Origin: Rickettsia sp. | GTDB lineage: Bacteria; Pseudomonadota; Alphaproteobacteria; Rickettsiales; UBA1997 | DNA length: 64,000 nt | Assembly (NCBI GenBank): GCA_038131245.1 | Contig: JAYPPA010000004.1 | Span: 14,038-78,037 of the forward strand | Direction: 5' to 3' | In this document: piece after piece, positions 1-64,000 of the stretch | Numbering within the stretch: the stretch's first letter is position 1 | Layout: each line of letters begins with the position of its first letter | The notes under the pieces: generated by a model | Seen by the model: only the letters and a program-made list of their open reading frames with translations | Told to the model about the DNA's origin: nothing | The model's database searches: none | Program-made: the position numbers and the translations under genes

Positions 1-82
1 GCTTCATAGTTGCTGGCTCTTGGATTGAGCGCTTTTTTACTACCTTCCGCCTTCGCTCTGACGAGCTTAAGGCGAGATAGGT

Positions 83-1483
83 TTAACTGTGGATTGAGCG
101 CTTTTCTACGGCCATGGCGGCTTCTTTGACGGCTTCGTTGTAAGTAGGGTGAGCATGGCACGACCGTGCGATGTCTTCGCTAGAGCCACCAAATTCCATG
201 GTAATTACAGCCTCGTGGATTGTGTTACCAGCCTCGCGAGCAATAATATGTACCCCAAGAACCTTATCAGTTTTAGCGCAAGCTAAAATTTTCACGAAAC
301 CTTGATCGTCGAAAGTCGCTCTGGCTCTAGAGTTAGCCATCATGGCGAATTTTCCGACTTTGTAATCGATATTTGCGGCTTTTAATTCTTCTTCGGTTTT
401 ACCAACAGAAGCAACCTCTGGGTAAGTGTAAATCACGTTTGGAATTACATCGTAATTTACATGTCCAGCCTGGCCTGCGATGATTTCAGCAACGGCGACG
501 CCTTCGTCTTCGGCCTTATGAGCAAGCATTGGCCCAGTTGTAACATCGCCAATAACATAAATATTGTCGACATTAGTTTTTAGGTGGTTATTTTCGATGA
601 AGCCTCTTGCGTTAGTTTTAACGCCAGCTTTATCAAGCCCAAGCTTATCGGTATTAGGTTTGCGACCAACAGAAACAAGTACGATGTCGGCCTCTAAAGT
701 TTCTTTTTTAGCGTCTTTGACTGATTCGATTTCGACTTTTGCGCCAGATTTATCTTTCTTAACTGATAAAACTTTAGTAGAAAGACGGAACTTAAAGCCT
801 TGTTTTTCAAGGATTCTTTGGAAATTTCTCGAAACTTCATTATCCATTGAAGGAGTGATTTTGTCAAGATATTCAACAACCTCAACCTCAGCGCCAAATC
901 TAGACCAAACCGAAGCCATTTCTAGGCCGATAACACCGGCGCCAATGACGATTAGTTTTTTTGGAACTGATTTTAATTCAAGTGCGCCAGTTGAAGAAAT
1001 GATGATTTTTTCATCGATTTCAACACCCGGAAGGCTTGTTACTTCGGATCCGGTGGCGATTACGAAATTTTTCGCGCTGTATTTTTCTTTTTTACCAGCA
1101 TTTTCGACTTCAACGGTATTTTTGTCCAAGAAAGTGGCGTGACCAGTAATTGAAGTGACTTTATTTTTCTTGAAAAGGCCAGCGATACCTTGGGTAAGGC
1201 CTTTGACGATCTCGTCTTTATTGTTGATGACTTTTGCGACATCGACTTTTGGCTTATTGATTGTAATACCAAGTTTTTCGAATTGGTGATTAGCATCATG
1301 AAATTTATGCGAGATTTCAAGTAAGGCTTTTGAAGGGATACAGCCAACATTTAAGCATGTTCCGCCAAGGGTACTGCGTTTTTCTATGCAGGCAGTTTTT
1401 AAACCAAGCTGTGCAGCGCGAATTGCCGCAACATAGCCACCTGGGCCTCCACCAATTATTACTACATCAAAATTATTGCTCAT
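83..1483 (-). CDS. lpdA: dihydrolipoyl dehydrogenase (E3 of 2-oxoacid dehydrogenase complexes)
   Basis: ORF 83..1504. FAD fold 'DVVIIGGGPGGYVAAIRAAQLG', redox disulfide 'GGTCLNVGCIPSKALL', C-terminal 'HAHPTYNEAVKEAA'. The track start at 1504 is GTG. The ATG at 1483 (MSNNFDVV) fits the family N-terminus and the promoter at 1534-1562. Confidence 0.95.
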   Translation of the reverse strand: MSNNFDVVIIGGGPGGYVAAIRAAQLGLKTACIEKRSTLGGTCLNVGCIPSKALLEISHKFHDANHQFEKLGITINKPKVDVAKVINNKDEIVKGLTQGIAGLFKKNKVTSITGHATFLDKNTVEVENAGKKEKYSAKNFVIATGSEVTSLPGVEIDEKIIISSTGALELKSVPKKLIVIGAGVIGLEMASVWSRFGAEVEVVEYLDKITPSMDNEVSRNFQRILEKQGFKFRLSTKVLSVKKDKSGAKVEIESVKDAKKETLEADIVLVSVGRKPNTDKLGLDKAGVKTNARGFIENNHLKTNVDNIYVIGDVTTGPMLAHKAEDEGVAVAEIIAGQAGHVNYDVIPNVIYTYPEVASVGKTEEELKAANIDYKVGKFAMMANSRARATFDDQGFVKILACAKTDKVLGVHIIAREAGNTIHEAVITMEFGGSSEDIARSCHAHPTYNEAVKEAAMAVEKRSIHS

Positions 1484-1533
1484 ATTTTTTTTATTTTGGC
1501 GCACAAATTTAAATGCGCGTTTATATCTAATTC

Positions 1534-1562
1534 ATTATAACATATTTTAGGTTATTTGTCAA
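1534..1562 (-). promoter_or_regulatory. sigma70-type promoter candidate for lpdA (TTGACA-17-TATAAT)
   Basis: Minus strand reads cTTGACAaataacctaaaatatgtTATAATgaa. -35 = 1557-1562, -10 = 1534-1539, exact 17-nt spacer, about 45 nt upstream of the ATG at 1483. Confidence 0.65.
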
Positions 1563-1663
1563 GTATTTGTGACATTTTTCTGGATTGCCACGTCGCCTAT
1601 GGCTCCTCGCAATGACGGGGCGTGGTTTTATTTAGGTTATTTGTCAAGTATTTGTGACATTTT
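1546..1663. repeat. perfect 33-bp direct duplication flanking a 52-bp hairpin-containing insert
   Basis: tttaggttatttgtcaagtatttgtgacatttt occurs at 1546-1578 and 1631-1663. The intervening 1579-1630 (tctggattgccacgtcgcctatggctcctcgcaatgacggggcgtggtttta) has ccacg..cgtgg ends. Confidence 0.9.
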
Positions 1664-1692
1664 GTTGTTTTTAATAATTTTTTAAAGTTCAC

Positions 1693-1756
1693 CCTCCAGT
1701 GACTTCCTCATCAAACACGCTGTCGCGAAGCGTTTGAAGGAGAAAGTTACTGGAGG
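1693..1756. repeat. 64-bp imperfect palindromic element between panB and lpdA
   Basis: Left arm is cctccagtgacttcctcatcaaacacgc. The reverse complement of the right arm is cctccagtaactttctccttcaaacgc. No U-tract follows on either strand. Confidence 0.8.
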
Positions 1757-1786
1757 CTGAGCTTAAAAAAGACAAGGCGAGACAAA

Positions 1787-2584
1787 TTATTTGTCAAGTA
1801 TATTTGCTTTTTTAGGGAAATTGCCAGTTTTGATGTCATTTGCGAAATTCTTGGCGCAATTTGCGATATAATCAGCAGTTTTGCCATATTTTTCGACGAA
1901 TTTTGGGGTAAATTCTTGGTTTAGGCCGATCATGTCGTCGATTACTAAGATTTGACCATCACAGTTTAAAGAAGCACCAATGCCAATGGTTGGGATTGTT
2001 AATGCATTAGTAATTTGGTCGGCGAGTGAGGCTGGGGTGGCTTCGATTACTATGGCAAAAGCACCAGCATTTTGAGCATCAATTGCAATTTGCAGAATTT
2101 TTTCTGCAGAAGATTGGTCTTTGCCTTGATAAGAATAGCCGCCTAATTCGCGGACTTTTTGTGGCAAAAGTCCAACATGGGCCATGATTGGGATGTTGTT
2201 TTGGGCGATTAGTTTTATAGCGGCAATTTGGTTTTCGCCAGTTTCGATTTTAACAGCGTCACAGCCAGTTTGTTCGTAGATTTCGCGGGCGGTTTCTAGT
2301 GCTTGCTCAGGCGAGTTTTCGAAGGTGCCAGCCGGGATGTCGACAACGACGAGGCTGTGGCTACAGGCGTTAACTACTGCGCGGCCATGGTCGATCATCA
2401 TGCCAAGTGATACATCTAAAGTGTCTTTATGGCCGTAAATCGCCATGCCAAGAGAGTCTCCGACGAGAATTATGTCACAATGTTGGTCGATGGCTTTTGC
2501 GACTGGGTAAGTGTAGGCGGTGAGGCTGACGATTTTTTCTCGACCTTTTTTGCTTAAGATGTCTTTTATAGTGACTTTGCGCAT
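1787..2584 (-). CDS. panB: 3-methyl-2-oxobutanoate hydroxymethyltransferase (ketopantoate hydroxymethyltransferase)
   Basis: 265 aa. 'SLTAYTYPVAKAIDQHCDIILVGDSLGMAIYGHKDTL' and 'VKIETG' are typical PanB motifs. Confidence 0.93.
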   Translation of the reverse strand: MRKVTIKDILSKKGREKIVSLTAYTYPVAKAIDQHCDIILVGDSLGMAIYGHKDTLDVSLGMMIDHGRAVVNACSHSLVVVDIPAGTFENSPEQALETAREIYEQTGCDAVKIETGENQIAAIKLIAQNNIPIMAHVGLLPQKVRELGGYSYQGKDQSSAEKILQIAIDAQNAGAFAIVIEATPASLADQITNALTIPTIGIGASLNCDGQILVIDDMIGLNQEFTPKFVEKYGKTADYIANCAKNFANDIKTGNFPKKANILDK

Positions 2585-2586
2585 AT

Positions 2587-5500
2587 TTATTGTGTTGGAG
2601 GTTGGGCTGGGATTTGATTTGCTAAACCGCCGCTTTGCATTATTTGAATTAGTTGCTGCTGGGTCATTGCTGCTGAGTTGTTGTTTTGGTTTATTAATTG
2701 GCTTTTTTCTATCGGCTTTTCTTTTTTGTCTTGTTTTTTGACCTTCACTAGGTCTCTGTTTTTATTTTGTGGATTTGAGTAGAATTTTTTGCCTCTTTCT
2801 ATGTAGGTTTCTGCTTGAGAGAAGTTGTCGCTAAATTCGAGGTTAGCTAATTCTCCTTTGAAGTTTGAGGCGATTGTGATTGGGATTTGGCGTTTTTTGC
2901 TGCCGGTTAGGAAGATGATTTTCATTTCTCCTTGGCCAGATAAGGATTGGTTGCTAAATTTTGAGTTTATTGTGCCGTTGAAGGCAGTGCCTGAGAATTT
3001 GCCGCTTATACTGTCTTCAGTTTTTCTGTTGATGGATATTGTTCCTGAGGAGTTTTTGATTTTTGTTGTTTCTATTTTAGAGTAGAGCATGTCTTTTGGG
3101 TCGTAAATTTCATCGGCGTATTTTGCGAAATTGAAGAGTTTCCTGATCATGCTGTCAAGGCCGTAATTTTTGACGGTGATTGCTGAGGCGTTGTATTTGG
3201 CCTTTAAGCTCATGCCGGCGATGAATTCATTTTTGTTGCTGCCAAAAGAGGCGATGCTTGAGGAGATGTTGGCTGTGCCGTCGATATTTTCTATGTTGTA
3301 GAGGCTTAATATGTCTTTGATTGGGAATTTTATTAATGTTAGGTTGCCACTTAATGATTTGTCGAATTTAAGCGCTGCAGAGCCAGTAAAGTTTACTCTG
3401 CCGTCTTTGTAGCCACTTCTGAATGTTTCGAATTTTATAATGCCATCGTTCATTTTGGCGTTGATTTTGGAGTTTGACAGGTTGGTGCTGTTGATTTTGG
3501 TGTCTTTGAGGTCGATTATTATGTTGCCACTGAATCCTTCGAAGGATGGTAGAGAAAATAAAGTGTCGACAAGCGAGAAATCTTCGACTTTTTCTTCATC
3601 TTTTTTAAATTTTATGTCGTCGGTTTTTTCTTCTGGCATTATTTTTAACTTTTCTGACTTTAAAGAAAGGTTGAATTTGGAGATTGATTCTTTGATTTCA
3701 ATGGCTAGAGAGGTTGCGATGTCGGAATCTTCAGATTCTATTTTCATATTGTCAATTTCGATGTAATTTTTGCCAATTCTTGTTTTAAATTCGTTTGTGT
3801 AGTAGGTTTTGTTGTTGTAAATTAGGTTGTCGATTGAAATTTCAAGGTCATTTCTTGAATTTAAGGAATTTACCCAGAGAAGCTTTTTCAAAAGCGAGCC
3901 TGGTGACAGGTAGGTGTTTTTGGAAGATGTTTGGAAGAACCTAGAGATTTCAAGGTTGGAGATGTCTAATTTTGATACAGTGTAAGGAAAGCCCTCCTGG
4001 TGATAGATGTTTGATTCTCCTAGTATTTCGGGTCCGTCTTTAATGTTGATATATAGATTGTCGAAGTGTGTTGAGCCTGGTTTTTGAAAGACATCACTGT
4101 AGACCGCGTAGGAGCTTAGGTTTGAGTATTTTAGATTATCTAGTTTAAAGCCAAACCAGGTTAATAGCATCGATAAATTCTCGCCGGTTGCGTCGAGTTT
4201 GCCCAGGAATTTTGGAGTGTCGTTGCGGTTTTCAAAGATGCCGGTGATTCTAAACTTGCCATTACCTGGTGTTTTGAAGCTAAGTGGGAGTATTAGAACT
4301 TCACCATTTTTTGATATTGATGAATAGAGGCTAATTTCATGAATTTCTTCGAATAGATATCTGGCTTTTTCTATACTTAATTCAAGATTAAGATCTACAT
4401 CCCGAAGATCTTTAACTAATTCTTTTGCGATGTTTTTTTCATCTTTTAGGAGTTTTGGTTCTTGTTTTTTTGCTATTTTTATTGAATTTTGCGCTGTTTT
4501 TTTATCTTTTTTGATTATTCTTTGGGAGCTATCGATAAATATTTTGTCAAAGTTAACAAATCCTAGATTTAGCTCGATGTCAACAATAGGAAGTTTTTCT
4601 AGGTAGGATATGTAGATATTTGTTGCTCCGGATATGTCTTGAGATTGTATTTCACAATCTTGGACAAAGATATCTAAGCCCTCTTTTGTGATGGATGATG
4701 AGAGTTTGATCGGGTCGGAAGTCTCTTTTAATTTTTTGAATATGTAATTATTATCAGAAATAAAAGATTTATAAAATCCTTTTAGGTTAAAGATCTTTGC
4801 GGATAGATTGCCTTTAAAGTTTTCAAAAAAATCTTTAGAGTCAGTGGAAGAGAATTTTCCAGATGCGAGTAACTCCATTATTTCTGATTTTAATAGAATT
4901 GAGGAATCTTTGTTGGTTTTGGCTGAGTTGAAGTTGATTAAAAAATTGGTGAAAATACCTTTGTTGATAAAATCTCCCTTGGCAAGTAGTGAGTCTTGCT
5001 TGAAATTGGTTGTCATATTGACTTTGTCGATCTGTTTTTTATTGCCTAGTTTGGAGTAGTAAATTAAATTAAAGTCTTTTAAACTGAAATTAATTTTTTT
5101 TAAGAAATGGCTATTATTTAAGTTCAATTCGTCGACTGGAAATAAATTTCCACCAATTCCTCCTTGGCGAATAGTTTTTAGTTGAGATTCAGATATTAAT
5201 TTTATTAATTCTTTTGATTTTGTCTTTTCGGCATTATCAGAAGATGCCACTTCCATGGTTGCATTATTTATGGATATTGAGGTGATGTCGAATTTTGATA
5301 GAAATGCTGATAAAATTGAGAGTTTTATGGTTATTTTTTCTGAATGTAGGTGGATGGTTTTTGAGCCGGTGAATAAATTTCTAAGGTAAACTTCGTTGAA
5401 GGTGATATTTGGTACTGGGAAGAGCGAGGTTTTTATCTCGCCGTTAATTTTTAATTCTGCTTTTAATTGATTAGAAAATTTACTTTCCAGGTCTTCTCGT

Positions 5501-5649
5501 AGAGTTTGGTTATTTAGTATTAGCGGCGCTGAGAATAATATTAGGATAAGAATTAGTATTACAGGAAGTATCATTATGAGTATTTTAGACTCTATGAACT
5601 TCTCCTCGGCACCTTTAATCTTGCTGGAAATGGACTTAAAAAATTGCAT
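2587..5649 (-). CDS. AsmA-family large membrane-anchored protein
   Basis: 1020 aa with an N-terminal TM helix (ILIMILPVILILILILFSAPLIL). The long Asn/Ser/Lys-rich beta-type body matches AsmA/DUF3971-like architecture, and the tail is Gln/Pro-rich. The stop lies 2 nt before the panB start. Family call is from architecture only. Confidence 0.5.
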   Translation of the reverse strand: MQFFKSISSKIKGAEEKFIESKILIMILPVILILILILFSAPLILNNQTLREDLESKFSNQLKAELKINGEIKTSLFPVPNITFNEVYLRNLFTGSKTIHLHSEKITIKLSILSAFLSKFDITSISINNATMEVASSDNAEKTKSKELIKLISESQLKTIRQGGIGGNLFPVDELNLNNSHFLKKINFSLKDFNLIYYSKLGNKKQIDKVNMTTNFKQDSLLAKGDFINKGIFTNFLINFNSAKTNKDSSILLKSEIMELLASGKFSSTDSKDFFENFKGNLSAKIFNLKGFYKSFISDNNYIFKKLKETSDPIKLSSSITKEGLDIFVQDCEIQSQDISGATNIYISYLEKLPIVDIELNLGFVNFDKIFIDSSQRIIKKDKKTAQNSIKIAKKQEPKLLKDEKNIAKELVKDLRDVDLNLELSIEKARYLFEEIHEISLYSSISKNGEVLILPLSFKTPGNGKFRITGIFENRNDTPKFLGKLDATGENLSMLLTWFGFKLDNLKYSNLSSYAVYSDVFQKPGSTHFDNLYINIKDGPEILGESNIYHQEGFPYTVSKLDISNLEISRFFQTSSKNTYLSPGSLLKKLLWVNSLNSRNDLEISIDNLIYNNKTYYTNEFKTRIGKNYIEIDNMKIESEDSDIATSLAIEIKESISKFNLSLKSEKLKIMPEEKTDDIKFKKDEEKVEDFSLVDTLFSLPSFEGFSGNIIIDLKDTKINSTNLSNSKINAKMNDGIIKFETFRSGYKDGRVNFTGSAALKFDKSLSGNLTLIKFPIKDILSLYNIENIDGTANISSSIASFGSNKNEFIAGMSLKAKYNASAITVKNYGLDSMIRKLFNFAKYADEIYDPKDMLYSKIETTKIKNSSGTISINRKTEDSISGKFSGTAFNGTINSKFSNQSLSGQGEMKIIFLTGSKKRQIPITIASNFKGELANLEFSDNFSQAETYIERGKKFYSNPQNKNRDLVKVKKQDKKEKPIEKSQLINQNNNSAAMTQQQLIQIMQSGGLANQIPAQPPTQ

Positions 5650-5793
5650 TTATTTATTTAATAGCTAAAAATTTAGTCAGAACTATCCTTGCTTTAAATA
5701 TTAGCTTAAGTTATATTTAAAGTCAAAGGGGGATTGATTTTTTTTTAAAGTGTTGCCTTTAATATTAAGTAACCACTAAAGTGATAATAATAG

Positions 5794-5823
5794 TTGACAA
5801 TTCTTGCTTTTTGTTTTTATTAT
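5794..5823 (+). promoter_or_regulatory. sigma70-type promoter candidate for the kinase/EPS operon
   Basis: TTGACA at 5794-5799, 18-nt spacer, TATTAT at 5818-5823, about 30 nt upstream of the ATG at 5855. Confidence 0.45.
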
Positions 5824-5854
5824 TATATATATGAATTGCATATAATTATTACAA

Positions 5855-8086
5855 ATGAAAAAAGAGATTTTTAAAAAATATTTTAATTTTTCTGTTCGAT
5901 CGCTTAGTGCGAAGATTGTTTTTCTTGCCTGTGTAGCTGTGTTCCTTGGGACTTTTATTGTGGGGATGGTAAACTACTATCGTACTGTGGAAATCGCCTC
6001 TGATGCTGCAATTGAAGGGTTAGCTGGCGAGACTCGTTTAGCATCATTAAGGTTTAAAGGTGGCTATAATGAGATGAAAAATGACGCTTTTATCATTTCT
6101 AGGATGCCTTCGATTGAAGGGGTTATCCAAAGTATTGCTGGTAATTCTTCTGTAGGTATATGGAGAGATAGGCTTGCTATTGTTTTTTCCTCTATAATAA
6201 AGGATCGGGATCATTATAAGCAAATAAGGCTTATTGGGGTTGCTGATGGAGGGAAGGAGATTGTTCGAGTAAGACGTTTAGGTGGTAACATTGAGGTGTT
6301 TTCTAAGGGGCATTTAAAGCGTAGAAATGATGACCCTTATTTTAAGGAGGTGATTAATGGCAGAAAAGGAGTTTATTTTTCTAGAGCGCTTCGTGACAAG
6401 GAACTTGTAGGTTCTGATGAGAAGGATGTTTTGATTATTCGCGCTTTTCTGCCAATATTTCATAAAGATGAGCTGTTTGGGGTAATTGTTATTGATGTTG
6501 ATTATGACAAGTTTTTTGTTAATATATTTAAAGAGATTAAATTAAATAAAAATGCTTTTGTTTTAAATGACGAAGGTAATCATATGGAGTATTATAAAGA
6601 CAGAGAATCTTCTGATGCTAAGTTTCATGATAACGATCATTATCCTGATTTTTTGCGTGATTTTTTTGCGTCTAACAATCAAGAGGATAGTGCAGTTGAG
6701 GGGGGTGATATTTTTTACGGAGTTAAGGTTGGTATTGATGAAAGTGACCCTAAAAGGTTTTTTGGAGTGGTTTTAAAAATTCCTTACGATGATGTAATGG
6801 AAGAGGTTCATAAGATTCGTTATAAAAATGCTATATTAGGTATATTGATTATTTTTATCTCTTTGCTTTTAACTGCTTTATTTGCGATAGCATTGACTAA
6901 TCCACTTAGAAAAATGACTAGAGAAATATTGTTGTCGAAAAATCACAAGATCAAGAATCTTGATTTACCCTTGGGCTTGCAGGATGAGACGGGGGATTTA
7001 GCAAGAGCTTTTAAAAATAAGGCAGAGGAGCTGGCTTTGAGCGAAGAAAAGCTTCAGGCTGTTATAGATAATATCGTCGATGGCATTATCACAGTTGATA
7101 AAAATGGTAAAATAGATAGCTATAGTCAGGCTTGTAATAATATTTTTGGATATCAAGAGGTTGATGCTTTAGGTAAAAGTTTTGGGTTTTTACTAAAAGA
7201 TCCTGATTGCTTTAATGACGAACTTGATGGCTTAATTAACAAAAGGTTGGAATTTGTTGCTATTAGTCAAGATGGTCGCGAATTCCCTTTGGAAGTTTCT
7301 ATAAGTAGAATAACTTTAAACAGTAGGGATTTGTATTGCCTTGTTGTTCGTGATATTACAGAAATTAAACAAGTTGAGGATATGAAAAACGAATTTATTT
7401 CAACTATAAATCATGAAATTCGCACTCCTCTTACCTCCATACAAGGGTCCTTGATTTTACTGCAGGATAAGATGAAGTCTTTGAAGGATAGAAAAATTAA
7501 AAGTTTGATTGATATTTCTCGTAGTAACAGTGATAGGTTGTTACTTTTGGTGAATGATATTTTAGATATAGAAAAAATGGCAGCCGGGCGCATGAATTAT
7601 GATATTCAAAGGTATGATATTTATGAATTAGTCAAGATTGCTGTTGAAAAAAGTCAGGGATACGCCCAGAAATACAATATACAACTAAAACTTAATAGAA
7701 AGATGGGTGAGGTATATTGTCGAGTTGATGCAGATCGTTTTGAACAGGCAATTAATAATTTACTTTCAAATGCTGTGAAGTATTCTCCTAGAGGTGGAAA
7801 AGTTACGATCAAAGTTGAGGATTATGGAAAGACTCGAGTTAAAGTTTCAGTTTGCGATAAGGGCTCGGGTATTCCTAAAAAATTTTACGATAAGATTTTT
7901 CATAGATTTTCTCAATCTGATGATCATACGACTCGAAAGAAGGGCGGGACTGGGCTTGGCTTAAGTATTGTAAAATCAATAGTTAAGGCTTTTAAAGGTA
8001 AAGTTGACTTTGAGAGTGAAGAAGGAAAGGGCTCAACTTTTTATATAATATTACCAAAAACAAGAAAAAGAAATGTTAAAAAATAA
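5855..8086 (+). CDS. sensor histidine kinase (2 TM, large periplasmic domain, HAMP, PAS, HisKA, HATPase_c)
   Basis: 743 aa. TM1 is IVFLACVAVFLGTFIVGMV, followed by a ~290-aa extracytoplasmic segment and TM2 AILGILIIFISLLLTALFAIALT. PAS 'LQAVIDNIVDGIITVDKNGKI', H-box 'FISTINHEIRTPLTSI', G-boxes 'DKGSGIP' and 'GGTGLGLSIVKSIV'. No receiver domain. Confidence 0.9.
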   Translation: MKKEIFKKYFNFSVRSLSAKIVFLACVAVFLGTFIVGMVNYYRTVEIASDAAIEGLAGETRLASLRFKGGYNEMKNDAFIISRMPSIEGVIQSIAGNSSVGIWRDRLAIVFSSIIKDRDHYKQIRLIGVADGGKEIVRVRRLGGNIEVFSKGHLKRRNDDPYFKEVINGRKGVYFSRALRDKELVGSDEKDVLIIRAFLPIFHKDELFGVIVIDVDYDKFFVNIFKEIKLNKNAFVLNDEGNHMEYYKDRESSDAKFHDNDHYPDFLRDFFASNNQEDSAVEGGDIFYGVKVGIDESDPKRFFGVVLKIPYDDVMEEVHKIRYKNAILGILIIFISLLLTALFAIALTNPLRKMTREILLSKNHKIKNLDLPLGLQDETGDLARAFKNKAEELALSEEKLQAVIDNIVDGIITVDKNGKIDSYSQACNNIFGYQEVDALGKSFGFLLKDPDCFNDELDGLINKRLEFVAISQDGREFPLEVSISRITLNSRDLYCLVVRDITEIKQVEDMKNEFISTINHEIRTPLTSIQGSLILLQDKMKSLKDRKIKSLIDISRSNSDRLLLLVNDILDIEKMAAGRMNYDIQRYDIYELVKIAVEKSQGYAQKYNIQLKLNRKMGEVYCRVDADRFEQAINNLLSNAVKYSPRGGKVTIKVEDYGKTRVKVSVCDKGSGIPKKFYDKIFHRFSQSDDHTTRKKGGTGLGLSIVKSIVKAFKGKVDFESEEGKGSTFYIILPKTRKRNVKK

Positions 8087-8468
8087 ATTAAAGAAAGTTT
8101 TATATATTGAAGATGACGAGGATATTGCACAAATAGCGATGATGACCTTTGAGGATCTGTGTGGTTTTGATGCAAAGCATTGTATTTGTGGCGCTGATGG
8201 CTTGAAAATGTTGCCGAAGTTAAAGCCTGATTTGATAATACTTGATATGATGATGCCTGACATGAATGGCCTTGAAACTTTGAAAAATATCAGAAAAATC
8301 AAAGAATTTAAAGATATTCCAGTAATATTTATGACAGCAAAGATGCAAAGTCATGAGCAAAAATCTTATTTGGATGCAGGAGCTGTTGGCGTTATAACCA
8401 AACCATTTGATCCGATGAGCTTGTGCGAAAATATTAATAAAATATGGAAAGAAGTAAATGCCAAGTAA
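8073..8468 (+). CDS. single-domain (CheY-like) response regulator
   Basis: 131 aa. 'VLYIEDDEDI', 'LIILDMMMPDMNGLE' and 'PVIFMTAK' give the receiver D-D-D-T/K pattern. No output domain. Overlaps the kinase stop by 14 nt. Confidence 0.9.
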   Translation: MLKNKLKKVLYIEDDEDIAQIAMMTFEDLCGFDAKHCICGADGLKMLPKLKPDLIILDMMMPDMNGLETLKNIRKIKEFKDIPVIFMTAKMQSHEQKSYLDAGAVGVITKPFDPMSLCENINKIWKEVNAK

Positions 8469-9585
8469 GAAAGAGTTTCAGGAAAATCTGAATAAAATTG
8501 CTCAGAATTTTCTAGTTAAATTGAAAGGGTCTATAGTTGATTTTGAAAAATGTTTAAAATCGATTGAGAAAGAAGATTTACCAAAAAAAATGCAAGATGA
8601 TGTTCTTGTGATTTTTCACAAAATAGCTGGCTTAGCAAAAATAGTTGGCTTCGAAGATCTTGGAAAAAAAGCAGCGCAGATCGAAGAAATTCTCAAGACA
8701 AAAGTATCTAAATCAAAGCTTGATGATTTGAAAAAGCTTTTAGATTCTTTTATAAAAGATTCTCACAAACTTATTTCTGCAAATTTAAAGTCGGAATCTA
8801 AACAGACCCTAAAGCACAAAGATAAGTGCAATTATAAATATAAGATTTTGATTGCTGAGGACAATGAGTTAATGCGAGATCTATTAAGGGAGGCTTTGCT
8901 TGATATAAAATGTGAGTTGATAGAGGCTGAAGATGGGGCGAGGGCCATAAAAATGGCGAAATCGGAAAGTAAGAATCTGAATCTGGTTATTTTGGATGTA
9001 AATATGCCCAAGAAGAATGGGTTTGAGGTACTAAAGGCTTTAAAAGGTGCAGGGCCTACCAAGGACATCCCGGCGATAATGCTGACAAGAAAAGCCGAGG
9101 ACGAAAATGTGATAAAAGGAATATCGGGTGGCGCGATAGACTATATCACTAAACCTTTCGAAGTTCAAGATCTAGTTAACATTATATCAGATATTTTAAA
9201 GAATGTCAAGAAGAAAATCTTGATTGCTGATGATGATGAATTAATTCATGATTTATTAACTGGACATTTCCATCATTTGGGTTATGATGTAGTTAATGCT
9301 AAAGATGGTAAAGAGGCTGTAAAAATGATAAAAAAAGAAAAGCCAGATATTGCTATTATTGATTATATGATGCCGGCTTTAGATGGAATTTCAGTGATAA
9401 GAAAGGTTAGAGAGGATAGTGAGTTAAAAAATATTCCAATGATATTGTTAACTGCAAAATCTCAGCAGGAAAATGTTTTATTGGGACTTAAGAGTGGCGC
9501 AAGGGATTATATTACAAAACCGTTTGATGTTGATGAGTTATCGCAAAGGATAGCGGGTATTTTACAAAGGAGCGAAGATGACTAA
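8458..9585 (+). CDS. Hpt-REC-REC phosphorelay protein
   Basis: 375 aa. The N-terminal four-helix region carries the Hpt motif 'FHKIAGLAKIVGFEDLGKKAAQIEEIL'. Two receiver domains follow ('ILIAEDNEL..VILDVNMPKKNGFE..MLTRK' and 'ILIADDDEL..AIIDYMMPALDGIS..LLTAK'). No DNA-binding or enzymatic output domain. Confidence 0.8.
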   Translation: MPSKKEFQENLNKIAQNFLVKLKGSIVDFEKCLKSIEKEDLPKKMQDDVLVIFHKIAGLAKIVGFEDLGKKAAQIEEILKTKVSKSKLDDLKKLLDSFIKDSHKLISANLKSESKQTLKHKDKCNYKYKILIAEDNELMRDLLREALLDIKCELIEAEDGARAIKMAKSESKNLNLVILDVNMPKKNGFEVLKALKGAGPTKDIPAIMLTRKAEDENVIKGISGGAIDYITKPFEVQDLVNIISDILKNVKKKILIADDDELIHDLLTGHFHHLGYDVVNAKDGKEAVKMIKKEKPDIAIIDYMMPALDGISVIRKVREDSELKNIPMILLTAKSQQENVLLGLKSGARDYITKPFDVDELSQRIAGILQRSEDD

Positions 9586-10747
9586 AGTAGTTTTAGTAAT
9601 AATGTTGCTGTTTTTTTCACAAAGCGCCCTTGCTTATAATTATGATGATGCTTTGAGGTTTAGGAAGGAGGGTGATAATGCGAAATCTTTGCAGATTTTC
9701 AAGTCTTTAGTTAAGGATGACCCTCAAAATTCAGAATTATGGTTTTATGTTGGGCTGCTTCAGAGGATTCAAGGTGATTTTGATGAGGCGATGAAGTCTC
9801 AGCAAAAGGCGCTGAAGATTTCTCCTGAGAATAATGATGTGAAGCTTGAAATTGCTAGAATTCATGTTGTGAATGGGGATTTTGATAAGGCGGAGCTGTT
9901 GATTGATCAGATATTAAGCAGTAATTCGACTTACAAGGAGGCGGAAAAGCTTTTAGTTAGAATTGAAAAGATCAAGTTTGATTTTGAAGAGGGAAGGGTT
10001 GTTTTAAAGAGGCATCCTTATAGTTGGTATGTTGATACTGGCTATGAAAGGAGCAGGTTTTCTAGAGAGGTTAATCAACGAAAAGAGTGGCGCAATAGTT
10101 TTTTGCAAGTTGGACATCGCGTGACGGATAAAACTTTGGTTCATGCTAAGATTCACGGCTATAAAAGGGCTGATAAGCATGAAGAAAATTACGAGGTGGG
10201 GGCTGATCATGTATTTAACAAGAATTATAATGCTGGTTTGGATGTTGCTTATACTCAAAAATCAGAGTTTTTGGCAAAGTGGAAGGTTAAGGCTAGGGGT
10301 GAGGCTAGGGTGGTTCGAGATCATAAATATATTGGTGATACTTGGCTTGTTGGTGATGTGCAAAGTGATCGCTATCAGAATTTTGATATTTATGTGATGA
10401 AATATGGCGCAAGGTACCATATTACGGATAATTTGGATGTTACAGGGGTGTTTATTGATGTTGTGGATCAAAATGATGATGTGATTAGGGGGCGTATGGG
10501 AAGGGTTAATTACCAGACTCCTTGGCGTAAGTTAAGGGTTTTTGGTGGTTATGCCTCTGCTCCTGAGACTCAGAATTCGTCGGTTTCAAATGGCCAAGGT
10601 TTTGTTGTGCAAACCAGAACGGTGTTTTATGGTGGGTCTTATAAAGTTAGCGACAACATCACTCTTCACTTAGCGTATACAAGGGATGATCGCGAGAATT
10701 CTTTTATTAGAAAGGTTGTGTCTTCGACAATTTCTTTGAAATTTTAA
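9578..10747 (+). CDS. outer-membrane protein: signal peptide + TPR repeats + C-terminal beta-barrel (YaiO/PgaA-porin-like)
   Basis: 389 aa. Signal peptide is MTKVVLVIMLLFFSQSALA|YN. About 3 TPR units span residues 20-130. The C-terminal half has alternating beta-strand character and ends in '...STISLKF' (terminal Phe, an OMP signature). Overlaps the upstream gene by 8 nt. Confidence 0.6.
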   Translation: MTKVVLVIMLLFFSQSALAYNYDDALRFRKEGDNAKSLQIFKSLVKDDPQNSELWFYVGLLQRIQGDFDEAMKSQQKALKISPENNDVKLEIARIHVVNGDFDKAELLIDQILSSNSTYKEAEKLLVRIEKIKFDFEEGRVVLKRHPYSWYVDTGYERSRFSREVNQRKEWRNSFLQVGHRVTDKTLVHAKIHGYKRADKHEENYEVGADHVFNKNYNAGLDVAYTQKSEFLAKWKVKARGEARVVRDHKYIGDTWLVGDVQSDRYQNFDIYVMKYGARYHITDNLDVTGVFIDVVDQNDDVIRGRMGRVNYQTPWRKLRVFGGYASAPETQNSSVSNGQGFVVQTRTVFYGGSYKVSDNITLHLAYTRDDRENSFIRKVVSSTISLKF

Positions 10748-11800
10748 ATGTTTATAAGTCAAAAAGATGCATTATTAATGTGGGATTTGATCCTGGTGAT
10801 GGTCGTGGTTTCTGTTGTGATTTTTTCTACTTTAATAGTTATTCGTTTTTTTACTGATCGAAAAAAGAGGCTGAAGAAGATTCGCAAAGATTGGATGAGG
10901 CGCAAAATATTATTTCATTTAGAAAATCCGCTGAAGGATATTGAAAAAGAGATTTTGCAAAAAAAAGGTGATGTTAGGCTTTTACTGGAGGTTGCTTATG
11001 ATTTATTGAGGAACTTGAAAGGGGCTTCTCATAAAAAGATTTTAGACTTATTGGCTCAGGCTGGATTGCAAAATCATGTTTTAGATAAACTTGTTGGCAG
11101 TAATAATAAGGCTTTGTTGTCGTCGATTTCTTTGTGTCATTACTGGCCAAGTAAGGATGTAAAAAATAGATTGGTTGAGTTGTTGGATCATAAAAATATA
11201 GCTATAAAATATGCTGCTGGTGAGGTTATTTCTAATATGAAAGATTTAAAATTATTTCCTATATTGGTAAAAAAAGTTGAGGAGGAGAAGAGGTTTTCGC
11301 CGCTAATGATTTGCATATTGTTTCAAAATTTTGGCGTGGAGGCTGAGCAGAAGATGATTGCAGCATTAAAGAAAAGTAAGTCAATCAGGATGAGAAAGGC
11401 AATATTGATGGTTATGGCTAAGTTTCGTAGTAGGAAATATGTAAGTGTGATTTCTAAATTTTGTAAACATAAAGATCCAGAAATTCGAGTTTTGGCTTTT
11501 CTGGCGCTTGCCTCTATAAAAGATCCGGTGCCTTTGGAGGTTTTGGAGTATGGCGCAAAGGATTCGAACTTGCGAGTTAGGAAATATGTTGCAAGATGTA
11601 CAAAATACTCTTTTCCTGATTCTGGAAGGGTTTTGTCTAAGCTTTTGGGTGATGATAATTGGCTTGTTGGTTTGGAGGCGGCAAAATCTTTGATTGGCTC
11701 TGGGTTTTCAGGGAAGCAACTCTTGGAGGTTCTGGCTAAAAGTAAGAGTGTTGCTGGTCAGAGGGCAAAAATGATGTTGTTGGAAGGGGGTTCGAGATGA
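10748..11800 (+). CDS. membrane-anchored HEAT/armadillo-like repeat protein
   Basis: 350 aa with an N-terminal TM (LILVMVVVSVVIFSTLIVIRFF). Repeated helical units such as 'DPEIRVLAFLALASIKDP', 'DSNLRVRKYVARCTKY' and 'DDNWLVGLEAAKSLIG' resemble PBS-lyase HEAT repeats. The start abuts the upstream stop (taaATG). Confidence 0.5.
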   Translation: MFISQKDALLMWDLILVMVVVSVVIFSTLIVIRFFTDRKKRLKKIRKDWMRRKILFHLENPLKDIEKEILQKKGDVRLLLEVAYDLLRNLKGASHKKILDLLAQAGLQNHVLDKLVGSNNKALLSSISLCHYWPSKDVKNRLVELLDHKNIAIKYAAGEVISNMKDLKLFPILVKKVEEEKRFSPLMICILFQNFGVEAEQKMIAALKKSKSIRMRKAILMVMAKFRSRKYVSVISKFCKHKDPEIRVLAFLALASIKDPVPLEVLEYGAKDSNLRVRKYVARCTKYSFPDSGRVLSKLLGDDNWLVGLEAAKSLIGSGFSGKQLLEVLAKSKSVAGQRAKMMLLEGGSR

Positions 11801-13227
11801 ATTTTATCGATAGCTTTGTTCAGTTTATATTGCCATATAGCAAAGAAATAACGGCATTTTCTTATGTTGTTTTGGGTTTTGGGGTTTTTCAAAACATTAT
11901 ATATTTACTGCAGATTCCACTTGCTTTTCGAGAGCTTATTCGCTTAAGAAGGAGGGAGCACGAGAATTGGCGCTTGATGAAGTCTGATATTTCCTTGCCA
12001 ATATCAATTATTATTCCGGCTTATAATGAGGAAGTGACAATTTGCGAGACGGTTTTGGCTGCTCAAAATATGCAATATCCTAAATTTGAAGTGATTGTTG
12101 TTAATGATGGATCTAAGGATAAAACAGCGAAAGTTCTGATAAAAGAATTTAATTTGAAGAAAGTTGATCGTTTTTACGGCGAAGAGCTTGAGCATGCAAA
12201 GATCATTGGTGTGTATGCTTCTGAGATGTATCCGAATCTGATTTTTGTTGATAAGGAAAATGGTGGCAGGTCGGATGCGATAAATACTGGGATAGTAATT
12301 TCGCGCAATCCTCTTTTTTGCACTTTGGATGCCGATTCTTTGCTTGATCCAGAGGCTTTGTTGTCAAGCGTTAGACCTTTTATAGAAGACCCTGAGAGAA
12401 TTGTTGCAACTGGTGGTACGGTTCGAATAATTAATGGCTCAATAGTTGAGGATGGTTCCATTAAGGATACAAAACTCTCCAGGAAGGTTTTGCCATTAAT
12501 GCAAGTTATGGAATATATTCGCGCTTTTTTGATGGGTAGGCTTTCGTGGAGTAGTCTTGGGATGGTGATGATAATTTCTGGGGCTTTTGCGGTTTTTAGA
12601 AGGGATATGGCTATTGCTGTTGGTGGTTTTAATACAAAAACAATCGGTGAAGATTTTGATTTGGTGGTAAAAATGCATCGATATTGCCGCGAGCAAAAAA
12701 TGGATTACAAAATGCGTTTTGTGCCAGATCCAGTGTGTTGGACAGAGGCTCCAGAAACTTTAAAGGTTCTGGCAAATCAAAGAATTCGTTGGCAGCAAGG
12801 TGGTTTGGAGGTGATTTTTCGCAACATAAAGATGCTTTTTAATCCAAAATATGGCAGAATTGGTATGGTGGCTTTTCCATTGATGTTTATTATTGATGTT
12901 TTAGGTCCAGTGGTGGAGCTTGCTAGTTATATTTTGGTGCCAATATTTTATTTCACAGGAATGTTGAATACTGAGTTTATGTTGTTATTTCTTGGGCTAT
13001 TTTTTGTACTTGGAATTTTTATTAGCATGATGTCTTTGGTTATGGAGGAAATTTCTCTGCAGAGATTTAAAAGTGCCAAAAGCCTTGTTATTATGGCTTT
13101 GATGGCGATTATAGAGAATTTTGGCTACCGTCAACTAAACAGCATCTGGAGAATAAAAGGTTGGTGGAGATTTTTGCGCAAAAAGCAAGTTTGGGGCGAA
13201 ATGACCAGGGTCAAAAGAGAGAAATAG
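11797..13227 (+). CDS. processive family-2 glycosyltransferase (PgaC/IcaA/YaiP-like polysaccharide synthase)
   Basis: 476 aa with N- and C-terminal TM helices around a GT-A domain. Motifs: 'ISIIIPAYNEE', 'VVNDGSKD', 'LDADS', 'GEDFDL' and the processive-synthase motif 'QRIRWQQGG'. 4-nt overlap (ATGA) with the upstream gene. Confidence 0.8.
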   Translation: MNFIDSFVQFILPYSKEITAFSYVVLGFGVFQNIIYLLQIPLAFRELIRLRRREHENWRLMKSDISLPISIIIPAYNEEVTICETVLAAQNMQYPKFEVIVVNDGSKDKTAKVLIKEFNLKKVDRFYGEELEHAKIIGVYASEMYPNLIFVDKENGGRSDAINTGIVISRNPLFCTLDADSLLDPEALLSSVRPFIEDPERIVATGGTVRIINGSIVEDGSIKDTKLSRKVLPLMQVMEYIRAFLMGRLSWSSLGMVMIISGAFAVFRRDMAIAVGGFNTKTIGEDFDLVVKMHRYCREQKMDYKMRFVPDPVCWTEAPETLKVLANQRIRWQQGGLEVIFRNIKMLFNPKYGRIGMVAFPLMFIIDVLGPVVELASYILVPIFYFTGMLNTEFMLLFLGLFFVLGIFISMMSLVMEEISLQRFKSAKSLVIMALMAIIENFGYRQLNSIWRIKGWWRFLRKKQVWGEMTRVKREK

Positions 13228-13231
13228 GGCT

Positions 13232-14302
13232 TTAGCTTTTTACCAAGTTTTTTTCTATAATAGAAAATCTTGTAATAATTTTTAAAAAGATGCTTCTAAG
13301 CGTTACGATTAGCGGATTTTTTGCCGTTGCCATAAAGACTAATCTTTCGCTAAATTTTAAGGTGTTTTGGCCAATTTTGTGGCGAAGTTTGGTATAATCT
13401 TCAAGTTTGTTGTTTTTTGTTAGTTCGGCCAAGATAAAAGCATCTTCGATCCCAAGATTCATGCCGCGACCTCCTGCAGGCGAATGCACATGCGCAGCAT
13501 CCCCAGCCAAATAAACGCAGCCTTTTTGGTAAGTTACGGCCTGGCGAACGGAAATCCTAAAATTAGAGGCGCGATGAACTTCTTGCGCTTTGATATTTGC
13601 TGGTAAAGTCGCAATAGTGTCTTTGGTATTAGAAACCCCGCGATAGCGATTTTCACCAATGCGAATGACAAAACCAACCTCACCATGGCCGCGTAAAAAA
13701 ACATGAGCGTGGTTTTTCTCATATGGAAAATCGACAGCTTCAAAATCGGCAATGCTCCAGAGATTTTCGTAATCATAACCAACAAAATCAATGTCCATTT
13801 TTTTTCTTACGACGCTATGGGCGCCATCTGCGGCAATCACCATGTCAAATGTTTCGGTGTTTTTCTCGCCATTTTGTAATAAAGTAACTTCGGCCTGGTT
13901 ATTTCTAAGTGCAATATCAACAACCTCGCTTTTATACTGAATATTTACACCATTTTTAGCAAGATGGTCGCGCATAATTTCTTCAGTTTGATCCTGAGGC
14001 AAAGCGAGTATAAAATTCTTGTCACCTTTGATTTTACTAAAGTCAATTTGACCAGCGATTTTGTCATTTTTATCGTGAAAGACTCCGCCTTGCATCTTAA
14101 AGCCCTGGTTTATTAGCTTTTGAGCAATTTCACTTTTTTCCAGAATCTCTAGCGAGCGTTGATTAATGCCAACTGCGCGACTTAAGGTTGATGGCGAGTC
14201 TTTTTTGTCGATAATGACGCAGGCTTTTCCAAGGCGGTTTAATTCTATTGCTGCGGTCATTCCAGTTGGCCCTGCGCCGACTATTAGAATTTTTTTAGTC
14301 AT
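13232..14302 (-). CDS. FAD-dependent aromatic-ring monooxygenase (UbiH/PheA family)
   Basis: 356 aa. 'ILIVGAGPTGMTAAIELNRLG' dinucleotide fold and 'GDAAHVHSPAGGRGMNLGIEDA' FAD/ribityl motif. Confidence 0.8.
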   Translation of the reverse strand: MTKKILIVGAGPTGMTAAIELNRLGKACVIIDKKDSPSTLSRAVGINQRSLEILEKSEIAQKLINQGFKMQGGVFHDKNDKIAGQIDFSKIKGDKNFILALPQDQTEEIMRDHLAKNGVNIQYKSEVVDIALRNNQAEVTLLQNGEKNTETFDMVIAADGAHSVVRKKMDIDFVGYDYENLWSIADFEAVDFPYEKNHAHVFLRGHGEVGFVIRIGENRYRGVSNTKDTIATLPANIKAQEVHRASNFRISVRQAVTYQKGCVYLAGDAAHVHSPAGGRGMNLGIEDAFILAELTKNNKLEDYTKLRHKIGQNTLKFSERLVFMATAKNPLIVTLRSIFLKIITRFSIIEKNLVKS

Positions 14303-14324
14303 AATATTTGCTCTTATTATTTAT

Positions 14325-14353
14325 ATTATAACATATTTTTTAGCTCTTGTCAA
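14325..14353 (-). promoter_or_regulatory. sigma70-type promoter candidate (TTGACA-17-TATAAT) for the monooxygenase gene
   Basis: Minus strand reads cTTGACAagagctaaaaaatatgtTATAATata. -35 = 14348-14353, -10 = 14325-14330. Confidence 0.6.
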
Positions 14354-14381
14354 GAAAAATCGGAAAAAATCGTTAGGTTTA

Positions 14382-17339
14382 TTATTGTCTTGTTTGTTTG
14401 TGTTTTGGTGGGGCTGCGGCTGATGCGGCGGCTGATGCGAGGGCTGTGCCTGGGGTTCTTTCTTCATAGGTTATTGTTGGTGGCTTTAGGCTGTCTTTGG
14501 CGTTGTTATATTGAGTGTTGGTTCTTCCTGAGGAGTCTTTGGTGGTTGATAAATATTTTGAAAAATGTATCAGTCTGACTGTGTTGCCGCTTGGGTCTTT
14601 AAATTCGGTGAGTATTCCAAGGATTCTTGCTTCTGAACCTTTAATTTTTAGTTCATATACGGTTCCATTTTTGTTTTGGCATATAAACTTTGTTCCATCA
14701 TCCCCTTTTGCTTTGGCAAATTCAGTTTTTGCAAGTGCTGCTTTGAATTTTTCTTCATTATTGCTGGTTTTGTTCAAGAGTTCATCTGGGCAATGGATTT
14801 TATACTGTGTGCCTGCGTCGTTGGTTACTGTTGGAAGTGAGTTTAAATCCACTTCGCTGCCATCTATTTTTAAAACATATTCTTTTTCTGGTTTTTTTGG
14901 TCTTGCTGGTGCGGCTTGGCTTTTGAATTCTTGGCATGCTTTGAGATATTGCTGCATCATCAACTCGTTTTCTCTTTGAATCATCAGATCATGTTCGACA
15001 TCCATGATTAGAAATTCATCTATGTCTTTGATTAGATCCACCCTTTGTTCGGTGGTTAATTCTTGGTCGCTTTGCGTGGCGTTTAAGTATTTTCTATAAG
15101 CATTGATGTTTATTTTTTTATCTAAGCGCTGGTATTGATCATTTAGAGCTATTATTCTTTGAATGGTGGCTTCTGATTGTTCGTGATTTAAGGATAAAAT
15201 ATGTAACTTAAATAGTGAGTTTAGTAGGCTGAGCTTAAATTCAGGGGTTTGGGTTTTTTTGATGGCTTTTTCGTGGATTTCTATGGCTGCTGTGAAGGCT
15301 TGATTTACTTGGTCTGCTTGGGCCTCTGGGTTGGCAAAGTTGTATTGTGGGCAGGCTTCGTTATAAACAAAGTAGTCGCGAAAACTGAATGCGGCTTGTA
15401 GGTTGTAGAAATCCAGAGCTTCTTGAGTGGGGCAGTGCGGCGCGGACTCTCTGTCGAGATGAGCTAGAATTACTTCTCTTGCTTTTTCAAGGTTTTGAGT
15501 TAGGGATATTGAGGTTAGATATAGTTCAGAGTAAAAACCTGAGAGTTGAGATGGATCTGTTGCGAGGACTTCTTCTTCAGGGACGGCCTTGTATTTATGT
15601 TTTTGACCTTCTTCGTTGGTTGCATACAGGCTTTGCTTTATTAGGGTTAATGCGAATTTGAGTTCAGGATCCTGGTCGGTAAAGTGAGTAAGTCCTTCGC
15701 CCGTTAGAAGATAGTGAATTTTTTCAAATCTTTCTATGGCTTCTTCTTTGAAGTTTTTTACTCTTTTTGAAGCTTCGCCAATTAGGGTTTGTGTGGCCAT
15801 TTGTAGATATTGAAGTTTTTTGGCGTCATCCTGGATAGCAACTAGTGTGGATCTAAATTTCATGAAAGATTCCCTGGTGCCATTCATTGCGTAATCCATT
15901 AAGAGGCCCATAATGTTGTGGTCATTTCTTTCAGCCTCTTGAACATTGGCGGCATACTTAGCGAAGGCTCGCGCCATTTTTTCTTCGTCGATTATTGCTG
16001 TAGGGCCACTTCCTATGGTGGATCTACTTAAGTTATAGCGCAAGAGTTGGTTATTTAGGTGTGGTATCATCAGTCTTATTTCTTCGCGGTCGCTTTGTAG
16101 GTAAGCTTCTTCATTTTCTTTTGCGAGTTTTAGGGCTAGGGCGATGGCCTGATCAAAGTCTTTGAGGATTTTGATATCGATGCGATCTCCTACTGCTATG
16201 ACTTCTGCTAAGTAGACATCTCTTACTAGTTGAGATATCCATATTATTGGATCGTAGACTCCCATGATCTCAAATAGATCTTCATGGTTCTCAAAGAGGT
16301 CGCGGGAGAGTCTTTTTTTCAGTTCGTGGAAGAAATAAAATGTGTTAATTAGACTATCGGAGAGTTCAATTTCTTTACTTAGCTCCGCTCTGCCATCCAA
16401 GGGGCCGGAAGATGTAGTGAGGGCGTCCGACACTACTCTTGAAAAGAGATCGTTAAGTCTTGCGAGGAATGATTCTCGATGTTTTGCAAACATTTCGATA
16501 GTCATTTTGTAGAACTCTACTATAAGGTTTAGACTATCTTTGTCGACTTGATCTTTGTTGCCAAGGGTTTTTTTTAGGAGATTTGCTATTTTTGGAGTTA
16601 GTATGTAAAGGAGTTCAGTTTCTTGTTCATCGGGGTAGCTTTTGCCTATTGCCGCGATATTTTCAATTTCTTGCAATATGTCAAAGGGCTCTTCTGGCTC
16701 TTGATATTGAAAATTTTCTGGGTTTTCAGCGATTTCTAGTGCAAGAAAGGTTAATTCTTGCATGACTGTATCAAAATCAATGATTTGTCTTCCACGCATA
16801 TTTTGAGCAATGGCGTTGAGGCGTGTATATAAAGCTGGGTCGTTAATGAATGCATAAATTGGGAAGTCTTCGAATTGATCGAAAATAAATTGAGCGAAAA
16901 TGGCGGTTAAGCCACAGTTGCTTGCGTCAAATGTGTGAAATGGGTCTTCACCTTGCCTGACTCGGATATATTTATTGGGATTATGGGTTATTACTGCGTT
17001 AAAAAAGGTGTTTCTTAATATTTCTTCGATGGCTTCTCTTCTGGCTGGGCCGCTGGGGTTGTGTAATAATGAGTCATATATTGAATATTCAACGCCGGTT
17101 GGGGTTTGTTGTAGGTTGAGCAAAATAAAGTGGCCATGGTGCTCAACTATATAGAGCCCATATTCTTCGTCATTTTCTTGAGCTTGATGAATAACATTTT
17201 GCAAATGCTCTTCAGGGATTAGGTCGGTTGTGATTGTGGCTTGATGGACATTGTGTCCAAGACCTCCTTTTATCATTTCTATTATTGGGTCTATTCCAAC
17301 TGTGCCTTCGAGTGGTATTTTTTCTGATAAATATAGCAT
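14382..17339 (-). CDS. large (985 aa) hypothetical protein; N-terminal Ulp1/CE-clan-like cysteine-protease pattern; candidate host-targeted effector
   Basis: No signal peptide or TM. Residues ~60-150 read 'HHGHFILLNL..(19 aa)..YDSLL..RQGEDPFHTFDASNCGLTAIF', i.e. His70/Asp89/Gln129/Cys142 in the order and spacing of the Ulp1/SENP/XopD/ChlaDUB (clan CE) catalytic core. The rest is mostly helical. The C-terminal ~60 aa show a RelE/Gp49-like motif. Confidence 0.45.
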   Translation of the reverse strand: MLYLSEKIPLEGTVGIDPIIEMIKGGLGHNVHQATITTDLIPEEHLQNVIHQAQENDEEYGLYIVEHHGHFILLNLQQTPTGVEYSIYDSLLHNPSGPARREAIEEILRNTFFNAVITHNPNKYIRVRQGEDPFHTFDASNCGLTAIFAQFIFDQFEDFPIYAFINDPALYTRLNAIAQNMRGRQIIDFDTVMQELTFLALEIAENPENFQYQEPEEPFDILQEIENIAAIGKSYPDEQETELLYILTPKIANLLKKTLGNKDQVDKDSLNLIVEFYKMTIEMFAKHRESFLARLNDLFSRVVSDALTTSSGPLDGRAELSKEIELSDSLINTFYFFHELKKRLSRDLFENHEDLFEIMGVYDPIIWISQLVRDVYLAEVIAVGDRIDIKILKDFDQAIALALKLAKENEEAYLQSDREEIRLMIPHLNNQLLRYNLSRSTIGSGPTAIIDEEKMARAFAKYAANVQEAERNDHNIMGLLMDYAMNGTRESFMKFRSTLVAIQDDAKKLQYLQMATQTLIGEASKRVKNFKEEAIERFEKIHYLLTGEGLTHFTDQDPELKFALTLIKQSLYATNEEGQKHKYKAVPEEEVLATDPSQLSGFYSELYLTSISLTQNLEKAREVILAHLDRESAPHCPTQEALDFYNLQAAFSFRDYFVYNEACPQYNFANPEAQADQVNQAFTAAIEIHEKAIKKTQTPEFKLSLLNSLFKLHILSLNHEQSEATIQRIIALNDQYQRLDKKININAYRKYLNATQSDQELTTEQRVDLIKDIDEFLIMDVEHDLMIQRENELMMQQYLKACQEFKSQAAPARPKKPEKEYVLKIDGSEVDLNSLPTVTNDAGTQYKIHCPDELLNKTSNNEEKFKAALAKTEFAKAKGDDGTKFICQNKNGTVYELKIKGSEARILGILTEFKDPSGNTVRLIHFSKYLSTTKDSSGRTNTQYNNAKDSLKPPTITYEERTPGTALASAAASAAAPPKHKQTRQ

Positions 17340-17436
17340 TTTTTTGAGATTTTTGATATAATGACAACCAATTTACATTATTAATTTTAAGAAATCAATG
17401 AAGTAGTGGAATTTTTTGAAAAGGCTGTATTGTTTC

Positions 17437-17465
17437 TTGACTTTATTTTTAAAAATTGATAGAAT
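17437..17465 (+). promoter_or_regulatory. sigma70-type promoter candidate (TTGACT-17-TAGAAT)
   Basis: -35 = 17437-17442, -10 = 17460-17465, 30 nt upstream of the ATG at 17496. Confidence 0.5.
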
Positions 17466-17495
17466 ATTTATTAAAGATAAATTAATTTTAAGATT

Positions 17496-17921
17496 ATGAA
17501 AAGAATTTTAATAGTTTTGTTTTTGGTGTGTTTTTCTGGCAATGCTTATGCGCTTAACCTTGGGGAGTTGCTTAACGATGTTGAGAAGGGTGCGAATCAA
17601 AACTTGGATAAAAAGGTTGATAAAATTATCCAAAAAATTGAGAAAAAGATTGACGGCAAGGTTGAAAAATACGAGGCCAAGATCAAAGAGGTTGAGGTTA
17701 TGATTGATGAGGTCAATCATATTAGGGCGAATGCGTCTTCTTATATTAGGACTGCGAAGATTGTGCTGGCGGTGCTTTCTTCGGGGATTTTGGCGCTTAT
17801 TTTTGTGATGTGGAGAATTTGGAGAAATATTGTGACTATGCGAAAAATTATCAAAAATGTTGCAAATTATGATGATATTGAAAAAAGGCTGAAGGCGCTT
17901 GAGAAAAAGGTTGGGGCTTAG
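17496..17921 (+). CDS. hypothetical exported coiled-coil protein with C-terminal TM helix
   Basis: 141 aa. Signal peptide MKRILIVLFLVCFSGNAYA, a Lys/Glu/Ile heptad-like segment, and TM IVLAVLSSGILALIFVMW. No recognisable family. Confidence 0.5.
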   Translation: MKRILIVLFLVCFSGNAYALNLGELLNDVEKGANQNLDKKVDKIIQKIEKKIDGKVEKYEAKIKEVEVMIDEVNHIRANASSYIRTAKIVLAVLSSGILALIFVMWRIWRNIVTMRKIIKNVANYDDIEKRLKALEKKVGA

Positions 17922-17953
17922 CAAGAATTTGCGATAATTTTTTAGTATAGATT

Positions 17954-18985
17954 ATGAGACCATCAATGTGGAAAGGTTTGGCAGGGGCGGCTGTGGGTTA
18001 TGGCGCCACCAGAAGAGAGCAGATGCAAGATTCTTTTGGTCGCGTGGCAAAAAGGTTTCCTCGTCGTGCTCATAGTGAATCTGGTTTAGGAAAATTTCCG
18101 TTGATGTTTATATTGGAGTCCCATGATTATTCTGTTGGATCTTTGATTGCTGGTGCTTTGCCGTATTTTCGTTATATGGGGGCGGGACATGTTTTTTTTG
18201 AATATAGTAGTGCACAAACCCCTTTCGAGAAGTTACATGGATATGTAGATGAGATGGATGATAATTTTAGAAAAATGAAAGAGTTATTTCCAGAGGCTTT
18301 TTACGCTATACAGGCTAGGGCTAATATTAAAAATCCGGGATCATGTTCTTTTACTCAAGAGGGTTTTTTGAAGGCTATTAAAGCTATTGGGCCAGAAGGG
18401 ATTAAAGATGTATTTCATACATTACATAAAAATGAATTTAATGAGGAACCTGAAGAGGTTGCAATTAATAATCTCACCTCTATAACATATGCTTTGTCTA
18501 ATACATCTCAATGTGAATTATTGAGTAAATCCTTAAGTCTTTTTGGTGAGAGAGGTGTACATAATGTTGATATAGAAGATCTCAAGATTAGTGCTGATAG
18601 TTCTAGGGATCCCGAGGCGGCATTAAAAAGAAATTCAGTAATTTTAGGTAATATTTTATCCATAGCGGATGGCGGAATTTATTATGGAGGGGTGGCTCAT
18701 CATGGTTGGGCTCAGGTTGGTATTGCAAATATACTTGATGCCAATTATGGAAAAGTTCAGGGCGTTCCAGATCCTAAAGATGTAGTATTTATTTACGCTA
18801 AGAATTTGCCCGATCATTTAGATGGGCCAGATTTTCGAAGAGGAGGGCCAGAGCGATATCCTCTTTATGTTATTGATGTTAAGGGCATGAGTCCTAAAGA
18901 ATTTGCACTAAAATGCCAAGAGGCGATTTTTGAGAATAGAAAACATATAAAAGAGCTGGAAAAGGGAAGGGGCGGTGGTCGTTGA
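17954..18985 (+). CDS. hypothetical protein (343 aa), no recognisable domain
   Basis: Long ORF with coding-like composition, no signal peptide or TM, Gly/Arg-rich ends. Confidence 0.45.
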   Translation: MRPSMWKGLAGAAVGYGATRREQMQDSFGRVAKRFPRRAHSESGLGKFPLMFILESHDYSVGSLIAGALPYFRYMGAGHVFFEYSSAQTPFEKLHGYVDEMDDNFRKMKELFPEAFYAIQARANIKNPGSCSFTQEGFLKAIKAIGPEGIKDVFHTLHKNEFNEEPEEVAINNLTSITYALSNTSQCELLSKSLSLFGERGVHNVDIEDLKISADSSRDPEAALKRNSVILGNILSIADGGIYYGGVAHHGWAQVGIANILDANYGKVQGVPDPKDVVFIYAKNLPDHLDGPDFRRGGPERYPLYVIDVKGMSPKEFALKCQEAIFENRKHIKELEKGRGGGR

Positions 18986-19030
18986 TAATCCAACTTTCCT
19001 TTTAGGATCTTTAGCGAGTATTGCTTAGCG

Positions 19031-19049
19031 ATAACTGTGTGGTAGTTAT
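19031..19049. terminator. weak hairpin + T-tract after the 343-aa gene, overlapping the nagZ stop
   Basis: ATAACTgtgtggtAGTTATttttc: 6-bp AT-rich stem followed by T5. Confidence 0.3.
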
Positions 19050-20152
19050 TTTTCTAGTAATCCTAGTTTTTTGATTTTGTTGTTGAATTTGATGAGGATT
19101 TTTTTATCGATATTGTTGACGACATTTGTTGCCATGTGATAACTTATATAATTTGGTATGATGATGTCGATTCCTGCTTCTAGTGTTTTGATTCCGATAT
19201 TTTCTATTTTATTAACTGCTTTCATGTTGAGAGCGTCAGAGATGAGGATTCCTTTGAAGCCGATGGTGTTTTTTATGATGTCGATGGTTTTTTTGGACAG
19301 GGTTGCTGGTTTGTTGTCGATTGCGCTATAGGTGGCGTGCCCAACCATTGCAAAGTCAGCTTCCGTGCTTAATTCTTTAAATACGGCAAAGTCGGTTTTT
19401 TCTAAGATGCTGAGTTTTGCGTCAATTATCACCTTTTGGTTGTCATGAGTGTCGCTATAGGACCTTCCTAATCCAGGGATGTGTTTGATGGTGGTCATTA
19501 TTTGATGGGCTTTCATGCCTTTTATGAATGTTTTGGCGAGTTCGATTACTATTTTTTGGTCGCGGCTGTAGGAGCGTTTATTGGTAGCACTCCAGGAGTT
19601 GTCGACTTTTTTACCGTCGGATTTTTTGTGAATTAAGTCGACCATTGGTGCAAAATTTATGTCGATATTTAGGTCTTTCATGGTTTTAGCAGTTTTTTTG
19701 CTATCTTGATAGAGTATTTTTTTGGCTTTTTCTAGATTTTTTTCAGCGATTTTGCCGTAATAGCGTGGTTGCTTTAGGTACCGGTCTTGCATTACTTGCT
19801 CTATTCGGTCTATTTTACCGCCTTCTTGGTCGATGGCGATGTAGAGTTTGCGGTTTGGGAAGATGTTTTTTAGGTCTGTTGTGAGCTTTTTTACTTGTTC
19901 GTAAGATTTGAAGTTGAGTTTGTAGAGCATTACTCCGATTGGATTTATTTGCTTTACTATAGCTTTTTCTTCTTCGGTGACTTCAGCTCCTAGGACGTTT
20001 AGGAAAATTGGCGTTATGAGACGCTGTTTTTTTATAGTGTAATGCTTGAAATGTTTGTAATTCAATTGATAATAAACAAGGGTAGTGGCTATTGTTAGGC
20101 ATAATGATAGGTAGAAAACAAAAAGGATGTTTTTTAGGGTAGCCTTGTTCAT
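19046..20152 (-). CDS. nagZ: beta-N-acetylhexosaminidase (GH3, NagZ-like) with N-terminal membrane anchor
   Basis: 368 aa. 'IAIDQEGGKIDRI', 'KHIPGLGRSYSDTHD' and 'GILISDALNMKA' are GH3 NagZ motifs. Confidence 0.8.
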   Translation of the reverse strand: MNKATLKNILFVFYLSLCLTIATTLVYYQLNYKHFKHYTIKKQRLITPIFLNVLGAEVTEEEKAIVKQINPIGVMLYKLNFKSYEQVKKLTTDLKNIFPNRKLYIAIDQEGGKIDRIEQVMQDRYLKQPRYYGKIAEKNLEKAKKILYQDSKKTAKTMKDLNIDINFAPMVDLIHKKSDGKKVDNSWSATNKRSYSRDQKIVIELAKTFIKGMKAHQIMTTIKHIPGLGRSYSDTHDNQKVIIDAKLSILEKTDFAVFKELSTEADFAMVGHATYSAIDNKPATLSKKTIDIIKNTIGFKGILISDALNMKAVNKIENIGIKTLEAGIDIIIPNYISYHMATNVVNNIDKKILIKFNNKIKKLGLLEK

Positions 20153-20206
20153 TCTTACATTTTAAGTGAAGTTGTTTTTAAGTCAAGCGTGATTTGAGAA
20201 TTTATT

Positions 20207-21478
20207 TTAAATCACAAAAAGCTTAACATAAAAAAACCACCCTAAAAATCCAACTAAAAATGCTAGGCCAAGCCAGCTTAAGGTTTTCATAAAAAGATTT
20301 GGCCTAAACTCTTTTGGCATTAGGTTGCTGGTGACGACTTTATAGTTAACAAATGCGTAGATTGGGGCTGAGATGAAAGCTATACTTGCGGCGAAGTCAA
20401 GGATTTGCTTGAAGTTGTCGAATAAGAATATTAGAGCCAGAGTCGCCAAAATACTGTAAGCGGCCATGAGAGAGCTGTGGATTAAGCGACGCTTGTCGGT
20501 TCTTGCGGCTGTCTCTTTGGCTTTTTCTTTATCGCCCTTGATGATTAAAAAACTTTCCGTTAAGACTCTGGGGTAGCTGTCGACGATGGCTAAAACGGTT
20601 GAGAACATTGCTGCGAGGATTGAGATTCCGACGATTGGTGCTGCCCAAGTACCAATTGATGCGGTATAAGAGTCGATTAAGAGCCTTGCAAAGTCGGCTG
20701 AGTCGTTTGGTACTTCTAGACTTGAGTTGTTGATCATTAAAGCGCCGATGCTTAAAAATAAAACCGCAGTTATGGCCATGATGGCATAGCCAATATTGAA
20801 GTCGAAGGTTGCTTGCTTGAAATTTAACTTGTCTTTTGTGCGGTTTCTTGCTTTTAACCATAAAGAGTGCCATACTGAAAGTTCGATTGGGCCAGGCATA
20901 AAGCCCATTAGGGCGATTAGGAATGGGATGTGGCGGCTTTCAAATGGTGAATAGTCGCTGTAGAAAATTTCCGATTGAGGAAGTGGTGCATAATTTATTG
21001 CTGCGAGAATTACTGCAAAAAAAGTTGTGAAGCTTAAAAGTGCGACGAAGATTTTCATGGCCGAATCTAGTAATTTATAGTGGCCGATGCTGATTATTAT
21101 TGTGCAAAATCCTAATAGAAGGGCTGTGATTGTGGTGATGCTTAGCGGTATATCTAGTAAAACCTTGATAATCCCAGCGCAAATAAAGCCGCCAGCTGCG
21201 AAGGTGAATGTTGCGACGCACATTGTAAGTGCGGTAATTAGGTAGAAGACTGGTTTGCTATAGCGCCAATAGCCAACCAGGAAATTTTCGCCGGTGGCGC
21301 TTGTGTATCTGTTGCCAAATTCGATGAATGGGTATTTTGCTGCGTGGGCTATTAGGATTAGCCATAGCAAGTCAAAGCCGAAGTAGCTGCCGGCGCGTGT
21401 TGCTTGGGCAAAATGCGAGATGCCAATTGCTGCGCAGGCTGTGACTATGCCTGGACCTAAATTTTTTATAAAAGTCAT
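20207..21478 (-). CDS. NRAMP-family divalent metal transporter-like membrane protein
   Basis: 423 aa, about 11 TM. 'GPGIVTACAAIGISHFAQATRAGSYFGFDLLW' resembles the Nramp N-terminal motif. Confidence 0.65.
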   Translation of the reverse strand: MTFIKNLGPGIVTACAAIGISHFAQATRAGSYFGFDLLWLILIAHAAKYPFIEFGNRYTSATGENFLVGYWRYSKPVFYLITALTMCVATFTFAAGGFICAGIIKVLLDIPLSITTITALLLGFCTIIISIGHYKLLDSAMKIFVALLSFTTFFAVILAAINYAPLPQSEIFYSDYSPFESRHIPFLIALMGFMPGPIELSVWHSLWLKARNRTKDKLNFKQATFDFNIGYAIMAITAVLFLSIGALMINNSSLEVPNDSADFARLLIDSYTASIGTWAAPIVGISILAAMFSTVLAIVDSYPRVLTESFLIIKGDKEKAKETAARTDKRRLIHSSLMAAYSILATLALIFLFDNFKQILDFAASIAFISAPIYAFVNYKVVTSNLMPKEFRPNLFMKTLSWLGLAFLVGFLGWFFYVKLFVI

Positions 21479-21565
21479 AGAATTTTTTTGTACTTATGTT
21501 TAAAATTAAAAATATAAGTATTACTTATATTTATTTTAAGTGCAAGTTAATTGATTTATTTTTAC

Positions 21566-21594
21566 TTGATTTGCTAAAGTCGATGGTTTAAAAT
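21566..21594 (+). promoter_or_regulatory. sigma70-type promoter candidate (TTGATT-17-TAAAAT) for the MscS-family gene
   Basis: -35 = 21566-21571, -10 = 21589-21594. Confidence 0.45.
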
Positions 21595-21620
21595 GGGTAT
21601 TATTAATCAATTTGATTGCA

Positions 21621-22580
21621 ATGAAGGTATTGGCTTATTTAATAAAACCCAAAGGTTGGTTTATTAATTTGTTTATAGTGACTTTAGTCCTGGCCGTGTC
21701 GTTGCTTGGGTATTTTGGTTATTTACAACCAACTATTGATTTTCTAGATTCAGATCAGATGTCTTTTTCTTTGGGATCTTTTAACATTTCTTTTTATGAG
21801 ATGCTAAAGAGGCTTACATTTCTTGTGATATTGATAGGGGTTGCTAATTTAATAGTTGAAAAAGGCAGGAATTATTTTAAGGGGTTAAGGAAGATTAGGC
21901 TGAGCAACAGGGCGTTGGTGATAAATTTCTATCAGATATTTATTTATTTTATTACATTTATGATCGGGCTTAATATTTTAAATATTGAGCTGTCAAGCTT
22001 GGCATTTTTTGGAGGGGCTCTTGGTATTGGTATTGGTTTTGGCTTACAAAAAATTACATCCAACTTTATTAGTGGCCTAATTTTGTTGTTTGAAAAATCT
22101 ATAGAAGAAGGTGACCTGGTGGAGCTTGATAACGGGGTTTACGGCTTTGTTAAAAATACTGGCGCTAGATATACTTTGATTGAAACATTTGATAGCAAGG
22201 AAATAATGATACCAAATGAGGAATTCATTACTAAAAATGTTGTTAATTGGACATATTCAAATAAGCAGGGCAGGGTTGATGTTCAAATAGGTGTTTCTTA
22301 TAAATGCGATATTGAAAAGGCTAGGGAGTTAATTTTAGAAGCAGCAATAGAGCATGAAAAATGCAGTAAAGATCCTGAGCCAAAGTGTTTTTTGAGAGAA
22401 TATGGTGATAGTTCAGTGAATTTCTTACTACATTTTTGGGTGGATGATGTTACTTTTGGTAGATTTGAGCCGCAAAGTGATGTGATGAGGGCGATTTGGC
22501 GGAAATTCAAAGAAAATGATATCGAGATACCATTTCCGCAAAGAGATATTCATATTGTTAGTGATAAGACTGCTCATTGA
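21621..22580 (+). CDS. small-conductance mechanosensitive channel (MscS family)
   Basis: Three N-terminal TM helices. The pore helix is 'FFGGALGIGIGFGLQKITSNFISGLILLFEKSIEEGDLV'. The beta-domain has 'IPNEEFITKNVVNW'. The track start at 21612 is TTG; ATG 21621 is preferred. Confidence 0.85.
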   Translation: MKVLAYLIKPKGWFINLFIVTLVLAVSLLGYFGYLQPTIDFLDSDQMSFSLGSFNISFYEMLKRLTFLVILIGVANLIVEKGRNYFKGLRKIRLSNRALVINFYQIFIYFITFMIGLNILNIELSSLAFFGGALGIGIGFGLQKITSNFISGLILLFEKSIEEGDLVELDNGVYGFVKNTGARYTLIETFDSKEIMIPNEEFITKNVVNWTYSNKQGRVDVQIGVSYKCDIEKARELILEAAIEHEKCSKDPEPKCFLREYGDSSVNFLLHFWVDDVTFGRFEPQSDVMRAIWRKFKENDIEIPFPQRDIHIVSDKTAH

Positions 22581-22659
22581 AGTAAGGCTTGAGAGGGTTC
22601 TTTAAGGTTAGAGGTAAAGGCGCCCTCTTCCTTTTGCGAATTTGATTAAAACAAACATC

Positions 22660-22688
22660 TTGACTTTTTTGTGTAAATGAATTATAAT
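22660..22688 (+). promoter_or_regulatory. sigma70-type promoter candidate (TTGACT-17-TATAAT) for tRNA-Gln
   Basis: -35 = 22660-22665, -10 = 22683-22688, 23 nt upstream of the tRNA 5' end. Confidence 0.6.
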
Positions 22689-22711
22689 GTTGATTCTATT
22701 CTTTTCTTTGT

Positions 22712-22786
22712 TGGGGCGTAGCCAAGCGGTAAGGCACCGGTTTTTGGTACCGGCATGCGTAGGTTCGAATCCTTCCGCCCCAGCCA
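22712..22786 (+). tRNA. tRNA-Gln (anticodon UUG), CCA encoded
   Basis: Hand-folded cloverleaf. Acceptor TGGGGCG/CGCCCCA, 3-bp D stem GCC/GGC, anticodon stem CCGGT/ACCGG with loop TTTTGGT, T-loop TTCGAAT. Closely resembles the E. coli tRNA-Gln(UUG) layout. Confidence 0.85.
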
Positions 22787-22980
22787 TCCGCTTTCGCTAA
22801 CGCTACAGCGCGATTTATCCGCAAAATCATATCTTAAGCTAAATTTTGGAAGGTTCGGACCTTAGGTTCGCAAACATTTCTAGATTTTCTTAATGAATGA
22901 AATGAATTTAGAAAATCCTTAAATGTTTCAAGTGAGCAACGCGAACGCCATCCAACGTCTAATTGACAAAAAACTACCTA

Positions 22981-23286
22981 TTATATTAAATGCTCTTTTA
23001 CTATTAAGGCGACATTGCTAGCATTTATTCCCTTGTTTTTGCAGTAGTTACTACTAAGCCAATCTTTAAGAATTTTTGACCCCTTGCTTGAATTGCAAGA
23101 GTGGCAACAAAGTGCAATATTTTCAACTCCATTTATCTTAATATTGTTAATTATATGCTCCCAACTTGGACTTAATTTTTTTGATTCATTAGATTTTGCA
23201 AATTCGATACCACAATAAACACAACTTAGATCTCGCTGCCTAACAAATTCTTCAACTTCTTTTGAAATTCCCCATTTATTAGACAT
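22981..23286 (-). CDS. small HNH endonuclease
   Basis: 101 aa. 'CVYCG..(22 aa)..WEHIINN..(14 aa)..CCHSCNSSKG' gives the Cys-box/His-Asn-His (HNH) pattern. Confidence 0.7.
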   Translation of the reverse strand: MSNKWGISKEVEEFVRQRDLSCVYCGIEFAKSNESKKLSPSWEHIINNIKINGVENIALCCHSCNSSKGSKILKDWLSSNYCKNKGINASNVALIVKEHLI

Positions 23287-23304
23287 ATTTAAATATAAAA
23301 TTTG

Positions 23305-24129
23305 TTAAATTTGTCTAAATTTCTCATCTAGAGTTTTTCCATTTTTATCTTTCCACGACGTCCAGCCGTTACTTCTCATTCCAAGACAGAATGTTGATGC
23401 TGAAGAAGGGCTTTTAAAAATTATATTTTTTTCAACAATGAATAAATCCTCGCTTTCTTTGCAAAATTTCTCAAAGTAGAAACTTCTATTCATTGCGGCA
23501 CTTCCTTTAAAAACAAATGAATTTGTTGTTTTTTTACAAATTTTTGATCCCGACAAAACGGTAAATCCATTTTCATCATAAAATCCCTTAGCATCAGTTC
23601 CTTTACCACTTTTGCAATAAAATAAGTGCCTTGTCTTTTCTTCTATTGTTTCAAAAAGCTTATATCCCAGGAAAGAGCTTAACAACTTTACATCTTCAAA
23701 AAATTCATGAACAGAGTCTTGTTGATGCTCTTGTAAATTAGGAATTTTAGGACTCTGCTTATTTTCTTCAAGGCTAAATCGATCAGCTTTTTCGATCTGA
23801 TTAATTGCCAAAAATTCTAGATATTGAACATCAGCTTTAGTCAAATAGTTATCTTTAGCGCTAAATGCTATTGCCTCATTCCAAAACTCCTTTTTTAAAT
23901 CATGATCCTTAACTCGTTCAATAAAGTTTTCCGTTTCACCAACATATGCCTTATTTTCTTCTCCAATTAATATATAAATAGATGGGCGACTTAACTCTTC
24001 TCGATTCTTTGCTTCACTTAGCTTAGCTCTTGGAATATAAAGAGCGTTGCAAATTTTATTTGAAATAAATACAGACTTTAATCCAGTTGAGCTACCTTCA
24101 ATTAGGTAAGTTGTAATTGTTTTTCCCAT
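23305..24129 (-). CDS. GIY-YIG nuclease-like protein with DUF4357-type C-terminal domain
   Basis: 274 aa. The N-terminal 'SIYILIGEENKAYVGETENFIERVKDH' is GIY-YIG-like. The C-terminal 'GFTVLSGS..FKSPSSASTFCLGMRSNGWTSWKDKNGKTLDE' matches my recollection of the DUF4357 pattern. Confidence 0.6.
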   Translation of the reverse strand: MGKTITTYLIEGSSTGLKSVFISNKICNALYIPRAKLSEAKNREELSRPSIYILIGEENKAYVGETENFIERVKDHDLKKEFWNEAIAFSAKDNYLTKADVQYLEFLAINQIEKADRFSLEENKQSPKIPNLQEHQQDSVHEFFEDVKLLSSFLGYKLFETIEEKTRHLFYCKSGKGTDAKGFYDENGFTVLSGSKICKKTTNSFVFKGSAAMNRSFYFEKFCKESEDLFIVEKNIIFKSPSSASTFCLGMRSNGWTSWKDKNGKTLDEKFRQI

Positions 24130-24275
24130 AATTCATATTTTATTACATTTTTAATGCCACCGTCCCATTCTATCCTAAAGCTTTCCAAAATTCCAGCTCT
24201 TTTATTATCCTTTAGGGCCCAGCAATTCACCTTAACTAAAAAACTACAAAAGGGCAAAATTTTGACTTTGCTTAT

Positions 24276-25685
24276 CTAGTGAAAGACATCTTCTTGACTA
24301 AAGGTTTCTGCTTGGTAGTCTGCGAGTGTTTTGTGGTAATCGATAAAGATAAGGATGTTTTGGATTTTTGCTTGCGCGGTTTGCTGCTCTCTTAAATTAA
24401 CGAAAAAGAAGTCTCCTGCGCCCTTTTTAAAGCGTTTTTCTTCAGTTTTTTCTAACTTTTTGAGTAAAATAATTTCCTGAGTAATATTTTCATGCATTTT
24501 TACAGTATTGTTGAGATTGTTTTTAATTTGCTGTAGGGTGACTTTGATATTATCTTGTAAGAGTCTTTCTTCGTACTTTACTTTGTCTATTTTTGCTCTG
24601 GATTTGGCGATCTCTCCTTTGGCCTGGCGTTGCTGTAGGGGTATTTCTAGCTGTAGTCCTATTTCGTTTTTTGTTTGTCCTTGCGCCGGGTTTTCGTTTG
24701 AAATGTCGTTGGATATGTTAAAATCGAGGTCTAATTTTGGCTTGTAGAGGTTTTTTGCCTGCCTGAGGTTGTTGAATTCTTTTTGTTTAGTGACCTTAAT
24801 TATGTTGATATCGGCTCTGTTTTGAAGGGCGTATAATGTTTTTTGCTCTAGGTTTTCGGGGTTTATTTGTCGAAGTTTTTGGTCTGTGTTTATTTTGGGC
24901 AGTTGATTGGTTTGTGCGATTATTGGCTGAGCATTCTCGTCGCGGTAAAATAAGGAAAGATATAATGCAGAGTTTTTAAAGTCTTGCAGTGCTTTTAGCA
25001 TAAAATTTTTTCGCGATAGTAAGTTACGCTCATTTTCTATTAATGTAATTTGAGCTAAATCGCCCTTTTTTACTCTGATTTTGAGCTTTTCGTTTCTTTT
25101 TAAGGTAAGTTCATACAATTCCTTGTAAGTTTCGTAAATTTTGCCTGATGATATCCAATCGTAATATGCCTTAGTGGAGTCTCTTCTGATTTCATTTTTA
25201 ATATTATATAGCGCGTATTTACTTGCTTTTAAGTCTAGCTTTGCTAAGGCGAGGGTGAGGCGATTTTGGTCAAACATAGAATTTCTTAATAGAGAAAATC
25301 TTGCTCCGGCACGAAATTCTCCATCTCGATTGGTTTGCATTTGAGTTTCGTGATTTTCAAAAGATCCAAATGATTTTCGATAGCCGCCATATATTTCGCT
25401 GCCCAAAAATTGGTTGTTTTTGACTATTTGAGTATCAATTTGCTTTCCATCGTAAAAACCCCTTGATTTGTCAAAGACGCTTTGGCGCAGTCTGATATCA
25501 AAGAATCCTTGACTTGCTAATATCGAGCCTTTTGCTGCCTTGACTTCTTCGTAGAGCGACAGGATTTTTGGGTAATTTGTAGTGGCTGAGTTTGTGACTG
25601 TTTTTAGAGTTAGTGGTGTTGCATTGGAGGCTTGTAAGCTATTTGGGCATAAAATTATCGTGATTAGTAAAAAAAATCTTCTCAT
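24276..25685 (-). CDS. TolC-family outer-membrane channel
   Basis: 469 aa. Signal peptide MRRFFLLITIILCPNSLQA, two long coiled-coil/beta repeats, and operonic position after the HlyD and ABC genes (4-nt overlap). Confidence 0.75.
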   Translation of the reverse strand: MRRFFLLITIILCPNSLQASNATPLTLKTVTNSATTNYPKILSLYEEVKAAKGSILASQGFFDIRLRQSVFDKSRGFYDGKQIDTQIVKNNQFLGSEIYGGYRKSFGSFENHETQMQTNRDGEFRAGARFSLLRNSMFDQNRLTLALAKLDLKASKYALYNIKNEIRRDSTKAYYDWISSGKIYETYKELYELTLKRNEKLKIRVKKGDLAQITLIENERNLLSRKNFMLKALQDFKNSALYLSLFYRDENAQPIIAQTNQLPKINTDQKLRQINPENLEQKTLYALQNRADINIIKVTKQKEFNNLRQAKNLYKPKLDLDFNISNDISNENPAQGQTKNEIGLQLEIPLQQRQAKGEIAKSRAKIDKVKYEERLLQDNIKVTLQQIKNNLNNTVKMHENITQEIILLKKLEKTEEKRFKKGAGDFFFVNLREQQTAQAKIQNILIFIDYHKTLADYQAETFSQEDVFH

Positions 25686-26689
25686 TTTAACTGATCTTTT
25701 GTTTGCATTTCGTCAAATTCTGGAGGAAAATTATTAATTTGGCGCCATAATTCATATCCCAGGCTGACTTCGTTTAGCAAGACCCAGCCATATGCTTTTG
25801 CCATGTGTCTCAAGAATTTTTTGTTGGGCCATTCTTCATCTGGTGCTTTTGAAACTATGACACGGAACTTGCCATTTTGAGATGCTGCTGAGTCTATTGC
25901 TGTGACTACTCCGCCAAAAGTGCCGATTGCGACTTCGGGCCAGCCACTAAATTGGACTGCGGGCCATCCTTCGAATTGTAGCCTTACTTTACGACCTTTG
26001 TAAATTAATGGAATATCGTTGCCACTTATGTAAAGTTCTACCGCGGGTTCGTTAAGATCTGGGGCAAATGTTGCTATTTGATCTCCTTCTTTGACGATTG
26101 TGGAGTTATTTCCAGCCAATAATTTTAATATTGTGCCATCTTTTGGAGCGTAGATTGTCTGGCTTTTTTGACGAGAAAGCTTTATTTGTGCTTCTGTGGC
26201 TTCGGCATTTGCTGTTTCTAGGGCGCTGAGAAGTTTTTTATATTCTATCTTAGCTTTTTCAAACTCTTTTCGAGAAGATATGCCTTGTGAAAATAGATCT
26301 TTTTGGCGCTCGTAATTAATCTTAGCAGTATTGGCAGCAATTTGTGCGACTTCACTTTTGCGTTTTTTAGCGTCTAGTTGATCTTGAATTCTTTGAAGTA
26401 TTTGAGGGTCATTATCAACGATCTCGACTATTTTTTCTCCTTTTTTAATATGATTTCCGTCACGCACATACCACCTATCTATACGCCCCGAAACAGTAGC
26501 ATTGATTGATTGAGTTCTGTCATTTGGGTCGATTGCAATAATGTAACCAACTCCTTTGGAAGTTTGTTGCCAAGGGGTAATTATTAATATCGCTATGGTT
26601 GCAACCAGTATTGTTAATATTATTTTTGGTAATATTTTTACTGGATTTGGAACTTTAATACTGTTGAGTGTCTTAAATTCTTTTTCCAT
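25682..26689 (-). CDS. HlyD-family periplasmic adaptor (membrane fusion protein)
   Basis: 335 aa. N-terminal TM, lipoyl-like 'VSGRIDRWYVRDGNHIKKGEKIVEI', a coiled-coil hairpin, and beta-barrel 'IYAPKDGTILKL'. Confidence 0.8.
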   Translation of the reverse strand: MEKEFKTLNSIKVPNPVKILPKIILTILVATIAILIITPWQQTSKGVGYIIAIDPNDRTQSINATVSGRIDRWYVRDGNHIKKGEKIVEIVDNDPQILQRIQDQLDAKKRKSEVAQIAANTAKINYERQKDLFSQGISSRKEFEKAKIEYKKLLSALETANAEATEAQIKLSRQKSQTIYAPKDGTILKLLAGNNSTIVKEGDQIATFAPDLNEPAVELYISGNDIPLIYKGRKVRLQFEGWPAVQFSGWPEVAIGTFGGVVTAIDSAASQNGKFRVIVSKAPDEEWPNKKFLRHMAKAYGWVLLNEVSLGYELWRQINNFPPEFDEMQTKDQLK

Positions 26690-26691
26690 GG

Positions 26692-28365
26692 TTAAATTTC
26701 AATAATTTGATCAAAAATTTTAATATTATCGTCCTTGTGATTTGAAAAATAAATTACTGTTGCGCTTGAGTTTTTGGTTATATATTCTAGGATTTTTTGC
26801 CTTAAATCAAAGTTCATTATATCAAGAATTTCGTTGACAATAATTATTTGCGCATCAAAAATTAATGCATGAGCAATTTTTATCAAGACAACCTCTTCTT
26901 CGTTTAGTGGCCAGCCGGTAGGTATTATTCTTAGATTGAGATTTTCTGGGAATTGGTTGATTTTTTTATCTAAGCCTAAATCCTGAAGAATTTGGTTAAT
27001 TTGACCTTTTTGGATATCTTGCCTGCCAAAAGTTAGATTTTCGAGCAGCGTTCCTTCCATTAGCGGCTTATTGTTAATGATCTTGACTTGATTTCGAAAG
27101 TTAGCCATATTATAGCTATATAAGTCTTGGTTATCTATTTTTACTTCTCCGACGGCTGGTCTTTCAAAATCAAACATTGTATTTACTAGAAATTTTTGAG
27201 TTTGTTGACTTTTTTCGTGTATTAAATAGTTTTTGCCGCTTAGGATTTTAAGATTAATAACGGTATCTGGGTCTTCTTTGCTTGAAATATTATCGAAGTG
27301 GATATTTTTAAATTCTTTAATTATGGGCTTGTCAAGCCTTTCCTTTTGTATTGGAATATTAAAAAAGACCGATAGTTTTTCGCAGGCAGCTATCAAGTCG
27401 TACATGTTTTCAAAGTCGCGACTAAGGTGCGATGTTGAATATAGAATGGCTGATAGGATTAATTCTGCAGCGACCAATTGACCTATTGTTAGCTCTCCTT
27501 TTAGAACTAAATAGCCTCCTAGAATTAGCAATGCTGTACTAGAAATAGCATATAGAATTAAAAGTAATATGGTTTGCGAGAATAGATTTTTAAAGTGACT
27601 TTTTCTATCAGTAATATAACGCCTAGTTAGTTCGTCTATTTTAAATTTTGCATAATCTTGACCATTTTGAGATTTGAACATAGGTGTATTGTTAGCAAGG
27701 TCTTCAAAGCTTGCGACTATGTCATATTTTCTGCGGCTTTCTAGAAAAGCCGTGATACAGGCTTTTTTAAAATATTTAACATATATTAGATAGAGGCTAA
27801 AGATGAATATTGCGCTAAATAGCAGGAAAAATGGGTGATATAGAGATACTAAAATAAGACCTATAGCAGCTTGAAAAAGAAATGAAATAGTTTTGACTAA
27901 AAATTTTGGCACAGTTTTTTGCAAAGTGACTACATCAAAAAACCGATTGATGAGTTCTGGCATGTTGGCTTCTTCCATTTTTTTGATGTCCGCGTTTAGT
28001 AACCTAGTACATAGTTTTGCAGACATGCTGGCGATTATTCTTCTTTGAAAAATTTCAACGGTATATATTTGTAAAGCATTCAAGGTTCCAGAAAAAATTA
28101 ATAGAAATAGTAATAGCATGCCTAGGACTATTACTGGTTGAATCATTGCTGTAAAAGATACTGAATTTATTAAAAGCTGAACAGAGATTGGGACTGCGAC
28201 TCCTAATATACTAATGATAACTGAGTATATGATAACGCTATATAGAAAATTGCGGTCACTATAAAGGATTTTTTTGACAAATTCGAAGATTTTTGGGTTT
28301 TCAATATCATTGCTAAATGGCTTGTGTAGCTTTTGATAGTTGATTTTGAAATTTGAATTTATCAT
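26692..28365 (-). CDS. ABC exporter-type fused TMD-NBD protein with degenerate nucleotide-binding motifs
   Basis: A six-TM type-I exporter domain is followed by an NBD-like domain. At the Walker A position it reads 'LIHEKSQQTQKF' (no GxxGxGK[ST]). The signature position reads 'TGWPLNEEE' (no LSGGQ). Walker B reads 'IIIVNEILD' (Asp->Asn). The start is moved to ATG 28365 (MINSNF...) because a TTGCAA-17-TATACT promoter lies at 28407-28435, inside the longer track ORF (to 28452). Confidence 0.7.
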   Translation of the reverse strand: MINSNFKINYQKLHKPFSNDIENPKIFEFVKKILYSDRNFLYSVIIYSVIISILGVAVPISVQLLINSVSFTAMIQPVIVLGMLLLFLLIFSGTLNALQIYTVEIFQRRIIASMSAKLCTRLLNADIKKMEEANMPELINRFFDVVTLQKTVPKFLVKTISFLFQAAIGLILVSLYHPFFLLFSAIFIFSLYLIYVKYFKKACITAFLESRRKYDIVASFEDLANNTPMFKSQNGQDYAKFKIDELTRRYITDRKSHFKNLFSQTILLLILYAISSTALLILGGYLVLKGELTIGQLVAAELILSAILYSTSHLSRDFENMYDLIAACEKLSVFFNIPIQKERLDKPIIKEFKNIHFDNISSKEDPDTVINLKILSGKNYLIHEKSQQTQKFLVNTMFDFERPAVGEVKIDNQDLYSYNMANFRNQVKIINNKPLMEGTLLENLTFGRQDIQKGQINQILQDLGLDKKINQFPENLNLRIIPTGWPLNEEEVVLIKIAHALIFDAQIIIVNEILDIMNFDLRQKILEYITKNSSATVIYFSNHKDDNIKIFDQIIEI

Positions 28366-28406
28366 ATCATTAATAAAATTTAATGTTTTTGCTGTGATAT
28401 TATAAT

Positions 28407-28435
28407 AGTATAGTAATATAGTTGGTTTTTTGCAA
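28407..28435 (-). promoter_or_regulatory. sigma70-type promoter candidate (TTGCAA-17-TATACT) for the ABC/HlyD/TolC operon
   Basis: -35 = 28430-28435, -10 = 28407-28412 on the minus strand. Confidence 0.45.
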
Positions 28436-28461
28436 GTAAAAATGTAAGTCATTAACTATAG

Positions 28462-28489
28462 TTGACTTTTTCTTGATTTTTAATATTAT
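28462..28489 (+). promoter_or_regulatory. sigma70-type promoter candidate (TTGACT-16-TATTAT) for pntAB
   Basis: -35 = 28462-28467, -10 = 28484-28489. Confidence 0.45.
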
Positions 28490-28531
28490 TTAGTATATAA
28501 TTGAATTATGGATAAATAAATATAGAAGATT

Positions 28532-28885
28532 ATGATAAACTCTGATTTGTTAAAATATAAACTTGCTAGGGGCATTGACATAGCCGCAAGCAGCGGTGGT
28601 GAGTCTACGCCATTTGTACTTGCTTTCACGATTTTTGTACTGGCTTGCTTTGTGGGGTATTTTGTGGTCTGGAGGGTGACTCCGGCGCTTCACACGCCTT
28701 TGATGGCTGTAACAAATGCGATTTCAAGTGTGATTATTGTTGGGGCGATTATTGCTCTTGGCGCCGTGGATGACTTGACCAGTGGAATCTCAATTTTTAG
28801 CTTTATTGCTATTGTTATTGCTAGTATCAATATTTTTGGTGGATTTTTTGTTACATACCGCATGCTGTCTATGTTTAAGAGGTAG
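28532..28885 (+). CDS. pntAB: NAD(P) transhydrogenase subunit alpha part 2 (membrane subunit PntAB)
   Basis: 117 aa. '[39 protein letters not shown]' is the conserved PntA C-terminal/PntAB motif. Confidence 0.85.
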
Positions 28886-28900
28886 TCACCTAAAGCGACA

Positions 28901-30235
28901 ATGAAAATAAAAAATAAAATATTGTTATTATTTTCTTTGTTATTTTTCTTTAAAGAGGCTTTAGCAAAGCCTACTTCAATTGATGTTGATGAAAATATTC
29001 AAAAGGCTCCTGATTTTTTGAATGGCATTTCTATTTCTGGCCAAGTGACAGCAATCTACCAATCAAGTAATCTTAACTTAAAGGTTGGTGATTTAAAAAA
29101 CTCCAGCGGAGCCAATCTCACACAAGCACAGTTACAGCCTTATGATCACAGGGATGAGTCTGGGTCTATTTCTGCTGATATTATTGTTAAAAAGAAATTC
29201 AATGAAGATGAGTTTTTATATTTTGATCTACAGTTTGCAGATGGCCCCGGTGTAGATGATCGGTTGCAAGGTGGTGGAATGGTAAATAATGATGTTATGG
29301 AGGATCCAAATAATCAAAGGGAGGTTTATTTGGCGAAGGCTTTTTATGAGCGAACTTTTAGATTTGCTGAAGATAAAAAAATTGTTGTTGATATTGGTAA
29401 ATTTGGTGTGAATGATTTTTTTGATGTAGGAGAGGAGAATTCTGATCAAACTACGCAATTTTTGAATCAGGCGATTGCCAATAATGGTGCTTTTGATTAT
29501 GTTCAGGGTCTAGAGGGGCATGGTTATACTTATGGTATTAGGGCTGGTGTTGGTAATGATTTGGTTCAGCTTGATCTGGGGTTTTTCTCTTCGGATTCTA
29601 AGCTTGATAATATTGCTGATAAAAATTCGATTGTTGCTGGGTTTAGTATTATGCCGCAGATTGCTGGAAATAAAGGTGTTTATCAAGTTTATGTGTTTTC
29701 AAATCGCGGCGAATATGCTGCTTTTGATAATAATGGTAATTTGTTGAGCAAGAATGTTGGCAGTATTAATACTGCTTCTAATGCTGATAATTTAGATAAA
29801 AATGGTATTGGACTTAGTATTACCCAGGTTTTGTCGGATAAAATCAATGCATTTGCCAAATATGGCAAGCAAGATGATGATGTTGATGTTCGTCATTACC
29901 AAGATATGGATGAAAGTTACATGGTTGGTGCGAATTTTAGTGGTAAATTTTGGTCGCGTAGTGATGATGAGATCGGAGTTGCCTATGAAGTTGGTCGTTT
30001 GACCGGAAATCATAGGAAGGCTCATGAAAAGGGTTATTCTGGGTTTTTTGATAGAAGTGGCGGCGTTGGGGCTGGTAATTATGGTGATGAAACGGTGCTT
30101 GAGGTTTATTATCGATATGCTTTAAATGCTCATTCTAGCATTAGTGTGGATGCTCAAAATATATCAAATTTTTACTATAGCAAGAAAATTGGCGATGTGC
30201 AGTTTTACGCAGTGAGGTTTAATGCGGGTTTTTAG
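28901..30235 (+). CDS. outer-membrane beta-barrel porin (OprB/carbohydrate-porin-like)
   Basis: 444 aa. Signal peptide MKIKNKILLLFSLLFFFKEALA, alternating beta-strand pattern, C-terminal '...YAVRFNAGF'. Subfamily is uncertain. Confidence 0.55.
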   Translation: MKIKNKILLLFSLLFFFKEALAKPTSIDVDENIQKAPDFLNGISISGQVTAIYQSSNLNLKVGDLKNSSGANLTQAQLQPYDHRDESGSISADIIVKKKFNEDEFLYFDLQFADGPGVDDRLQGGGMVNNDVMEDPNNQREVYLAKAFYERTFRFAEDKKIVVDIGKFGVNDFFDVGEENSDQTTQFLNQAIANNGAFDYVQGLEGHGYTYGIRAGVGNDLVQLDLGFFSSDSKLDNIADKNSIVAGFSIMPQIAGNKGVYQVYVFSNRGEYAAFDNNGNLLSKNVGSINTASNADNLDKNGIGLSITQVLSDKINAFAKYGKQDDDVDVRHYQDMDESYMVGANFSGKFWSRSDDEIGVAYEVGRLTGNHRKAHEKGYSGFFDRSGGVGAGNYGDETVLEVYYRYALNAHSSISVDAQNISNFYYSKKIGDVQFYAVRFNAGF

Positions 30236-30252
30236 GGTGGGTTAAAATATTC

Positions 30253-30281
30253 TTGACATTTATTTTTTTATGTTTTATAAT
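30253..30281 (+). promoter_or_regulatory. perfect sigma70 consensus promoter (TTGACA-17-TATAAT) of the cys operon
   Basis: -35 = 30253-30258, -10 = 30276-30281. Followed by a ~340-nt leader before cysG. Confidence 0.7.
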
Positions 30282-30391
30282 TATATTAAGCAAAGGAATT
30301 TTAGCTGGTTTTTCTGGTGGATTCTTTGCGCTTTATATCAATTAAAAACAAGAAAGTGAAAAATTTATTTTCAAATAAAACTTTTTCTAGC

Positions 30392-30445
30392 ATGTCTTCT
30401 TCTCAATCTATGAGCTTGCTTACTTCTTGTTGTTGCTGTCTATAA
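30392..30445 (+). CDS. candidate cys-operon leader peptide MSSSQSMSLLTSCCCCL
   Basis: ATG 30392, TAA 30443-30445. Four consecutive Cys codons (tgt tgt tgc tgt, 30428-30439), plus 6 Ser and 2 Met. Lies between the promoter and cysG. Below the ORF-track length cut-off. No obvious SD, but most genes in this window also lack one. Confidence 0.6.
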   Translation: MSSSQSMSLLTSCCCCL

Positions 30446-30626
30446 AAAAATAAAGATCCCCTTTGGTATTTATCCGTTTTTTGTTTTTGCGGTGCTCAAG
30501 GTGCTATTTTGCACATTTTGCGCTCCTTAAAACAAAATAACGAATAAATCTCTTTGGGTATCTTAATTTTTCTCCCTGCGTGCTAAATCCTGCGTGCTTT
30601 TTTCATATGCTTTAAATTTTTTTAAG

Positions 30627-32063
30627 ATGTATTTTCCGATTTTTTTAAATATTAATAAGGTTAAGATCCTTATTGTTGGGGCTGGGAATGTGGCTTTGGC
30701 GAAGCTTGAGGCGATTTTGGAGCTTGGGCCTGGAGGAGGTGTGACTGTGCTTTCGAAGGAGTTTTTGCCTGCGCTTAAGGATTTGGCTAGTAAAAATAAT
30801 GTGCAGTTGGTTGAAGGTGAGTATGACGAGAAATATTTGACTGATTTTGATGTGGTGGTTGCTGCGACTGATGATTTGGCGGTGAATGCTAGGGTTGCTT
30901 TGGATGCGAAAAAACTTAAGAAAATTGTCAATGCGGTTGATGATCCGAAAAATTCTGATTTTATTTTTGGAGCAAATGCCAAGTTTGGTGATATTGTAAT
31001 TTCAACAGGAAGTAGTGGAGTTTCGCCGGTTTTATCGCGGTTGATTAAGCAGAAAATTCAGGCATTTTTGCCGAGGAATTTGGTTGCTCTTAGTGATTTT
31101 TTAGCGAAAAATAAAGATTTAGTTCGAGGTAAAGTTAGGGATTTGCAAACTAGAAGATTGTTTTTGCAAGATGTAATTGAAGGAGTGGTTGGATCGGAAA
31201 TTGAGGCGGGGAACGCTGAGAAAGCGCAGGAAATTTTTGAGAAAAAGTTGGAAGGGGCTGCTTTGGAAGGAAAAAATAATGGGGCGGTGTATTTTATTGG
31301 GTCTGGGCCTGGGGATGTGGATTTGCTGACTTTGAAGGCGGTGAAGCTTTTGAGTAAGGCGGATGTGGTGCTTTATGATCGCTTGGTGGGCCCGGAGATT
31401 TTGAGCTATGCAAGAAAGGATGCGCTAAAGATTAGCGTTGGTAAAACTCGGGATTTTCATTCATTTACGCAAGAGCAGATTAATGCTGAGCTTAGGAAAT
31501 ATACTTTGCAAGGTAAGGTTGTGGCGCGGCTTAAGGGTGGTGATGTGGCGATTTTTGCGCGGCTTAGCGAGGAAATTGATGCGATTAAGGATTTGGATGT
31601 GCCTTACCAGATTGTTCCTGGGATTACTGCGGCAAGTGGGGCTAGTGCTTATGCGGGGATTCCGCTGACTTCGCGGGATTCGAATAAGTCGGTGCGGTTT
31701 TTGACGATTTACAAAGAGAATTTGGTTGATGAGTCTTACTGGGCTGAGCTTGCGAAGAGTGAGGATTCGCTGGTTTTGTATATGTCGTCGCATAATTTGG
31801 CGGGGGTTGCTGAGAAATTGGTTGAGGCTGGTAAGGGCGATACGCCACTAGCGGTGATTGAACAGGCTACTACGCCATTTCAGAAAACTTATTTGAGTTC
31901 GTTGACTAAGGTTGGTAAGGATTTTGCTGGCAAGAAATTTACTTCGCCGTCACTGGTTATTATTGGTGATATTGTTGCTGGGCATCGAGATTACAAGTGG
32001 AAAGAGGAAAAATTACAGGGAATTTATTTCAATGAATTAAAAAAATATGTTGGAAAAAATTAA
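30627..32063 (+). CDS. cysG: siroheme synthase (precorrin-2 dehydrogenase/sirohydrochlorin ferrochelatase + uroporphyrinogen-III C-methyltransferase)
   Basis: N-terminal 'MYFPIFLNINKVKILIVGAGNVA' Rossmann fold. The C-terminal SUMT domain has 'VYFIGSGPGDVDLLTLKA', 'VVARLKGGD' and 'VPGITAA'. The track start at 30594 is GTG within the leader; ATG 30627 is preferred. Confidence 0.9.
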   Translation: MYFPIFLNINKVKILIVGAGNVALAKLEAILELGPGGGVTVLSKEFLPALKDLASKNNVQLVEGEYDEKYLTDFDVVVAATDDLAVNARVALDAKKLKKIVNAVDDPKNSDFIFGANAKFGDIVISTGSSGVSPVLSRLIKQKIQAFLPRNLVALSDFLAKNKDLVRGKVRDLQTRRLFLQDVIEGVVGSEIEAGNAEKAQEIFEKKLEGAALEGKNNGAVYFIGSGPGDVDLLTLKAVKLLSKADVVLYDRLVGPEILSYARKDALKISVGKTRDFHSFTQEQINAELRKYTLQGKVVARLKGGDVAIFARLSEEIDAIKDLDVPYQIVPGITAASGASAYAGIPLTSRDSNKSVRFLTIYKENLVDESYWAELAKSEDSLVLYMSSHNLAGVAEKLVEAGKGDTPLAVIEQATTPFQKTYLSSLTKVGKDFAGKKFTSPSLVIIGDIVAGHRDYKWKEEKLQGIYFNELKKYVGKN

Positions 32064-32739
32064 AAAACAGACAAAAGATCTAAATTGGCAGGAAAAATTG
32101 ATTTTTGTGGCGAAAAATTACGAAAATGTGGTTTTTTCGACGAGTTTTAGCCTTGAAGATCAGGTTATTCTTGATTTTATTGCGCAAAACGATTTGAAGA
32201 TCGAGATTTTTACACTGGATACTGGTCGATTATTTAGGGAAACTTATCAGGTTTGGCAAAATAGTTTGGAGAAATATGGCTTGAAAATTGGGGCTTTTTA
32301 TCCAAATCAGGATGAAATTGCGAGTTTTGTTGAGCAAAATGGCATTAATGCGTTTTACGATAGTGTGGATTTGCGTAAAAAATGTTGCGCGATTCGCAAA
32401 GTTGAGCCGCTTAAAAGGGCGCTTAAAAATAAAGAGATTTGGATTAGTGGAATTCGAAAAGGTCATTCTGAGGCTAGGTCTGATAAGGATTTTTTTGAGG
32501 AAGATAAAGGTCTGGGGTTGCTTAAATTTTATCCACTTTTGGATTTTTCTGAGGAGGATTTATGGAGCTATATTGATAAAAATTCGGTGCCAATTAATTC
32601 TTTATATAAAAAAGGTTTTAAGTCGATTGGTTGTCAGCCATGCTCTAGGGCGGTATCTTCGGGTGAAGATGATCGCGCCGGAAGGTGGTGGTGGGAGAGT
32701 GGCAATGGTAACAAAAAAGAGTGTGGTTTACACAATTAA
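32047..32739 (+). CDS. cysH: adenylyl-sulfate (APS)/PAPS reductase, Fe-S (APS-type) form
   Basis: 230 aa. The C-terminal 'ECGLH' catalytic motif is present. The Cys pairs 'KKCCAIRK' and 'GCQPCS' are characteristic of [4Fe-4S] APS reductases. Confidence 0.88.
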   Translation: MLEKIKKQTKDLNWQEKLIFVAKNYENVVFSTSFSLEDQVILDFIAQNDLKIEIFTLDTGRLFRETYQVWQNSLEKYGLKIGAFYPNQDEIASFVEQNGINAFYDSVDLRKKCCAIRKVEPLKRALKNKEIWISGIRKGHSEARSDKDFFEEDKGLGLLKFYPLLDFSEEDLWSYIDKNSVPINSLYKKGFKSIGCQPCSRAVSSGEDDRAGRWWWESGNGNKKECGLHN

Positions 32740-32752
32740 ATAAATTTAAATT

Positions 32753-34174
32753 ATGTTAGAGCAAAATAAACAAGAAATTGTAAATAAAATAATCGCCGAT
32801 TTTACAAAGGAGGAGATTCTTTGGATTGGTGGTTATTTGAGTGGAGCAGCTTTGCAAGGGGTAAAATCGTCAATTGGGGCGGCTGAAGCTAAATTTGCTG
32901 CGAAAATTACGCTGATTTATGTTAGCGAGACTGGAAATTCGAAGTTTTTGGCGGGTAAAGTGGCTGATTATCTGAAAAAACAAGGTGGTCAGGTCAAGGT
33001 TAAATCTGCTGAGCAATATCGTCTTAAGGATTTGCAAAAAGAGGAAAATGTGATTTTGCTGACCTCGACTCATGGTGAAGGTGAAGTCCCCGAGCAGGGC
33101 AAGGCTTTGTTTGAGTACATTAAAAATGAGGATTTGAATTTGAGCAAGCTTAATTATTTTGTAATTGGACTTGGCGATCGTAATTATCCGTTATTTTGCC
33201 AGGCTGCGAAGGATTTTGATGAGGCTTTGACAAATAAAAAGGCAAAAAGATTGGCGGGGGTGGCTGAATTTGACTTGGATTTTGAAAATTATGTCGAAGA
33301 GTTGTCAAAAAAGTCAAAAAATTTGTTTTCTGGTGGGGAAAATGCGGTTGAAGATGTAAAAATTGTGCAAAAAACTAATAAAAATGAGTTTATTGGTGAA
33401 ATTGTGCAAAATGTGAATCTTAATGATGATGGTTCAACTAAAGAGACTCATCATATTGAGATTATTTGCGATGATGAGCTTGATTTTGAGCCGGGTGACT
33501 CGGTTGGGATTTTGCTTGAAGGAGAGGATCTTGGCTTGAAAAAAGAGGAGAAGATTACGCCGAGACTTTATTCTGTTGCTTCGAGCAAGGATGAGCATGG
33601 CAATGAAATTCATTTGACGGTGAGTGTGCTTCGTTATTTGGATGAAAATGGTAATGAGGTTAAGGGGCTTTTTTCTAGCTATTTGGCGAATTTGAAGGAG
33701 GGTGAGAAGGTTAAGTTTTATATTTCGAAGAACCGTAATTTCAAATTGCCAGAGCCTCAAAAAGATGTGATTATGATTGGTCCTGGGACTGGGATTGCGC
33801 CATTTAGAGCGTTTTTGGGACATCGAAATGCGAATGGTGACTCTGGGAAAAATTGGTTATTTTTTGGTGAGAGAAATTTTCAGTCGGATTTTTTGTATCA
33901 AACTGAATTGCAAGATTATTTGACGAGCGGTTTGTTGACAAGGCTTGATGTGGCTTTTTCTCGTGATCAGGAGGAGAAAATTTACGTGCAAGATCGAATT
34001 AGGCAAGCTGCCGAAGAGTTTTTGAATTGGATTGAGGCTGGTGCTTATATTTACATTTGCGGCGATAAGGAAAAAATGGCTAAAGATGTCGAAAAAGTGA
34101 TTTTGGAGGCAATTGGAGAAGAAATTTTCCAAAAATTGAAGGCTGAAGGCAGATATTTGCTTGATGTTTATTAA
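32753..34174 (+). CDS. cysJ: sulfite reductase [NADPH] flavoprotein alpha component (short form)
   Basis: 473 aa. Flavodoxin 'ITLIYVSETGNSKFLA', FAD 'RLYSVASS', NADPH 'GPGTGIAPFRAF' and 'YIYICGD'. Confidence 0.85.
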   Translation: MLEQNKQEIVNKIIADFTKEEILWIGGYLSGAALQGVKSSIGAAEAKFAAKITLIYVSETGNSKFLAGKVADYLKKQGGQVKVKSAEQYRLKDLQKEENVILLTSTHGEGEVPEQGKALFEYIKNEDLNLSKLNYFVIGLGDRNYPLFCQAAKDFDEALTNKKAKRLAGVAEFDLDFENYVEELSKKSKNLFSGGENAVEDVKIVQKTNKNEFIGEIVQNVNLNDDGSTKETHHIEIICDDELDFEPGDSVGILLEGEDLGLKKEEKITPRLYSVASSKDEHGNEIHLTVSVLRYLDENGNEVKGLFSSYLANLKEGEKVKFYISKNRNFKLPEPQKDVIMIGPGTGIAPFRAFLGHRNANGDSGKNWLFFGERNFQSDFLYQTELQDYLTSGLLTRLDVAFSRDQEEKIYVQDRIRQAAEEFLNWIEAGAYIYICGDKEKMAKDVEKVILEAIGEEIFQKLKAEGRYLLDVY

Positions 34175-34187
34175 AAAATAAAAAACA

Positions 34188-35837
34188 ATGACAAAAGTAG
34201 AAAAAATAAAAAAAGATAGTCGCGGCTTAAGAGGAAGTTTGCAAAAAAGTCTGACTAATAATGTTACTGGGGCTCTAGCCAGCGATGATCAGATGATTGT
34301 AAAGTTTCATGGTTCGTATCAACAAGATGATCGCGATTCACGGGCAAGAAGGGCGGAAAAAAAGCTTGAGAAGCTTTATTCGTTTATGCTTAGGCTTAGG
34401 ATTTCTGGCGGGAAGATTACTGGCAAACAGTGGCTTGGGATTCATGAAATTGCGTCTAAAAATGCTAATGAGACTATTAAAATTACGACTCGTCAAACTG
34501 TGCAGCTTCACGGGATTGTGAAGTCGAAGTTAAAGCCGACGATTGCGTCTTTTTATAAGGATTTTGACATGGATTCGATTTCTGCGTGCGGCGATGTGAA
34601 TAGAAATGTGATGGTGTCGACGGCTGTTGAGAAAAATGCTGCTTATGCAGAGGTTTTTGAATATGGCAAAAAAATCAGCGATTATTTACTGCCGAAAAGT
34701 AAGGCTTATCATGAGATTTGGCTTGATGGAGAAAAGCTAGAGGGCGAGGCCGAGAAGGACGAGCTTTATGGCGAGACTTATCTGCCGCGTAAATTCAAGA
34801 TTGTGCTGGCGATTCCACCGCATAATGATGTTGATGTTTATGCGCATGATATTGGTTTGGTGGCAATTATTGAAAATGAGATTTTGCAGGGTTTTAACAT
34901 TATTGTTGGCGGTGGAATGGGTCGAGTTCATGGCAATGACAAGACTTTTGCGCGAGTTGGTGATTTGGTTGGATTCGTCCCAAAAGAGAAGGTTTTGGAT
35001 GCAGTTTATCAAATTGCGGCTATTCAGCGTGATTTTGGTAATCGTGAAGATCGAGCGCTTTCTCGTTTTAAATATACGATTGCAAAATATTCTAAAGAAT
35101 GGTTTGTCGAGAAATTTGCGCAGTATTTTGGTGAAAAGTTGGAAAAAGCCCGCGATTTTAAGCTAAAATCTAGAGCTGATCAGCAAGGTTGGCACAAAGA
35201 TTATTTAGGCAAGAATCATTTGCTGCTTTTTGTAGAGCATGGCCGAGTATTTGGAGCTAAAAAACAAGCTTTGTTTGAAATTGCTGAGGCTAAATTAGCG
35301 AATTTTCGCTTCACTAATAATCAAAATATCATCATTAGCGATGTTTTGACAAAAAATAAGGCAAAAATCGAGGAAATTTTGGCAAAAAATGGGATTTTCG
35401 ATGAAAAAATCTCGCCAATTAGATTTTCTTCGATGGCTTGTGTGGCGCTTAATACTTGTAGCTTGGCTTTGGCTGAGGGACAGCGTTATTTGCCTGATTT
35501 GGTGACTAAAATTGAAGTTTTGCTTAAAAAATATGATCTTGAAAATGATGCAATTTCGATTCGCATGACGGGCTGTCCTAATGGTTGTGCTCGCCCTTAT
35601 TTGGCGGAAATTGCGCTAGTTGGAAAGGCTCTTGGTAAATATGATTTACATTTAGGCGGAGATCGAGTCGGTCAAAGACTTAACTTAATTTATAAAGAAA
35701 GTCTTGGCGAAGAGGAAATTTTACAAGAACTTGATGAAAAATTCTCATTTTATGTAAAAAATCGTAAAAAAAATGAGAGTTTTGGAGATTATATTTTTCA
35801 AAATGATAAAATTAAATTATTAAAAAATGCTAAATAA
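34188..35837 (+). CDS. cysI: sulfite reductase hemoprotein beta component
   Basis: 549 aa. 'RLRISGG', '[10 protein letters not shown]' and the siroheme/4Fe-4S Cys cluster '[10 protein letters not shown]'. Confidence 0.9.
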
Positions 35838-36723
35838 ACATTTACAGACATTAGAAAATGAATCAATTTATATTATCAGAGAGGCAATAGCCCAAAGTGA
35901 TAATCCGGTTTTGCTTTATTCGATTGGCAAAGATTCTTCGGTACTTTTGCATTTATTGTTGAAGAGTTTTTACCCGGCAAAGCCACCAGTCAAGATTCTT
36001 CATGTTGATACTGGTTGGAAATTTAAGGAAATGATTGAATTTCGTGATTATCAGGCGAAAAAATTTGGGCTTGATTTGATTGTGCATCACAATAAATCTG
36101 GCGCAGATCAAGGAATCGTACCGCACGGTGAGACTTCGAAGATTTACACTGATGTAATGAAGACACAGGCTTTAAAACAGGCGCTTGACGAGCATGAATT
36201 TGATTTGGCACTTGGTGGTGCTAGGCGCGATGAGGAAAAGTCGCGCGCTAAAGAGCGAATTTTCTCGTTTCGTAATAAATTTCATGCTTGGGATCCAAAA
36301 ATGCAAAAACCGGAAATGTTTAATTTGTTTAATTGCAATAAAAATGAAGGAGAGTCAATCCGGGTATTTCCTTTGTCAAATTGGACAGAATTAGATGTTT
36401 GGCAGTACATTAAGGAGCAAGAAATTGAAGTTGTGCCACTTTATTTTGCCAAAAAGCGCAAAATAGTTGACATCAAGGGTAATTTAATCATGAAAGATGA
36501 TGAGCGATTGCCAATTGACGAGTCAAAATTGCAGGAAAAATCGGTAAGATTTCGAACGCTTGGTTGCTATCCTTTGAGCGGCGCAGTTGAGTCGACTGCA
36601 AAAGATATTGATCAGATTATTGACGAGATGAAAGCAAGTAAATTTTCAGAGCGACAAGGCCGCATGATCGACAAAGATTCTGAAGGAAGTATGGAGCGCA
36701 AAAAGCGTGAGGGCTATTTTTAA
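35827..36723 (+). CDS. cysD: sulfate adenylyltransferase subunit 2
   Basis: 298 aa. '[12 protein letters not shown]', PP-loop '[14 protein letters not shown]' and 'RERIFSFR'. Confidence 0.92.
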
Positions 36724-36747
36724 ATTATTAAAATAAAATAAAACAAA

Positions 36748-38124
36748 ATGATAAAATTTTTAACAGCAGGAAATGTTGATGATGGTAAATCAAGTCTAAT
36801 TGGCAGGCTTCTTTACGATAGCAATTCGCTTTTCGAAGATCAAATCGAAGAGGTAAAGAGGTCGACCGATGATTCTTTTAATGGCGAGCTAGATTTTTCG
36901 CTATTTTTAGATGGTTTGATTTCGGAAAGAAAGCAAAAAATCACAATTGATGTGGCTTATCGTTATTTTTCTTATGATGACAAGAAATTTATTATCGCAG
37001 ACGCGCCTGGGCATGAGCAATACACTAGAAACATGGCTGTTGCGGCGGCGAATAGTGATGTTATTATAATTTTAATTGATGCAAGTAAAAAAGTCAAGCC
37101 ACAAACGTTAAGACATAGTTATATTGCAAATTTATTTGGTATAAAAAAGGTGATTGTTGCTGTAAATAAGATGGATTTGGTCAATTATGATGAGCGGATT
37201 TTTGCTGAAATTAAATCTGATTATTTACAAAAAACTAAGGATTTAAGTTTTTCTGAGGTTGATTTTGTGCCAGTTTCTTCAATAAATGGTGAAAATATCG
37301 TTGAAAAAAGTCAAAATATGCCTTGGTATGAGAAAAAAACCATTATCGAGCTTTTAAATGACGAGAAAAATGAAGAAACCTCTCAAGATAATGAGCTTAG
37401 ATTGTTGGTGCAAAATGTTGTAAAGCATAAAAATAAGAGACTTTATCAGGCTTTTGTGACTTTGGGGGAAGTTAAATTAAATCAGGAAGTTTTGATTTAT
37501 CCATCGCAAAAATTGGCAAAAATTACTAAAATTATTAGATCGCAAAAATCAGTAAAAACTGCTTCAAGAGGAGACTCTATTTCTTTTGAGCTGGATAGCG
37601 ATTTGGATTTAGAAAGAGGCGGGGTTGTGACTTTGAAAGATGCGCAAAATCTTATTTTTAGTGATAAATTAAAGGCAAATTTGATCTGGTTTGGTGCTGA
37701 TTTGACTAAAAAAGATTTACTAAAGAGGGAATTTATTGTTAAAATTAGTCACAATGATGTTTTGGCTTCAATTGAGAGCTTGAATGCGGTTACTGATTTG
37801 GCTGATGGCTTTGCTAAGGAAAATAAAGGCTTGCTAAAATTAAATCAAATTGCGAATATTGATTTATCTTTGTCGAAAAAAGTCGCATTTGATAAATTTG
37901 CGAATAATAAATTTACTGGTTCATTTTTACTAATTGATCAAATTAGCAATGAAACTTTGGCTTGTGGAATTGTTGAAGACGAGGCGCAGAGTAAAAATTT
38001 AGATTTGGAAGATAAGAATCTTGATGAGTTTCTGAAGGGCCTTTCTATTTTGTTAAAAAAGCATTTTCCGAAGTCTAATTTGAGCGCGGATGCTTTTTTG
38101 GAGAATTTTTCGTCGAAATATTAA
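36748..38124 (+). CDS. cysN: sulfate adenylyltransferase subunit 1 (GTPase), no fused APS-kinase domain
   Basis: 458 aa. G1 'GNVDDGKSSLIGRLL', G3 'DAPGHEQY', G4 'NKMD'. The protein ends after the EF-Tu-like beta domains. Confidence 0.9.
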   Translation: MIKFLTAGNVDDGKSSLIGRLLYDSNSLFEDQIEEVKRSTDDSFNGELDFSLFLDGLISERKQKITIDVAYRYFSYDDKKFIIADAPGHEQYTRNMAVAAANSDVIIILIDASKKVKPQTLRHSYIANLFGIKKVIVAVNKMDLVNYDERIFAEIKSDYLQKTKDLSFSEVDFVPVSSINGENIVEKSQNMPWYEKKTIIELLNDEKNEETSQDNELRLLVQNVVKHKNKRLYQAFVTLGEVKLNQEVLIYPSQKLAKITKIIRSQKSVKTASRGDSISFELDSDLDLERGGVVTLKDAQNLIFSDKLKANLIWFGADLTKKDLLKREFIVKISHNDVLASIESLNAVTDLADGFAKENKGLLKLNQIANIDLSLSKKVAFDKFANNKFTGSFLLIDQISNETLACGIVEDEAQSKNLDLEDKNLDEFLKGLSILLKKHFPKSNLSADAFLENFSSKY

Positions 38125-38145
38125 CTTTAATTAATTATAAATATT

Positions 38146-39072
38146 ATGAAAATAGCAAATAACTTAATCGAATTAATTGGAAATACACCATTGGTTCGAA
38201 TCAATGAATTGAACAAGTCAAAGGCGAATGTGATTGCCAAGCTTGAATATTACAATCCGGCGAATTCGGTGAAGGATCGAATTGGGGCAAATATGATTGA
38301 ATCAGCAGAAAAATCTGGTGCGATCAAGAAAGGCAGCGTGTTGATTGAGCCGACTTCGGGAAATACTGGGATTGCGCTGGCGTTTGTTGCTGCTATTAAG
38401 GGCTATCGATTGATCTTAACAATGCCAGAAACAATGTCAATCGAGCGACGTAAATTATTGAGGGCTTATGGTGCTGAATTGGTTTTGACTGAAGGCGCAA
38501 AAGGCATGAAAGGTGCGATTGAAAAGGCAGAAGAATTACAAAAAGAAACTAAAAATTCGGTAATTTTACAGCAGTTTAAGAATCAGGCCAATGTTGAAAT
38601 TCATCAAAAGACTACTGCTGAGGAGATTTGGCGAGATACGAACGGCAAAATCGATATTTTGGTGAGCGGCGTTGGGACTGGCGGAACAATTACTGGGATT
38701 GCTTCGGTTTTAAAAAAGCGTAATCCAGATTTTAAAGCAATCGCCGTAGAACCAGAAGCCTCGCCAGTTTTGTCTGGCGGGCAGGGCGGTCCTCATAAAA
38801 TTCAAGGAATTGGCGCAGGTTTTGTGCCAGATATTCTTGACACAAGCCTAATTGACGAGATTTTCAAAGTATCTAATGAAGATGCGATAAATACTGCGAG
38901 GCAATTGGCGCTTAAGGAAGGGATTTTGGGTGGAATTTCATCCGGAGCAGCTGCTTTTGCCGCTTTGGAAGTTGCCAAGCGCAAAGAAAATAAAGGCAAG
39001 AATATTGTGTTTATTTTGCCTTCTTTTGGTGAGCGCTATTTGAGTTCGGTGCTTTTTGATAATTTGGATTAG
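38146..39072 (+). CDS. cysK: cysteine synthase A (O-acetylserine sulfhydrylase)
   Basis: 308 aa. '[10 protein letters not shown]', PLP-Lys '[11 protein letters not shown]', '[10 protein letters not shown]' and '[10 protein letters not shown]'. Confidence 0.93.
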
Positions 39073-39077
39073 GCTTC

Positions 39078-39165
39078 GTAATTTTATCCCTAGAGCATCA
39101 ATTGGATCGTCCAAGTACTATAGTACGAGGATCTCGCCAATTAACACTCTAGGAGCAAAATTATT
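39078..39165. repeat. 88-bp palindromic element (family with core ..caattggatcg.cca.gtact.ta..) between cysK and cysE
   Basis: The left arm (gtaattttatccctagagcatcaattggatcgtccaagtac) pairs with 39125-39165. Related copies lie at 48244-48292 and 57643-57730, with a half copy at 57784-57814. Confidence 0.85.
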
Positions 39166-39201
39166 TTGCCTAAAAATTGAATTCAAAAATAAAAATATAA
39201 A

Positions 39202-39726
39202 ATGAAAATAAAATTTTTCGAACATATAAGAAAGAATGACCCAGCAGCAAAAAGCTATCTCGAGATTTTGCTTTGCTATCCGGGCGTGCATGCAGTGGCG
39301 CTTCACCTTGTAGCGCACCTGCTACTAAAGCTTCACTTGCCGATTTTGCCGAGATTGATTTCGCATATTTCACGGATTTTGACTGGGATCGAGATTCACC
39401 CTGGGGCGAAAATCGGTAAAAATTTGTTTATCGATCACGGGCACGGTGTGGTGATTGGCCAAACTGCGATTATTGGTGATAATGTCGTGATTTATCATGG
39501 AGTAACCCTAGGCGGCAGATCCGCGCAAAAAATCAAACGCCATCCAACTATCGGCAATAATGTGATAATTGGCGCTGGGGCAAAAATTATTGGCGATGTC
39601 AAAATTGGCGATGGTGCTAAAATTGGTCCAAATGCGGTAATTTTAAAGGATGTGGCCAAGAACGAAGTTTTCGCCAGCGAAGTTGCAAAGAGGATCTTAC
39701 GCGACGAGATTGAGTATTATATTTAA
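39202..39726 (+). CDS. cysE: serine O-acetyltransferase
   Basis: 174 aa. '[44 protein letters not shown]' is the hexapeptide-repeat left-handed beta-helix of the SAT family. Confidence 0.88.
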
Positions 39727-40286
39727 GCCTTTCTCCTATTTATAAAATATGTCATCAAGGAATTAATAATAATCATAGCAATTGAGTGCAGCATTGTTGC
39801 AATGTTATAAGATTCTATGAGATATAATGTAAGTAAATGCCGCAAAACATTCATGCTGTAAAGTGTAGAGGTCTCGCTTTCCGGGTTTTCCCAGGTTTTG
39901 CGAAGCGCCGGGATAAATCCTATGACATCAATAATAACAACAATGATTACTGAAATTGTTGGATCTTTAGTTAAAGCCCATGGAATCAGTCCAATTAATG
40001 ATGCGACTAAGAAATAATGATCTCTTTTTGGGATATTTTTAAAGCCATATTTCAGCGAAGAAAGAAAAATTATTACCGTAAAAACTTCAGCAACAAAAGT
40101 AGGAATTGCGCCAATCCCAGCACCTTTTACGACTTGACCAAAAAATACCACAGCAGAAATAATCGACCAAATAAGCCAAGTATATGGGTGAGGCTTGGTT
40201 TTAAGCTTAACAACATCGATCAGATATTTTCCATTGCCAATAAGTGCAAAAATTACCGCGATTGTTGTTAAGATTATCTCGATCAT
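39723..40286 (-). CDS. hypothetical integral membrane protein (~6 TM)
   Basis: 187 aa, hydrophobic throughout, no recognisable family. The stop overlaps the cysE stop region by 4 nt (convergent). Confidence 0.5.
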
Positions 40287-40295
40287 TTTTAGATT

Positions 40296-41285
40296 CTAGC
40301 AAAGTTGATTATTGGATTTCTGGTTTTTTTCGAAACATTCAATATTATAAATTGTCGTGCTGGCGATATTTTCTAGCGCTTGGGTGGTTAGAAATGCCTG
40401 ATGTCCGGTAATCATCACGTTATCTCTTTTTTGTAAATCATTGAATAATTCGTCATTGATATTATCTTTAGAGTGATCTTGGAAAAATAGATTTTTTTCA
40501 AATTCATAAACATCAAGTCCAGCCGCACCAACTTTTTTACTGTTTAGGGCGGCGATTAAATCTTTGGTGTTAATAATTTTTCCTCGCGCAGTATTGATTA
40601 TGAACACTCCATCTTTCATGAGGGCGAATTTCTCCTTATTTAACAGGTACTCAGTAGATTTATTAAGCGGACAATGCAGGCTGATGATATCGGAATTTTT
40701 ACATAATTCATCAAAAGAAACATATTCTATATTCAAGTTATTTTTCAGCTCTTGATTTTCTTCAATATCATAGGCGAGCACTCTACAGCCAAAACCGCTG
40801 GCAATAGTCGCAAAAACCGAGCCAATTTTCCCGGTGCCAACAATTCCGATAGTTTTGGTATTTATATCAAAGCCAATTAATTGGTCTAGTTGAAAATCAT
40901 GCCTTGCTACTAATTTTTGGGCTAATTTGACTTTGCGATTTAGGCATAAAGTTAATGTCATTGCATGCTGAGCCACAGAATAAGGAGAATATTGCGGCAC
41001 ATTTGCAACTCTGATCCCAAATTCTTGGCATTTTTTCAAATCAACATTATCATATCCCGCAGCGCGAATTGCTATATATTTTACGCCGATTTTACTAAGC
41101 TCTTCAATTATTTGACCATTTGCATTATCATTAGCAAATAAACACACACATTGAAAACCTTTGGCAAGACTTACCGTTTCTATATCCAAGGCTTTTTTGG
41201 TAAAAACTAATTCTTGTTTTTGCAAAGCCGCCGTTTTCAAGAAAGTTTCTTCAAAATCGTGAGTACTATATATTATTGTTTTCAT
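40296..41285 (-). CDS. D-isomer-specific 2-hydroxyacid dehydrogenase (D-lactate dehydrogenase-like)
   Basis: 'IGIVGTGKIGSVFA' NAD fold, 'NTARG' and 'LDVYEFE' with a catalytic His region 'ITGHQAFLT'. ATG 41285 (MKTIIYST) is preferred over the track start at 41300. Confidence 0.85.
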   Translation of the reverse strand: MKTIIYSTHDFEETFLKTAALQKQELVFTKKALDIETVSLAKGFQCVCLFANDNANGQIIEELSKIGVKYIAIRAAGYDNVDLKKCQEFGIRVANVPQYSPYSVAQHAMTLTLCLNRKVKLAQKLVARHDFQLDQLIGFDINTKTIGIVGTGKIGSVFATIASGFGCRVLAYDIEENQELKNNLNIEYVSFDELCKNSDIISLHCPLNKSTEYLLNKEKFALMKDGVFIINTARGKIINTKDLIAALNSKKVGAAGLDVYEFEKNLFFQDHSKDNINDELFNDLQKRDNVMITGHQAFLTTQALENIASTTIYNIECFEKNQKSNNQLC

Positions 41286-41661
41286 TTTTTTTGTTACCAA
41301 TTCTTTTTAAACAAAATTCTAAATCTTTTAGTATTTTATCAAAATCAGCATCTTTAATTTGGGTTTTGGCGATAATTACATAGTCAAAGCCATTTTCAGC
41401 AAATTTCGGGAAGGTTTTTTTCACAGCCTCGCGAAGTCTTCTTTTGGCGCGATTTCTAATTACGGCCGAGCCGACTTTTTTACTTGCAGTAACTCCAAAG
41501 CGACAAAATTCCTCAGCATTTTTACCCTTAGTATCATCAAAATTGTAAAATTCAGGAGTTTTTGCGCGTAGCAATATCAGGCTCTGAGAGTAGAATTTGT
41601 CGTTATTTTTGCTGATTTTTTGATATTCAGCAGTTTTTGTAATTTTTAAGATTTTTAGCAT
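41266..41661 (-). CDS. rnpA: ribonuclease P protein component
   Basis: 131 aa. 'FGVTASKKVGSAVIRNRAKRRLREA' is the RNR motif. Lies downstream of rpmH. Confidence 0.85.
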   Translation of the reverse strand: MLKILKITKTAEYQKISKNNDKFYSQSLILLRAKTPEFYNFDDTKGKNAEEFCRFGVTASKKVGSAVIRNRAKRRLREAVKKTFPKFAENGFDYVIIAKTQIKDADFDKILKDLEFCLKRIGNKKNENNNI

Positions 41662-41799
41662 TATGATTTATGCTGCGGTAAAAAATTGACAAAAATAGCC
41701 TCTAATTATAGCATATAGTGTCAAGTACAAAATTGCAAGAGGCTTTTTAAAGATGCGCAAAATCAACTTCAAAGTTGTAGTGTTTTGCTTCGTGTGCGA

Positions 41800-41934
41800 T
41801 TAAACAGCTAGGCTTTTACGACCTTTAGCGCGTCTTTTTGCAATGATTGCGCGACCTGATGCAGTTGCCATTCTAGCTCTGAAACCGTGCTTTCTTTTTC
41901 TAACCAATTTTTTTGGCTGCCATGTTCTTTTCAT
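41800..41934 (-). CDS. rpmH: 50S ribosomal protein L34
   Basis: Not in the ORF track (44 aa). Minus strand translates to [44 protein letters not shown]. Confidence 0.93.
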
Positions 41935-41965
41935 GATATTTGCATTTTTTTAAATTTGAACTTAT

Positions 41966-41994
41966 ATTTTAGAAGGTTTTTTAATAAAAGTCAA
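41966..41994 (-). promoter_or_regulatory. sigma70-type promoter candidate (TTGACT-17-TAAAAT) for rpmH-rnpA
   Basis: -35 = 41989-41994, -10 = 41966-41971 on the minus strand. Confidence 0.55.
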
Positions 41995-42005
41995 GGGGTT
42001 TTTGA

Positions 42006-43079
42006 CTAAAATTCATGACTTTTAAAGCCATAATGACTTAAAAACTGCAAATCATTGTCGAAAAACATCCTTAAATCAGTAATTCCATACTTTAACATGG
42101 CAAGGCGTTCGATGCCGATTCCAAAGGCGAAACCTTGATATTCCTCGCTATTTATGTTGCAATTTGTCAAAACATTGGGATTTATCATGCCACAGCCTAA
42201 AATTTCCATGAATTTCTCGTTTGAGCCAATTTTTATGCGATTATTGTCGATTTTATAGCCAATGTCGACTTCGGCCGAAGGTTCGGTGAAGGGGAAAAAG
42301 CTTGGGCGAAAGCGTAAATCGACTTTTTTGGTTTCGAAAAATTGGGCTAAAAACTCCTCTAAAAGCCACTTTAGATTAGCCATATTAGTGGTTTTGTCGA
42401 CGATAAAGCCTTCGATTTGATGAAACATCGGCGTGTGAGTCTGGTCAGAGTCGCGCCTAAAGACGCGTCCAATCGCCACAGTCTTAAGTGGCGGGGTCGA
42501 GCCCAGCATTTTCCTGATTTGCGTATTCGAAGTATGGGTGCGAAGAAGGTTTGGCTTGGCGTTTTGGTCTTCGGATGATTCTTTTTCGTAATTATTGAGG
42601 TAAAATGTGTCCTGCATTTGCCTTGCGGGGTGATTTTTTGGCATGTTAAGGGCGCTAAAATTAAAGAAATCATTCTCGATTTCATTAGCATCAGCAAAAT
42701 CAAAGCCCATAGTGCCGAAAATTTCACGGATTTCTTTGATTACTTTGGAAATAGGGTGAGCAAAGCCAGTTTTTTCTTGACGAATTGGGGTGCTTAAGTC
42801 GATTTTTTCGCCCTCTAGACGCTTTTCTAGCTCAATTTTCTCGAAATTTTCCTTTTTTTCATCGATTTTATCAGTAATTTCGACTTTAATTTGGTTGATT
42901 TTGGCGCCGAAGGCCTTTTTTTCTTCATTTGGGATATCGCGCATAGCACCAAAAGCAAGGGTTACTTCACCTTTTTTGCCTAAAAAATCAACGCGCAGTT
43001 GCTCCAGCTGTTCTTTGTTTGCAACTTTTTGGAATTGCGAATTAAAATTGGATAATATATAATTAATGTCAGTAGTCAT
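42006..43079 (-). CDS. pheS: phenylalanine--tRNA ligase alpha subunit
   Basis: 357 aa. 'HPARQMQDTFY', 'LRTHTSNTQIR', 'FRRDSDQTHTPMFHQIEG' and 'GFAFGIGIERLAM' are class II motifs. Confidence 0.95.
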   Translation of the reverse strand: MTTDINYILSNFNSQFQKVANKEQLEQLRVDFLGKKGEVTLAFGAMRDIPNEEKKAFGAKINQIKVEITDKIDEKKENFEKIELEKRLEGEKIDLSTPIRQEKTGFAHPISKVIKEIREIFGTMGFDFADANEIENDFFNFSALNMPKNHPARQMQDTFYLNNYEKESSEDQNAKPNLLRTHTSNTQIRKMLGSTPPLKTVAIGRVFRRDSDQTHTPMFHQIEGFIVDKTTNMANLKWLLEEFLAQFFETKKVDLRFRPSFFPFTEPSAEVDIGYKIDNNRIKIGSNEKFMEILGCGMINPNVLTNCNINSEEYQGFAFGIGIERLAMLKYGITDLRMFFDNDLQFLSHYGFKSHEF

Positions 43080-43124
43080 TATTTTAAAATTTATTTAACT
43101 ATATTATAAACTATTTGTTTTTTT

Positions 43125-43892
43125 ATGTCAATAAACTGGTTTGGTGCATATACATTATTTAAAAAAGAGATTTGGCGGTTTATGAAAGTTTACCACCAGA
43201 CTTTGCTTTCGCCGGTGGTTAATATCTTGTTGTTTTTGGCCGTTTTTACTTTGGCCGTTGGGGATCATGTACAGTTGATTGGTGAGGTTAGTTTTCCGCT
43301 TTTTGTGTCGGCGGGCTTAATTATGATGGCGGCGATGCAAAATGCGTTTGCAAACAGTTCGTCGTCGATGGTGATGGGCAGGGTGCTTGGCCATTTTATT
43401 GATTATATTATGCCGCCTTTAGAAGCTTTCGAGTTGTTGTTTGCGTTTACTTTGGGTGCTTTGGTGAGAGGGATTATGGTTGGAGTTGTGGCTTATATAG
43501 TGATTTCATTTTTTGTTGAGATAAATTTCATTCATCCGTGGCTGACCTTGTTTTACTTGGTGTTTGCTTGTTTATTTTTGGCATTTTTAGGGGTTTTGTG
43601 CGGGATAATTTCGGAAACTTTTGATCAAATGTCAGCCGTGACGAGCTATATTATTACTCCGCTGACATTTTTATCTGGGACTTTTTATTCTACGAATGCG
43701 CTGCCGGATTTTTGGCAAAAGGTGGCTCATTTTAATCCATTTTTTTATATGATTGATGGTTTTCGCTATTCTTTGACTGGTTTTAGCGATGGGGATGTTG
43801 CTTTTGGTGCGACTTATATTTTGGTGATGAATTTGATTCTTGGTGCTGCTTTATATATAATGTTAAAGAAGGGGTACAAGATTAAGAGTTAA
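43125..43892 (+). CDS. ABC-2 type transporter permease
   Basis: 255 aa, 6 TM, N-terminal 'LFKKEIWRFMKVYHQTLLSPVV' typical of YadH-like ABC-2 permeases. No adjacent ATPase gene. Confidence 0.7.
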   Translation: MSINWFGAYTLFKKEIWRFMKVYHQTLLSPVVNILLFLAVFTLAVGDHVQLIGEVSFPLFVSAGLIMMAAMQNAFANSSSSMVMGRVLGHFIDYIMPPLEAFELLFAFTLGALVRGIMVGVVAYIVISFFVEINFIHPWLTLFYLVFACLFLAFLGVLCGIISETFDQMSAVTSYIITPLTFLSGTFYSTNALPDFWQKVAHFNPFFYMIDGFRYSLTGFSDGDVAFGATYILVMNLILGAALYIMLKKGYKIKS

Positions 43893-44012
43893 ATTTGTCA
43901 TATTTTGGTGATTTTGGCGTTATTAAAAAATTTTGAAATTCATGTACCAAAAAGTACACTAAAATTCCAAAATTTTTGAATGCCTACAAATCCCTCAAAA
44001 TATGACAAATTT
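43891..44012. repeat. 122-bp MITE-like element bounded by a perfect 16-bp inverted repeat
   Basis: aaatttgtcatatttt (43891-43906) and aaaatatgacaaattt (43997-44012). The 16-mer catattttggtgattt occurs at 43899-43914 and again at 44024-44039. Confidence 0.8.
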
Positions 44013-44072
44013 TTAGAAATCTCCATATTTTGGTGATTTAAGTAATAGTTATTAACCACACACAAAAAACCC

Positions 44073-45230
44073 ATGCAAATCAAACATGCAATTTTAAACG
44101 ACGAAGATAGAATTAATTTTATAAGGTTGGCTCGAACCAATGGAGTCGGGATGGTGACTTTTTTTAATTTACTTGAAGAGGCTGAGGGCTTTGACGATAT
44201 AATTGAATTTAGCGAAGAGTTTCTTAGGGGGGCGAATCCGAAAAAGCCGATTGAGATTACTTCGCGGGCGCGGGCTTTGAAGGAGATTGAGGATGTTGAA
44301 AAGTTTGGCGCGCGGATGCTTTTGATTACCGATGAGGATTATCCAGAGCTTTTGCGACACATTCCAGATCCGCCACCGATACTTACTGTGAAAGGTGATA
44401 TTTCTTTGCTTGATCGCGATATTATTGGGGTGGTTGGCTCTAGAAATGCGAGTTTTCACGGGACTGATTATGCCAAATATATTGCTGGTGAGATTTCGAA
44501 AAGTGGCGCGGTGGTTGCTTCGGGTTTGGCTAAAGGAATTGATGGCGCGGTTCACGAAGTAGCTTTAAAAGGTGGCACGATTGGCGTTATCGCTGGGGGC
44601 ATTAATGATGTTTATCCATATCAAAATCGTGATTTATATGCTAAGGTTTTTGAGAAAGGCTTGATTTTGAGTGAATTTCCCTTTGGCTCAAGTCCTAAGG
44701 CGGCAAATTTTGTGCAGCGAAACAGGATAATTTCGGGGATTTCTTACGGCGTGGTGGTGATTGAGGCTACGGTAAAATCGGGGAGCTTGACTACGGCGAG
44801 ATTTGCTAATGAGCAGGGCCGCGAGGTTTTTGCTGTGCCAGGATTTCCCAGTGATTCTAGGTCCGAGGGCTGTAATCGGTTAATTTCACAAGGGGCGATT
44901 TTTACTTGTGAGGCTGGGCAAATTATTGAAGAAATTCCAAGTTTGCGGGATAATTTTCGTGGGGATTTTGCTGAAATTGAGAAAAAAAGGCTTAAAAAAG
45001 AGCAAAAAAGGCCAAAAAAGCAGGAAATTGTGGCTTTTAATTACGATGAAGATGAAAATCTGAGTGAAATTGCTGGGCAAATTTACAAAAAATTGGGTTC
45101 AGTCGAGGTTTTGGTTGAAGAAGTTTACAAATTATTTGCAAATAATGTTCAAGATGTTAATATTGCATTGTCGGAATTGGAAATTGAGGGGAAAATTAGT
45201 ATTAGTGGTGGAAAAATATTGAAAATATGA
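44073..45230 (+). CDS. dprA: DNA-processing protein A (DprA/Smf)
   Basis: 385 aa. 'IGVVGSRNAS', 'VVASGLAKGIDGAVH' and 'SGSLTTARFANEQGREVFAVPG'. Confidence 0.9.
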   Translation: MQIKHAILNDEDRINFIRLARTNGVGMVTFFNLLEEAEGFDDIIEFSEEFLRGANPKKPIEITSRARALKEIEDVEKFGARMLLITDEDYPELLRHIPDPPPILTVKGDISLLDRDIIGVVGSRNASFHGTDYAKYIAGEISKSGAVVASGLAKGIDGAVHEVALKGGTIGVIAGGINDVYPYQNRDLYAKVFEKGLILSEFPFGSSPKAANFVQRNRIISGISYGVVVIEATVKSGSLTTARFANEQGREVFAVPGFPSDSRSEGCNRLISQGAIFTCEAGQIIEEIPSLRDNFRGDFAEIEKKRLKKEQKRPKKQEIVAFNYDEDENLSEIAGQIYKKLGSVEVLVEEVYKLFANNVQDVNIALSELEIEGKISISGGKILKI

Positions 45231-46003
45231 CAAAAATAGTAGGAATTTTGAATATTACGCCTGATTCGTTTTCGGATGGGGGCAGGTATAATAGTATAGA
45301 GGCTGCTTTGGCTCAGACAAAAAGGTTGATTGAAGATGGTGCAAGCATGATTGATATAGGCGCAGAGTCGACGCGGCCCGGGGCTGTGGCTTTGACTGAT
45401 GAGCAAGAAATGGCTCGAGCTAAATATATTATACCACAAATTGTAGCGTTTGTCAAGGGGTATAATGCAAAAAATTCGACAAATATTGAAACAAGCATTG
45501 ATAGCTATCATTTTGAGACGATAAAATTCGCTTTTGAGTGTGGAATTGATGTGATTAATGATGTGACTGGGTTAAAAGATGAGAGAATTGTGGACTTTGT
45601 GGCTCAAAATGGAGTGAAAACGGTTTTGATGCATAATTTAGAACTTAAAATTGATCCAACTATTGTAATTAACAGTGGAATTGGGGCTGCGGGAAAGGTT
45701 TACTCTTGGGGACTTCGCAAGATTGCTGATTTACAAAAAAAGGGAGTGAAAAAGTCGCAAATAATCTTTGATCCAGGTATTGGTTTTGGTAAAAATGCTC
45801 AGCAAAATATCAATATTTTGAAGAATATCGCAATTTTTCATGATCTAGGTGTGCCAATTTATGTTGGTCATTCAAAAAAGCGTTTTTTAAGTGAGATTTT
45901 TAAGAAAAGCGGGGATAAATCGATGAAAACAGCTTTAATTTCGGCTTTTTTGGTTAAAAAGGGGGTGGATTATATAAGAATCCACGACATAAAATCGGTA
46001 TAA
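45227..46003 (+). CDS. folP: dihydropteroate synthase
   Basis: 258 aa. 'GILNITPDSFSDGG', 'IDIGAESTRPGA', 'SIDSYH' and 'INDV'. ATGA overlap with dprA. Confidence 0.92.
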   Translation: MTKIVGILNITPDSFSDGGRYNSIEAALAQTKRLIEDGASMIDIGAESTRPGAVALTDEQEMARAKYIIPQIVAFVKGYNAKNSTNIETSIDSYHFETIKFAFECGIDVINDVTGLKDERIVDFVAQNGVKTVLMHNLELKIDPTIVINSGIGAAGKVYSWGLRKIADLQKKGVKKSQIIFDPGIGFGKNAQQNINILKNIAIFHDLGVPIYVGHSKKRFLSEIFKKSGDKSMKTALISAFLVKKGVDYIRIHDIKSV

Positions 46004-46040
46004 ATCTAAAAATTTCTTCGATATTTACCTACTATTTGCT

Positions 46041-46164
46041 ATGTCATTTCGAATCTTTAGGTGAGAAATCCCTTGTTATCTTCGATTGGAGTGTCTTAAT
46101 TATAAATTTCTCGACCCGTTTTCAACTAACGAGAGATCTCTCACCTAAAGGTTCGAGATGACAT
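46041..46164. repeat. 124-bp repeat element with ~30-bp terminal inverted repeats (copy A)
   Basis: The left end (atgtcatttcgaatctttaggtgagaaatc, 46041-46070) matches the reverse complement of 46135-46164 (atgtcatctcgaacctttaggtgagagatc). Related to 48330-48480 in opposite orientation. Confidence 0.85.
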
Positions 46165-46198
46165 AAAGGGGAAGATAAATAAAAATATTACCTCAGCT

Positions 46199-46226
46199 CT
46201 TGAAATCCAAAAAAAAGACCATATAT
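46199..46226 (+). promoter_or_regulatory. sigma32 (RpoH)-type heat-shock promoter candidate for dnaK
   Basis: CTTGAAA (46199-46205), 13 nt, CCATATAT (46219-46226). Compare the consensus CTTGAAA-N13-15-CCCCATnT. About 63 nt upstream of the dnaK ATG. Confidence 0.6.
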
Positions 46227-46289
46227 TATTATTAGAAACAAAAAAGTGTCAATTTGGACGCTTAAATATTTAATTTAAATTTAAAAACA

Positions 46290-48218
46290 ATGTCTAAAGT
46301 AATTGGAATTGATTTGGGAACCACTAACTCATGCGTAGCCGTGATGGAAGGTGGGACTGCGAAAGTAATTGAGAATGCCGAGGGTGCTAGAACCACTCCT
46401 TCGATTGTTGGTTTTTTGGCCAATGGTGAAAAAGCGGTCGGGGCTTCTGGTAAGAGGCAGGCTGTGACTAATCCGACAAATACAATTTTTGGTATTAAAA
46501 GGTTGATTGGCCGCAGATATGATGATGAAACTACGAAAAAGGATCAGGAATTAGTGCCTTTTAAGATCGTGGAGTCAGGAAATGGTGATGCTTGGGTGGA
46601 TATTAAAGGTGAGAAGTTTTCGCCTAGTCAAATTTCTGCTTTTATTTTGACCAAAATGAAGGAGACGGCTGAGTCTTATCTTGGCGAGAAGGTTAGTCAG
46701 GCGGTAATTACTGTGCCGGCTTATTTCAACGATTCTCAGCGTCAAGCGACTAAGGATGCTGGTAAGATTGCTGGTCTTGAAGTTTTGAGGATTATCAACG
46801 AGCCGACTGCGGCGGCGCTTGCTTATGGTCTTGATAAGAAAAACTCGCAAACTATCGCAGTTTATGATCTTGGTGGTGGTACTTTTGACGTGTCGATCCT
46901 GGAAATTGGTGATGGTGTGTTTGAGGTTAAAGCGACCAATGGTGATACTTTCTTAGGTGGTGAGGATTTTGACATGAGAATCTTGGAATTCTTAAAAGAT
47001 GAGTTCAAAAAAGCCAATTCGGTTGATTTAGGTAAAGATCCGATGGCTTTGCAAAGACTTAAAGAGGCTGCGGAAAAGGCGAAGATCGAGCTTTCGAACT
47101 TAAATGAGACTGAAATTAACTTGCCATATATTACTGCGGATGCGACTGGGCCGAAGCACTTAAATGTGAAATTGACTCGTTCAAAATTAGAGCAAATAGT
47201 TGAAGATTTGATCAAAAGAACGATTGATCCATGCGAAAAAGCTTTGAAAGATGCTGGGGTTAAAGCCAGTGAAGTTGACGAGGTGATTTTGGTTGGTGGT
47301 ATGACTAGAATGCCAAAAGTTATCGAAACTGTGAAAAAGTTTTTCGGTAAAGAGCCAAATAAAGGTGTGAACCCAGATGAGGTTGTGGCGATTGGTGCCG
47401 CGATTCAAGCTGGTGTGTTGCAAGGTGATGTCAAGGATGTACTTCTTTTGGATGTTACTCCGCTTTCGCTTGGGATTGAGACTGCGGGGGGTGTGTTTAC
47501 TCGCCTGATTGATCGCAACACAACTATTCCGACGAATAAGAGTCAGGTTTTCTCGACTGCGGCTGATAATCAAACTGCGGTGACGATTAAAGTTTTCCAA
47601 GGAGAGCGCGATATTGCGGCTCATAATAAAACGCTTGGTGAATTTAATTTGGAGGGAATTGCGCCTGCGCCTAGAGGTATGCCGCAAATTGAAGTTAGCT
47701 TCGATATTGATGCTAATGGTGTGGTGAATGTTTCAGCGAAAGATAAGGCGACTGGTAAAGAGCAAAAAATCTCTATTCAATCTTCTGGTGGTTTGTCTGA
47801 GGACGAGATCGAGAAAATGGTCAAGGATGCTGAGGCTAATGCTGGGGCTGATAAAGAGCGTAAAGAGATCATCGAGGCTAGGAATCAGGCTGATTCTGCT
47901 GTGTATGAGGCTGAGAAGAGCCTAAAAGAGCACGGCGATAAGGTTGGTGATGATGTTAAAAAGCCAATCGAGGATGAGATCAAGAAAGTGAAGGATCTGC
48001 TTGAAAAAGAAGATTCTAAAGCTGCAGATTTTAAGAGCGCCACTGAAAGTTTGGTCCAGTCTTTAATGAAGATTGGCGAAGCGGTTAATGCTGCTGGTGG
48101 ATCTGAAGGTGAGGCTGGGGCTTCTTCTGACGAAGGTAAAGATGGCGAAAAAGTCGTTGATGCTGATTATGAAGAGGTTAAGGACGAGGATAAGAAAGAC
48201 GACGAGAAGAAGGATTAA
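46290..48218 (+). CDS. dnaK: molecular chaperone DnaK (Hsp70)
   Basis: 642 aa. '[14 protein letters not shown]', '[12 protein letters not shown]', '[13 protein letters not shown]' and an acidic C-terminal tail. Confidence 0.98.
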
Positions 48219-48243
48219 GCTTCATATCTCGGCTTTTAGAGCT

Positions 48244-48292
48244 TTTTTTCTAACCGATCCAAGTATTATTTACGAGGACGGTTAGAGAAAAA
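48244..48292. repeat. 49-bp hairpin element (short member of the caattggatcg/ccaagta..tacgagga palindrome family)
   Basis: tttttttctaaccgatccaagtattatttacgaggacggttagagaaaaa. The central ccaagta.tat..tacgagga is shared with 39112-39131. May double as the dnaK terminator. Confidence 0.75.
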
Positions 48293-48329
48293 CGCCTTAT
48301 GAATCAACTATTTTGCTTAATCAGGTTCT

Positions 48330-48480
48330 GTGTCATAGGTGAGGGATCGCTCGTTAGATCAAAACCAGGTTTCGAGGTGGATTTGCTTTGAGTCTGGTCG
48401 AGGTTAACAAGGGATCTTACGCGAAGTTTTTTTAGAATTTTTCTGACGAAAAATTTAAAAACTAGCGCTCAAGATGACAT
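48330..48480. repeat. ~151-bp degenerate copy (B) of the 46041-46164 element, inverted orientation
   Basis: gtgtcat..aggtgagggatcgctcgttagatcaaaaccaggtttcgag..tcgaggttaacaagggatc..gatgacat aligns with the reverse complement of copy A (aggtgagagatctctcgttagttgaaaacgggtcgag..tcgaagataacaagggatt..aatgacat). Confidence 0.75.
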
Positions 48481-48509
48481 AGAGGTGGTGTGGAGTTGGT
48501 AACTTTTGG

Positions 48510-49196
48510 TTACGCAACCTTCTTTGATTCTTTTTTTACTCCAAAGCCCATTGCGACTAGGTAAATTTCCGAAGAATCTTTACGGGAAGATTCTGGTTTG
48601 AAATATTTCACGGTTTGGAAATTTTTGCGAAGAATTTTTACTAACTCTTCTGAACTTCCGCCTTCGAAGATTTTTCCTGCGAAACATCCTTTGTAATTGA
48701 GGATTTTTTCTCCTAAATATAGAGCTTCTTCAAGAAGATTCATGATGCGCATATGGTCGAGTTTTTTGTCTCCAGTAGTGTTGGCTGCCATATCAGAAAG
48801 CAAAACATCGCACCGAGTTCGGCCGGTTTTTTCTTCAATTAGGTCGCAGATAATTTGTGGTGCATTTTCATCTAGAAAGTCGAGCTGTAGGCAGTGAACA
48901 CCTGGAATTGGTGGAATTTCGAGTAAATCAATAGCAAAAACCTTGCCTTCTCCGACCTTTTCGACTGCGACTTGGCTCCATCCGCCGGGGGCTGCCCCTA
49001 GATCGAGGACGATTTTATTTTTCTTGAAGATTTTGAATTTTTCGTCAATTTCGATGATTTTGAAAGCTGCGCGCGAGCGATAGCCTTGGGCTTTGGCTTT
49101 TTTTACCAAAGGGTCATTCATTTGACGCAAAAGCCACTTTTGTGAAGAGTTTTTGAGCCTTTTTGCTTTTTTGAGTTTTTGTACTTTTTTTGGCAA
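48510..49196 (-). CDS. rlmE: 23S rRNA (uridine2552-2'-O)-methyltransferase RlmE/FtsJ
   Basis: 228 aa. 'YRSRAAFKIIEIDEKF', SAM motif 'VLDLGAAPGGWSQV', 'DVLLSDMAANTTG' and 'AGKIFEG'. TTG start. Confidence 0.9.
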   Translation of the reverse strand: MPKKVQKLKKAKRLKNSSQKWLLRQMNDPLVKKAKAQGYRSRAAFKIIEIDEKFKIFKKNKIVLDLGAAPGGWSQVAVEKVGEGKVFAIDLLEIPPIPGVHCLQLDFLDENAPQIICDLIEEKTGRTRCDVLLSDMAANTTGDKKLDHMRIMNLLEEALYLGEKILNYKGCFAGKIFEGGSSEELVKILRKNFQTVKYFKPESSRKDSSEIYLVAMGFGVKKESKKVA

Positions 49197-49265
49197 AATT
49201 ATGTGTTTTGTTGTTATTTTCTTGGATTGCTCACCTAAATTGGCTTGTAATGCTGATAAGGCGCC

Positions 49266-49478
49266 TTAGCAATCAATATCGCCATCATCTTCAACTTCAC
49301 AGTCTTCGATGATTTCTTCGACAGCATCACGAAAGTCGCTGTCATTTTCTAGGTCCGAAGCATCCATCCCAGCAACTTTGGCATAGGCTTTTGCTAATAG
49401 GTTAACTTTGCTTTCTCGCATGATGTCGTTAAACATATAGCCAGTTGAGAAAATTGCTAATATCAAAATAAATCTCAT
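49266..49478 (-). CDS. small hypothetical exported acidic protein
   Basis: 70 aa with a hydrophobic N-terminus (MRFILILAIFSTGYMF) and an Asp/Glu-rich C-terminus ending in Cys. Starts 5 nt after the guaA stop. Confidence 0.4.
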   Translation of the reverse strand: MRFILILAIFSTGYMFNDIMRESKVNLLAKAYAKVAGMDASDLENDSDFRDAVEEIIEDCEVEDDGDIDC

Positions 49479-49483
49479 TTAGT

Positions 49484-51079
49484 TTACTCCCATTCAATTG
49501 TTCCTGGTGGTTTTGAGGTGTGGTCGTAAACAACGCGGTTGATTCCAGGTACTTCATTGATTATTCTGGTGGAGACTTTGTTTAAAAATTGCGATTGAAA
49601 GTTGTAAACTTCAGCCGTCATGCCATCTACAGAATTTACAGCGCGAAGTGCGAGGACATTTTCATAAGTTCGATTGTCACCCATAACTCCGACGGTTTTG
49701 ACTGGGAGTAGGACTGAGAAAGCTTGCCAAATTTTACGATAAAGGTCAGCTTTTTTGATTTCTTCGATGAAAATCGCGTCAGCTTTTTGCAAGATTTCGA
49801 TTTTTTGAGAGTCAATGTCGCTTAAAATACGAATTGCAAGCCCCGGCCCAGGAAACGGATGGCGGTAAACTAAGTCGTCTGGCAAGTCGAGTTCTTTGCC
49901 GAGTTTTCTTACTTCGTCTTTGAAGAGCATCCTGATTGGCTCTAGAAGTTTTAGATTCATTTTTTCTGGTAGGCCGCCAACATTATGGTGAGACTTGATG
50001 GTTTGGCTTTTACCGTCGTTTGGATGCGAAGATTCAATTACATCGGGATATAATGTCCCTTGAGCTAAGAATGCAACATTATCGATTTTTTTAGCTTCAC
50101 TGTCGAAGACTTCAATGAAGGTGTTGCCGATGATTTTGCGTTTTTGCTCAGGGTCAGTGACTCCTTTTAATTTTTTCAAGAATAATTCTTTAGCATCAAC
50201 GGCGATAAAGTTAATGTCGAAATCTTTAAAGGCTTCGATGACTTCTTCTTTTTCGTTGAGGCGAAGTAGGCCATGGTCGACGAAGATGCAGGTTAGTTGT
50301 TTGTCAATGGCGCGGCTTATTAGGGCGGCTGCGACTGAGGAATCGACTCCTCCACTAAGTCCACAGATTACATTTTTGTCGCCAACTGTTTCTTTGATAG
50401 CTTGGATTTGGGCTTCTTTGAAATTGCCCATGTCCCAATTTTTTTCGCATTTTGCGATTTTTAAGATGAAGTTTTCGATGATTTTATGGCCGCGAATGGT
50501 GTGAGATACTTCTGGGTGGAATTGTAGGCCGTAGATTTTCTTTTCTTCGTTGGCAATTATCGCGTATGGTGTGTCTTTGGTAGAGGCAATTATTTTAAAT
50601 CCTCCAGGGACTTGTTCGACGCGATCGCTGTGACTCATCCAGACTTGATTGACTAAGGAGTGGTCAGTTTCGGTTAGGTGAGGGTATGCATCGGTGTCGT
50701 GTATTGATATATCGGCGATTTTGTCGGTTAATGGTGAGGGTTCTTGGTGTTCTATTGTGGCTTGGCCGAATTCTCTAGTGCTGGATTTTTCAACTTTTCC
50801 GCCTAATGTGTGGCAGATTAGCTGTTGGCCGTAGCAAATTCCAAGAATTGGGATTCCAAGATCGAAGATTTCTTTGTCGATTTGCGGGGCGTCTTTTTCG
50901 TAGACAGAGTAGGGTCCGCCGGATAAAATGATGGCTGAAGGCCCGATATGTCTAATTTCGTCTAAAGTGATGTCGGGGTTTTTTAGCTCTGAGTAAATAT
51001 TTAATTCGCGGATTTTACGGGCGATTAGCTCTGTTACTTGGCTGCCGTAGTCTATAATTAGGACACTATTTTGCATCAT
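49484..51079 (-). CDS. guaA: GMP synthase (glutamine-hydrolysing)
   Basis: 531 aa. GATase 'GICYGQQL', PP-loop 'GLSGGVDSSV' and C-terminal 'SKPPGTIEWE'. Confidence 0.97.
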   Translation of the reverse strand: MMQNSVLIIDYGSQVTELIARKIRELNIYSELKNPDITLDEIRHIGPSAIILSGGPYSVYEKDAPQIDKEIFDLGIPILGICYGQQLICHTLGGKVEKSSTREFGQATIEHQEPSPLTDKIADISIHDTDAYPHLTETDHSLVNQVWMSHSDRVEQVPGGFKIIASTKDTPYAIIANEEKKIYGLQFHPEVSHTIRGHKIIENFILKIAKCEKNWDMGNFKEAQIQAIKETVGDKNVICGLSGGVDSSVAAALISRAIDKQLTCIFVDHGLLRLNEKEEVIEAFKDFDINFIAVDAKELFLKKLKGVTDPEQKRKIIGNTFIEVFDSEAKKIDNVAFLAQGTLYPDVIESSHPNDGKSQTIKSHHNVGGLPEKMNLKLLEPIRMLFKDEVRKLGKELDLPDDLVYRHPFPGPGLAIRILSDIDSQKIEILQKADAIFIEEIKKADLYRKIWQAFSVLLPVKTVGVMGDNRTYENVLALRAVNSVDGMTAEVYNFQSQFLNKVSTRIINEVPGINRVVYDHTSKPPGTIEWE

Positions 51080-51104
51080 CTGTTAGATTTATTAGTATAT
51101 GACT

Positions 51105-51133
51105 ATTTTACAATGATTTTTAGGAAAATGCAA
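51105..51133 (-). promoter_or_regulatory. sigma70-type promoter candidate (TTGCAT-17-TAAAAT) for guaA
   Basis: -35 = 51128-51133, -10 = 51105-51110 on the minus strand. Confidence 0.5.
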
Positions 51134-51141
51134 GGGTTGTT

Positions 51142-52125
51142 TTAAGTACAAATAACCCCGACAATCTTCTTTTTTACATTTTCGACCTCAAATTCTCCTT
51201 CTAGAATCTCATGGATGGTTTGACAAAGAGATAATTTTACGCCAAGTTTTGTTGCTAAGCGGTTGATTGATTCGGCGTTAATGGCTCCTTCGTAAGTTTT
51301 GGTTTTTTTAAGAGTTGAGTATTTTTCGCCTTGGCCGATTTTTGAACCTAGAGAGTTGTTGCGTGACTTAGTGGTGGAGCAGGTTAGGAAGATGTCTCCA
51401 AAGCTTGCAGGGTTATCGGTTTGTGGATTTTGATCACCAAGTGATTTGGCTAGTAATTTTATTTCTTCAATTCCTTGAAGTAAGAGAGCGGCTTTGCTGT
51501 TCTCTCCAAGGCCGAGACCGTCGTTAATTCCACAGGCAATGGCCATGATGTTTTTGACGACGCTGGAAATTTCGGCAATTAGGATATTTGGCAGAAAAAT
51601 TGGCTTAAAATAGTTATTTTGCATGGCTTTTATAACTCTTTTGGCGAAATTTTCATCTAAAGAAGCAATATTTGTGACAGAAGGGACTTTTTGGGCGACT
51701 TCGATGGCAAAGTTTGGGCCAGAAAGTACAGCAATTGGATGGTTTGGGATTTTTTCTTCGATTATTTGGTGAAAAAGTTTCAATGATTGATGGTCAAGGC
51801 CTTTTGTACAAATCACAAAACCACAATTTTCTTGTAAATTAATACTGGAAAGTTGCTCAATGATTATTGGCACAACATTTGAAGGTACGACGATGTATAT
51901 TAGGCTTGAGTTTGTGGCTTCTTCTTTTAAATTAGTTGAGCATTTGAGGTTCTTTTCGAGATTTATTCCAGGTAAGGCGGTTGCATGAGTGTTTTTTTGG
52001 TTGATTTCTTCGCTAATTTTGCTAAGATCAGATATAGCGCAAACTTCATGTGTATTATGAGCTAGTAAATTTGCGATTGCGGTGCCCCAGGCGCCGGCTC
52101 CTACAACTGTAATTTTTTCTTTCAT
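51142..52125 (-). CDS. gpsA: NAD(P)H-dependent glycerol-3-phosphate dehydrogenase
   Basis: 'KITVVGAGAWGTAIANLLA' begins right after the Met at 52125. 'GPNFAIEVA' and 'KNIMAIACGI' also fit. The 27-codon extension in the track (to 52206) would overlap the divergent aminotransferase gene. Confidence 0.88.
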   Translation of the reverse strand: MKEKITVVGAGAWGTAIANLLAHNTHEVCAISDLSKISEEINQKNTHATALPGINLEKNLKCSTNLKEEATNSSLIYIVVPSNVVPIIIEQLSSINLQENCGFVICTKGLDHQSLKLFHQIIEEKIPNHPIAVLSGPNFAIEVAQKVPSVTNIASLDENFAKRVIKAMQNNYFKPIFLPNILIAEISSVVKNIMAIACGINDGLGLGENSKAALLLQGIEEIKLLAKSLGDQNPQTDNPASFGDIFLTCSTTKSRNNSLGSKIGQGEKYSTLKKTKTYEGAINAESINRLATKLGVKLSLCQTIHEILEGEFEVENVKKKIVGVICT

Positions 52126-52974
52126 ATGTCTCAAATTAGTTTTGTAAATAATCAGTTCATTAAGCGTAATCAGGCTTTTATCCATATTGAAGATCGCGCT
52201 TTTCAATTTGCAGACGGCGTTTATGAGGTGATTTTGCTTAAAAATGGTAAATTAATTGATGCAAAACCTCATTTAAATCGTCTTTTTAATGGACTATTTA
52301 AGCTTAACATAAATCATAATTTTTTACAAGATGAAATTGTGGAAAATATTTTAAAATTATTTAAGAGAAATGAAATGGAGGATGGTTTTGTGTATTTGCA
52401 GGTAAGTCGCGGGGTTGCGAAGCGACAACCAACATTACCGCAAAATATTGAGCCGAATTTCGTGATGACGGTTGATGTTTGCAAGGAATTTACTGATGAA
52501 GAATTTGCTAAGGGCGTAAAAATTATGAGCGCGGACGATATTCGTTGGCATATGGTGGATGTGAAAACGACGGCGCTTTTGGCTTCATCGATGGCGAAGC
52601 AAAAAGCGGCTGATTTGGGGTTTGATGATGCGCTTTTTGTGCGAGATGGCGTGGTGACTGAAGGGAGCTTTGCAAATTTCTTTTTTGTTGATGGCGATAG
52701 GAATTTAGTGACGAAGAAGCTTGACAATTTGGTTTTGCCAGGAATTACGCGGGCGCGAATTATTGATTTAGCTAAGGGTCAGGGCCTGCGGGTGGTTGAG
52801 AGGGATTTTTCGCTAGGCGAGGTTTTGACTAGCGCCAAAGAGGCGTTTTTGACGAGTTCTGTTTTGCTTGTAAGGCCAGTGGTGCAAATTGATGAGAATT
52901 TGATTGGAAATGGTCAGGTTGGCGAAGTGACAAAGCTACTAAAGCGGCTTTATTTGGGTTTTATTGGAAATTAG
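52126..52974 (+). CDS. class IV aminotransferase (D-amino-acid aminotransferase-like)
   Basis: 282 aa. 'EDRAFQFADGVYEVI', 'YLQVSRG' and 'VKTTALLASSMAKQKA' (PLP-Lys region). Confidence 0.8.
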   Translation: MSQISFVNNQFIKRNQAFIHIEDRAFQFADGVYEVILLKNGKLIDAKPHLNRLFNGLFKLNINHNFLQDEIVENILKLFKRNEMEDGFVYLQVSRGVAKRQPTLPQNIEPNFVMTVDVCKEFTDEEFAKGVKIMSADDIRWHMVDVKTTALLASSMAKQKAADLGFDDALFVRDGVVTEGSFANFFFVDGDRNLVTKKLDNLVLPGITRARIIDLAKGQGLRVVERDFSLGEVLTSAKEAFLTSSVLLVRPVVQIDENLIGNGQVGEVTKLLKRLYLGFIGN

Positions 52975-52975
52975 G

Positions 52976-55315
52976 TTACTTGCGTGATACCAGCTTGTCT
53001 GATCCGGCAAGTCTTTGTCCGCGAGGCTTTAAAAGCGATGTTGTTGGCTTTGGTCTTGCACTTTCGCTTGGCGGAGCATCACTTGCTTTGAGGGAAGTTT
53101 TTGAATCTGATTTACCATCTTTTTCTTGCTCTTGCATGGTATCAAGTGCTTTTACTACTCCGCTATAAACCATGTAGCCTGCATATACAAGAACCCTTGC
53201 AAATGAAATGTTTGCTTCAATTGAGCTGGCGGATTCTATCCTTGTGGAATGATGTGAAGTATAGCCGGGTATTACTCCTTTGTGAGCCCCAAAACTTTCT
53301 AATGCACCTGATGATAGGGAATTTTCCTGTTTAAATAATCCGCTTTGGGCTTCATATTCTGTTTCCCATGGCGTCGGTGCGTTTATTGCTCTTGATAGGT
53401 GAGCTTTTCTTTCTTTTGATGATTTTTCTAATTTTATTGATAGATCTTCAAGGAATTTTTGTAATTCTTCTTCGTAACTTTTAATATCACCTTGTAGTGC
53501 TCTCATTGGATCTTCTTCTGGGTGTTGTTTTTTAAGTTCTATTGCGCTGGACAGTATGAGATCTTGAAAAGATCCTAGTTTTACCTTCAGTGCCTCTTTA
53601 ATTTCTTCTTGTTGTTTTTTTGTATTTTCTTTTTCGCCTTCTTTAAGGCTTTTTCTTATTGCTGGATGGGTTTGTGCCTCTTGCATTTCTCCTTCTAATT
53701 CCCGAAGGTTTTCTTTGGCTAAATTTCTTGCAAGACCTAGAGTGTCTTTAAGACCTTCTTCTAATCCTATATCATCCTCAATTCTTTTTCTAAAATATAT
53801 AACGGCATACAGGGTTTCTTGATAAGATGCTAGTTCTTGCATGCAGATTTTTGATCTTTCTCGTAGTCTTAATAGAGAATCTTCTTGTAGGGATCTTGTT
53901 AACTTTTCTAATTCTTGCTCTGACGGTTTTTCTAATAGAGCTGTGTCTAATAATTGATCTTGAGCAGCTTTCATTTGCTCTTCAGTTTGACTTTTAAGAT
54001 AAGCTTGTAAAAGTTCTAGTTGAGCATCCTGGTATCTTTTGACACTATCTTCTACTGTTCCTAAGTTTTTCCATCCATCTTGAGATTCTCCCTCTCTTAC
54101 TTCTTGCAAATATCTTTCGGCGCTTTCTTGCATTTGCGCGTTACATGCAGCTATTTTTTGAGTTATTGATTCTCTGAAGGTTATTATTTCTTCTAGAGCT
54201 TCTTTGTAATCTTTTTGACGATTTGAAACTTCTTCTTTTAAGCAAATTTCAGTAAAATCTTTTAATCTCTTTTCGTAGGCTGCTCTTTGTGCGTCTGGGT
54301 CTTTTTTTTCTGAACCTTGCGCCATTCTTTCTTCAGCTAGCTTGGATATAAGCGCTCCCATTTCTGAGTCAAACCACTTCCCAAGGTCTTTTAAGTGGGT
54401 TTCTAAATATGTTTTTAGGATTTTTATTGTTGCTTTATCAATTCCCCTGTCTTTTAAGCTTTGAAGATGTTTTTTATATTCTTTTTTTATTGCCATTACG
54501 AAGATCGTTCTTCGAAGCTCTATGGCTTCAGCCAATTCTTCTCTTATTTCTTGAGTTAGCCGATCTTTTTCTTCTGATGCCCTTACTTTTTCTGTGAGTT
54601 GGGTTTTGGTAGAATTTACGCTGTCTGTACAGGCTTTTGAGCATGTTGCGAATTTATCCTGTAATGTTTTTTGGTAGGTTTTTAATAGCTTTTGAAGATC
54701 TTCCGGCGTTGGATTATGTTGCATTACGGACTGCAGATGTTCTAAAATTTCAGAAGTACCTTTTTCCATTTCTGCTTTAATCCATATTTCTAGCTGCACA
54801 ATAAGGTTTCTTGATCCCTCTTTATCAGATTGAGAAATTTTTGCATTTTTTTCATCTTGCAAATATTCCTCTAGGTCTTCTTTTAATTTTGCTATGAAGG
54901 CTTCTTTTTGTCTTTCTATTTCGCGAATTGTTTTATTTATTTTTTGTTCTTCAAGTTGCAATTCTTGCTCTTTAAGCTGCGTTTCTAGAAGTTTTAGTGA
55001 GTCTTTTTCTACCATGCCCTTGATTTGCCCCAACATAACCTCAAGTACTTCTGGCGGTTGCTCTTGAGATTCAATCACTGCAAATATAGCTTTTTTACAC
55101 TCATCTATTTGAGCTTGAATTGCTTTTCTCAATCGTTCTTGTTGAGCTTTTTCTTCTTCTTGACTTGTTGCTATGGATTTCTCACTTAATTCTTGTAGGC
55201 GCTTTTCTAAAAGAGGGGCTACTGATTTTTCGAATTCAGCTACTTTTGCGGCAGCAATTTGACTTGACGATTTCGCAACTTCTGATGCTTGGTTTTCTGG
55301 ACCTGGTTGTAACAT
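52976..55315 (-). CDS. 779-aa Glu/Lys/Gln/Leu-rich coiled-coil protein with C-terminal hydrophobic segment; candidate effector/structural protein
   Basis: No signal peptide. About 650 aa are heptad-like low-complexity helix. Near the C-terminus lies 'ANISFARVLVYAGYMVYSGVVKAL', then a basic tail. No enzymatic motif. Confidence 0.5.
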   Translation of the reverse strand: MLQPGPENQASEVAKSSSQIAAAKVAEFEKSVAPLLEKRLQELSEKSIATSQEEEKAQQERLRKAIQAQIDECKKAIFAVIESQEQPPEVLEVMLGQIKGMVEKDSLKLLETQLKEQELQLEEQKINKTIREIERQKEAFIAKLKEDLEEYLQDEKNAKISQSDKEGSRNLIVQLEIWIKAEMEKGTSEILEHLQSVMQHNPTPEDLQKLLKTYQKTLQDKFATCSKACTDSVNSTKTQLTEKVRASEEKDRLTQEIREELAEAIELRRTIFVMAIKKEYKKHLQSLKDRGIDKATIKILKTYLETHLKDLGKWFDSEMGALISKLAEERMAQGSEKKDPDAQRAAYEKRLKDFTEICLKEEVSNRQKDYKEALEEIITFRESITQKIAACNAQMQESAERYLQEVREGESQDGWKNLGTVEDSVKRYQDAQLELLQAYLKSQTEEQMKAAQDQLLDTALLEKPSEQELEKLTRSLQEDSLLRLRERSKICMQELASYQETLYAVIYFRKRIEDDIGLEEGLKDTLGLARNLAKENLRELEGEMQEAQTHPAIRKSLKEGEKENTKKQQEEIKEALKVKLGSFQDLILSSAIELKKQHPEEDPMRALQGDIKSYEEELQKFLEDLSIKLEKSSKERKAHLSRAINAPTPWETEYEAQSGLFKQENSLSSGALESFGAHKGVIPGYTSHHSTRIESASSIEANISFARVLVYAGYMVYSGVVKALDTMQEQEKDGKSDSKTSLKASDAPPSESARPKPTTSLLKPRGQRLAGSDKLVSRK

Positions 55316-55342
55316 TTTATTTTTTTAATTGTTACTTTTTTA

Positions 55343-55371
55343 ATCTTAACATAAGTGGATTAATATTGCAA
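55343..55371 (-). promoter_or_regulatory. sigma70-type promoter candidate (TTGCAA-17-TAAGAT) for the coiled-coil gene
   Basis: -35 = 55366-55371, -10 = 55343-55348 on the minus strand. Confidence 0.4.
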
Positions 55372-55386
55372 TAAAAATCAATATGA

Positions 55387-64000: not shown

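Follow-up and report, generated by a model that had tools for sequence, protein, structure and literature searches.

A six-gene operon of a Rickettsia sp. that joins a putative synthase-dependent polysaccharide secretion system to a phosphorelay

In this work, we describe an operon of six genes in a 64,000-nucleotide stretch of DNA from Rickettsia sp. (contig JAYPPA010000004.1), referred to here as the window. With a probability that we put at about 60%, the operon encodes a complete synthase-dependent system for polysaccharide synthesis and export, representative of a distinct, widespread and uncharacterized family, and equipped with its own His-Asp phosphorelay acting post-translationally. 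The core of the system, a module composed of receiver, pore, HEAT-repeat protein and synthase, recurs across hundreds of bacterial species and looks uncharacterized, no earlier description of this secretion family having been found in the literature searched. Its recurrence suggests that secretion is switched by phosphorylation, not by c-di-GMP.

All six ORFs lie on the + strand, spanning positions 5855-13227, and overlap, in order, by 14, 11, 8, 0 and 4 nt, in accordance with the coupled arrangement proposed in a preliminary description of this DNA. At the 0-nt junction, between the barrel and HEAT genes, a TAA is followed at once by an ATG. For the last four genes, identical boundaries were obtained when genes were called independently on a Logan contig that encodes these proteins. 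The features are the following:

5794..5823, + strand: sigma-70-like promoter candidate, TTGACA-18-TATTAT, 32 nt 5' of the kinase start codon
5855..8086, + strand: sensor histidine kinase, non-hybrid, 743 aa (TM1, periplasmic sensor, TM2, HAMP-like linker, PAS, HisKA, HATPase_c)
8073..8468, + strand: stand-alone receiver, 131 aa (Response_reg, 90.7 bits)
8458..9585, + strand: Hpt-REC-REC protein with no output domain, 375 aa (Pfam and residue check)
9578..10747, + strand: TPR/YaiO-barrel outer-membrane protein, putative export pore, 389 aa (TIGR04390, PF19413, TPR_19)
10748..11800, + strand: inner-membrane-anchored HEAT-repeat protein, 350 aa (HEAT_2, 67.8 bits)
11797..13227, + strand: membrane-integrated family-2 glycosyltransferase (GT2), the synthase, 476 aa (motifs, AF2 model, Foldseek)

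The promoter candidate, called by consensus match alone (11 of 12 positions), ranks second in the scanned region and first on the + strand. Domains were assigned by Pfam and NCBIfam profile searches, which returned the make-up originally described for the six products, except for the kinase HAMP domain: this scored below threshold (17.2 vs 25 bits), and is therefore a weaker call than first reported. PilZ, GGDEF, EAL and MshEN domains, deacetylases and hydrolases were found by these searches neither in the six products nor in the flanking genes, as had been claimed of the operon for all but MshEN; a GIL-type domain was likewise missing from the six products.

The GT2 consists of an N-terminal helix, a GT-A domain and C-terminal TM/interface helices. 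Its catalytic residues, D104, D178xD180, G284-E285-D286 and Q328-R-I-R-W332 (QRIRWQQGG), belong to motifs invariant across 29 family members; the TM bundle at the C-terminus is conserved as well, as is the invariant WG..R tail, which here reads W466-G467-x-M-T-R471. A likeness between this tail and the WGTR motif in the gating loop of hyaluronan synthases may be presumed, as a lead only. When the AF2 model of the protein (pLDDT 87.2, pTM 0.87) was searched with Foldseek, the best matches were Chlorella-virus and Xenopus hyaluronan synthases (E 6e-16, TM 0.6-0.68), chitin synthases, BcsA and CesA, every best PDB match being a processive membrane synthase. Class I hyaluronan synthases, chitin synthases and BcsA share the D, DxD, xED and QxxRW motifs with the window enzyme, sequence identity to hyaluronan, chitin and cellulose synthases being only 13-18%; unlike BcsA, the window system features neither a PilZ domain nor a BcsB. 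Motifs and model thus agree with the assignment of a processive QxxRW enzyme, and place it among membrane-integrated synthases.

The outer-membrane protein features a Sec signal peptide ending in SQSALA/YN, a periplasmic TPR region (about residues 20-140; TPR_19, 50.3 bits) and a YaiO-family beta-barrel (about 150-389) ending in a C-terminal Phe; scores were 69.1 bits against a cutoff of 32 for TIGR04390 and 26.9 against 23.9 for PF19413. At about 240 residues, and some 12-14 strands by a crude count, the barrel domain is small for a polymer pore. In the HEAT protein, a single N-terminal TM helix and a basic juxtamembrane segment, RKKRLKKIRK, precede about nine helix pairs, which the positive-inside rule predicts to lie on the cytoplasmic side. 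Its AF2 model (pLDDT 91.9) matched only generic alpha-solenoids in Foldseek. The HEAT family includes about 1,250 clusters (50% identity) at E<=1e-30; in one member, the TM helix is preceded by an SH3_3 domain, and no REC-HEAT or HEAT-GT2 fusion was seen among the seven longer proteins out of the 150 best matches.

The operon is not peculiar to this genome but belongs to a large family: a close relative of the GT2 was found in at least 598 species-representative genomes. A neighborhood survey covered 84 loci, drawn from several phyla. The HEAT gene adjoins the GT2 gene in 78 loci out of 78, and the TPR-YaiO barrel gene precedes the HEAT gene in 68 out of 74. The phosphorelay link is itself conserved: in 65 of 68 loci, the gene directly 5' of the barrel gene encodes a receiver only. 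The trio is flanked by no receiver gene in the remaining three (L001, L075 and L077). The same synteny was obtained from independent gene calls, and the GT2, HEAT and TPR-barrel genes stand together in dozens of genomes. No other accessory gene, including any deacetylase or hydrolase, is conserved over the 84 loci, and the conserved module includes no DNA-binding, PilZ, GGDEF, EAL or MshEN domain.

In the kinase, TM helices at residues 21-39 and 327-345 enclose a predicted periplasmic domain of about 285 aa, with a near-threshold match to HK_sensor_dom_bact (26.5 vs 27 bits); the H-box reads NHEIRTPL. An HMM of this sensor domain retrieved no kinase across 86 related loci, indicating that the input module is lineage-specific: sensor domains differ from locus to locus, while the output module is constant. 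The stand-alone receiver features E-D, D, T and K at the positions of CheY D12/D13, D57, T87 and K109; its best matches are receivers adjacent to kinase or Hpt genes of other loci, not the barrel-adjacent ones, and it is probably a relay intermediate, similar to Spo0F. In the Hpt-REC-REC protein, the Hpt domain, whose His lies within FHKIAG, scores 22.5 bits against a cutoff of 24.6, and both receivers retain D/D/T/K.

The second of these receivers, R2, is 43-47% identical to the single receivers encoded next to barrel genes elsewhere, and on sequence grounds is the counterpart of the latter, with which it forms one orthologous family. The phospho-Asp is kept in 13 of 13 R2 domains and in 51 of 51 adjacent receivers; equivalents of D13 and K109, T/S87 and an aromatic residue at position 106 are each present in all 64. 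A set of family-specific residues (L331, L344, D350, Y351, E360 and R364), rare among relay receivers, clusters on the alpha4-beta5-alpha5 face. Full conservation of the switch residues, together with this specific surface, points to a fixed protein partner.

A mechanism may be proposed on these grounds. The GT2 would polymerize a sugar from a nucleotide-sugar donor, probably UDP-HexNAc or UDP-hexose, judging from its nearest relatives, and would thread the chain through the inner membrane by its own TM channel; the chain would then follow the TPR domain across the periplasm, and leave through the YaiO-type barrel. The HEAT alpha-solenoid, at the cytoplasmic face beside the GT domain, may act as an indispensable partner of the synthase, or as an adaptor for it. 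A periplasmic stimulus would cause phosphate to pass from the kinase His to the stand-alone receiver, to the Hpt His and on to R2. Because the relay proteins have no output domain, the terminal receiver is proposed to act on the HEAT-synthase complex: once phosphorylated, it would bind the complex through alpha4-beta5-alpha5 and turn polymerization on or off. The dedicated relay thus probably works post-translationally on this complex, and we infer that phosphorylation gates the synthase directly. R2 would thereby take the role that c-di-GMP receptors have in the Bcs, Pga, Alg, Pel and Nfr systems.

Control might instead be transcriptional or indirect, the secretion machine being the same, the receivers serving as intermediates or sinks and the output being a DNA-binding or GGDEF regulator encoded elsewhere. 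Multi-step relays often end at a distant transcription factor, Hpt relays commonly feed distal regulators, and receiver-only proteins can act as phosphate sinks; additional receivers and kinases are indeed found close to several related loci, and in about 4 of 14 homologues of the Hpt-REC-REC protein the first receiver is degenerate, as is often the case in modulators or sinks. We nevertheless consider this reading rather unlikely: no output-domain regulator is conserved nearby over the 84 loci, the barrel-adjacent receivers form a single family with intact switch residues and a surface of their own, and, in Gemmatimonadota and Acidobacteriota loci which have lost the barrel gene, a receiver gene still lies directly 5' of HEAT-GT2.

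Gating by c-di-GMP or another nucleotide at an unrecognized site formed jointly by the GT2 and the HEAT protein, with the HEAT protein as a PgaD-like co-subunit and the phosphorelay as a second layer, seems distinctly improbable. The lack of PilZ and GGDEF domains does leave room for it, because PgaC, the closest characterized relative of the GT2, binds c-di-GMP at its interface with PgaD by no PilZ or other recognizable domain. Post-translational control of synthase-dependent pathways, moreover, frequently involves c-di-GMP (PMC12802240). Against it stand the missing PilZ, GGDEF, EAL, MshEN and GIL-type domains, the lack of any conserved diguanylate cyclase in the neighborhood of the module, and the HEAT protein itself, a 350-aa solenoid dissimilar to PgaD, which is a two-TM protein of about 137 aa. 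Still less credible is that the GT2 makes a glycolipid, a periplasmic glycan or a short NodC-like oligosaccharide, and that the barrel and HEAT proteins have some other role in the envelope. GT2 relatives of similar topology do include NodC (TIGR04242, 46 bits) and glycolipid synthases, and the deacetylase, hydrolase or lyase usual in Pga, Bcs, Alg and Pel is not found alongside; the full-length structural matches, however, are channel-forming polymer synthases, the QxxRW motif, TM bundle and tail are those conserved throughout the family, and a dedicated TPR-barrel gene lies alongside in 68 loci out of 74.

Returning to the favored reading of a phosphorylation-gated synthase, the most similar characterized GT2 is E. 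coli PgaC, of the PgaABCD/IcaADBC systems (30% identity over 323 aa, E 4e-38), an enzyme of the same size class and the same order of TM helices, GT-A domain and TM helices. TIGR03937 (PgaC/IcaA) is the best NCBIfam match, at 160 bits, far under the equivalog cutoff of 422. The outer-membrane protein unites TPR and barrel as PgaA does, but is YaiO-type and small (389 vs 807 aa; 26 bits with the PgaA model against a cutoff of 367). PgaD and the PgaB deacetylase/hydrolase are absent from the window operon, where the HEAT partner and the phosphorelay stand in place of c-di-GMP and PgaD.

A resemblance to the E. coli yaiO-yaiX-yaiP-yaiS locus, suggested earlier, holds at the level of domain families, a YaiO barrel and a GT2 occurring in one locus, but not beyond: YaiP aligns over the N-terminal GT-A half only (29% over 224 aa, E 5e-11), leaving the QxxRW region unaligned, and E. 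coli YaiO, which has no TPR, shows no BLAST similarity to the window barrel protein. That locus also encodes an acyltransferase and a deacetylase, and neither a HEAT protein nor receivers.

NfrB-NfrA-YbcH, the N4 glycan receptor system of E. coli, and the clusters xagABCD of Xanthomonas and sfz of Zetaproteobacteria are likewise small operons in which a GT2 synthase is combined with an outer-membrane protein bearing TPR, and include no HEAT protein and no receivers. NfrB and XagB/Sfz2 bear a c-di-GMP-binding MshEN (T2SSE_N) domain, and the xag and sfz clusters also feature a BcsB-like partner (PMC8250860, PMC4643136). Similarity of the window GT2 to NfrB is limited to a BLASTP E of 2e-4; the xag system is NfrB-like, and distinct from the one described here.

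Parallels for single components are found in other pathways. The HEAT protein may be likened to PelE, a membrane-anchored helical-repeat protein of the Pel synthase complex, for which the term "protein interaction module" has been used (PMC12345266), and which works there with a cytoplasmic regulator and a glycosyltransferase. The two proteins have no sequence relationship, and Pel differs in that PelF is a soluble GT4, PelG a translocase, and the regulator PelD binds c-di-GMP. For the proposed action of R2, a parallel is offered by Myxococcus xanthus, where the phosphorylated single-domain receiver EpsW directly activates the polysaccharide enzyme EpsZ (PMC12802240), in that case within a Wzx/Wzy pathway, on a phosphoglycosyl transferase and downstream of a CheA-like kinase.

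ORF calling in the window placed six consecutive genes on the + strand, exactly where the preliminary description had put them and with overlaps of 14, 11, 8, 0 and 4 nt:

5855-8086, + strand: non-hybrid histidine kinase, 743 aa; two TM helices around a periplasmic domain of ~285 aa, then a HAMP-like linker, PAS, HisKA (NHEIRTPL) and HATPase_c
8073-8468, + strand: 131-aa product, a bare receiver domain
8458-9585, + strand: 375-aa product, Hpt (His in FHKIAG) and two receivers
9578-10747, + strand: 389-aa product; Sec signal peptide, TPR repeats and YaiO-family barrel, last residue Phe
10748-11800, + strand: 350-aa product; HEAT_2 repeats behind a single N-terminal TM helix and a basic stretch
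11797-13227, + strand: family-2 glycosyltransferase (GT2), 476 aa, with D104, D178xD180, GED284-286 and QRIRW328-332

The last four gene boundaries were identical when genes were called independently on a Logan contig carrying the same proteins. Shine-Dalgarno-like purine runs lie 5' of the barrel gene (AGGAG) and of the GT2 gene (GGAAGGGGG), and the HEAT gene starts with TAAATG. A strong sigma-70-like match, TTGACA-18-TATTAT, found 32 nt upstream of the first gene, is a candidate promoter; no convincing terminator was found inside the operon. GC and GC3 of the operon are those of the surrounding genes, and there is therefore no sign of recent acquisition.

Pfam and NCBIfam searches recovered the domains previously ascribed to the six products, save for the HAMP of the kinase, recognizable at motif level only (17.2 bits, against a cutoff of 25). 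The kinase periplasmic domain scores 26.5 bits with HK_sensor_dom_bact (cutoff 27), and the Hpt is slightly under its Pfam cutoff (22.5 vs 24.6); an Hpt HMM made in this analysis recovers the domain in 54 ORFs of related loci. The YaiO barrel is above both curated cutoffs (TIGR04390, 69.1 bits vs 32; PF19413, 26.9 vs 23.9), in a protein with signal peptide MTKVVLVIMLLFFSQSALA and C-terminus ...SLKF. The same libraries detected no PilZ, GGDEF, EAL, MshEN, HTH, deacetylase or glycoside hydrolase domain in the six products or in the immediate neighbours, an AsmA-family gene upstream and, downstream, a FAD monooxygenase and an unknown of 985 aa.

Relatives of the GT2 number in the thousands, and those sharing 44-69% identity with it bear generic names only. 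Residues D104, D178-A-D180, G284-E285-D286 and Q328-R-I-R-W332 are invariant, or nearly so, in 29 homologues, from which a confident AlphaFold (AF2) model was obtained (pLDDT 87.2, pTM 0.87). In this model the GT-A domain is packed on a bundle of TM and interface helices, as in the solved synthases, and its best Foldseek matches in the PDB are the Chlorella-virus and Xenopus hyaluronan synthases (HAS), followed by fungal and oomycete chitin synthases (CHS), BcsA and plant CesA (lowest E 6e-16, highest TMq 0.68). The top 40 matches all belong to these HAS, CHS, BcsA and CesA groups, with the exception of PcManGT, a non-polymerising mannosyltransferase, at ranks 15 and 20. The preliminary description, which took the enzyme for a processive synthase, is borne out here: the GT2 does not group with non-processive enzymes, its best structural matches being channel-forming processive synthases. 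At its C-terminus, W466-G467...R471 is invariant in the family and presumably recalls the WGTR motif in the gating loop of hyaluronan synthases; we treat this likeness as a lead only.

The HEAT-repeat protein evolves fast: homologues in the profile alignment share 14-31% identity with the window protein. A word-seeded search with this protein alone returned a single homologue, and a profile built from locus-derived sequences was needed to define the family, whose members, of ~350 aa, have about nine helix pairs following a TM helix and a basic stretch, as well as a conserved RG motif and a C-terminal AG..A...L.E.G. A full HMMER scan at E<=1e-30 gave about 1,250 clusters of 50% identity; the top matches are, almost without exception, 340-365 aa long and align end to end, and in the sources they are called just "HEAT repeat protein" or "hypothetical". 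Confidence in the structural model is very high (pLDDT 91.9), and Foldseek matched it only to generic or designed alpha-solenoids, such as alphaRep and PP2A PR65. The positive-inside rule would place the solenoid in the cytoplasm. The same topology is implied by one family member, P0204, in which a bacterial SH3_3 domain precedes the TM helix, so that the N-terminus would be periplasmic and the HEAT repeats cytoplasmic. Of the 150 best family matches, seven longer proteins were scanned; they contain HEAT repeats only, plus SH3_3 in one, and none is a REC-HEAT or HEAT-GT2 fusion. Long "GT2" ORFs in high-GC loci are start-codon artefacts.

Gene calls around three distant homologues already revealed a shared arrangement: TPR/YaiO - HEAT - GT2 in a Hyphomicrobiales MAG; a 391-aa receiver protein followed by the same trio in Asticcacaulis biprosthecium C19; REC, Hpt-REC(-REC), the trio, a 638-aa unknown and REC in Aquabacterium. 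Scanning one genome per species, GT2 relatives were found in at least 598 genomes. The best 80 loci, together with the earlier ones and the window, were analysed with HMMs built iteratively from the window proteins. The HEAT gene directly precedes the GT2 gene in all 78 loci with room for it, and the TPR-YaiO barrel gene directly precedes HEAT in 68 out of 74, so that the neighbourhood survey proposed in the preliminary description found the order TPR-YaiO, HEAT, GT2 kept across several phyla. A receiver-only gene lies directly before the barrel gene in 65 out of 68 loci (51 single receivers and 14 Hpt-REC-REC). Carriers include Caulobacterales, Sphingomonadales, Hyphomicrobiales (Mesorhizobium), Rhodospirillales, Hyphomonadaceae and Rickettsiales-type MAGs, and also Pseudohongiellaceae, Bdellovibrionales, Verrucomicrobiota, Gemmatimonadota and Acidobacteriota.

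No YaiO barrel was detected beside HEAT-GT2 in six loci (L073, L083, L086, L055, L042 and L013), which belong to Gemmatimonadota, Acidobacteriota, Verrucomicrobiota and Maritalea. In the first three the receiver gene abuts HEAT-GT2 directly, and in L086 large TPR proteins are encoded upstream in place of the barrel. Kinase and Hpt genes are usually found near the module, either upstream or downstream as a convergent "Hpt, REC, HK-REC" set. Clustering of all other neighbouring ORFs of the 84 loci revealed no further conserved partner gene. The sole recurrent extra, found next to the trio or close by in 8 of the 84 loci, from unrelated lineages (L005:11443-13362, L064:11386-13248, L023:11441-13372 and five more), encodes a protein of ~640 aa with a sub-threshold Polysacc_deac_1 match, no PDB relative and no homologue in the window; it is possibly an optional modification enzyme, and as such would hint at a HexNAc polymer.

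Phosphorelay residues are present in the kinase H-box and in the Hpt, and all three window receivers, namely the 131-aa product and the first (R1) and second (R2) receivers of Hpt-REC-REC, keep the (E/D)D...D...T...K set (acidic pocket, phospho-Asp, Thr and Lys). An all-against-all comparison showed that the receivers encoded next to the barrel gene form one orthologous family, the top-5 matches all falling within the group. This family is the closest relative of R2 (43-47% identity); the window 131-aa receiver groups with relay receivers found alongside kinase and Hpt in other loci. In 64/64 adjacent or R2 receivers the phospho-Asp (D302 of the window Hpt-REC-REC), a second acidic residue and the Lys are invariant, position 87 is T/S and position 106 is aromatic. 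Within alpha4-beta5-alpha5, L331, L344, D350, Y351, E360 and R364 (window numbering) are conserved in the adjacent/R2 family and rare in relay receivers. When Hpt-REC-REC homologues were compared (loci L003, L007-L012, L023, L024, L032, L049, L051 and L064), R1 was found to have lost either its phospho-Asp or other residues of the pocket in about 4 out of 14, the second receiver never. Such conservation is what would be expected of a CheY-like protein whose target is one fixed protein. The sensor domain of the window kinase matches no other kinase in related loci, which indicates a variable input feeding a constant output module.

As in the synthase-dependent class, an inner-membrane synthase, a periplasmic TPR scaffold and an outer-membrane barrel are encoded together. 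The products nonetheless differ from those of the Pga, Bcs and Nfr systems. With E. coli PgaC the GT2 shares 30% identity (E 4e-38), yet it scores 160.1 bits with the PgaC/IcaA equivalog TIGR03937 (cutoff 422.3), and the barrel protein scores 26.3 with the PgaA model TIGR03939 (cutoff 366.65); no PgaB-like deacetylase is encoded in the operon or its flanks, and a convergent gene only 4 nt past the GT2 stop leaves no room for a PgaD gene. With the BcsA-type model TIGR03030 (CelA) the GT2, devoid of PilZ, reaches 72.7 bits vs 699.1, and the operon has no BcsB-like ORF. The MshEN/T2SSE_N domain fused to GT2 in the NfrB/XagB type is missing, and the BLASTP match to E. coli NfrB is marginal (E 2e-4 over 84 aa). 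Xanthomonas xagABCD, first suspected as a counterpart, was rejected, as xag and the Zetaproteobacteria sfz are NfrB-like (MshEN-GT2 plus BcsB-like) and unrelated; XagB/Sfz2 carry T2SSE_N/MshEN at the N-terminus and are paired with a BcsB-like protein (PMC8250860). E. coli yaiO/yaiP were similarly rejected as orthologues by sequence comparison, YaiP aligning to the GT2 over the GT-A half only and being, like NfrB, much more distant than PgaC. The window system is predicted to work like Pga, Bcs, Alg, Pel or Nfr, yet falls outside what defines each of them. It is an ordinary member of a family that is both distinct and widespread, in which a synthase-dependent system is combined with a new adaptor and, probably, with a regulatory input that is also new. 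The full texts searched, in which subscription journals are thinly covered, contain no account of a REC/YaiO/HEAT/GT2 module, although an earlier description may exist; the YaiO literature deals almost entirely with E. coli PCR markers.

We regard three points as established: the machine is of the synthase-dependent type, with a predicted inner-membrane processive-type GT2 and a TPR/barrel outer-membrane protein; the HEAT-repeat protein is its predicted obligate partner; and a His-Asp relay with no output domain is genetically dedicated to it. As to regulation, the preliminary description had proposed that phosphorylation, not c-di-GMP, gates the synthase. The boldest reading, tentative at a probability of about 0.4, is that a phosphorylated CheY-like receiver directly gates the processive synthase by docking on the obligate membrane-anchored HEAT adaptor, in a new and widespread family of composition REC - TPR/YaiO pore - HEAT - GT2. 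Phosphate would pass from the kinase to the 131-aa receiver, then to Hpt and R2, and R2~P would bind the HEAT solenoid on the cytoplasmic side, the GT domain, or both, switching polymerisation. There are two precedents: EpsW~P acts directly on the phosphoglycosyl transferase EpsZ of a Wzx/Wzy pathway and activates it (PMC12802240), and PelE is a membrane-anchored "protein interaction module" of the PelDEFG complex (PMC12345266).

The relay might instead act on transcription through a distal regulator, the receivers being intermediates or sinks; the conserved adjacency and the conserved receiver surface count against this, and we hold it to be unlikely. Synthase-dependent pathways are frequently regulated by c-di-GMP (PMC12802240), and a cryptic control by this nucleotide might act at a GT2-HEAT interface, as in PgaCD; we hold it to be quite improbable, the one point against it being that no recognizable receptor module (PilZ, PelD-type, PgaD interface or MshEN) is found in the six products, where a cryptic site could still lie. 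Least probable of all is a GT2 making a glycolipid or oligosaccharide rather than a secreted polymer, against which both the conserved adjacency and the structural matches of the enzyme speak. The nearest relatives of the GT2, namely PgaC, HAS, CHS and NodC, use UDP-GlcNAc; for this reason, and because a minority of loci include a deacetylase-like gene, one may reasonably guess, and no more than guess, that the polymer contains HexNAc.

To our knowledge, c-di-GMP is the post-translational switch in all Gram-negative exopolysaccharide systems of the synthase-dependent kind that have been studied well (cellulose, PNAG, alginate, Pel, Nfr). Here a HEAT-repeat adaptor, along with a receiver-only protein that is conserved in the family, stands where the c-di-GMP receptor would be. 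Gating by phosphorylation, all the support for which is comparative-genomic, would surprise specialists and, if true, would represent a second regulatory logic for synthase-dependent secretion, in a family present in at least ~600 species and spread over Alphaproteobacteria, Verrucomicrobiota, Gemmatimonadota, Acidobacteriota and Bdellovibrionota. This family would also bring a new type of accessory subunit, a minimal pore type (TPR-YaiO) and a first function for YaiO-family barrels. The polymer could matter to how soil, marine and plant-associated bacteria adhere and form biofilms. The regulatory idea is directly testable, since cultivable carriers exist: A. biprosthecium C19, Brevundimonas, Mesorhizobium, Hellea balneolensis and Erythrobacter/Aurantiacibacter.

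Other features were noted around the operon:

2587-5649, - strand: 1020-aa AsmA-family protein, divergent from the operon's promoter region
14382-17339, - strand: 985-aa protein, no Pfam match at all
17954-18985, + strand: 343-aa protein, no Pfam match at all
24276-28452, - strand: three-gene unit, ABC exporter, HlyD/RND-type adaptor and 468-aa protein without family match
30594-36723, + strand: assimilatory sulfate reduction operon, cysG, cysH, cysJ, cysI, cysD

The AsmA-family gene is absent beside the trio in other loci, and its placement here is therefore probably coincidental. The two proteins without Pfam match are encoded just downstream of the operon. The ABC exporter is type I secretion/MsbA-like, all its matches being far under cutoffs. 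The cys operon argues for a free-living host, though the best relatives are Alphaproteobacteria/Rickettsiales-type MAGs. Between 2000 and 13000, GC skew is strongly positive (0.2-0.38) whatever the strand of the genes, which suggests a pronounced replication-strand bias in this genome.

Follow-up and report, generated by a model that had tools for sequence, protein, structure and literature searches.

A candidate cysteine-sensing leader ORF upstream of the cysGHJIDNKE operon in uncultured Rickettsiales-labelled bacteria

A short ORF ending in four consecutive Cys codons precedes the eight-gene cysteine operon cysGHJIDNKE, and its best explanation overall, with a probability of about 0.8, is a leader ORF that senses cysteine. 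The analysed stretch of DNA, hereafter the window, comprised 64 kb, and the ORF, here called cysL-like, occupies positions 30356–30445 on the forward strand. The ORF, its coding signature, and the conservation of its position in about 35 lineages were observed directly. It is very probably translated, and its C-terminal Cys run would report the supply of charged tRNA-Cys. With cysteine plentiful, the ribosome would pass the four Cys codons, terminate and depart, and expression of cysGHJIDNKE would stay low; if Cys-tRNA became scarce, the ribosome would dwell on the Cys codons at the end of the ORF and downstream expression would rise. This regulation and its direction are what we infer from the layout and conservation of the locus.

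The leader ORF has a GTG start and 29 sense codons followed by TAA (MKNLFSNKTFSSMSSSQSMSLLTSCCCCL). The Cys run TGT TGT TGC TGT, already noticed in the initial annotation, is read directly at 30428–30439, one codon ahead of the stop codon at 30443–30445, and represents the putative sensor. The initial annotation placed the ORF at 30392–30445; the frame from the ATG at 30392 to the TAA indeed encodes MSSSQSMSLLTSCCCCL, but it is the in-frame GTG at 30356, downstream of the invariant AAAAACAAGAAA, that is conserved as the start. In four related loci (L001–L004) the ATG at 30392 reads GAG and hence is not conserved, and the first start codon after the in-frame stop is GTG. All differences between the window and L002 within codons 1–10 were at third positions and synonymous, and the indels in the leader ORF keep the frame, as with one TGT missing in L003. 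Since the indels are frame-preserving and the changes synonymous, the leader ORF is most likely translated. The six Ser and two Met codons pointed out in the initial annotation are not conserved, and sensing of these amino acids found no comparative support.

The Cys run had been considered very unlikely to arise by chance. For the single sequence this statistic is modest: the 64 kb contain two copies of (TGY)4, where 0.23 would be expected. The other copy, at 62292, was considered as a similar element and rejected as a chance occurrence, being antisense within a large gene; no other intergenic ORFs ending in a Cys run were found across the 64 kb. The case for the leader ORF therefore comes from conservation and not from the Cys run as such.

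The operon (30627–39726, forward strand) consists of cysG, cysH, cysJ, cysI, cysD, cysN, cysK, and cysE, and NCBIfam assignments agreed with the eight genes named in the initial annotation. The cysG gene starts with the ATG at 30627 (MYFPIFL...), and the N-terminus MYFP(L/I)FL is conserved in relatives. The start proposed by the gene caller, an in-frame GTG at 30594 (P0001, 489 aa), was rejected as not conserved. In textbook proteobacteria, sulfate-assimilation and cysteine operons are controlled by CysB-type proteins. No gene for a CysB/LysR or other regulator adjoining the operon was found.

Comparison with relatives revealed the same arrangement in 35 of 37 related loci, where a short sense-strand ORF with a Cys-run end lies 41–217 nt upstream of cysG; after removal of identical leaders, the Cys-run uORF was found at 31 of 33 loci. 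These loci came from MAGs labelled Rickettsiales or Alphaproteobacteria, with CysG proteins 45–80% identical, and were retrieved via CysG alignment (a genome scan with a single CysG protein gave none). A Cys-run uORF upstream of cys genes in relatives, which the initial annotation had named as a check, is thus present before cysG. In control loci outside the clade (358 kb), ORF ends with Cys runs occurred at 0.028 per kb on both strands, and the chance expectation of a Cys-run uORF is about 0.006 per locus. Three to eight Cys codons are present among the last 14 codons, their number differing even among close relatives, and in all leaders the last Cys codon is 0–2 codons from the stop. Outside the Cys run, the leader peptides (17–38 aa) are widely divergent in sequence and length, as expected of a codon sensor and not of a folded product. 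Their N-termini are loosely alike across clades (MKNLFSNK, MIFSQNL, MNNLNSN).

Transcription of the leader is predicted to start at about 30288–30290, downstream of a sigma-70-type promoter TTGACA-17-TATAAT at 30253–30281 (forward strand). The promoter matches the consensus at 12 of 12 positions, with the coordinates given in the initial annotation, and is the only perfect copy across 22001–42000 (20 kb). The loci L001–L004 keep it as TTGACT-17-TATAAT or TATAGT. Given that the -10 box ends at 30281 and the GTG lies at 30356, the 5' UTR of the leader ORF is predicted to measure about 67 nt and to contain a hairpin; the spacing is kept in L001–L004. The hairpin is stem-loop H1 (30290–30329) near the 5' end of the UTR in the minimum-free-energy fold; hairpins of differing sequence occupy its place in L001–L004, and H1 perhaps contributes to transcript stability. 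The region in which translation of the leader ORF would initiate (TTAAAAACAAGAAA, 30341–30355) is A-rich, lacks a Shine-Dalgarno sequence, and is invariant in the window and L001–L004. The starts of cysH, cysI, cysD, cysN, and cysE in the same genome are likewise A-rich and devoid of Shine-Dalgarno sequences.

Several RNA structures could form in the leader. The initial annotation had pointed to the complementarity of AACAAGAA (30347–30354) and TTCTTGTT (30424–30431), and this was borne out: AACAAGA at 30347–30353 in the initiation region is predicted to pair with 30425–30431 (UCUUGUU, the Ser and first Cys codons), and the helix appears in the RNAalifold consensus of the window and L001–L004. 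All seven pairs are invariant, so covariation speaks neither for nor against it. The helix was absent outside the subclade of the window and was kept out of the proposed mechanism. A long imperfect hairpin, H2 (30446–30571; -38.7 kcal/mol, z = -6.8), begins 1 nt past the stop codon, with the C/U-rich post-stop tract forming its 5' arm (AUCCCCUUUGGUAUUUAUCCGUUUUUUGUUUUU). Loci L002 and L004 have a hairpin at this place with a compensatory change at the apex. H2 is absent from short-leader clades. It is probably a palindromic repeat element, because it is degenerate in L001 and a second copy lies in the L001 cysG–cysH spacer. A hint from L012 that the leader unit is repeated in tandem past H2 in degenerate form was followed up, but the local alignment was no better than shuffles (p ~0.09). 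The third structure, hairpin H3 (GCGUGC-N8-GCGUGC with two G.U pairs), is followed by U6 and occupies 30578–30603. The repeat CCTGCGTGC(T) listed in the initial annotation is present at 30575 and 30589, but it is not a simple tandem repeat, its copies being the arms of the G.U-containing hairpin at 30578–30597. The T-runs at 30477–30488 and 30598–30603 were confirmed as well. A search of the leader against Rfam gave sub-threshold noise only and no family match; for the whole window, Rfam reported two tRNAs.

The Cys run abuts the stop codon in nearly all relatives, so a stalled and a terminating ribosome would be nearly co-located, and the device would have to read the dwell time of the ribosome. 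Our tentative best guess for the relay, at somewhat below even odds, is that the stalled ribosome shields a Rho-loading site in the manner of tnaC and speFL. The tract after the stop codon, first C-rich, then U-rich and G-poor, would serve as the Rho-loading (rut) site and would be covered by the lingering ribosome, with hungry codons causing the arrest instead of an arrest peptide as in tnaC, speFL, and cruR. At positions +1 to +15 after the stop, C made up 27–33% (background 15%) and G 5–10% (background 19%); at +16 to +40, U accounted for 55–68%. The median percentile of purine content over +1 to +40 was 0.6%, and CCC within +25 was found in 12 of 28 leaders compared with 5.8% in the background. 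Three loci without the uORF lacked the tract too. The short-leader relatives have a C-rich, G-poor, unstructured tract beside the stop. In the subclade of the window, the first 40 post-stop nucleotides are not unusually purine-poor (percentiles 14–29%); the window itself has CCCC at +13 and a U-run from +20, both within the 5' arm of H2. In this subclade the palindromic H2 would have been added over the tract, and H3 with its U-run (30578–30603) may act as a pause or release point. In the 20-kb region, terminator-like sites were fewer than in shuffles (9 versus 15.8). The leader C/G ratio is high relative to coding sequence, which was the sole control.

Artificial Rho terminators can be made of polypyrimidine repeats, and in tnaC, speFL, and cruR the rut site adjoining the stalled ribosome is shielded (review PMC12360218). 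Several points nevertheless weigh against Rho involvement. U outweighs C in the tract, and no sequence signature identifies rut sites reliably. If the ribosome stalled at the first of four to eight Cys codons, its footprint would scarcely reach the tract, if at all. At -38.7 kcal/mol, H2 should hide the tract of the window from Rho. Finally, the single mycobacterial case resolved by experiment is translational and not Rho-dependent (bioRxiv 10.1101/834739).

Two other outputs of the same Cys-sensing peptide were weighed by constrained partition-function folding with the ribosome footprint at the first Cys codon, the last Cys codon, or the stop. The first is intrinsic termination, in which H3 and U6 would form an attenuator and stalling would favour an alternative fold without H3. 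H3 with U6 is the sole terminator-like site in the leader, and H3 is a sense-strand hairpin with G.U pairs, conserved in L001–L004 through one-sided, structure-preserving changes. In the window, a footprint at the first Cys codon made H3 pairing much less probable (0.15 instead of 0.94), with 30389–30396 pairing with 30578–30585, and good hairpins with U-runs lie just before cysG in L019, L023, L024, and L095. On the other hand, H3 is a weak hairpin at -4.9 kcal/mol and does not exceed shuffles in stability (z = 0.11), the U-run after it is missing in L002–L004, and over 28 leaders the mean z of -0.53 was not significant, with 8 of the 28 having no such hairpin. H3 was retained at 0.87–0.96 in all states in L001, L002, and L004, so that the competing pairing is not conserved, and a ribosome-position-dependent antiterminator was found only in the window and not in these three loci. 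Even in the window, H3 probabilities with the ribosome at the stop (0.54) or the last Cys codon (0.47) are nearly alike; therefore, these two states are not told apart. The view of the initial annotation that no convincing terminator/antiterminator pair could be folded thus agrees with constrained folding and shuffles, and intrinsic attenuation is quite improbable. The second output is translational control as in Ms5788A of Mycobacterium smegmatis: here, RNA structure would mask the cysG start until a ribosome stalls on the Cys codons, or, in a variant, the stalled ribosome would alter 30S loading on the U-rich cysG initiation region lacking a Shine-Dalgarno sequence. For polycysteine leader ORFs, no other mechanism has been established by experiment. 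U-rich and A-rich sequence surrounds the cysG start and could form weak A-U hairpins (unpaired probability of the start 0.34–0.78), and the A-rich segments 30344–30364 and 30526–30546 are complementary to the U-rich stretch before the cysG ATG. However, the accessibility of the cysG start did not move in 27 leaders (0.56 when free; 0.54, 0.57, and 0.57 when blocked at the first Cys, last Cys, and stop, respectively), it decreased slightly in the window, from 0.47 to 0.41, and the Cys codons have no Shine-Dalgarno sequence as a pairing partner. Since the in silico footprint failed to free the cysG start, the mycobacterial mechanism was not supported; because AU-rich RNA makes thermodynamic folding a weak test, translational control was only lowered to an unlikely option.

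Two further explanations dispense with sensing. The ORF could be co-transcribed with the cys genes and encode a small cysteine-rich peptide with a function of its own, such as metal or redox activity. Its translation and conservation would fit, as would the loose likeness of the N-termini across clades, and some leader peptides, such as peTrpL in Sinorhizobium, are reported to act in trans. Length and sequence vary freely except for the terminal Cys run, however, the variable number of Cys codons (3–8) is poorly compatible with a conserved product, and the N-terminal likeness may simply reflect AT-rich codon usage. The ORF is also always directly upstream of the cysteine-synthesis operon. A peptide product is therefore very improbable. 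A functionless chance ORF in an AT-rich intergenic region could be invoked because (TGY)4 does arise by chance, as at 62292, but this is refuted by the recurrence at the same place and strand in nearly all related loci against the expectation given above.

A Cys leader peptide for a proteobacterial cysteine operon was not found described in the literature. The statement in the initial annotation that Cys-rich leaders have only been predicted, and only in Actinobacteria, is outdated in view of mycobacterial experiments (bioRxiv 10.1101/834739) and a prediction in Rhodobacterales (PMC8632094). Mycobacterial polycysteine leader ORFs were experimentally found to be cysteine-responsive and were united in a "Cys ribulon" (Canestrari et al., bioRxiv 10.1101/834739). 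Like these LL-sORFs, the ORF described here is short, carries its Cys run close to the stop, and opens a cysteine/sulfur operon as the first cistron; the proposed logic, whereby shortage of Cys-tRNA would stall the ribosome and relieve repression, is shared as well. The locus belongs to another phylum and lacks sequence homology to them. [quoted passage not shown] In Actinobacteria, Seliverstov et al. (2005) predicted such leaders upstream of cys/cbs operons, where the Cys run is close to the stop, polyY motifs occur, and a terminator is lacking, and put forward a tna-like Rho mechanism (PMC1262725). As in these mycobacterial and actinobacterial leaders, a conserved intrinsic terminator is missing here and polypyrimidine lies in the spacer that separates the leader ORF from the first gene.

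Within the alphaproteobacteria, Brewer et al. (2021) predicted uORFC-8-2, a uORF with two Cys codons upstream of cysS in Rhodobacterales (PMC8632094). Both are alphaproteobacterial uORFs with tandem Cys codons, and uORFC-8-2 is a predicted ribosome-mediated attenuator. Its two Cys codons, at positions 14–15, lie in a conserved stem that precedes a terminator stem with a U-run, and its target is a tRNA synthetase gene; here, 3–8 Cys codons occupy the extreme C-terminus, conserved surrounding stems and a terminator are absent, and the target is a biosynthetic operon. The trpL, hisL, pheL, leuL, thrL, and ilvL leaders likewise have a run of cognate codons near the stop ahead of the operon for that amino acid, but the set of terminator, antiterminator, and pause hairpin typical of trpL/hisL was not found here. 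The layout also suggests a likeness to tnaC, speFL, and cruR, in which a ribosome held at the last codons of a uORF stands beside a pyrimidine-rich, G-poor tract, an arrangement that fits dwell-time sensing without alternative RNA folds. The latter leaders encode arrest peptides responding to a small molecule within the exit tunnel, and they control catabolic or transport genes, whereas here peptide residues other than the Cys run are not conserved and the target is biosynthetic.

The finding would extend leader-peptide cysteine sensing from Actinobacteria to a proteobacterial operon for sulfate assimilation and cysteine synthesis. The same layout, with a Cys run at the stop, polypyrimidine, and no terminator, recurs independently in two phyla, which points to a common mechanism and provides a second test system; the mechanism of terminator-less Cys leaders has been a puzzle since 2005 and was solved at one mycobacterial locus only. 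A compact protein-free cysteine-responsive switch is also a candidate biosensor. The candidate device is conserved in about 35 uncultured Rickettsiales-labelled lineages, where the small ORFs are unannotated. It is possible, though rather doubtful, that it represents a hairpin-free dwell-time attenuator convergent with Actinobacteria, in which hungry Cys codons placed against the stop would switch the eight-gene cysteine pathway through rut shielding. If true, such an attenuator would couple a sensor of the classical attenuation type to an output like that of tnaC and speFL, across an uncultured alphaproteobacterial order.

The comparative survey of cysG leaders relied on metagenome-assembled sequences, which were the best public matches to the window CysG; no close relative was found among species-representative genomes. 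DNA around CysG relatives at 80, 74, and 73% identity provided loci L001–L003, and further loci came from a CysG-alignment scan of genome and metagenome collections and then from three more distant relatives. The comparison set comprised 37 loci with CysG 45%–80% identical and upstream DNA at hand, all from MAGs that carry the label Rickettsiales or uncultured Alphaproteobacteria. The initial annotation had suggested looking for Cys-run uORFs before cysG in relatives, and a sense-strand short ORF ending in a Cys run was present 41–217 nt 5' of the cysG start at 35 of the 37 loci (31 of 33 after identical leaders were collapsed). In control loci from outside the clade (358 kb), ORF ends with at least three Cys in the last six codons, counted over all frames and both strands, occurred at 0.028 per kb, so that the chance expectation for this position and strand is about 0.006 per locus.

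Two in-clade loci had no Cys uORF. At L090, cysG directly adjoins another gene, and at L016 the 233-nt spacer before cysG (L016:2250–2482) is filled by GC-rich palindromes, whose inverted repeats, gggaatgggtctcctgacccattccc and ggggtctggagaccctgacc, look like inserted palindromic repeats. Of the lineages examined, the one furthest from the window (L101 and L102, with 43% CysG identity) also had no uORF; a divergently transcribed Rrf2-family (IscR/CymR-like) regulator gene lies beside cysG instead (L101:864–1304, L102:959–1399), and control by a protein may take the place of the leader in this lineage. L012 contains two tandem Cys-containing uORFs before cysG (2619–2777 and 2804–2917), with the peptides ...SNCCCCC* and VIFLQNLYISKNQVSNFVAIACCCLFPC*. 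The latter uORF looks like a decayed copy of the former, and the leader may have been tandemly duplicated.

The downstream operon consists of cysG (30627–32063), cysH, cysJ, cysI, cysD, cysN, cysK, and cysE (39202–39726), the last of the eight, all confirmed by NCBIfam. The promoter TTGACA-17-TATAAT at 30253–30281 is present as annotated, a 12-of-12 match with no other perfect one in 22001–42000. The leader ORF initially placed from ATG 30392 to TAA 30445 does contain TGT TGT TGC TGT at 30428–30439, but its ATG is not conserved, being GAG in L001–L004. An in-frame GTG (30356), with the invariant AAAAACAAGAAA just before it, is common to all five sequences of the subclade formed by the window and L001–L004, and in L001–L004 no other start codon stands between it and the preceding in-frame stop. 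In the window, the ORF therefore spans 30356–30445 and encodes MKNLFSNKTFSSMSSSQSMSLLTSCCCCL. Its counterparts are MKNFSVNEIFASESSSHSFLTSSSCVTRCCCCQ in L001, MKNLFSNKTFAGESSAQFKNLSASCSSCCCCQS in L002, and the L002 version less one in-frame TGT in L003. Codons 1–10 of the window and L002 differ at three positions, every one third-position and synonymous. Genes of the window genome (28500–39800) have no Shine-Dalgarno sequence and carry an A-rich stretch before their start codons (e.g., aaaataaaacaaaATG), and GTG 30356 has a similar stretch upstream. The cysG start is preceded by a U-rich stretch instead. At L003:1774–4569, gene calling split cysG into two ORFs (286 and 204 aa); a gene of 456 aa comes next, followed by an Nramp gene in place of cysJ/cysI. 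This arrangement, in which the leader is also one Cys codon short, could be operon decay or an assembly error.

In other clades, the leader peptides have 17–38 residues and unrelated sequences, and end in CCC, CCCC, CCCCCCC, CCNCCCC, CCCSKCCCSCCC, and similar runs, with the last Cys 0–2 codons from the stop. A codon sensor would be expected to show just this combination: a peptide free to vary, a Cys run always at its end, and a constant place before the cysteine operon. Judging from this conservation, the leader ORF is a real, translated poly-Cys ORF and very probably acts as a cysteine-sensing cis-regulator of cysGHJIDNKE. The supposed improbability of four Cys codons holds only in part: (TGY)4 occurs twice in 64 kb versus 0.23 expected under a first-order Markov model, a moderate surprise. 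The second occurrence, at 62292, was rejected as a chance event, since it is antisense within a large minus-strand gene. That gene is one of two adjoining large paralogues (58795–60714 and 60837–63632, both minus strand; 639 and 931 aa) with similar N-termini and long Pro/Ala/Thr/Ser-rich repeats, which may be surface or secreted repeat proteins.

Since the Cys run lies right against the stop codon, a stalled and a terminating ribosome are only 3–6 nt apart, and the readout must be ribosome dwell time rather than position. The sequence after the stop is C-enriched at +1 to +15 (27%–33% vs 15% background), with G reduced to 5%–10% vs 19%, and U-rich (55%–68%) at +16 to +40; for purine content over +1 to +40, the median percentile is 0.6%. 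A CCC triplet lies within 25 nt of the stop in 12 of 28 leaders vs 5.8% in the background, and where leaders are long the C enrichment keeps its place relative to the stop, not to the cysG ATG. The C/U tract was absent at the three loci without a uORF. A ribosome held at the uORF end would shield an adjacent Rho-loading (rut) site, a layout like that of tnaC, speFL, and cruR. Polypyrimidine repeats work as artificial Rho terminators (PMC12360218), and Seliverstov et al., who saw this combination ahead of cys operons in Actinobacteria, suggested the same (PMC1262725). On these grounds, rut shielding, with a probability of roughly 0.4, ranks first as the putative means of signal transmission, ahead of translational control and then intrinsic termination.

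The chief weakness of the Rho model at the window locus is the hairpin H2 (30446–30571; 126 nt, −38.7 kcal/mol, z = −6.8), whose 5' arm is formed by the post-stop C/U tract (AUCCCCUUUGG...UCCGUUUUUUGUUUUU). Subclade leaders are longer, with 155–193 nt from stop to cysG. L002 and L004 also have a hairpin at this place, its apex showing a compensatory change, and the L001 version is degenerate. The cysG–cysH spacer of L001 (3758–3866) holds another copy, about 71% identical; in the window cysG and cysH overlap, and no further copies were found in its 64 kb. Given its presence in several relatives and the spacer copy, H2 appears to be a small palindromic repeat inserted in the leader, reminiscent of Rickettsia palindromic elements.

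Intrinsic termination as the output of the leader is improbable. The two T-runs and the repeated CCTGCGTGC reported for the leader are indeed there, and the sole terminator-like site is the hairpin H3 (GCGUGC-N8-GCGUGC, 30578–30597) followed by U6. H3 is conserved as a real hairpin across the subclade, via one-sided changes; it is weak (−4.9 kcal/mol), shuffles are equally stable (z = 0.11), and the U-run is missing in L002–L004. Relative to shuffles, hairpins followed by U were not enriched (mean z = −0.53) in 28 leaders, eight of which had no such site, and terminator-like sites in the 20-kb region are rarer than in its shuffles. Ribosome-constrained folding, proposed earlier as a search for exclusive structures, did yield a stall-dependent alternative in the window: a footprint block at the Cys codons cut the H3 probability from 0.94 to 0.15–0.47, owing to long-range pairing of 30389–30396 with 30578–30585. 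This pairing is not conserved, however, and H3 probability was 0.87–0.96 in every state in L001, L002, and L004. An in-frame GTG 33 nt before the cysG ATG (30594–30626) sits within the H3 3' arm and is the gene caller's start for an identical public protein (P0001, 489 aa); the resulting N-terminal extension is not conserved among relatives. The annotated complementarity of 30347–30354 and 30424–30431 was confirmed, and RNAalifold predicted a helix between the uORF initiation region (30347–30353) and the Ser-Cys codons (30425–30431). It is invariant in the subclade, so that covariation speaks neither for nor against it, and absent outside. Translational control of the mycobacterial type, in which Cys codons pair with the Shine-Dalgarno region of the following gene, as in Mycobacterium smegmatis (bioRxiv 10.1101/834739), is unlikely too, if somewhat less so: cysG has no Shine-Dalgarno sequence, and its predicted start accessibility in 27 leaders was unmoved by footprint constraints (means 0.56, 0.54, 0.57, and 0.57).

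No description of a cysG poly-Cys leader was found in the literature searched, and no Rfam 15 family matched it. The element is functionally like three Cys-leader precedents yet a member of none, all of them belonging to another lineage and another gene set. Mycobacterial polycysteine sORFs are cysteine-responsive by experiment, translationally at the single dissected locus (bioRxiv 10.1101/834739), but they are leaderless and, at that locus, form a Cys-codon:RBS duplex, whereas the window ORF is not leaderless and has no predicted duplex of this kind. Actinobacterial Cys leaders (PMC1262725) are predicted, as is uORFC-8-2, a motif of Rhodobacteriales that precedes cysS and has a terminator stem besides its two Cys codons (PMC8632094); the window leader, in contrast, has no conserved terminator.
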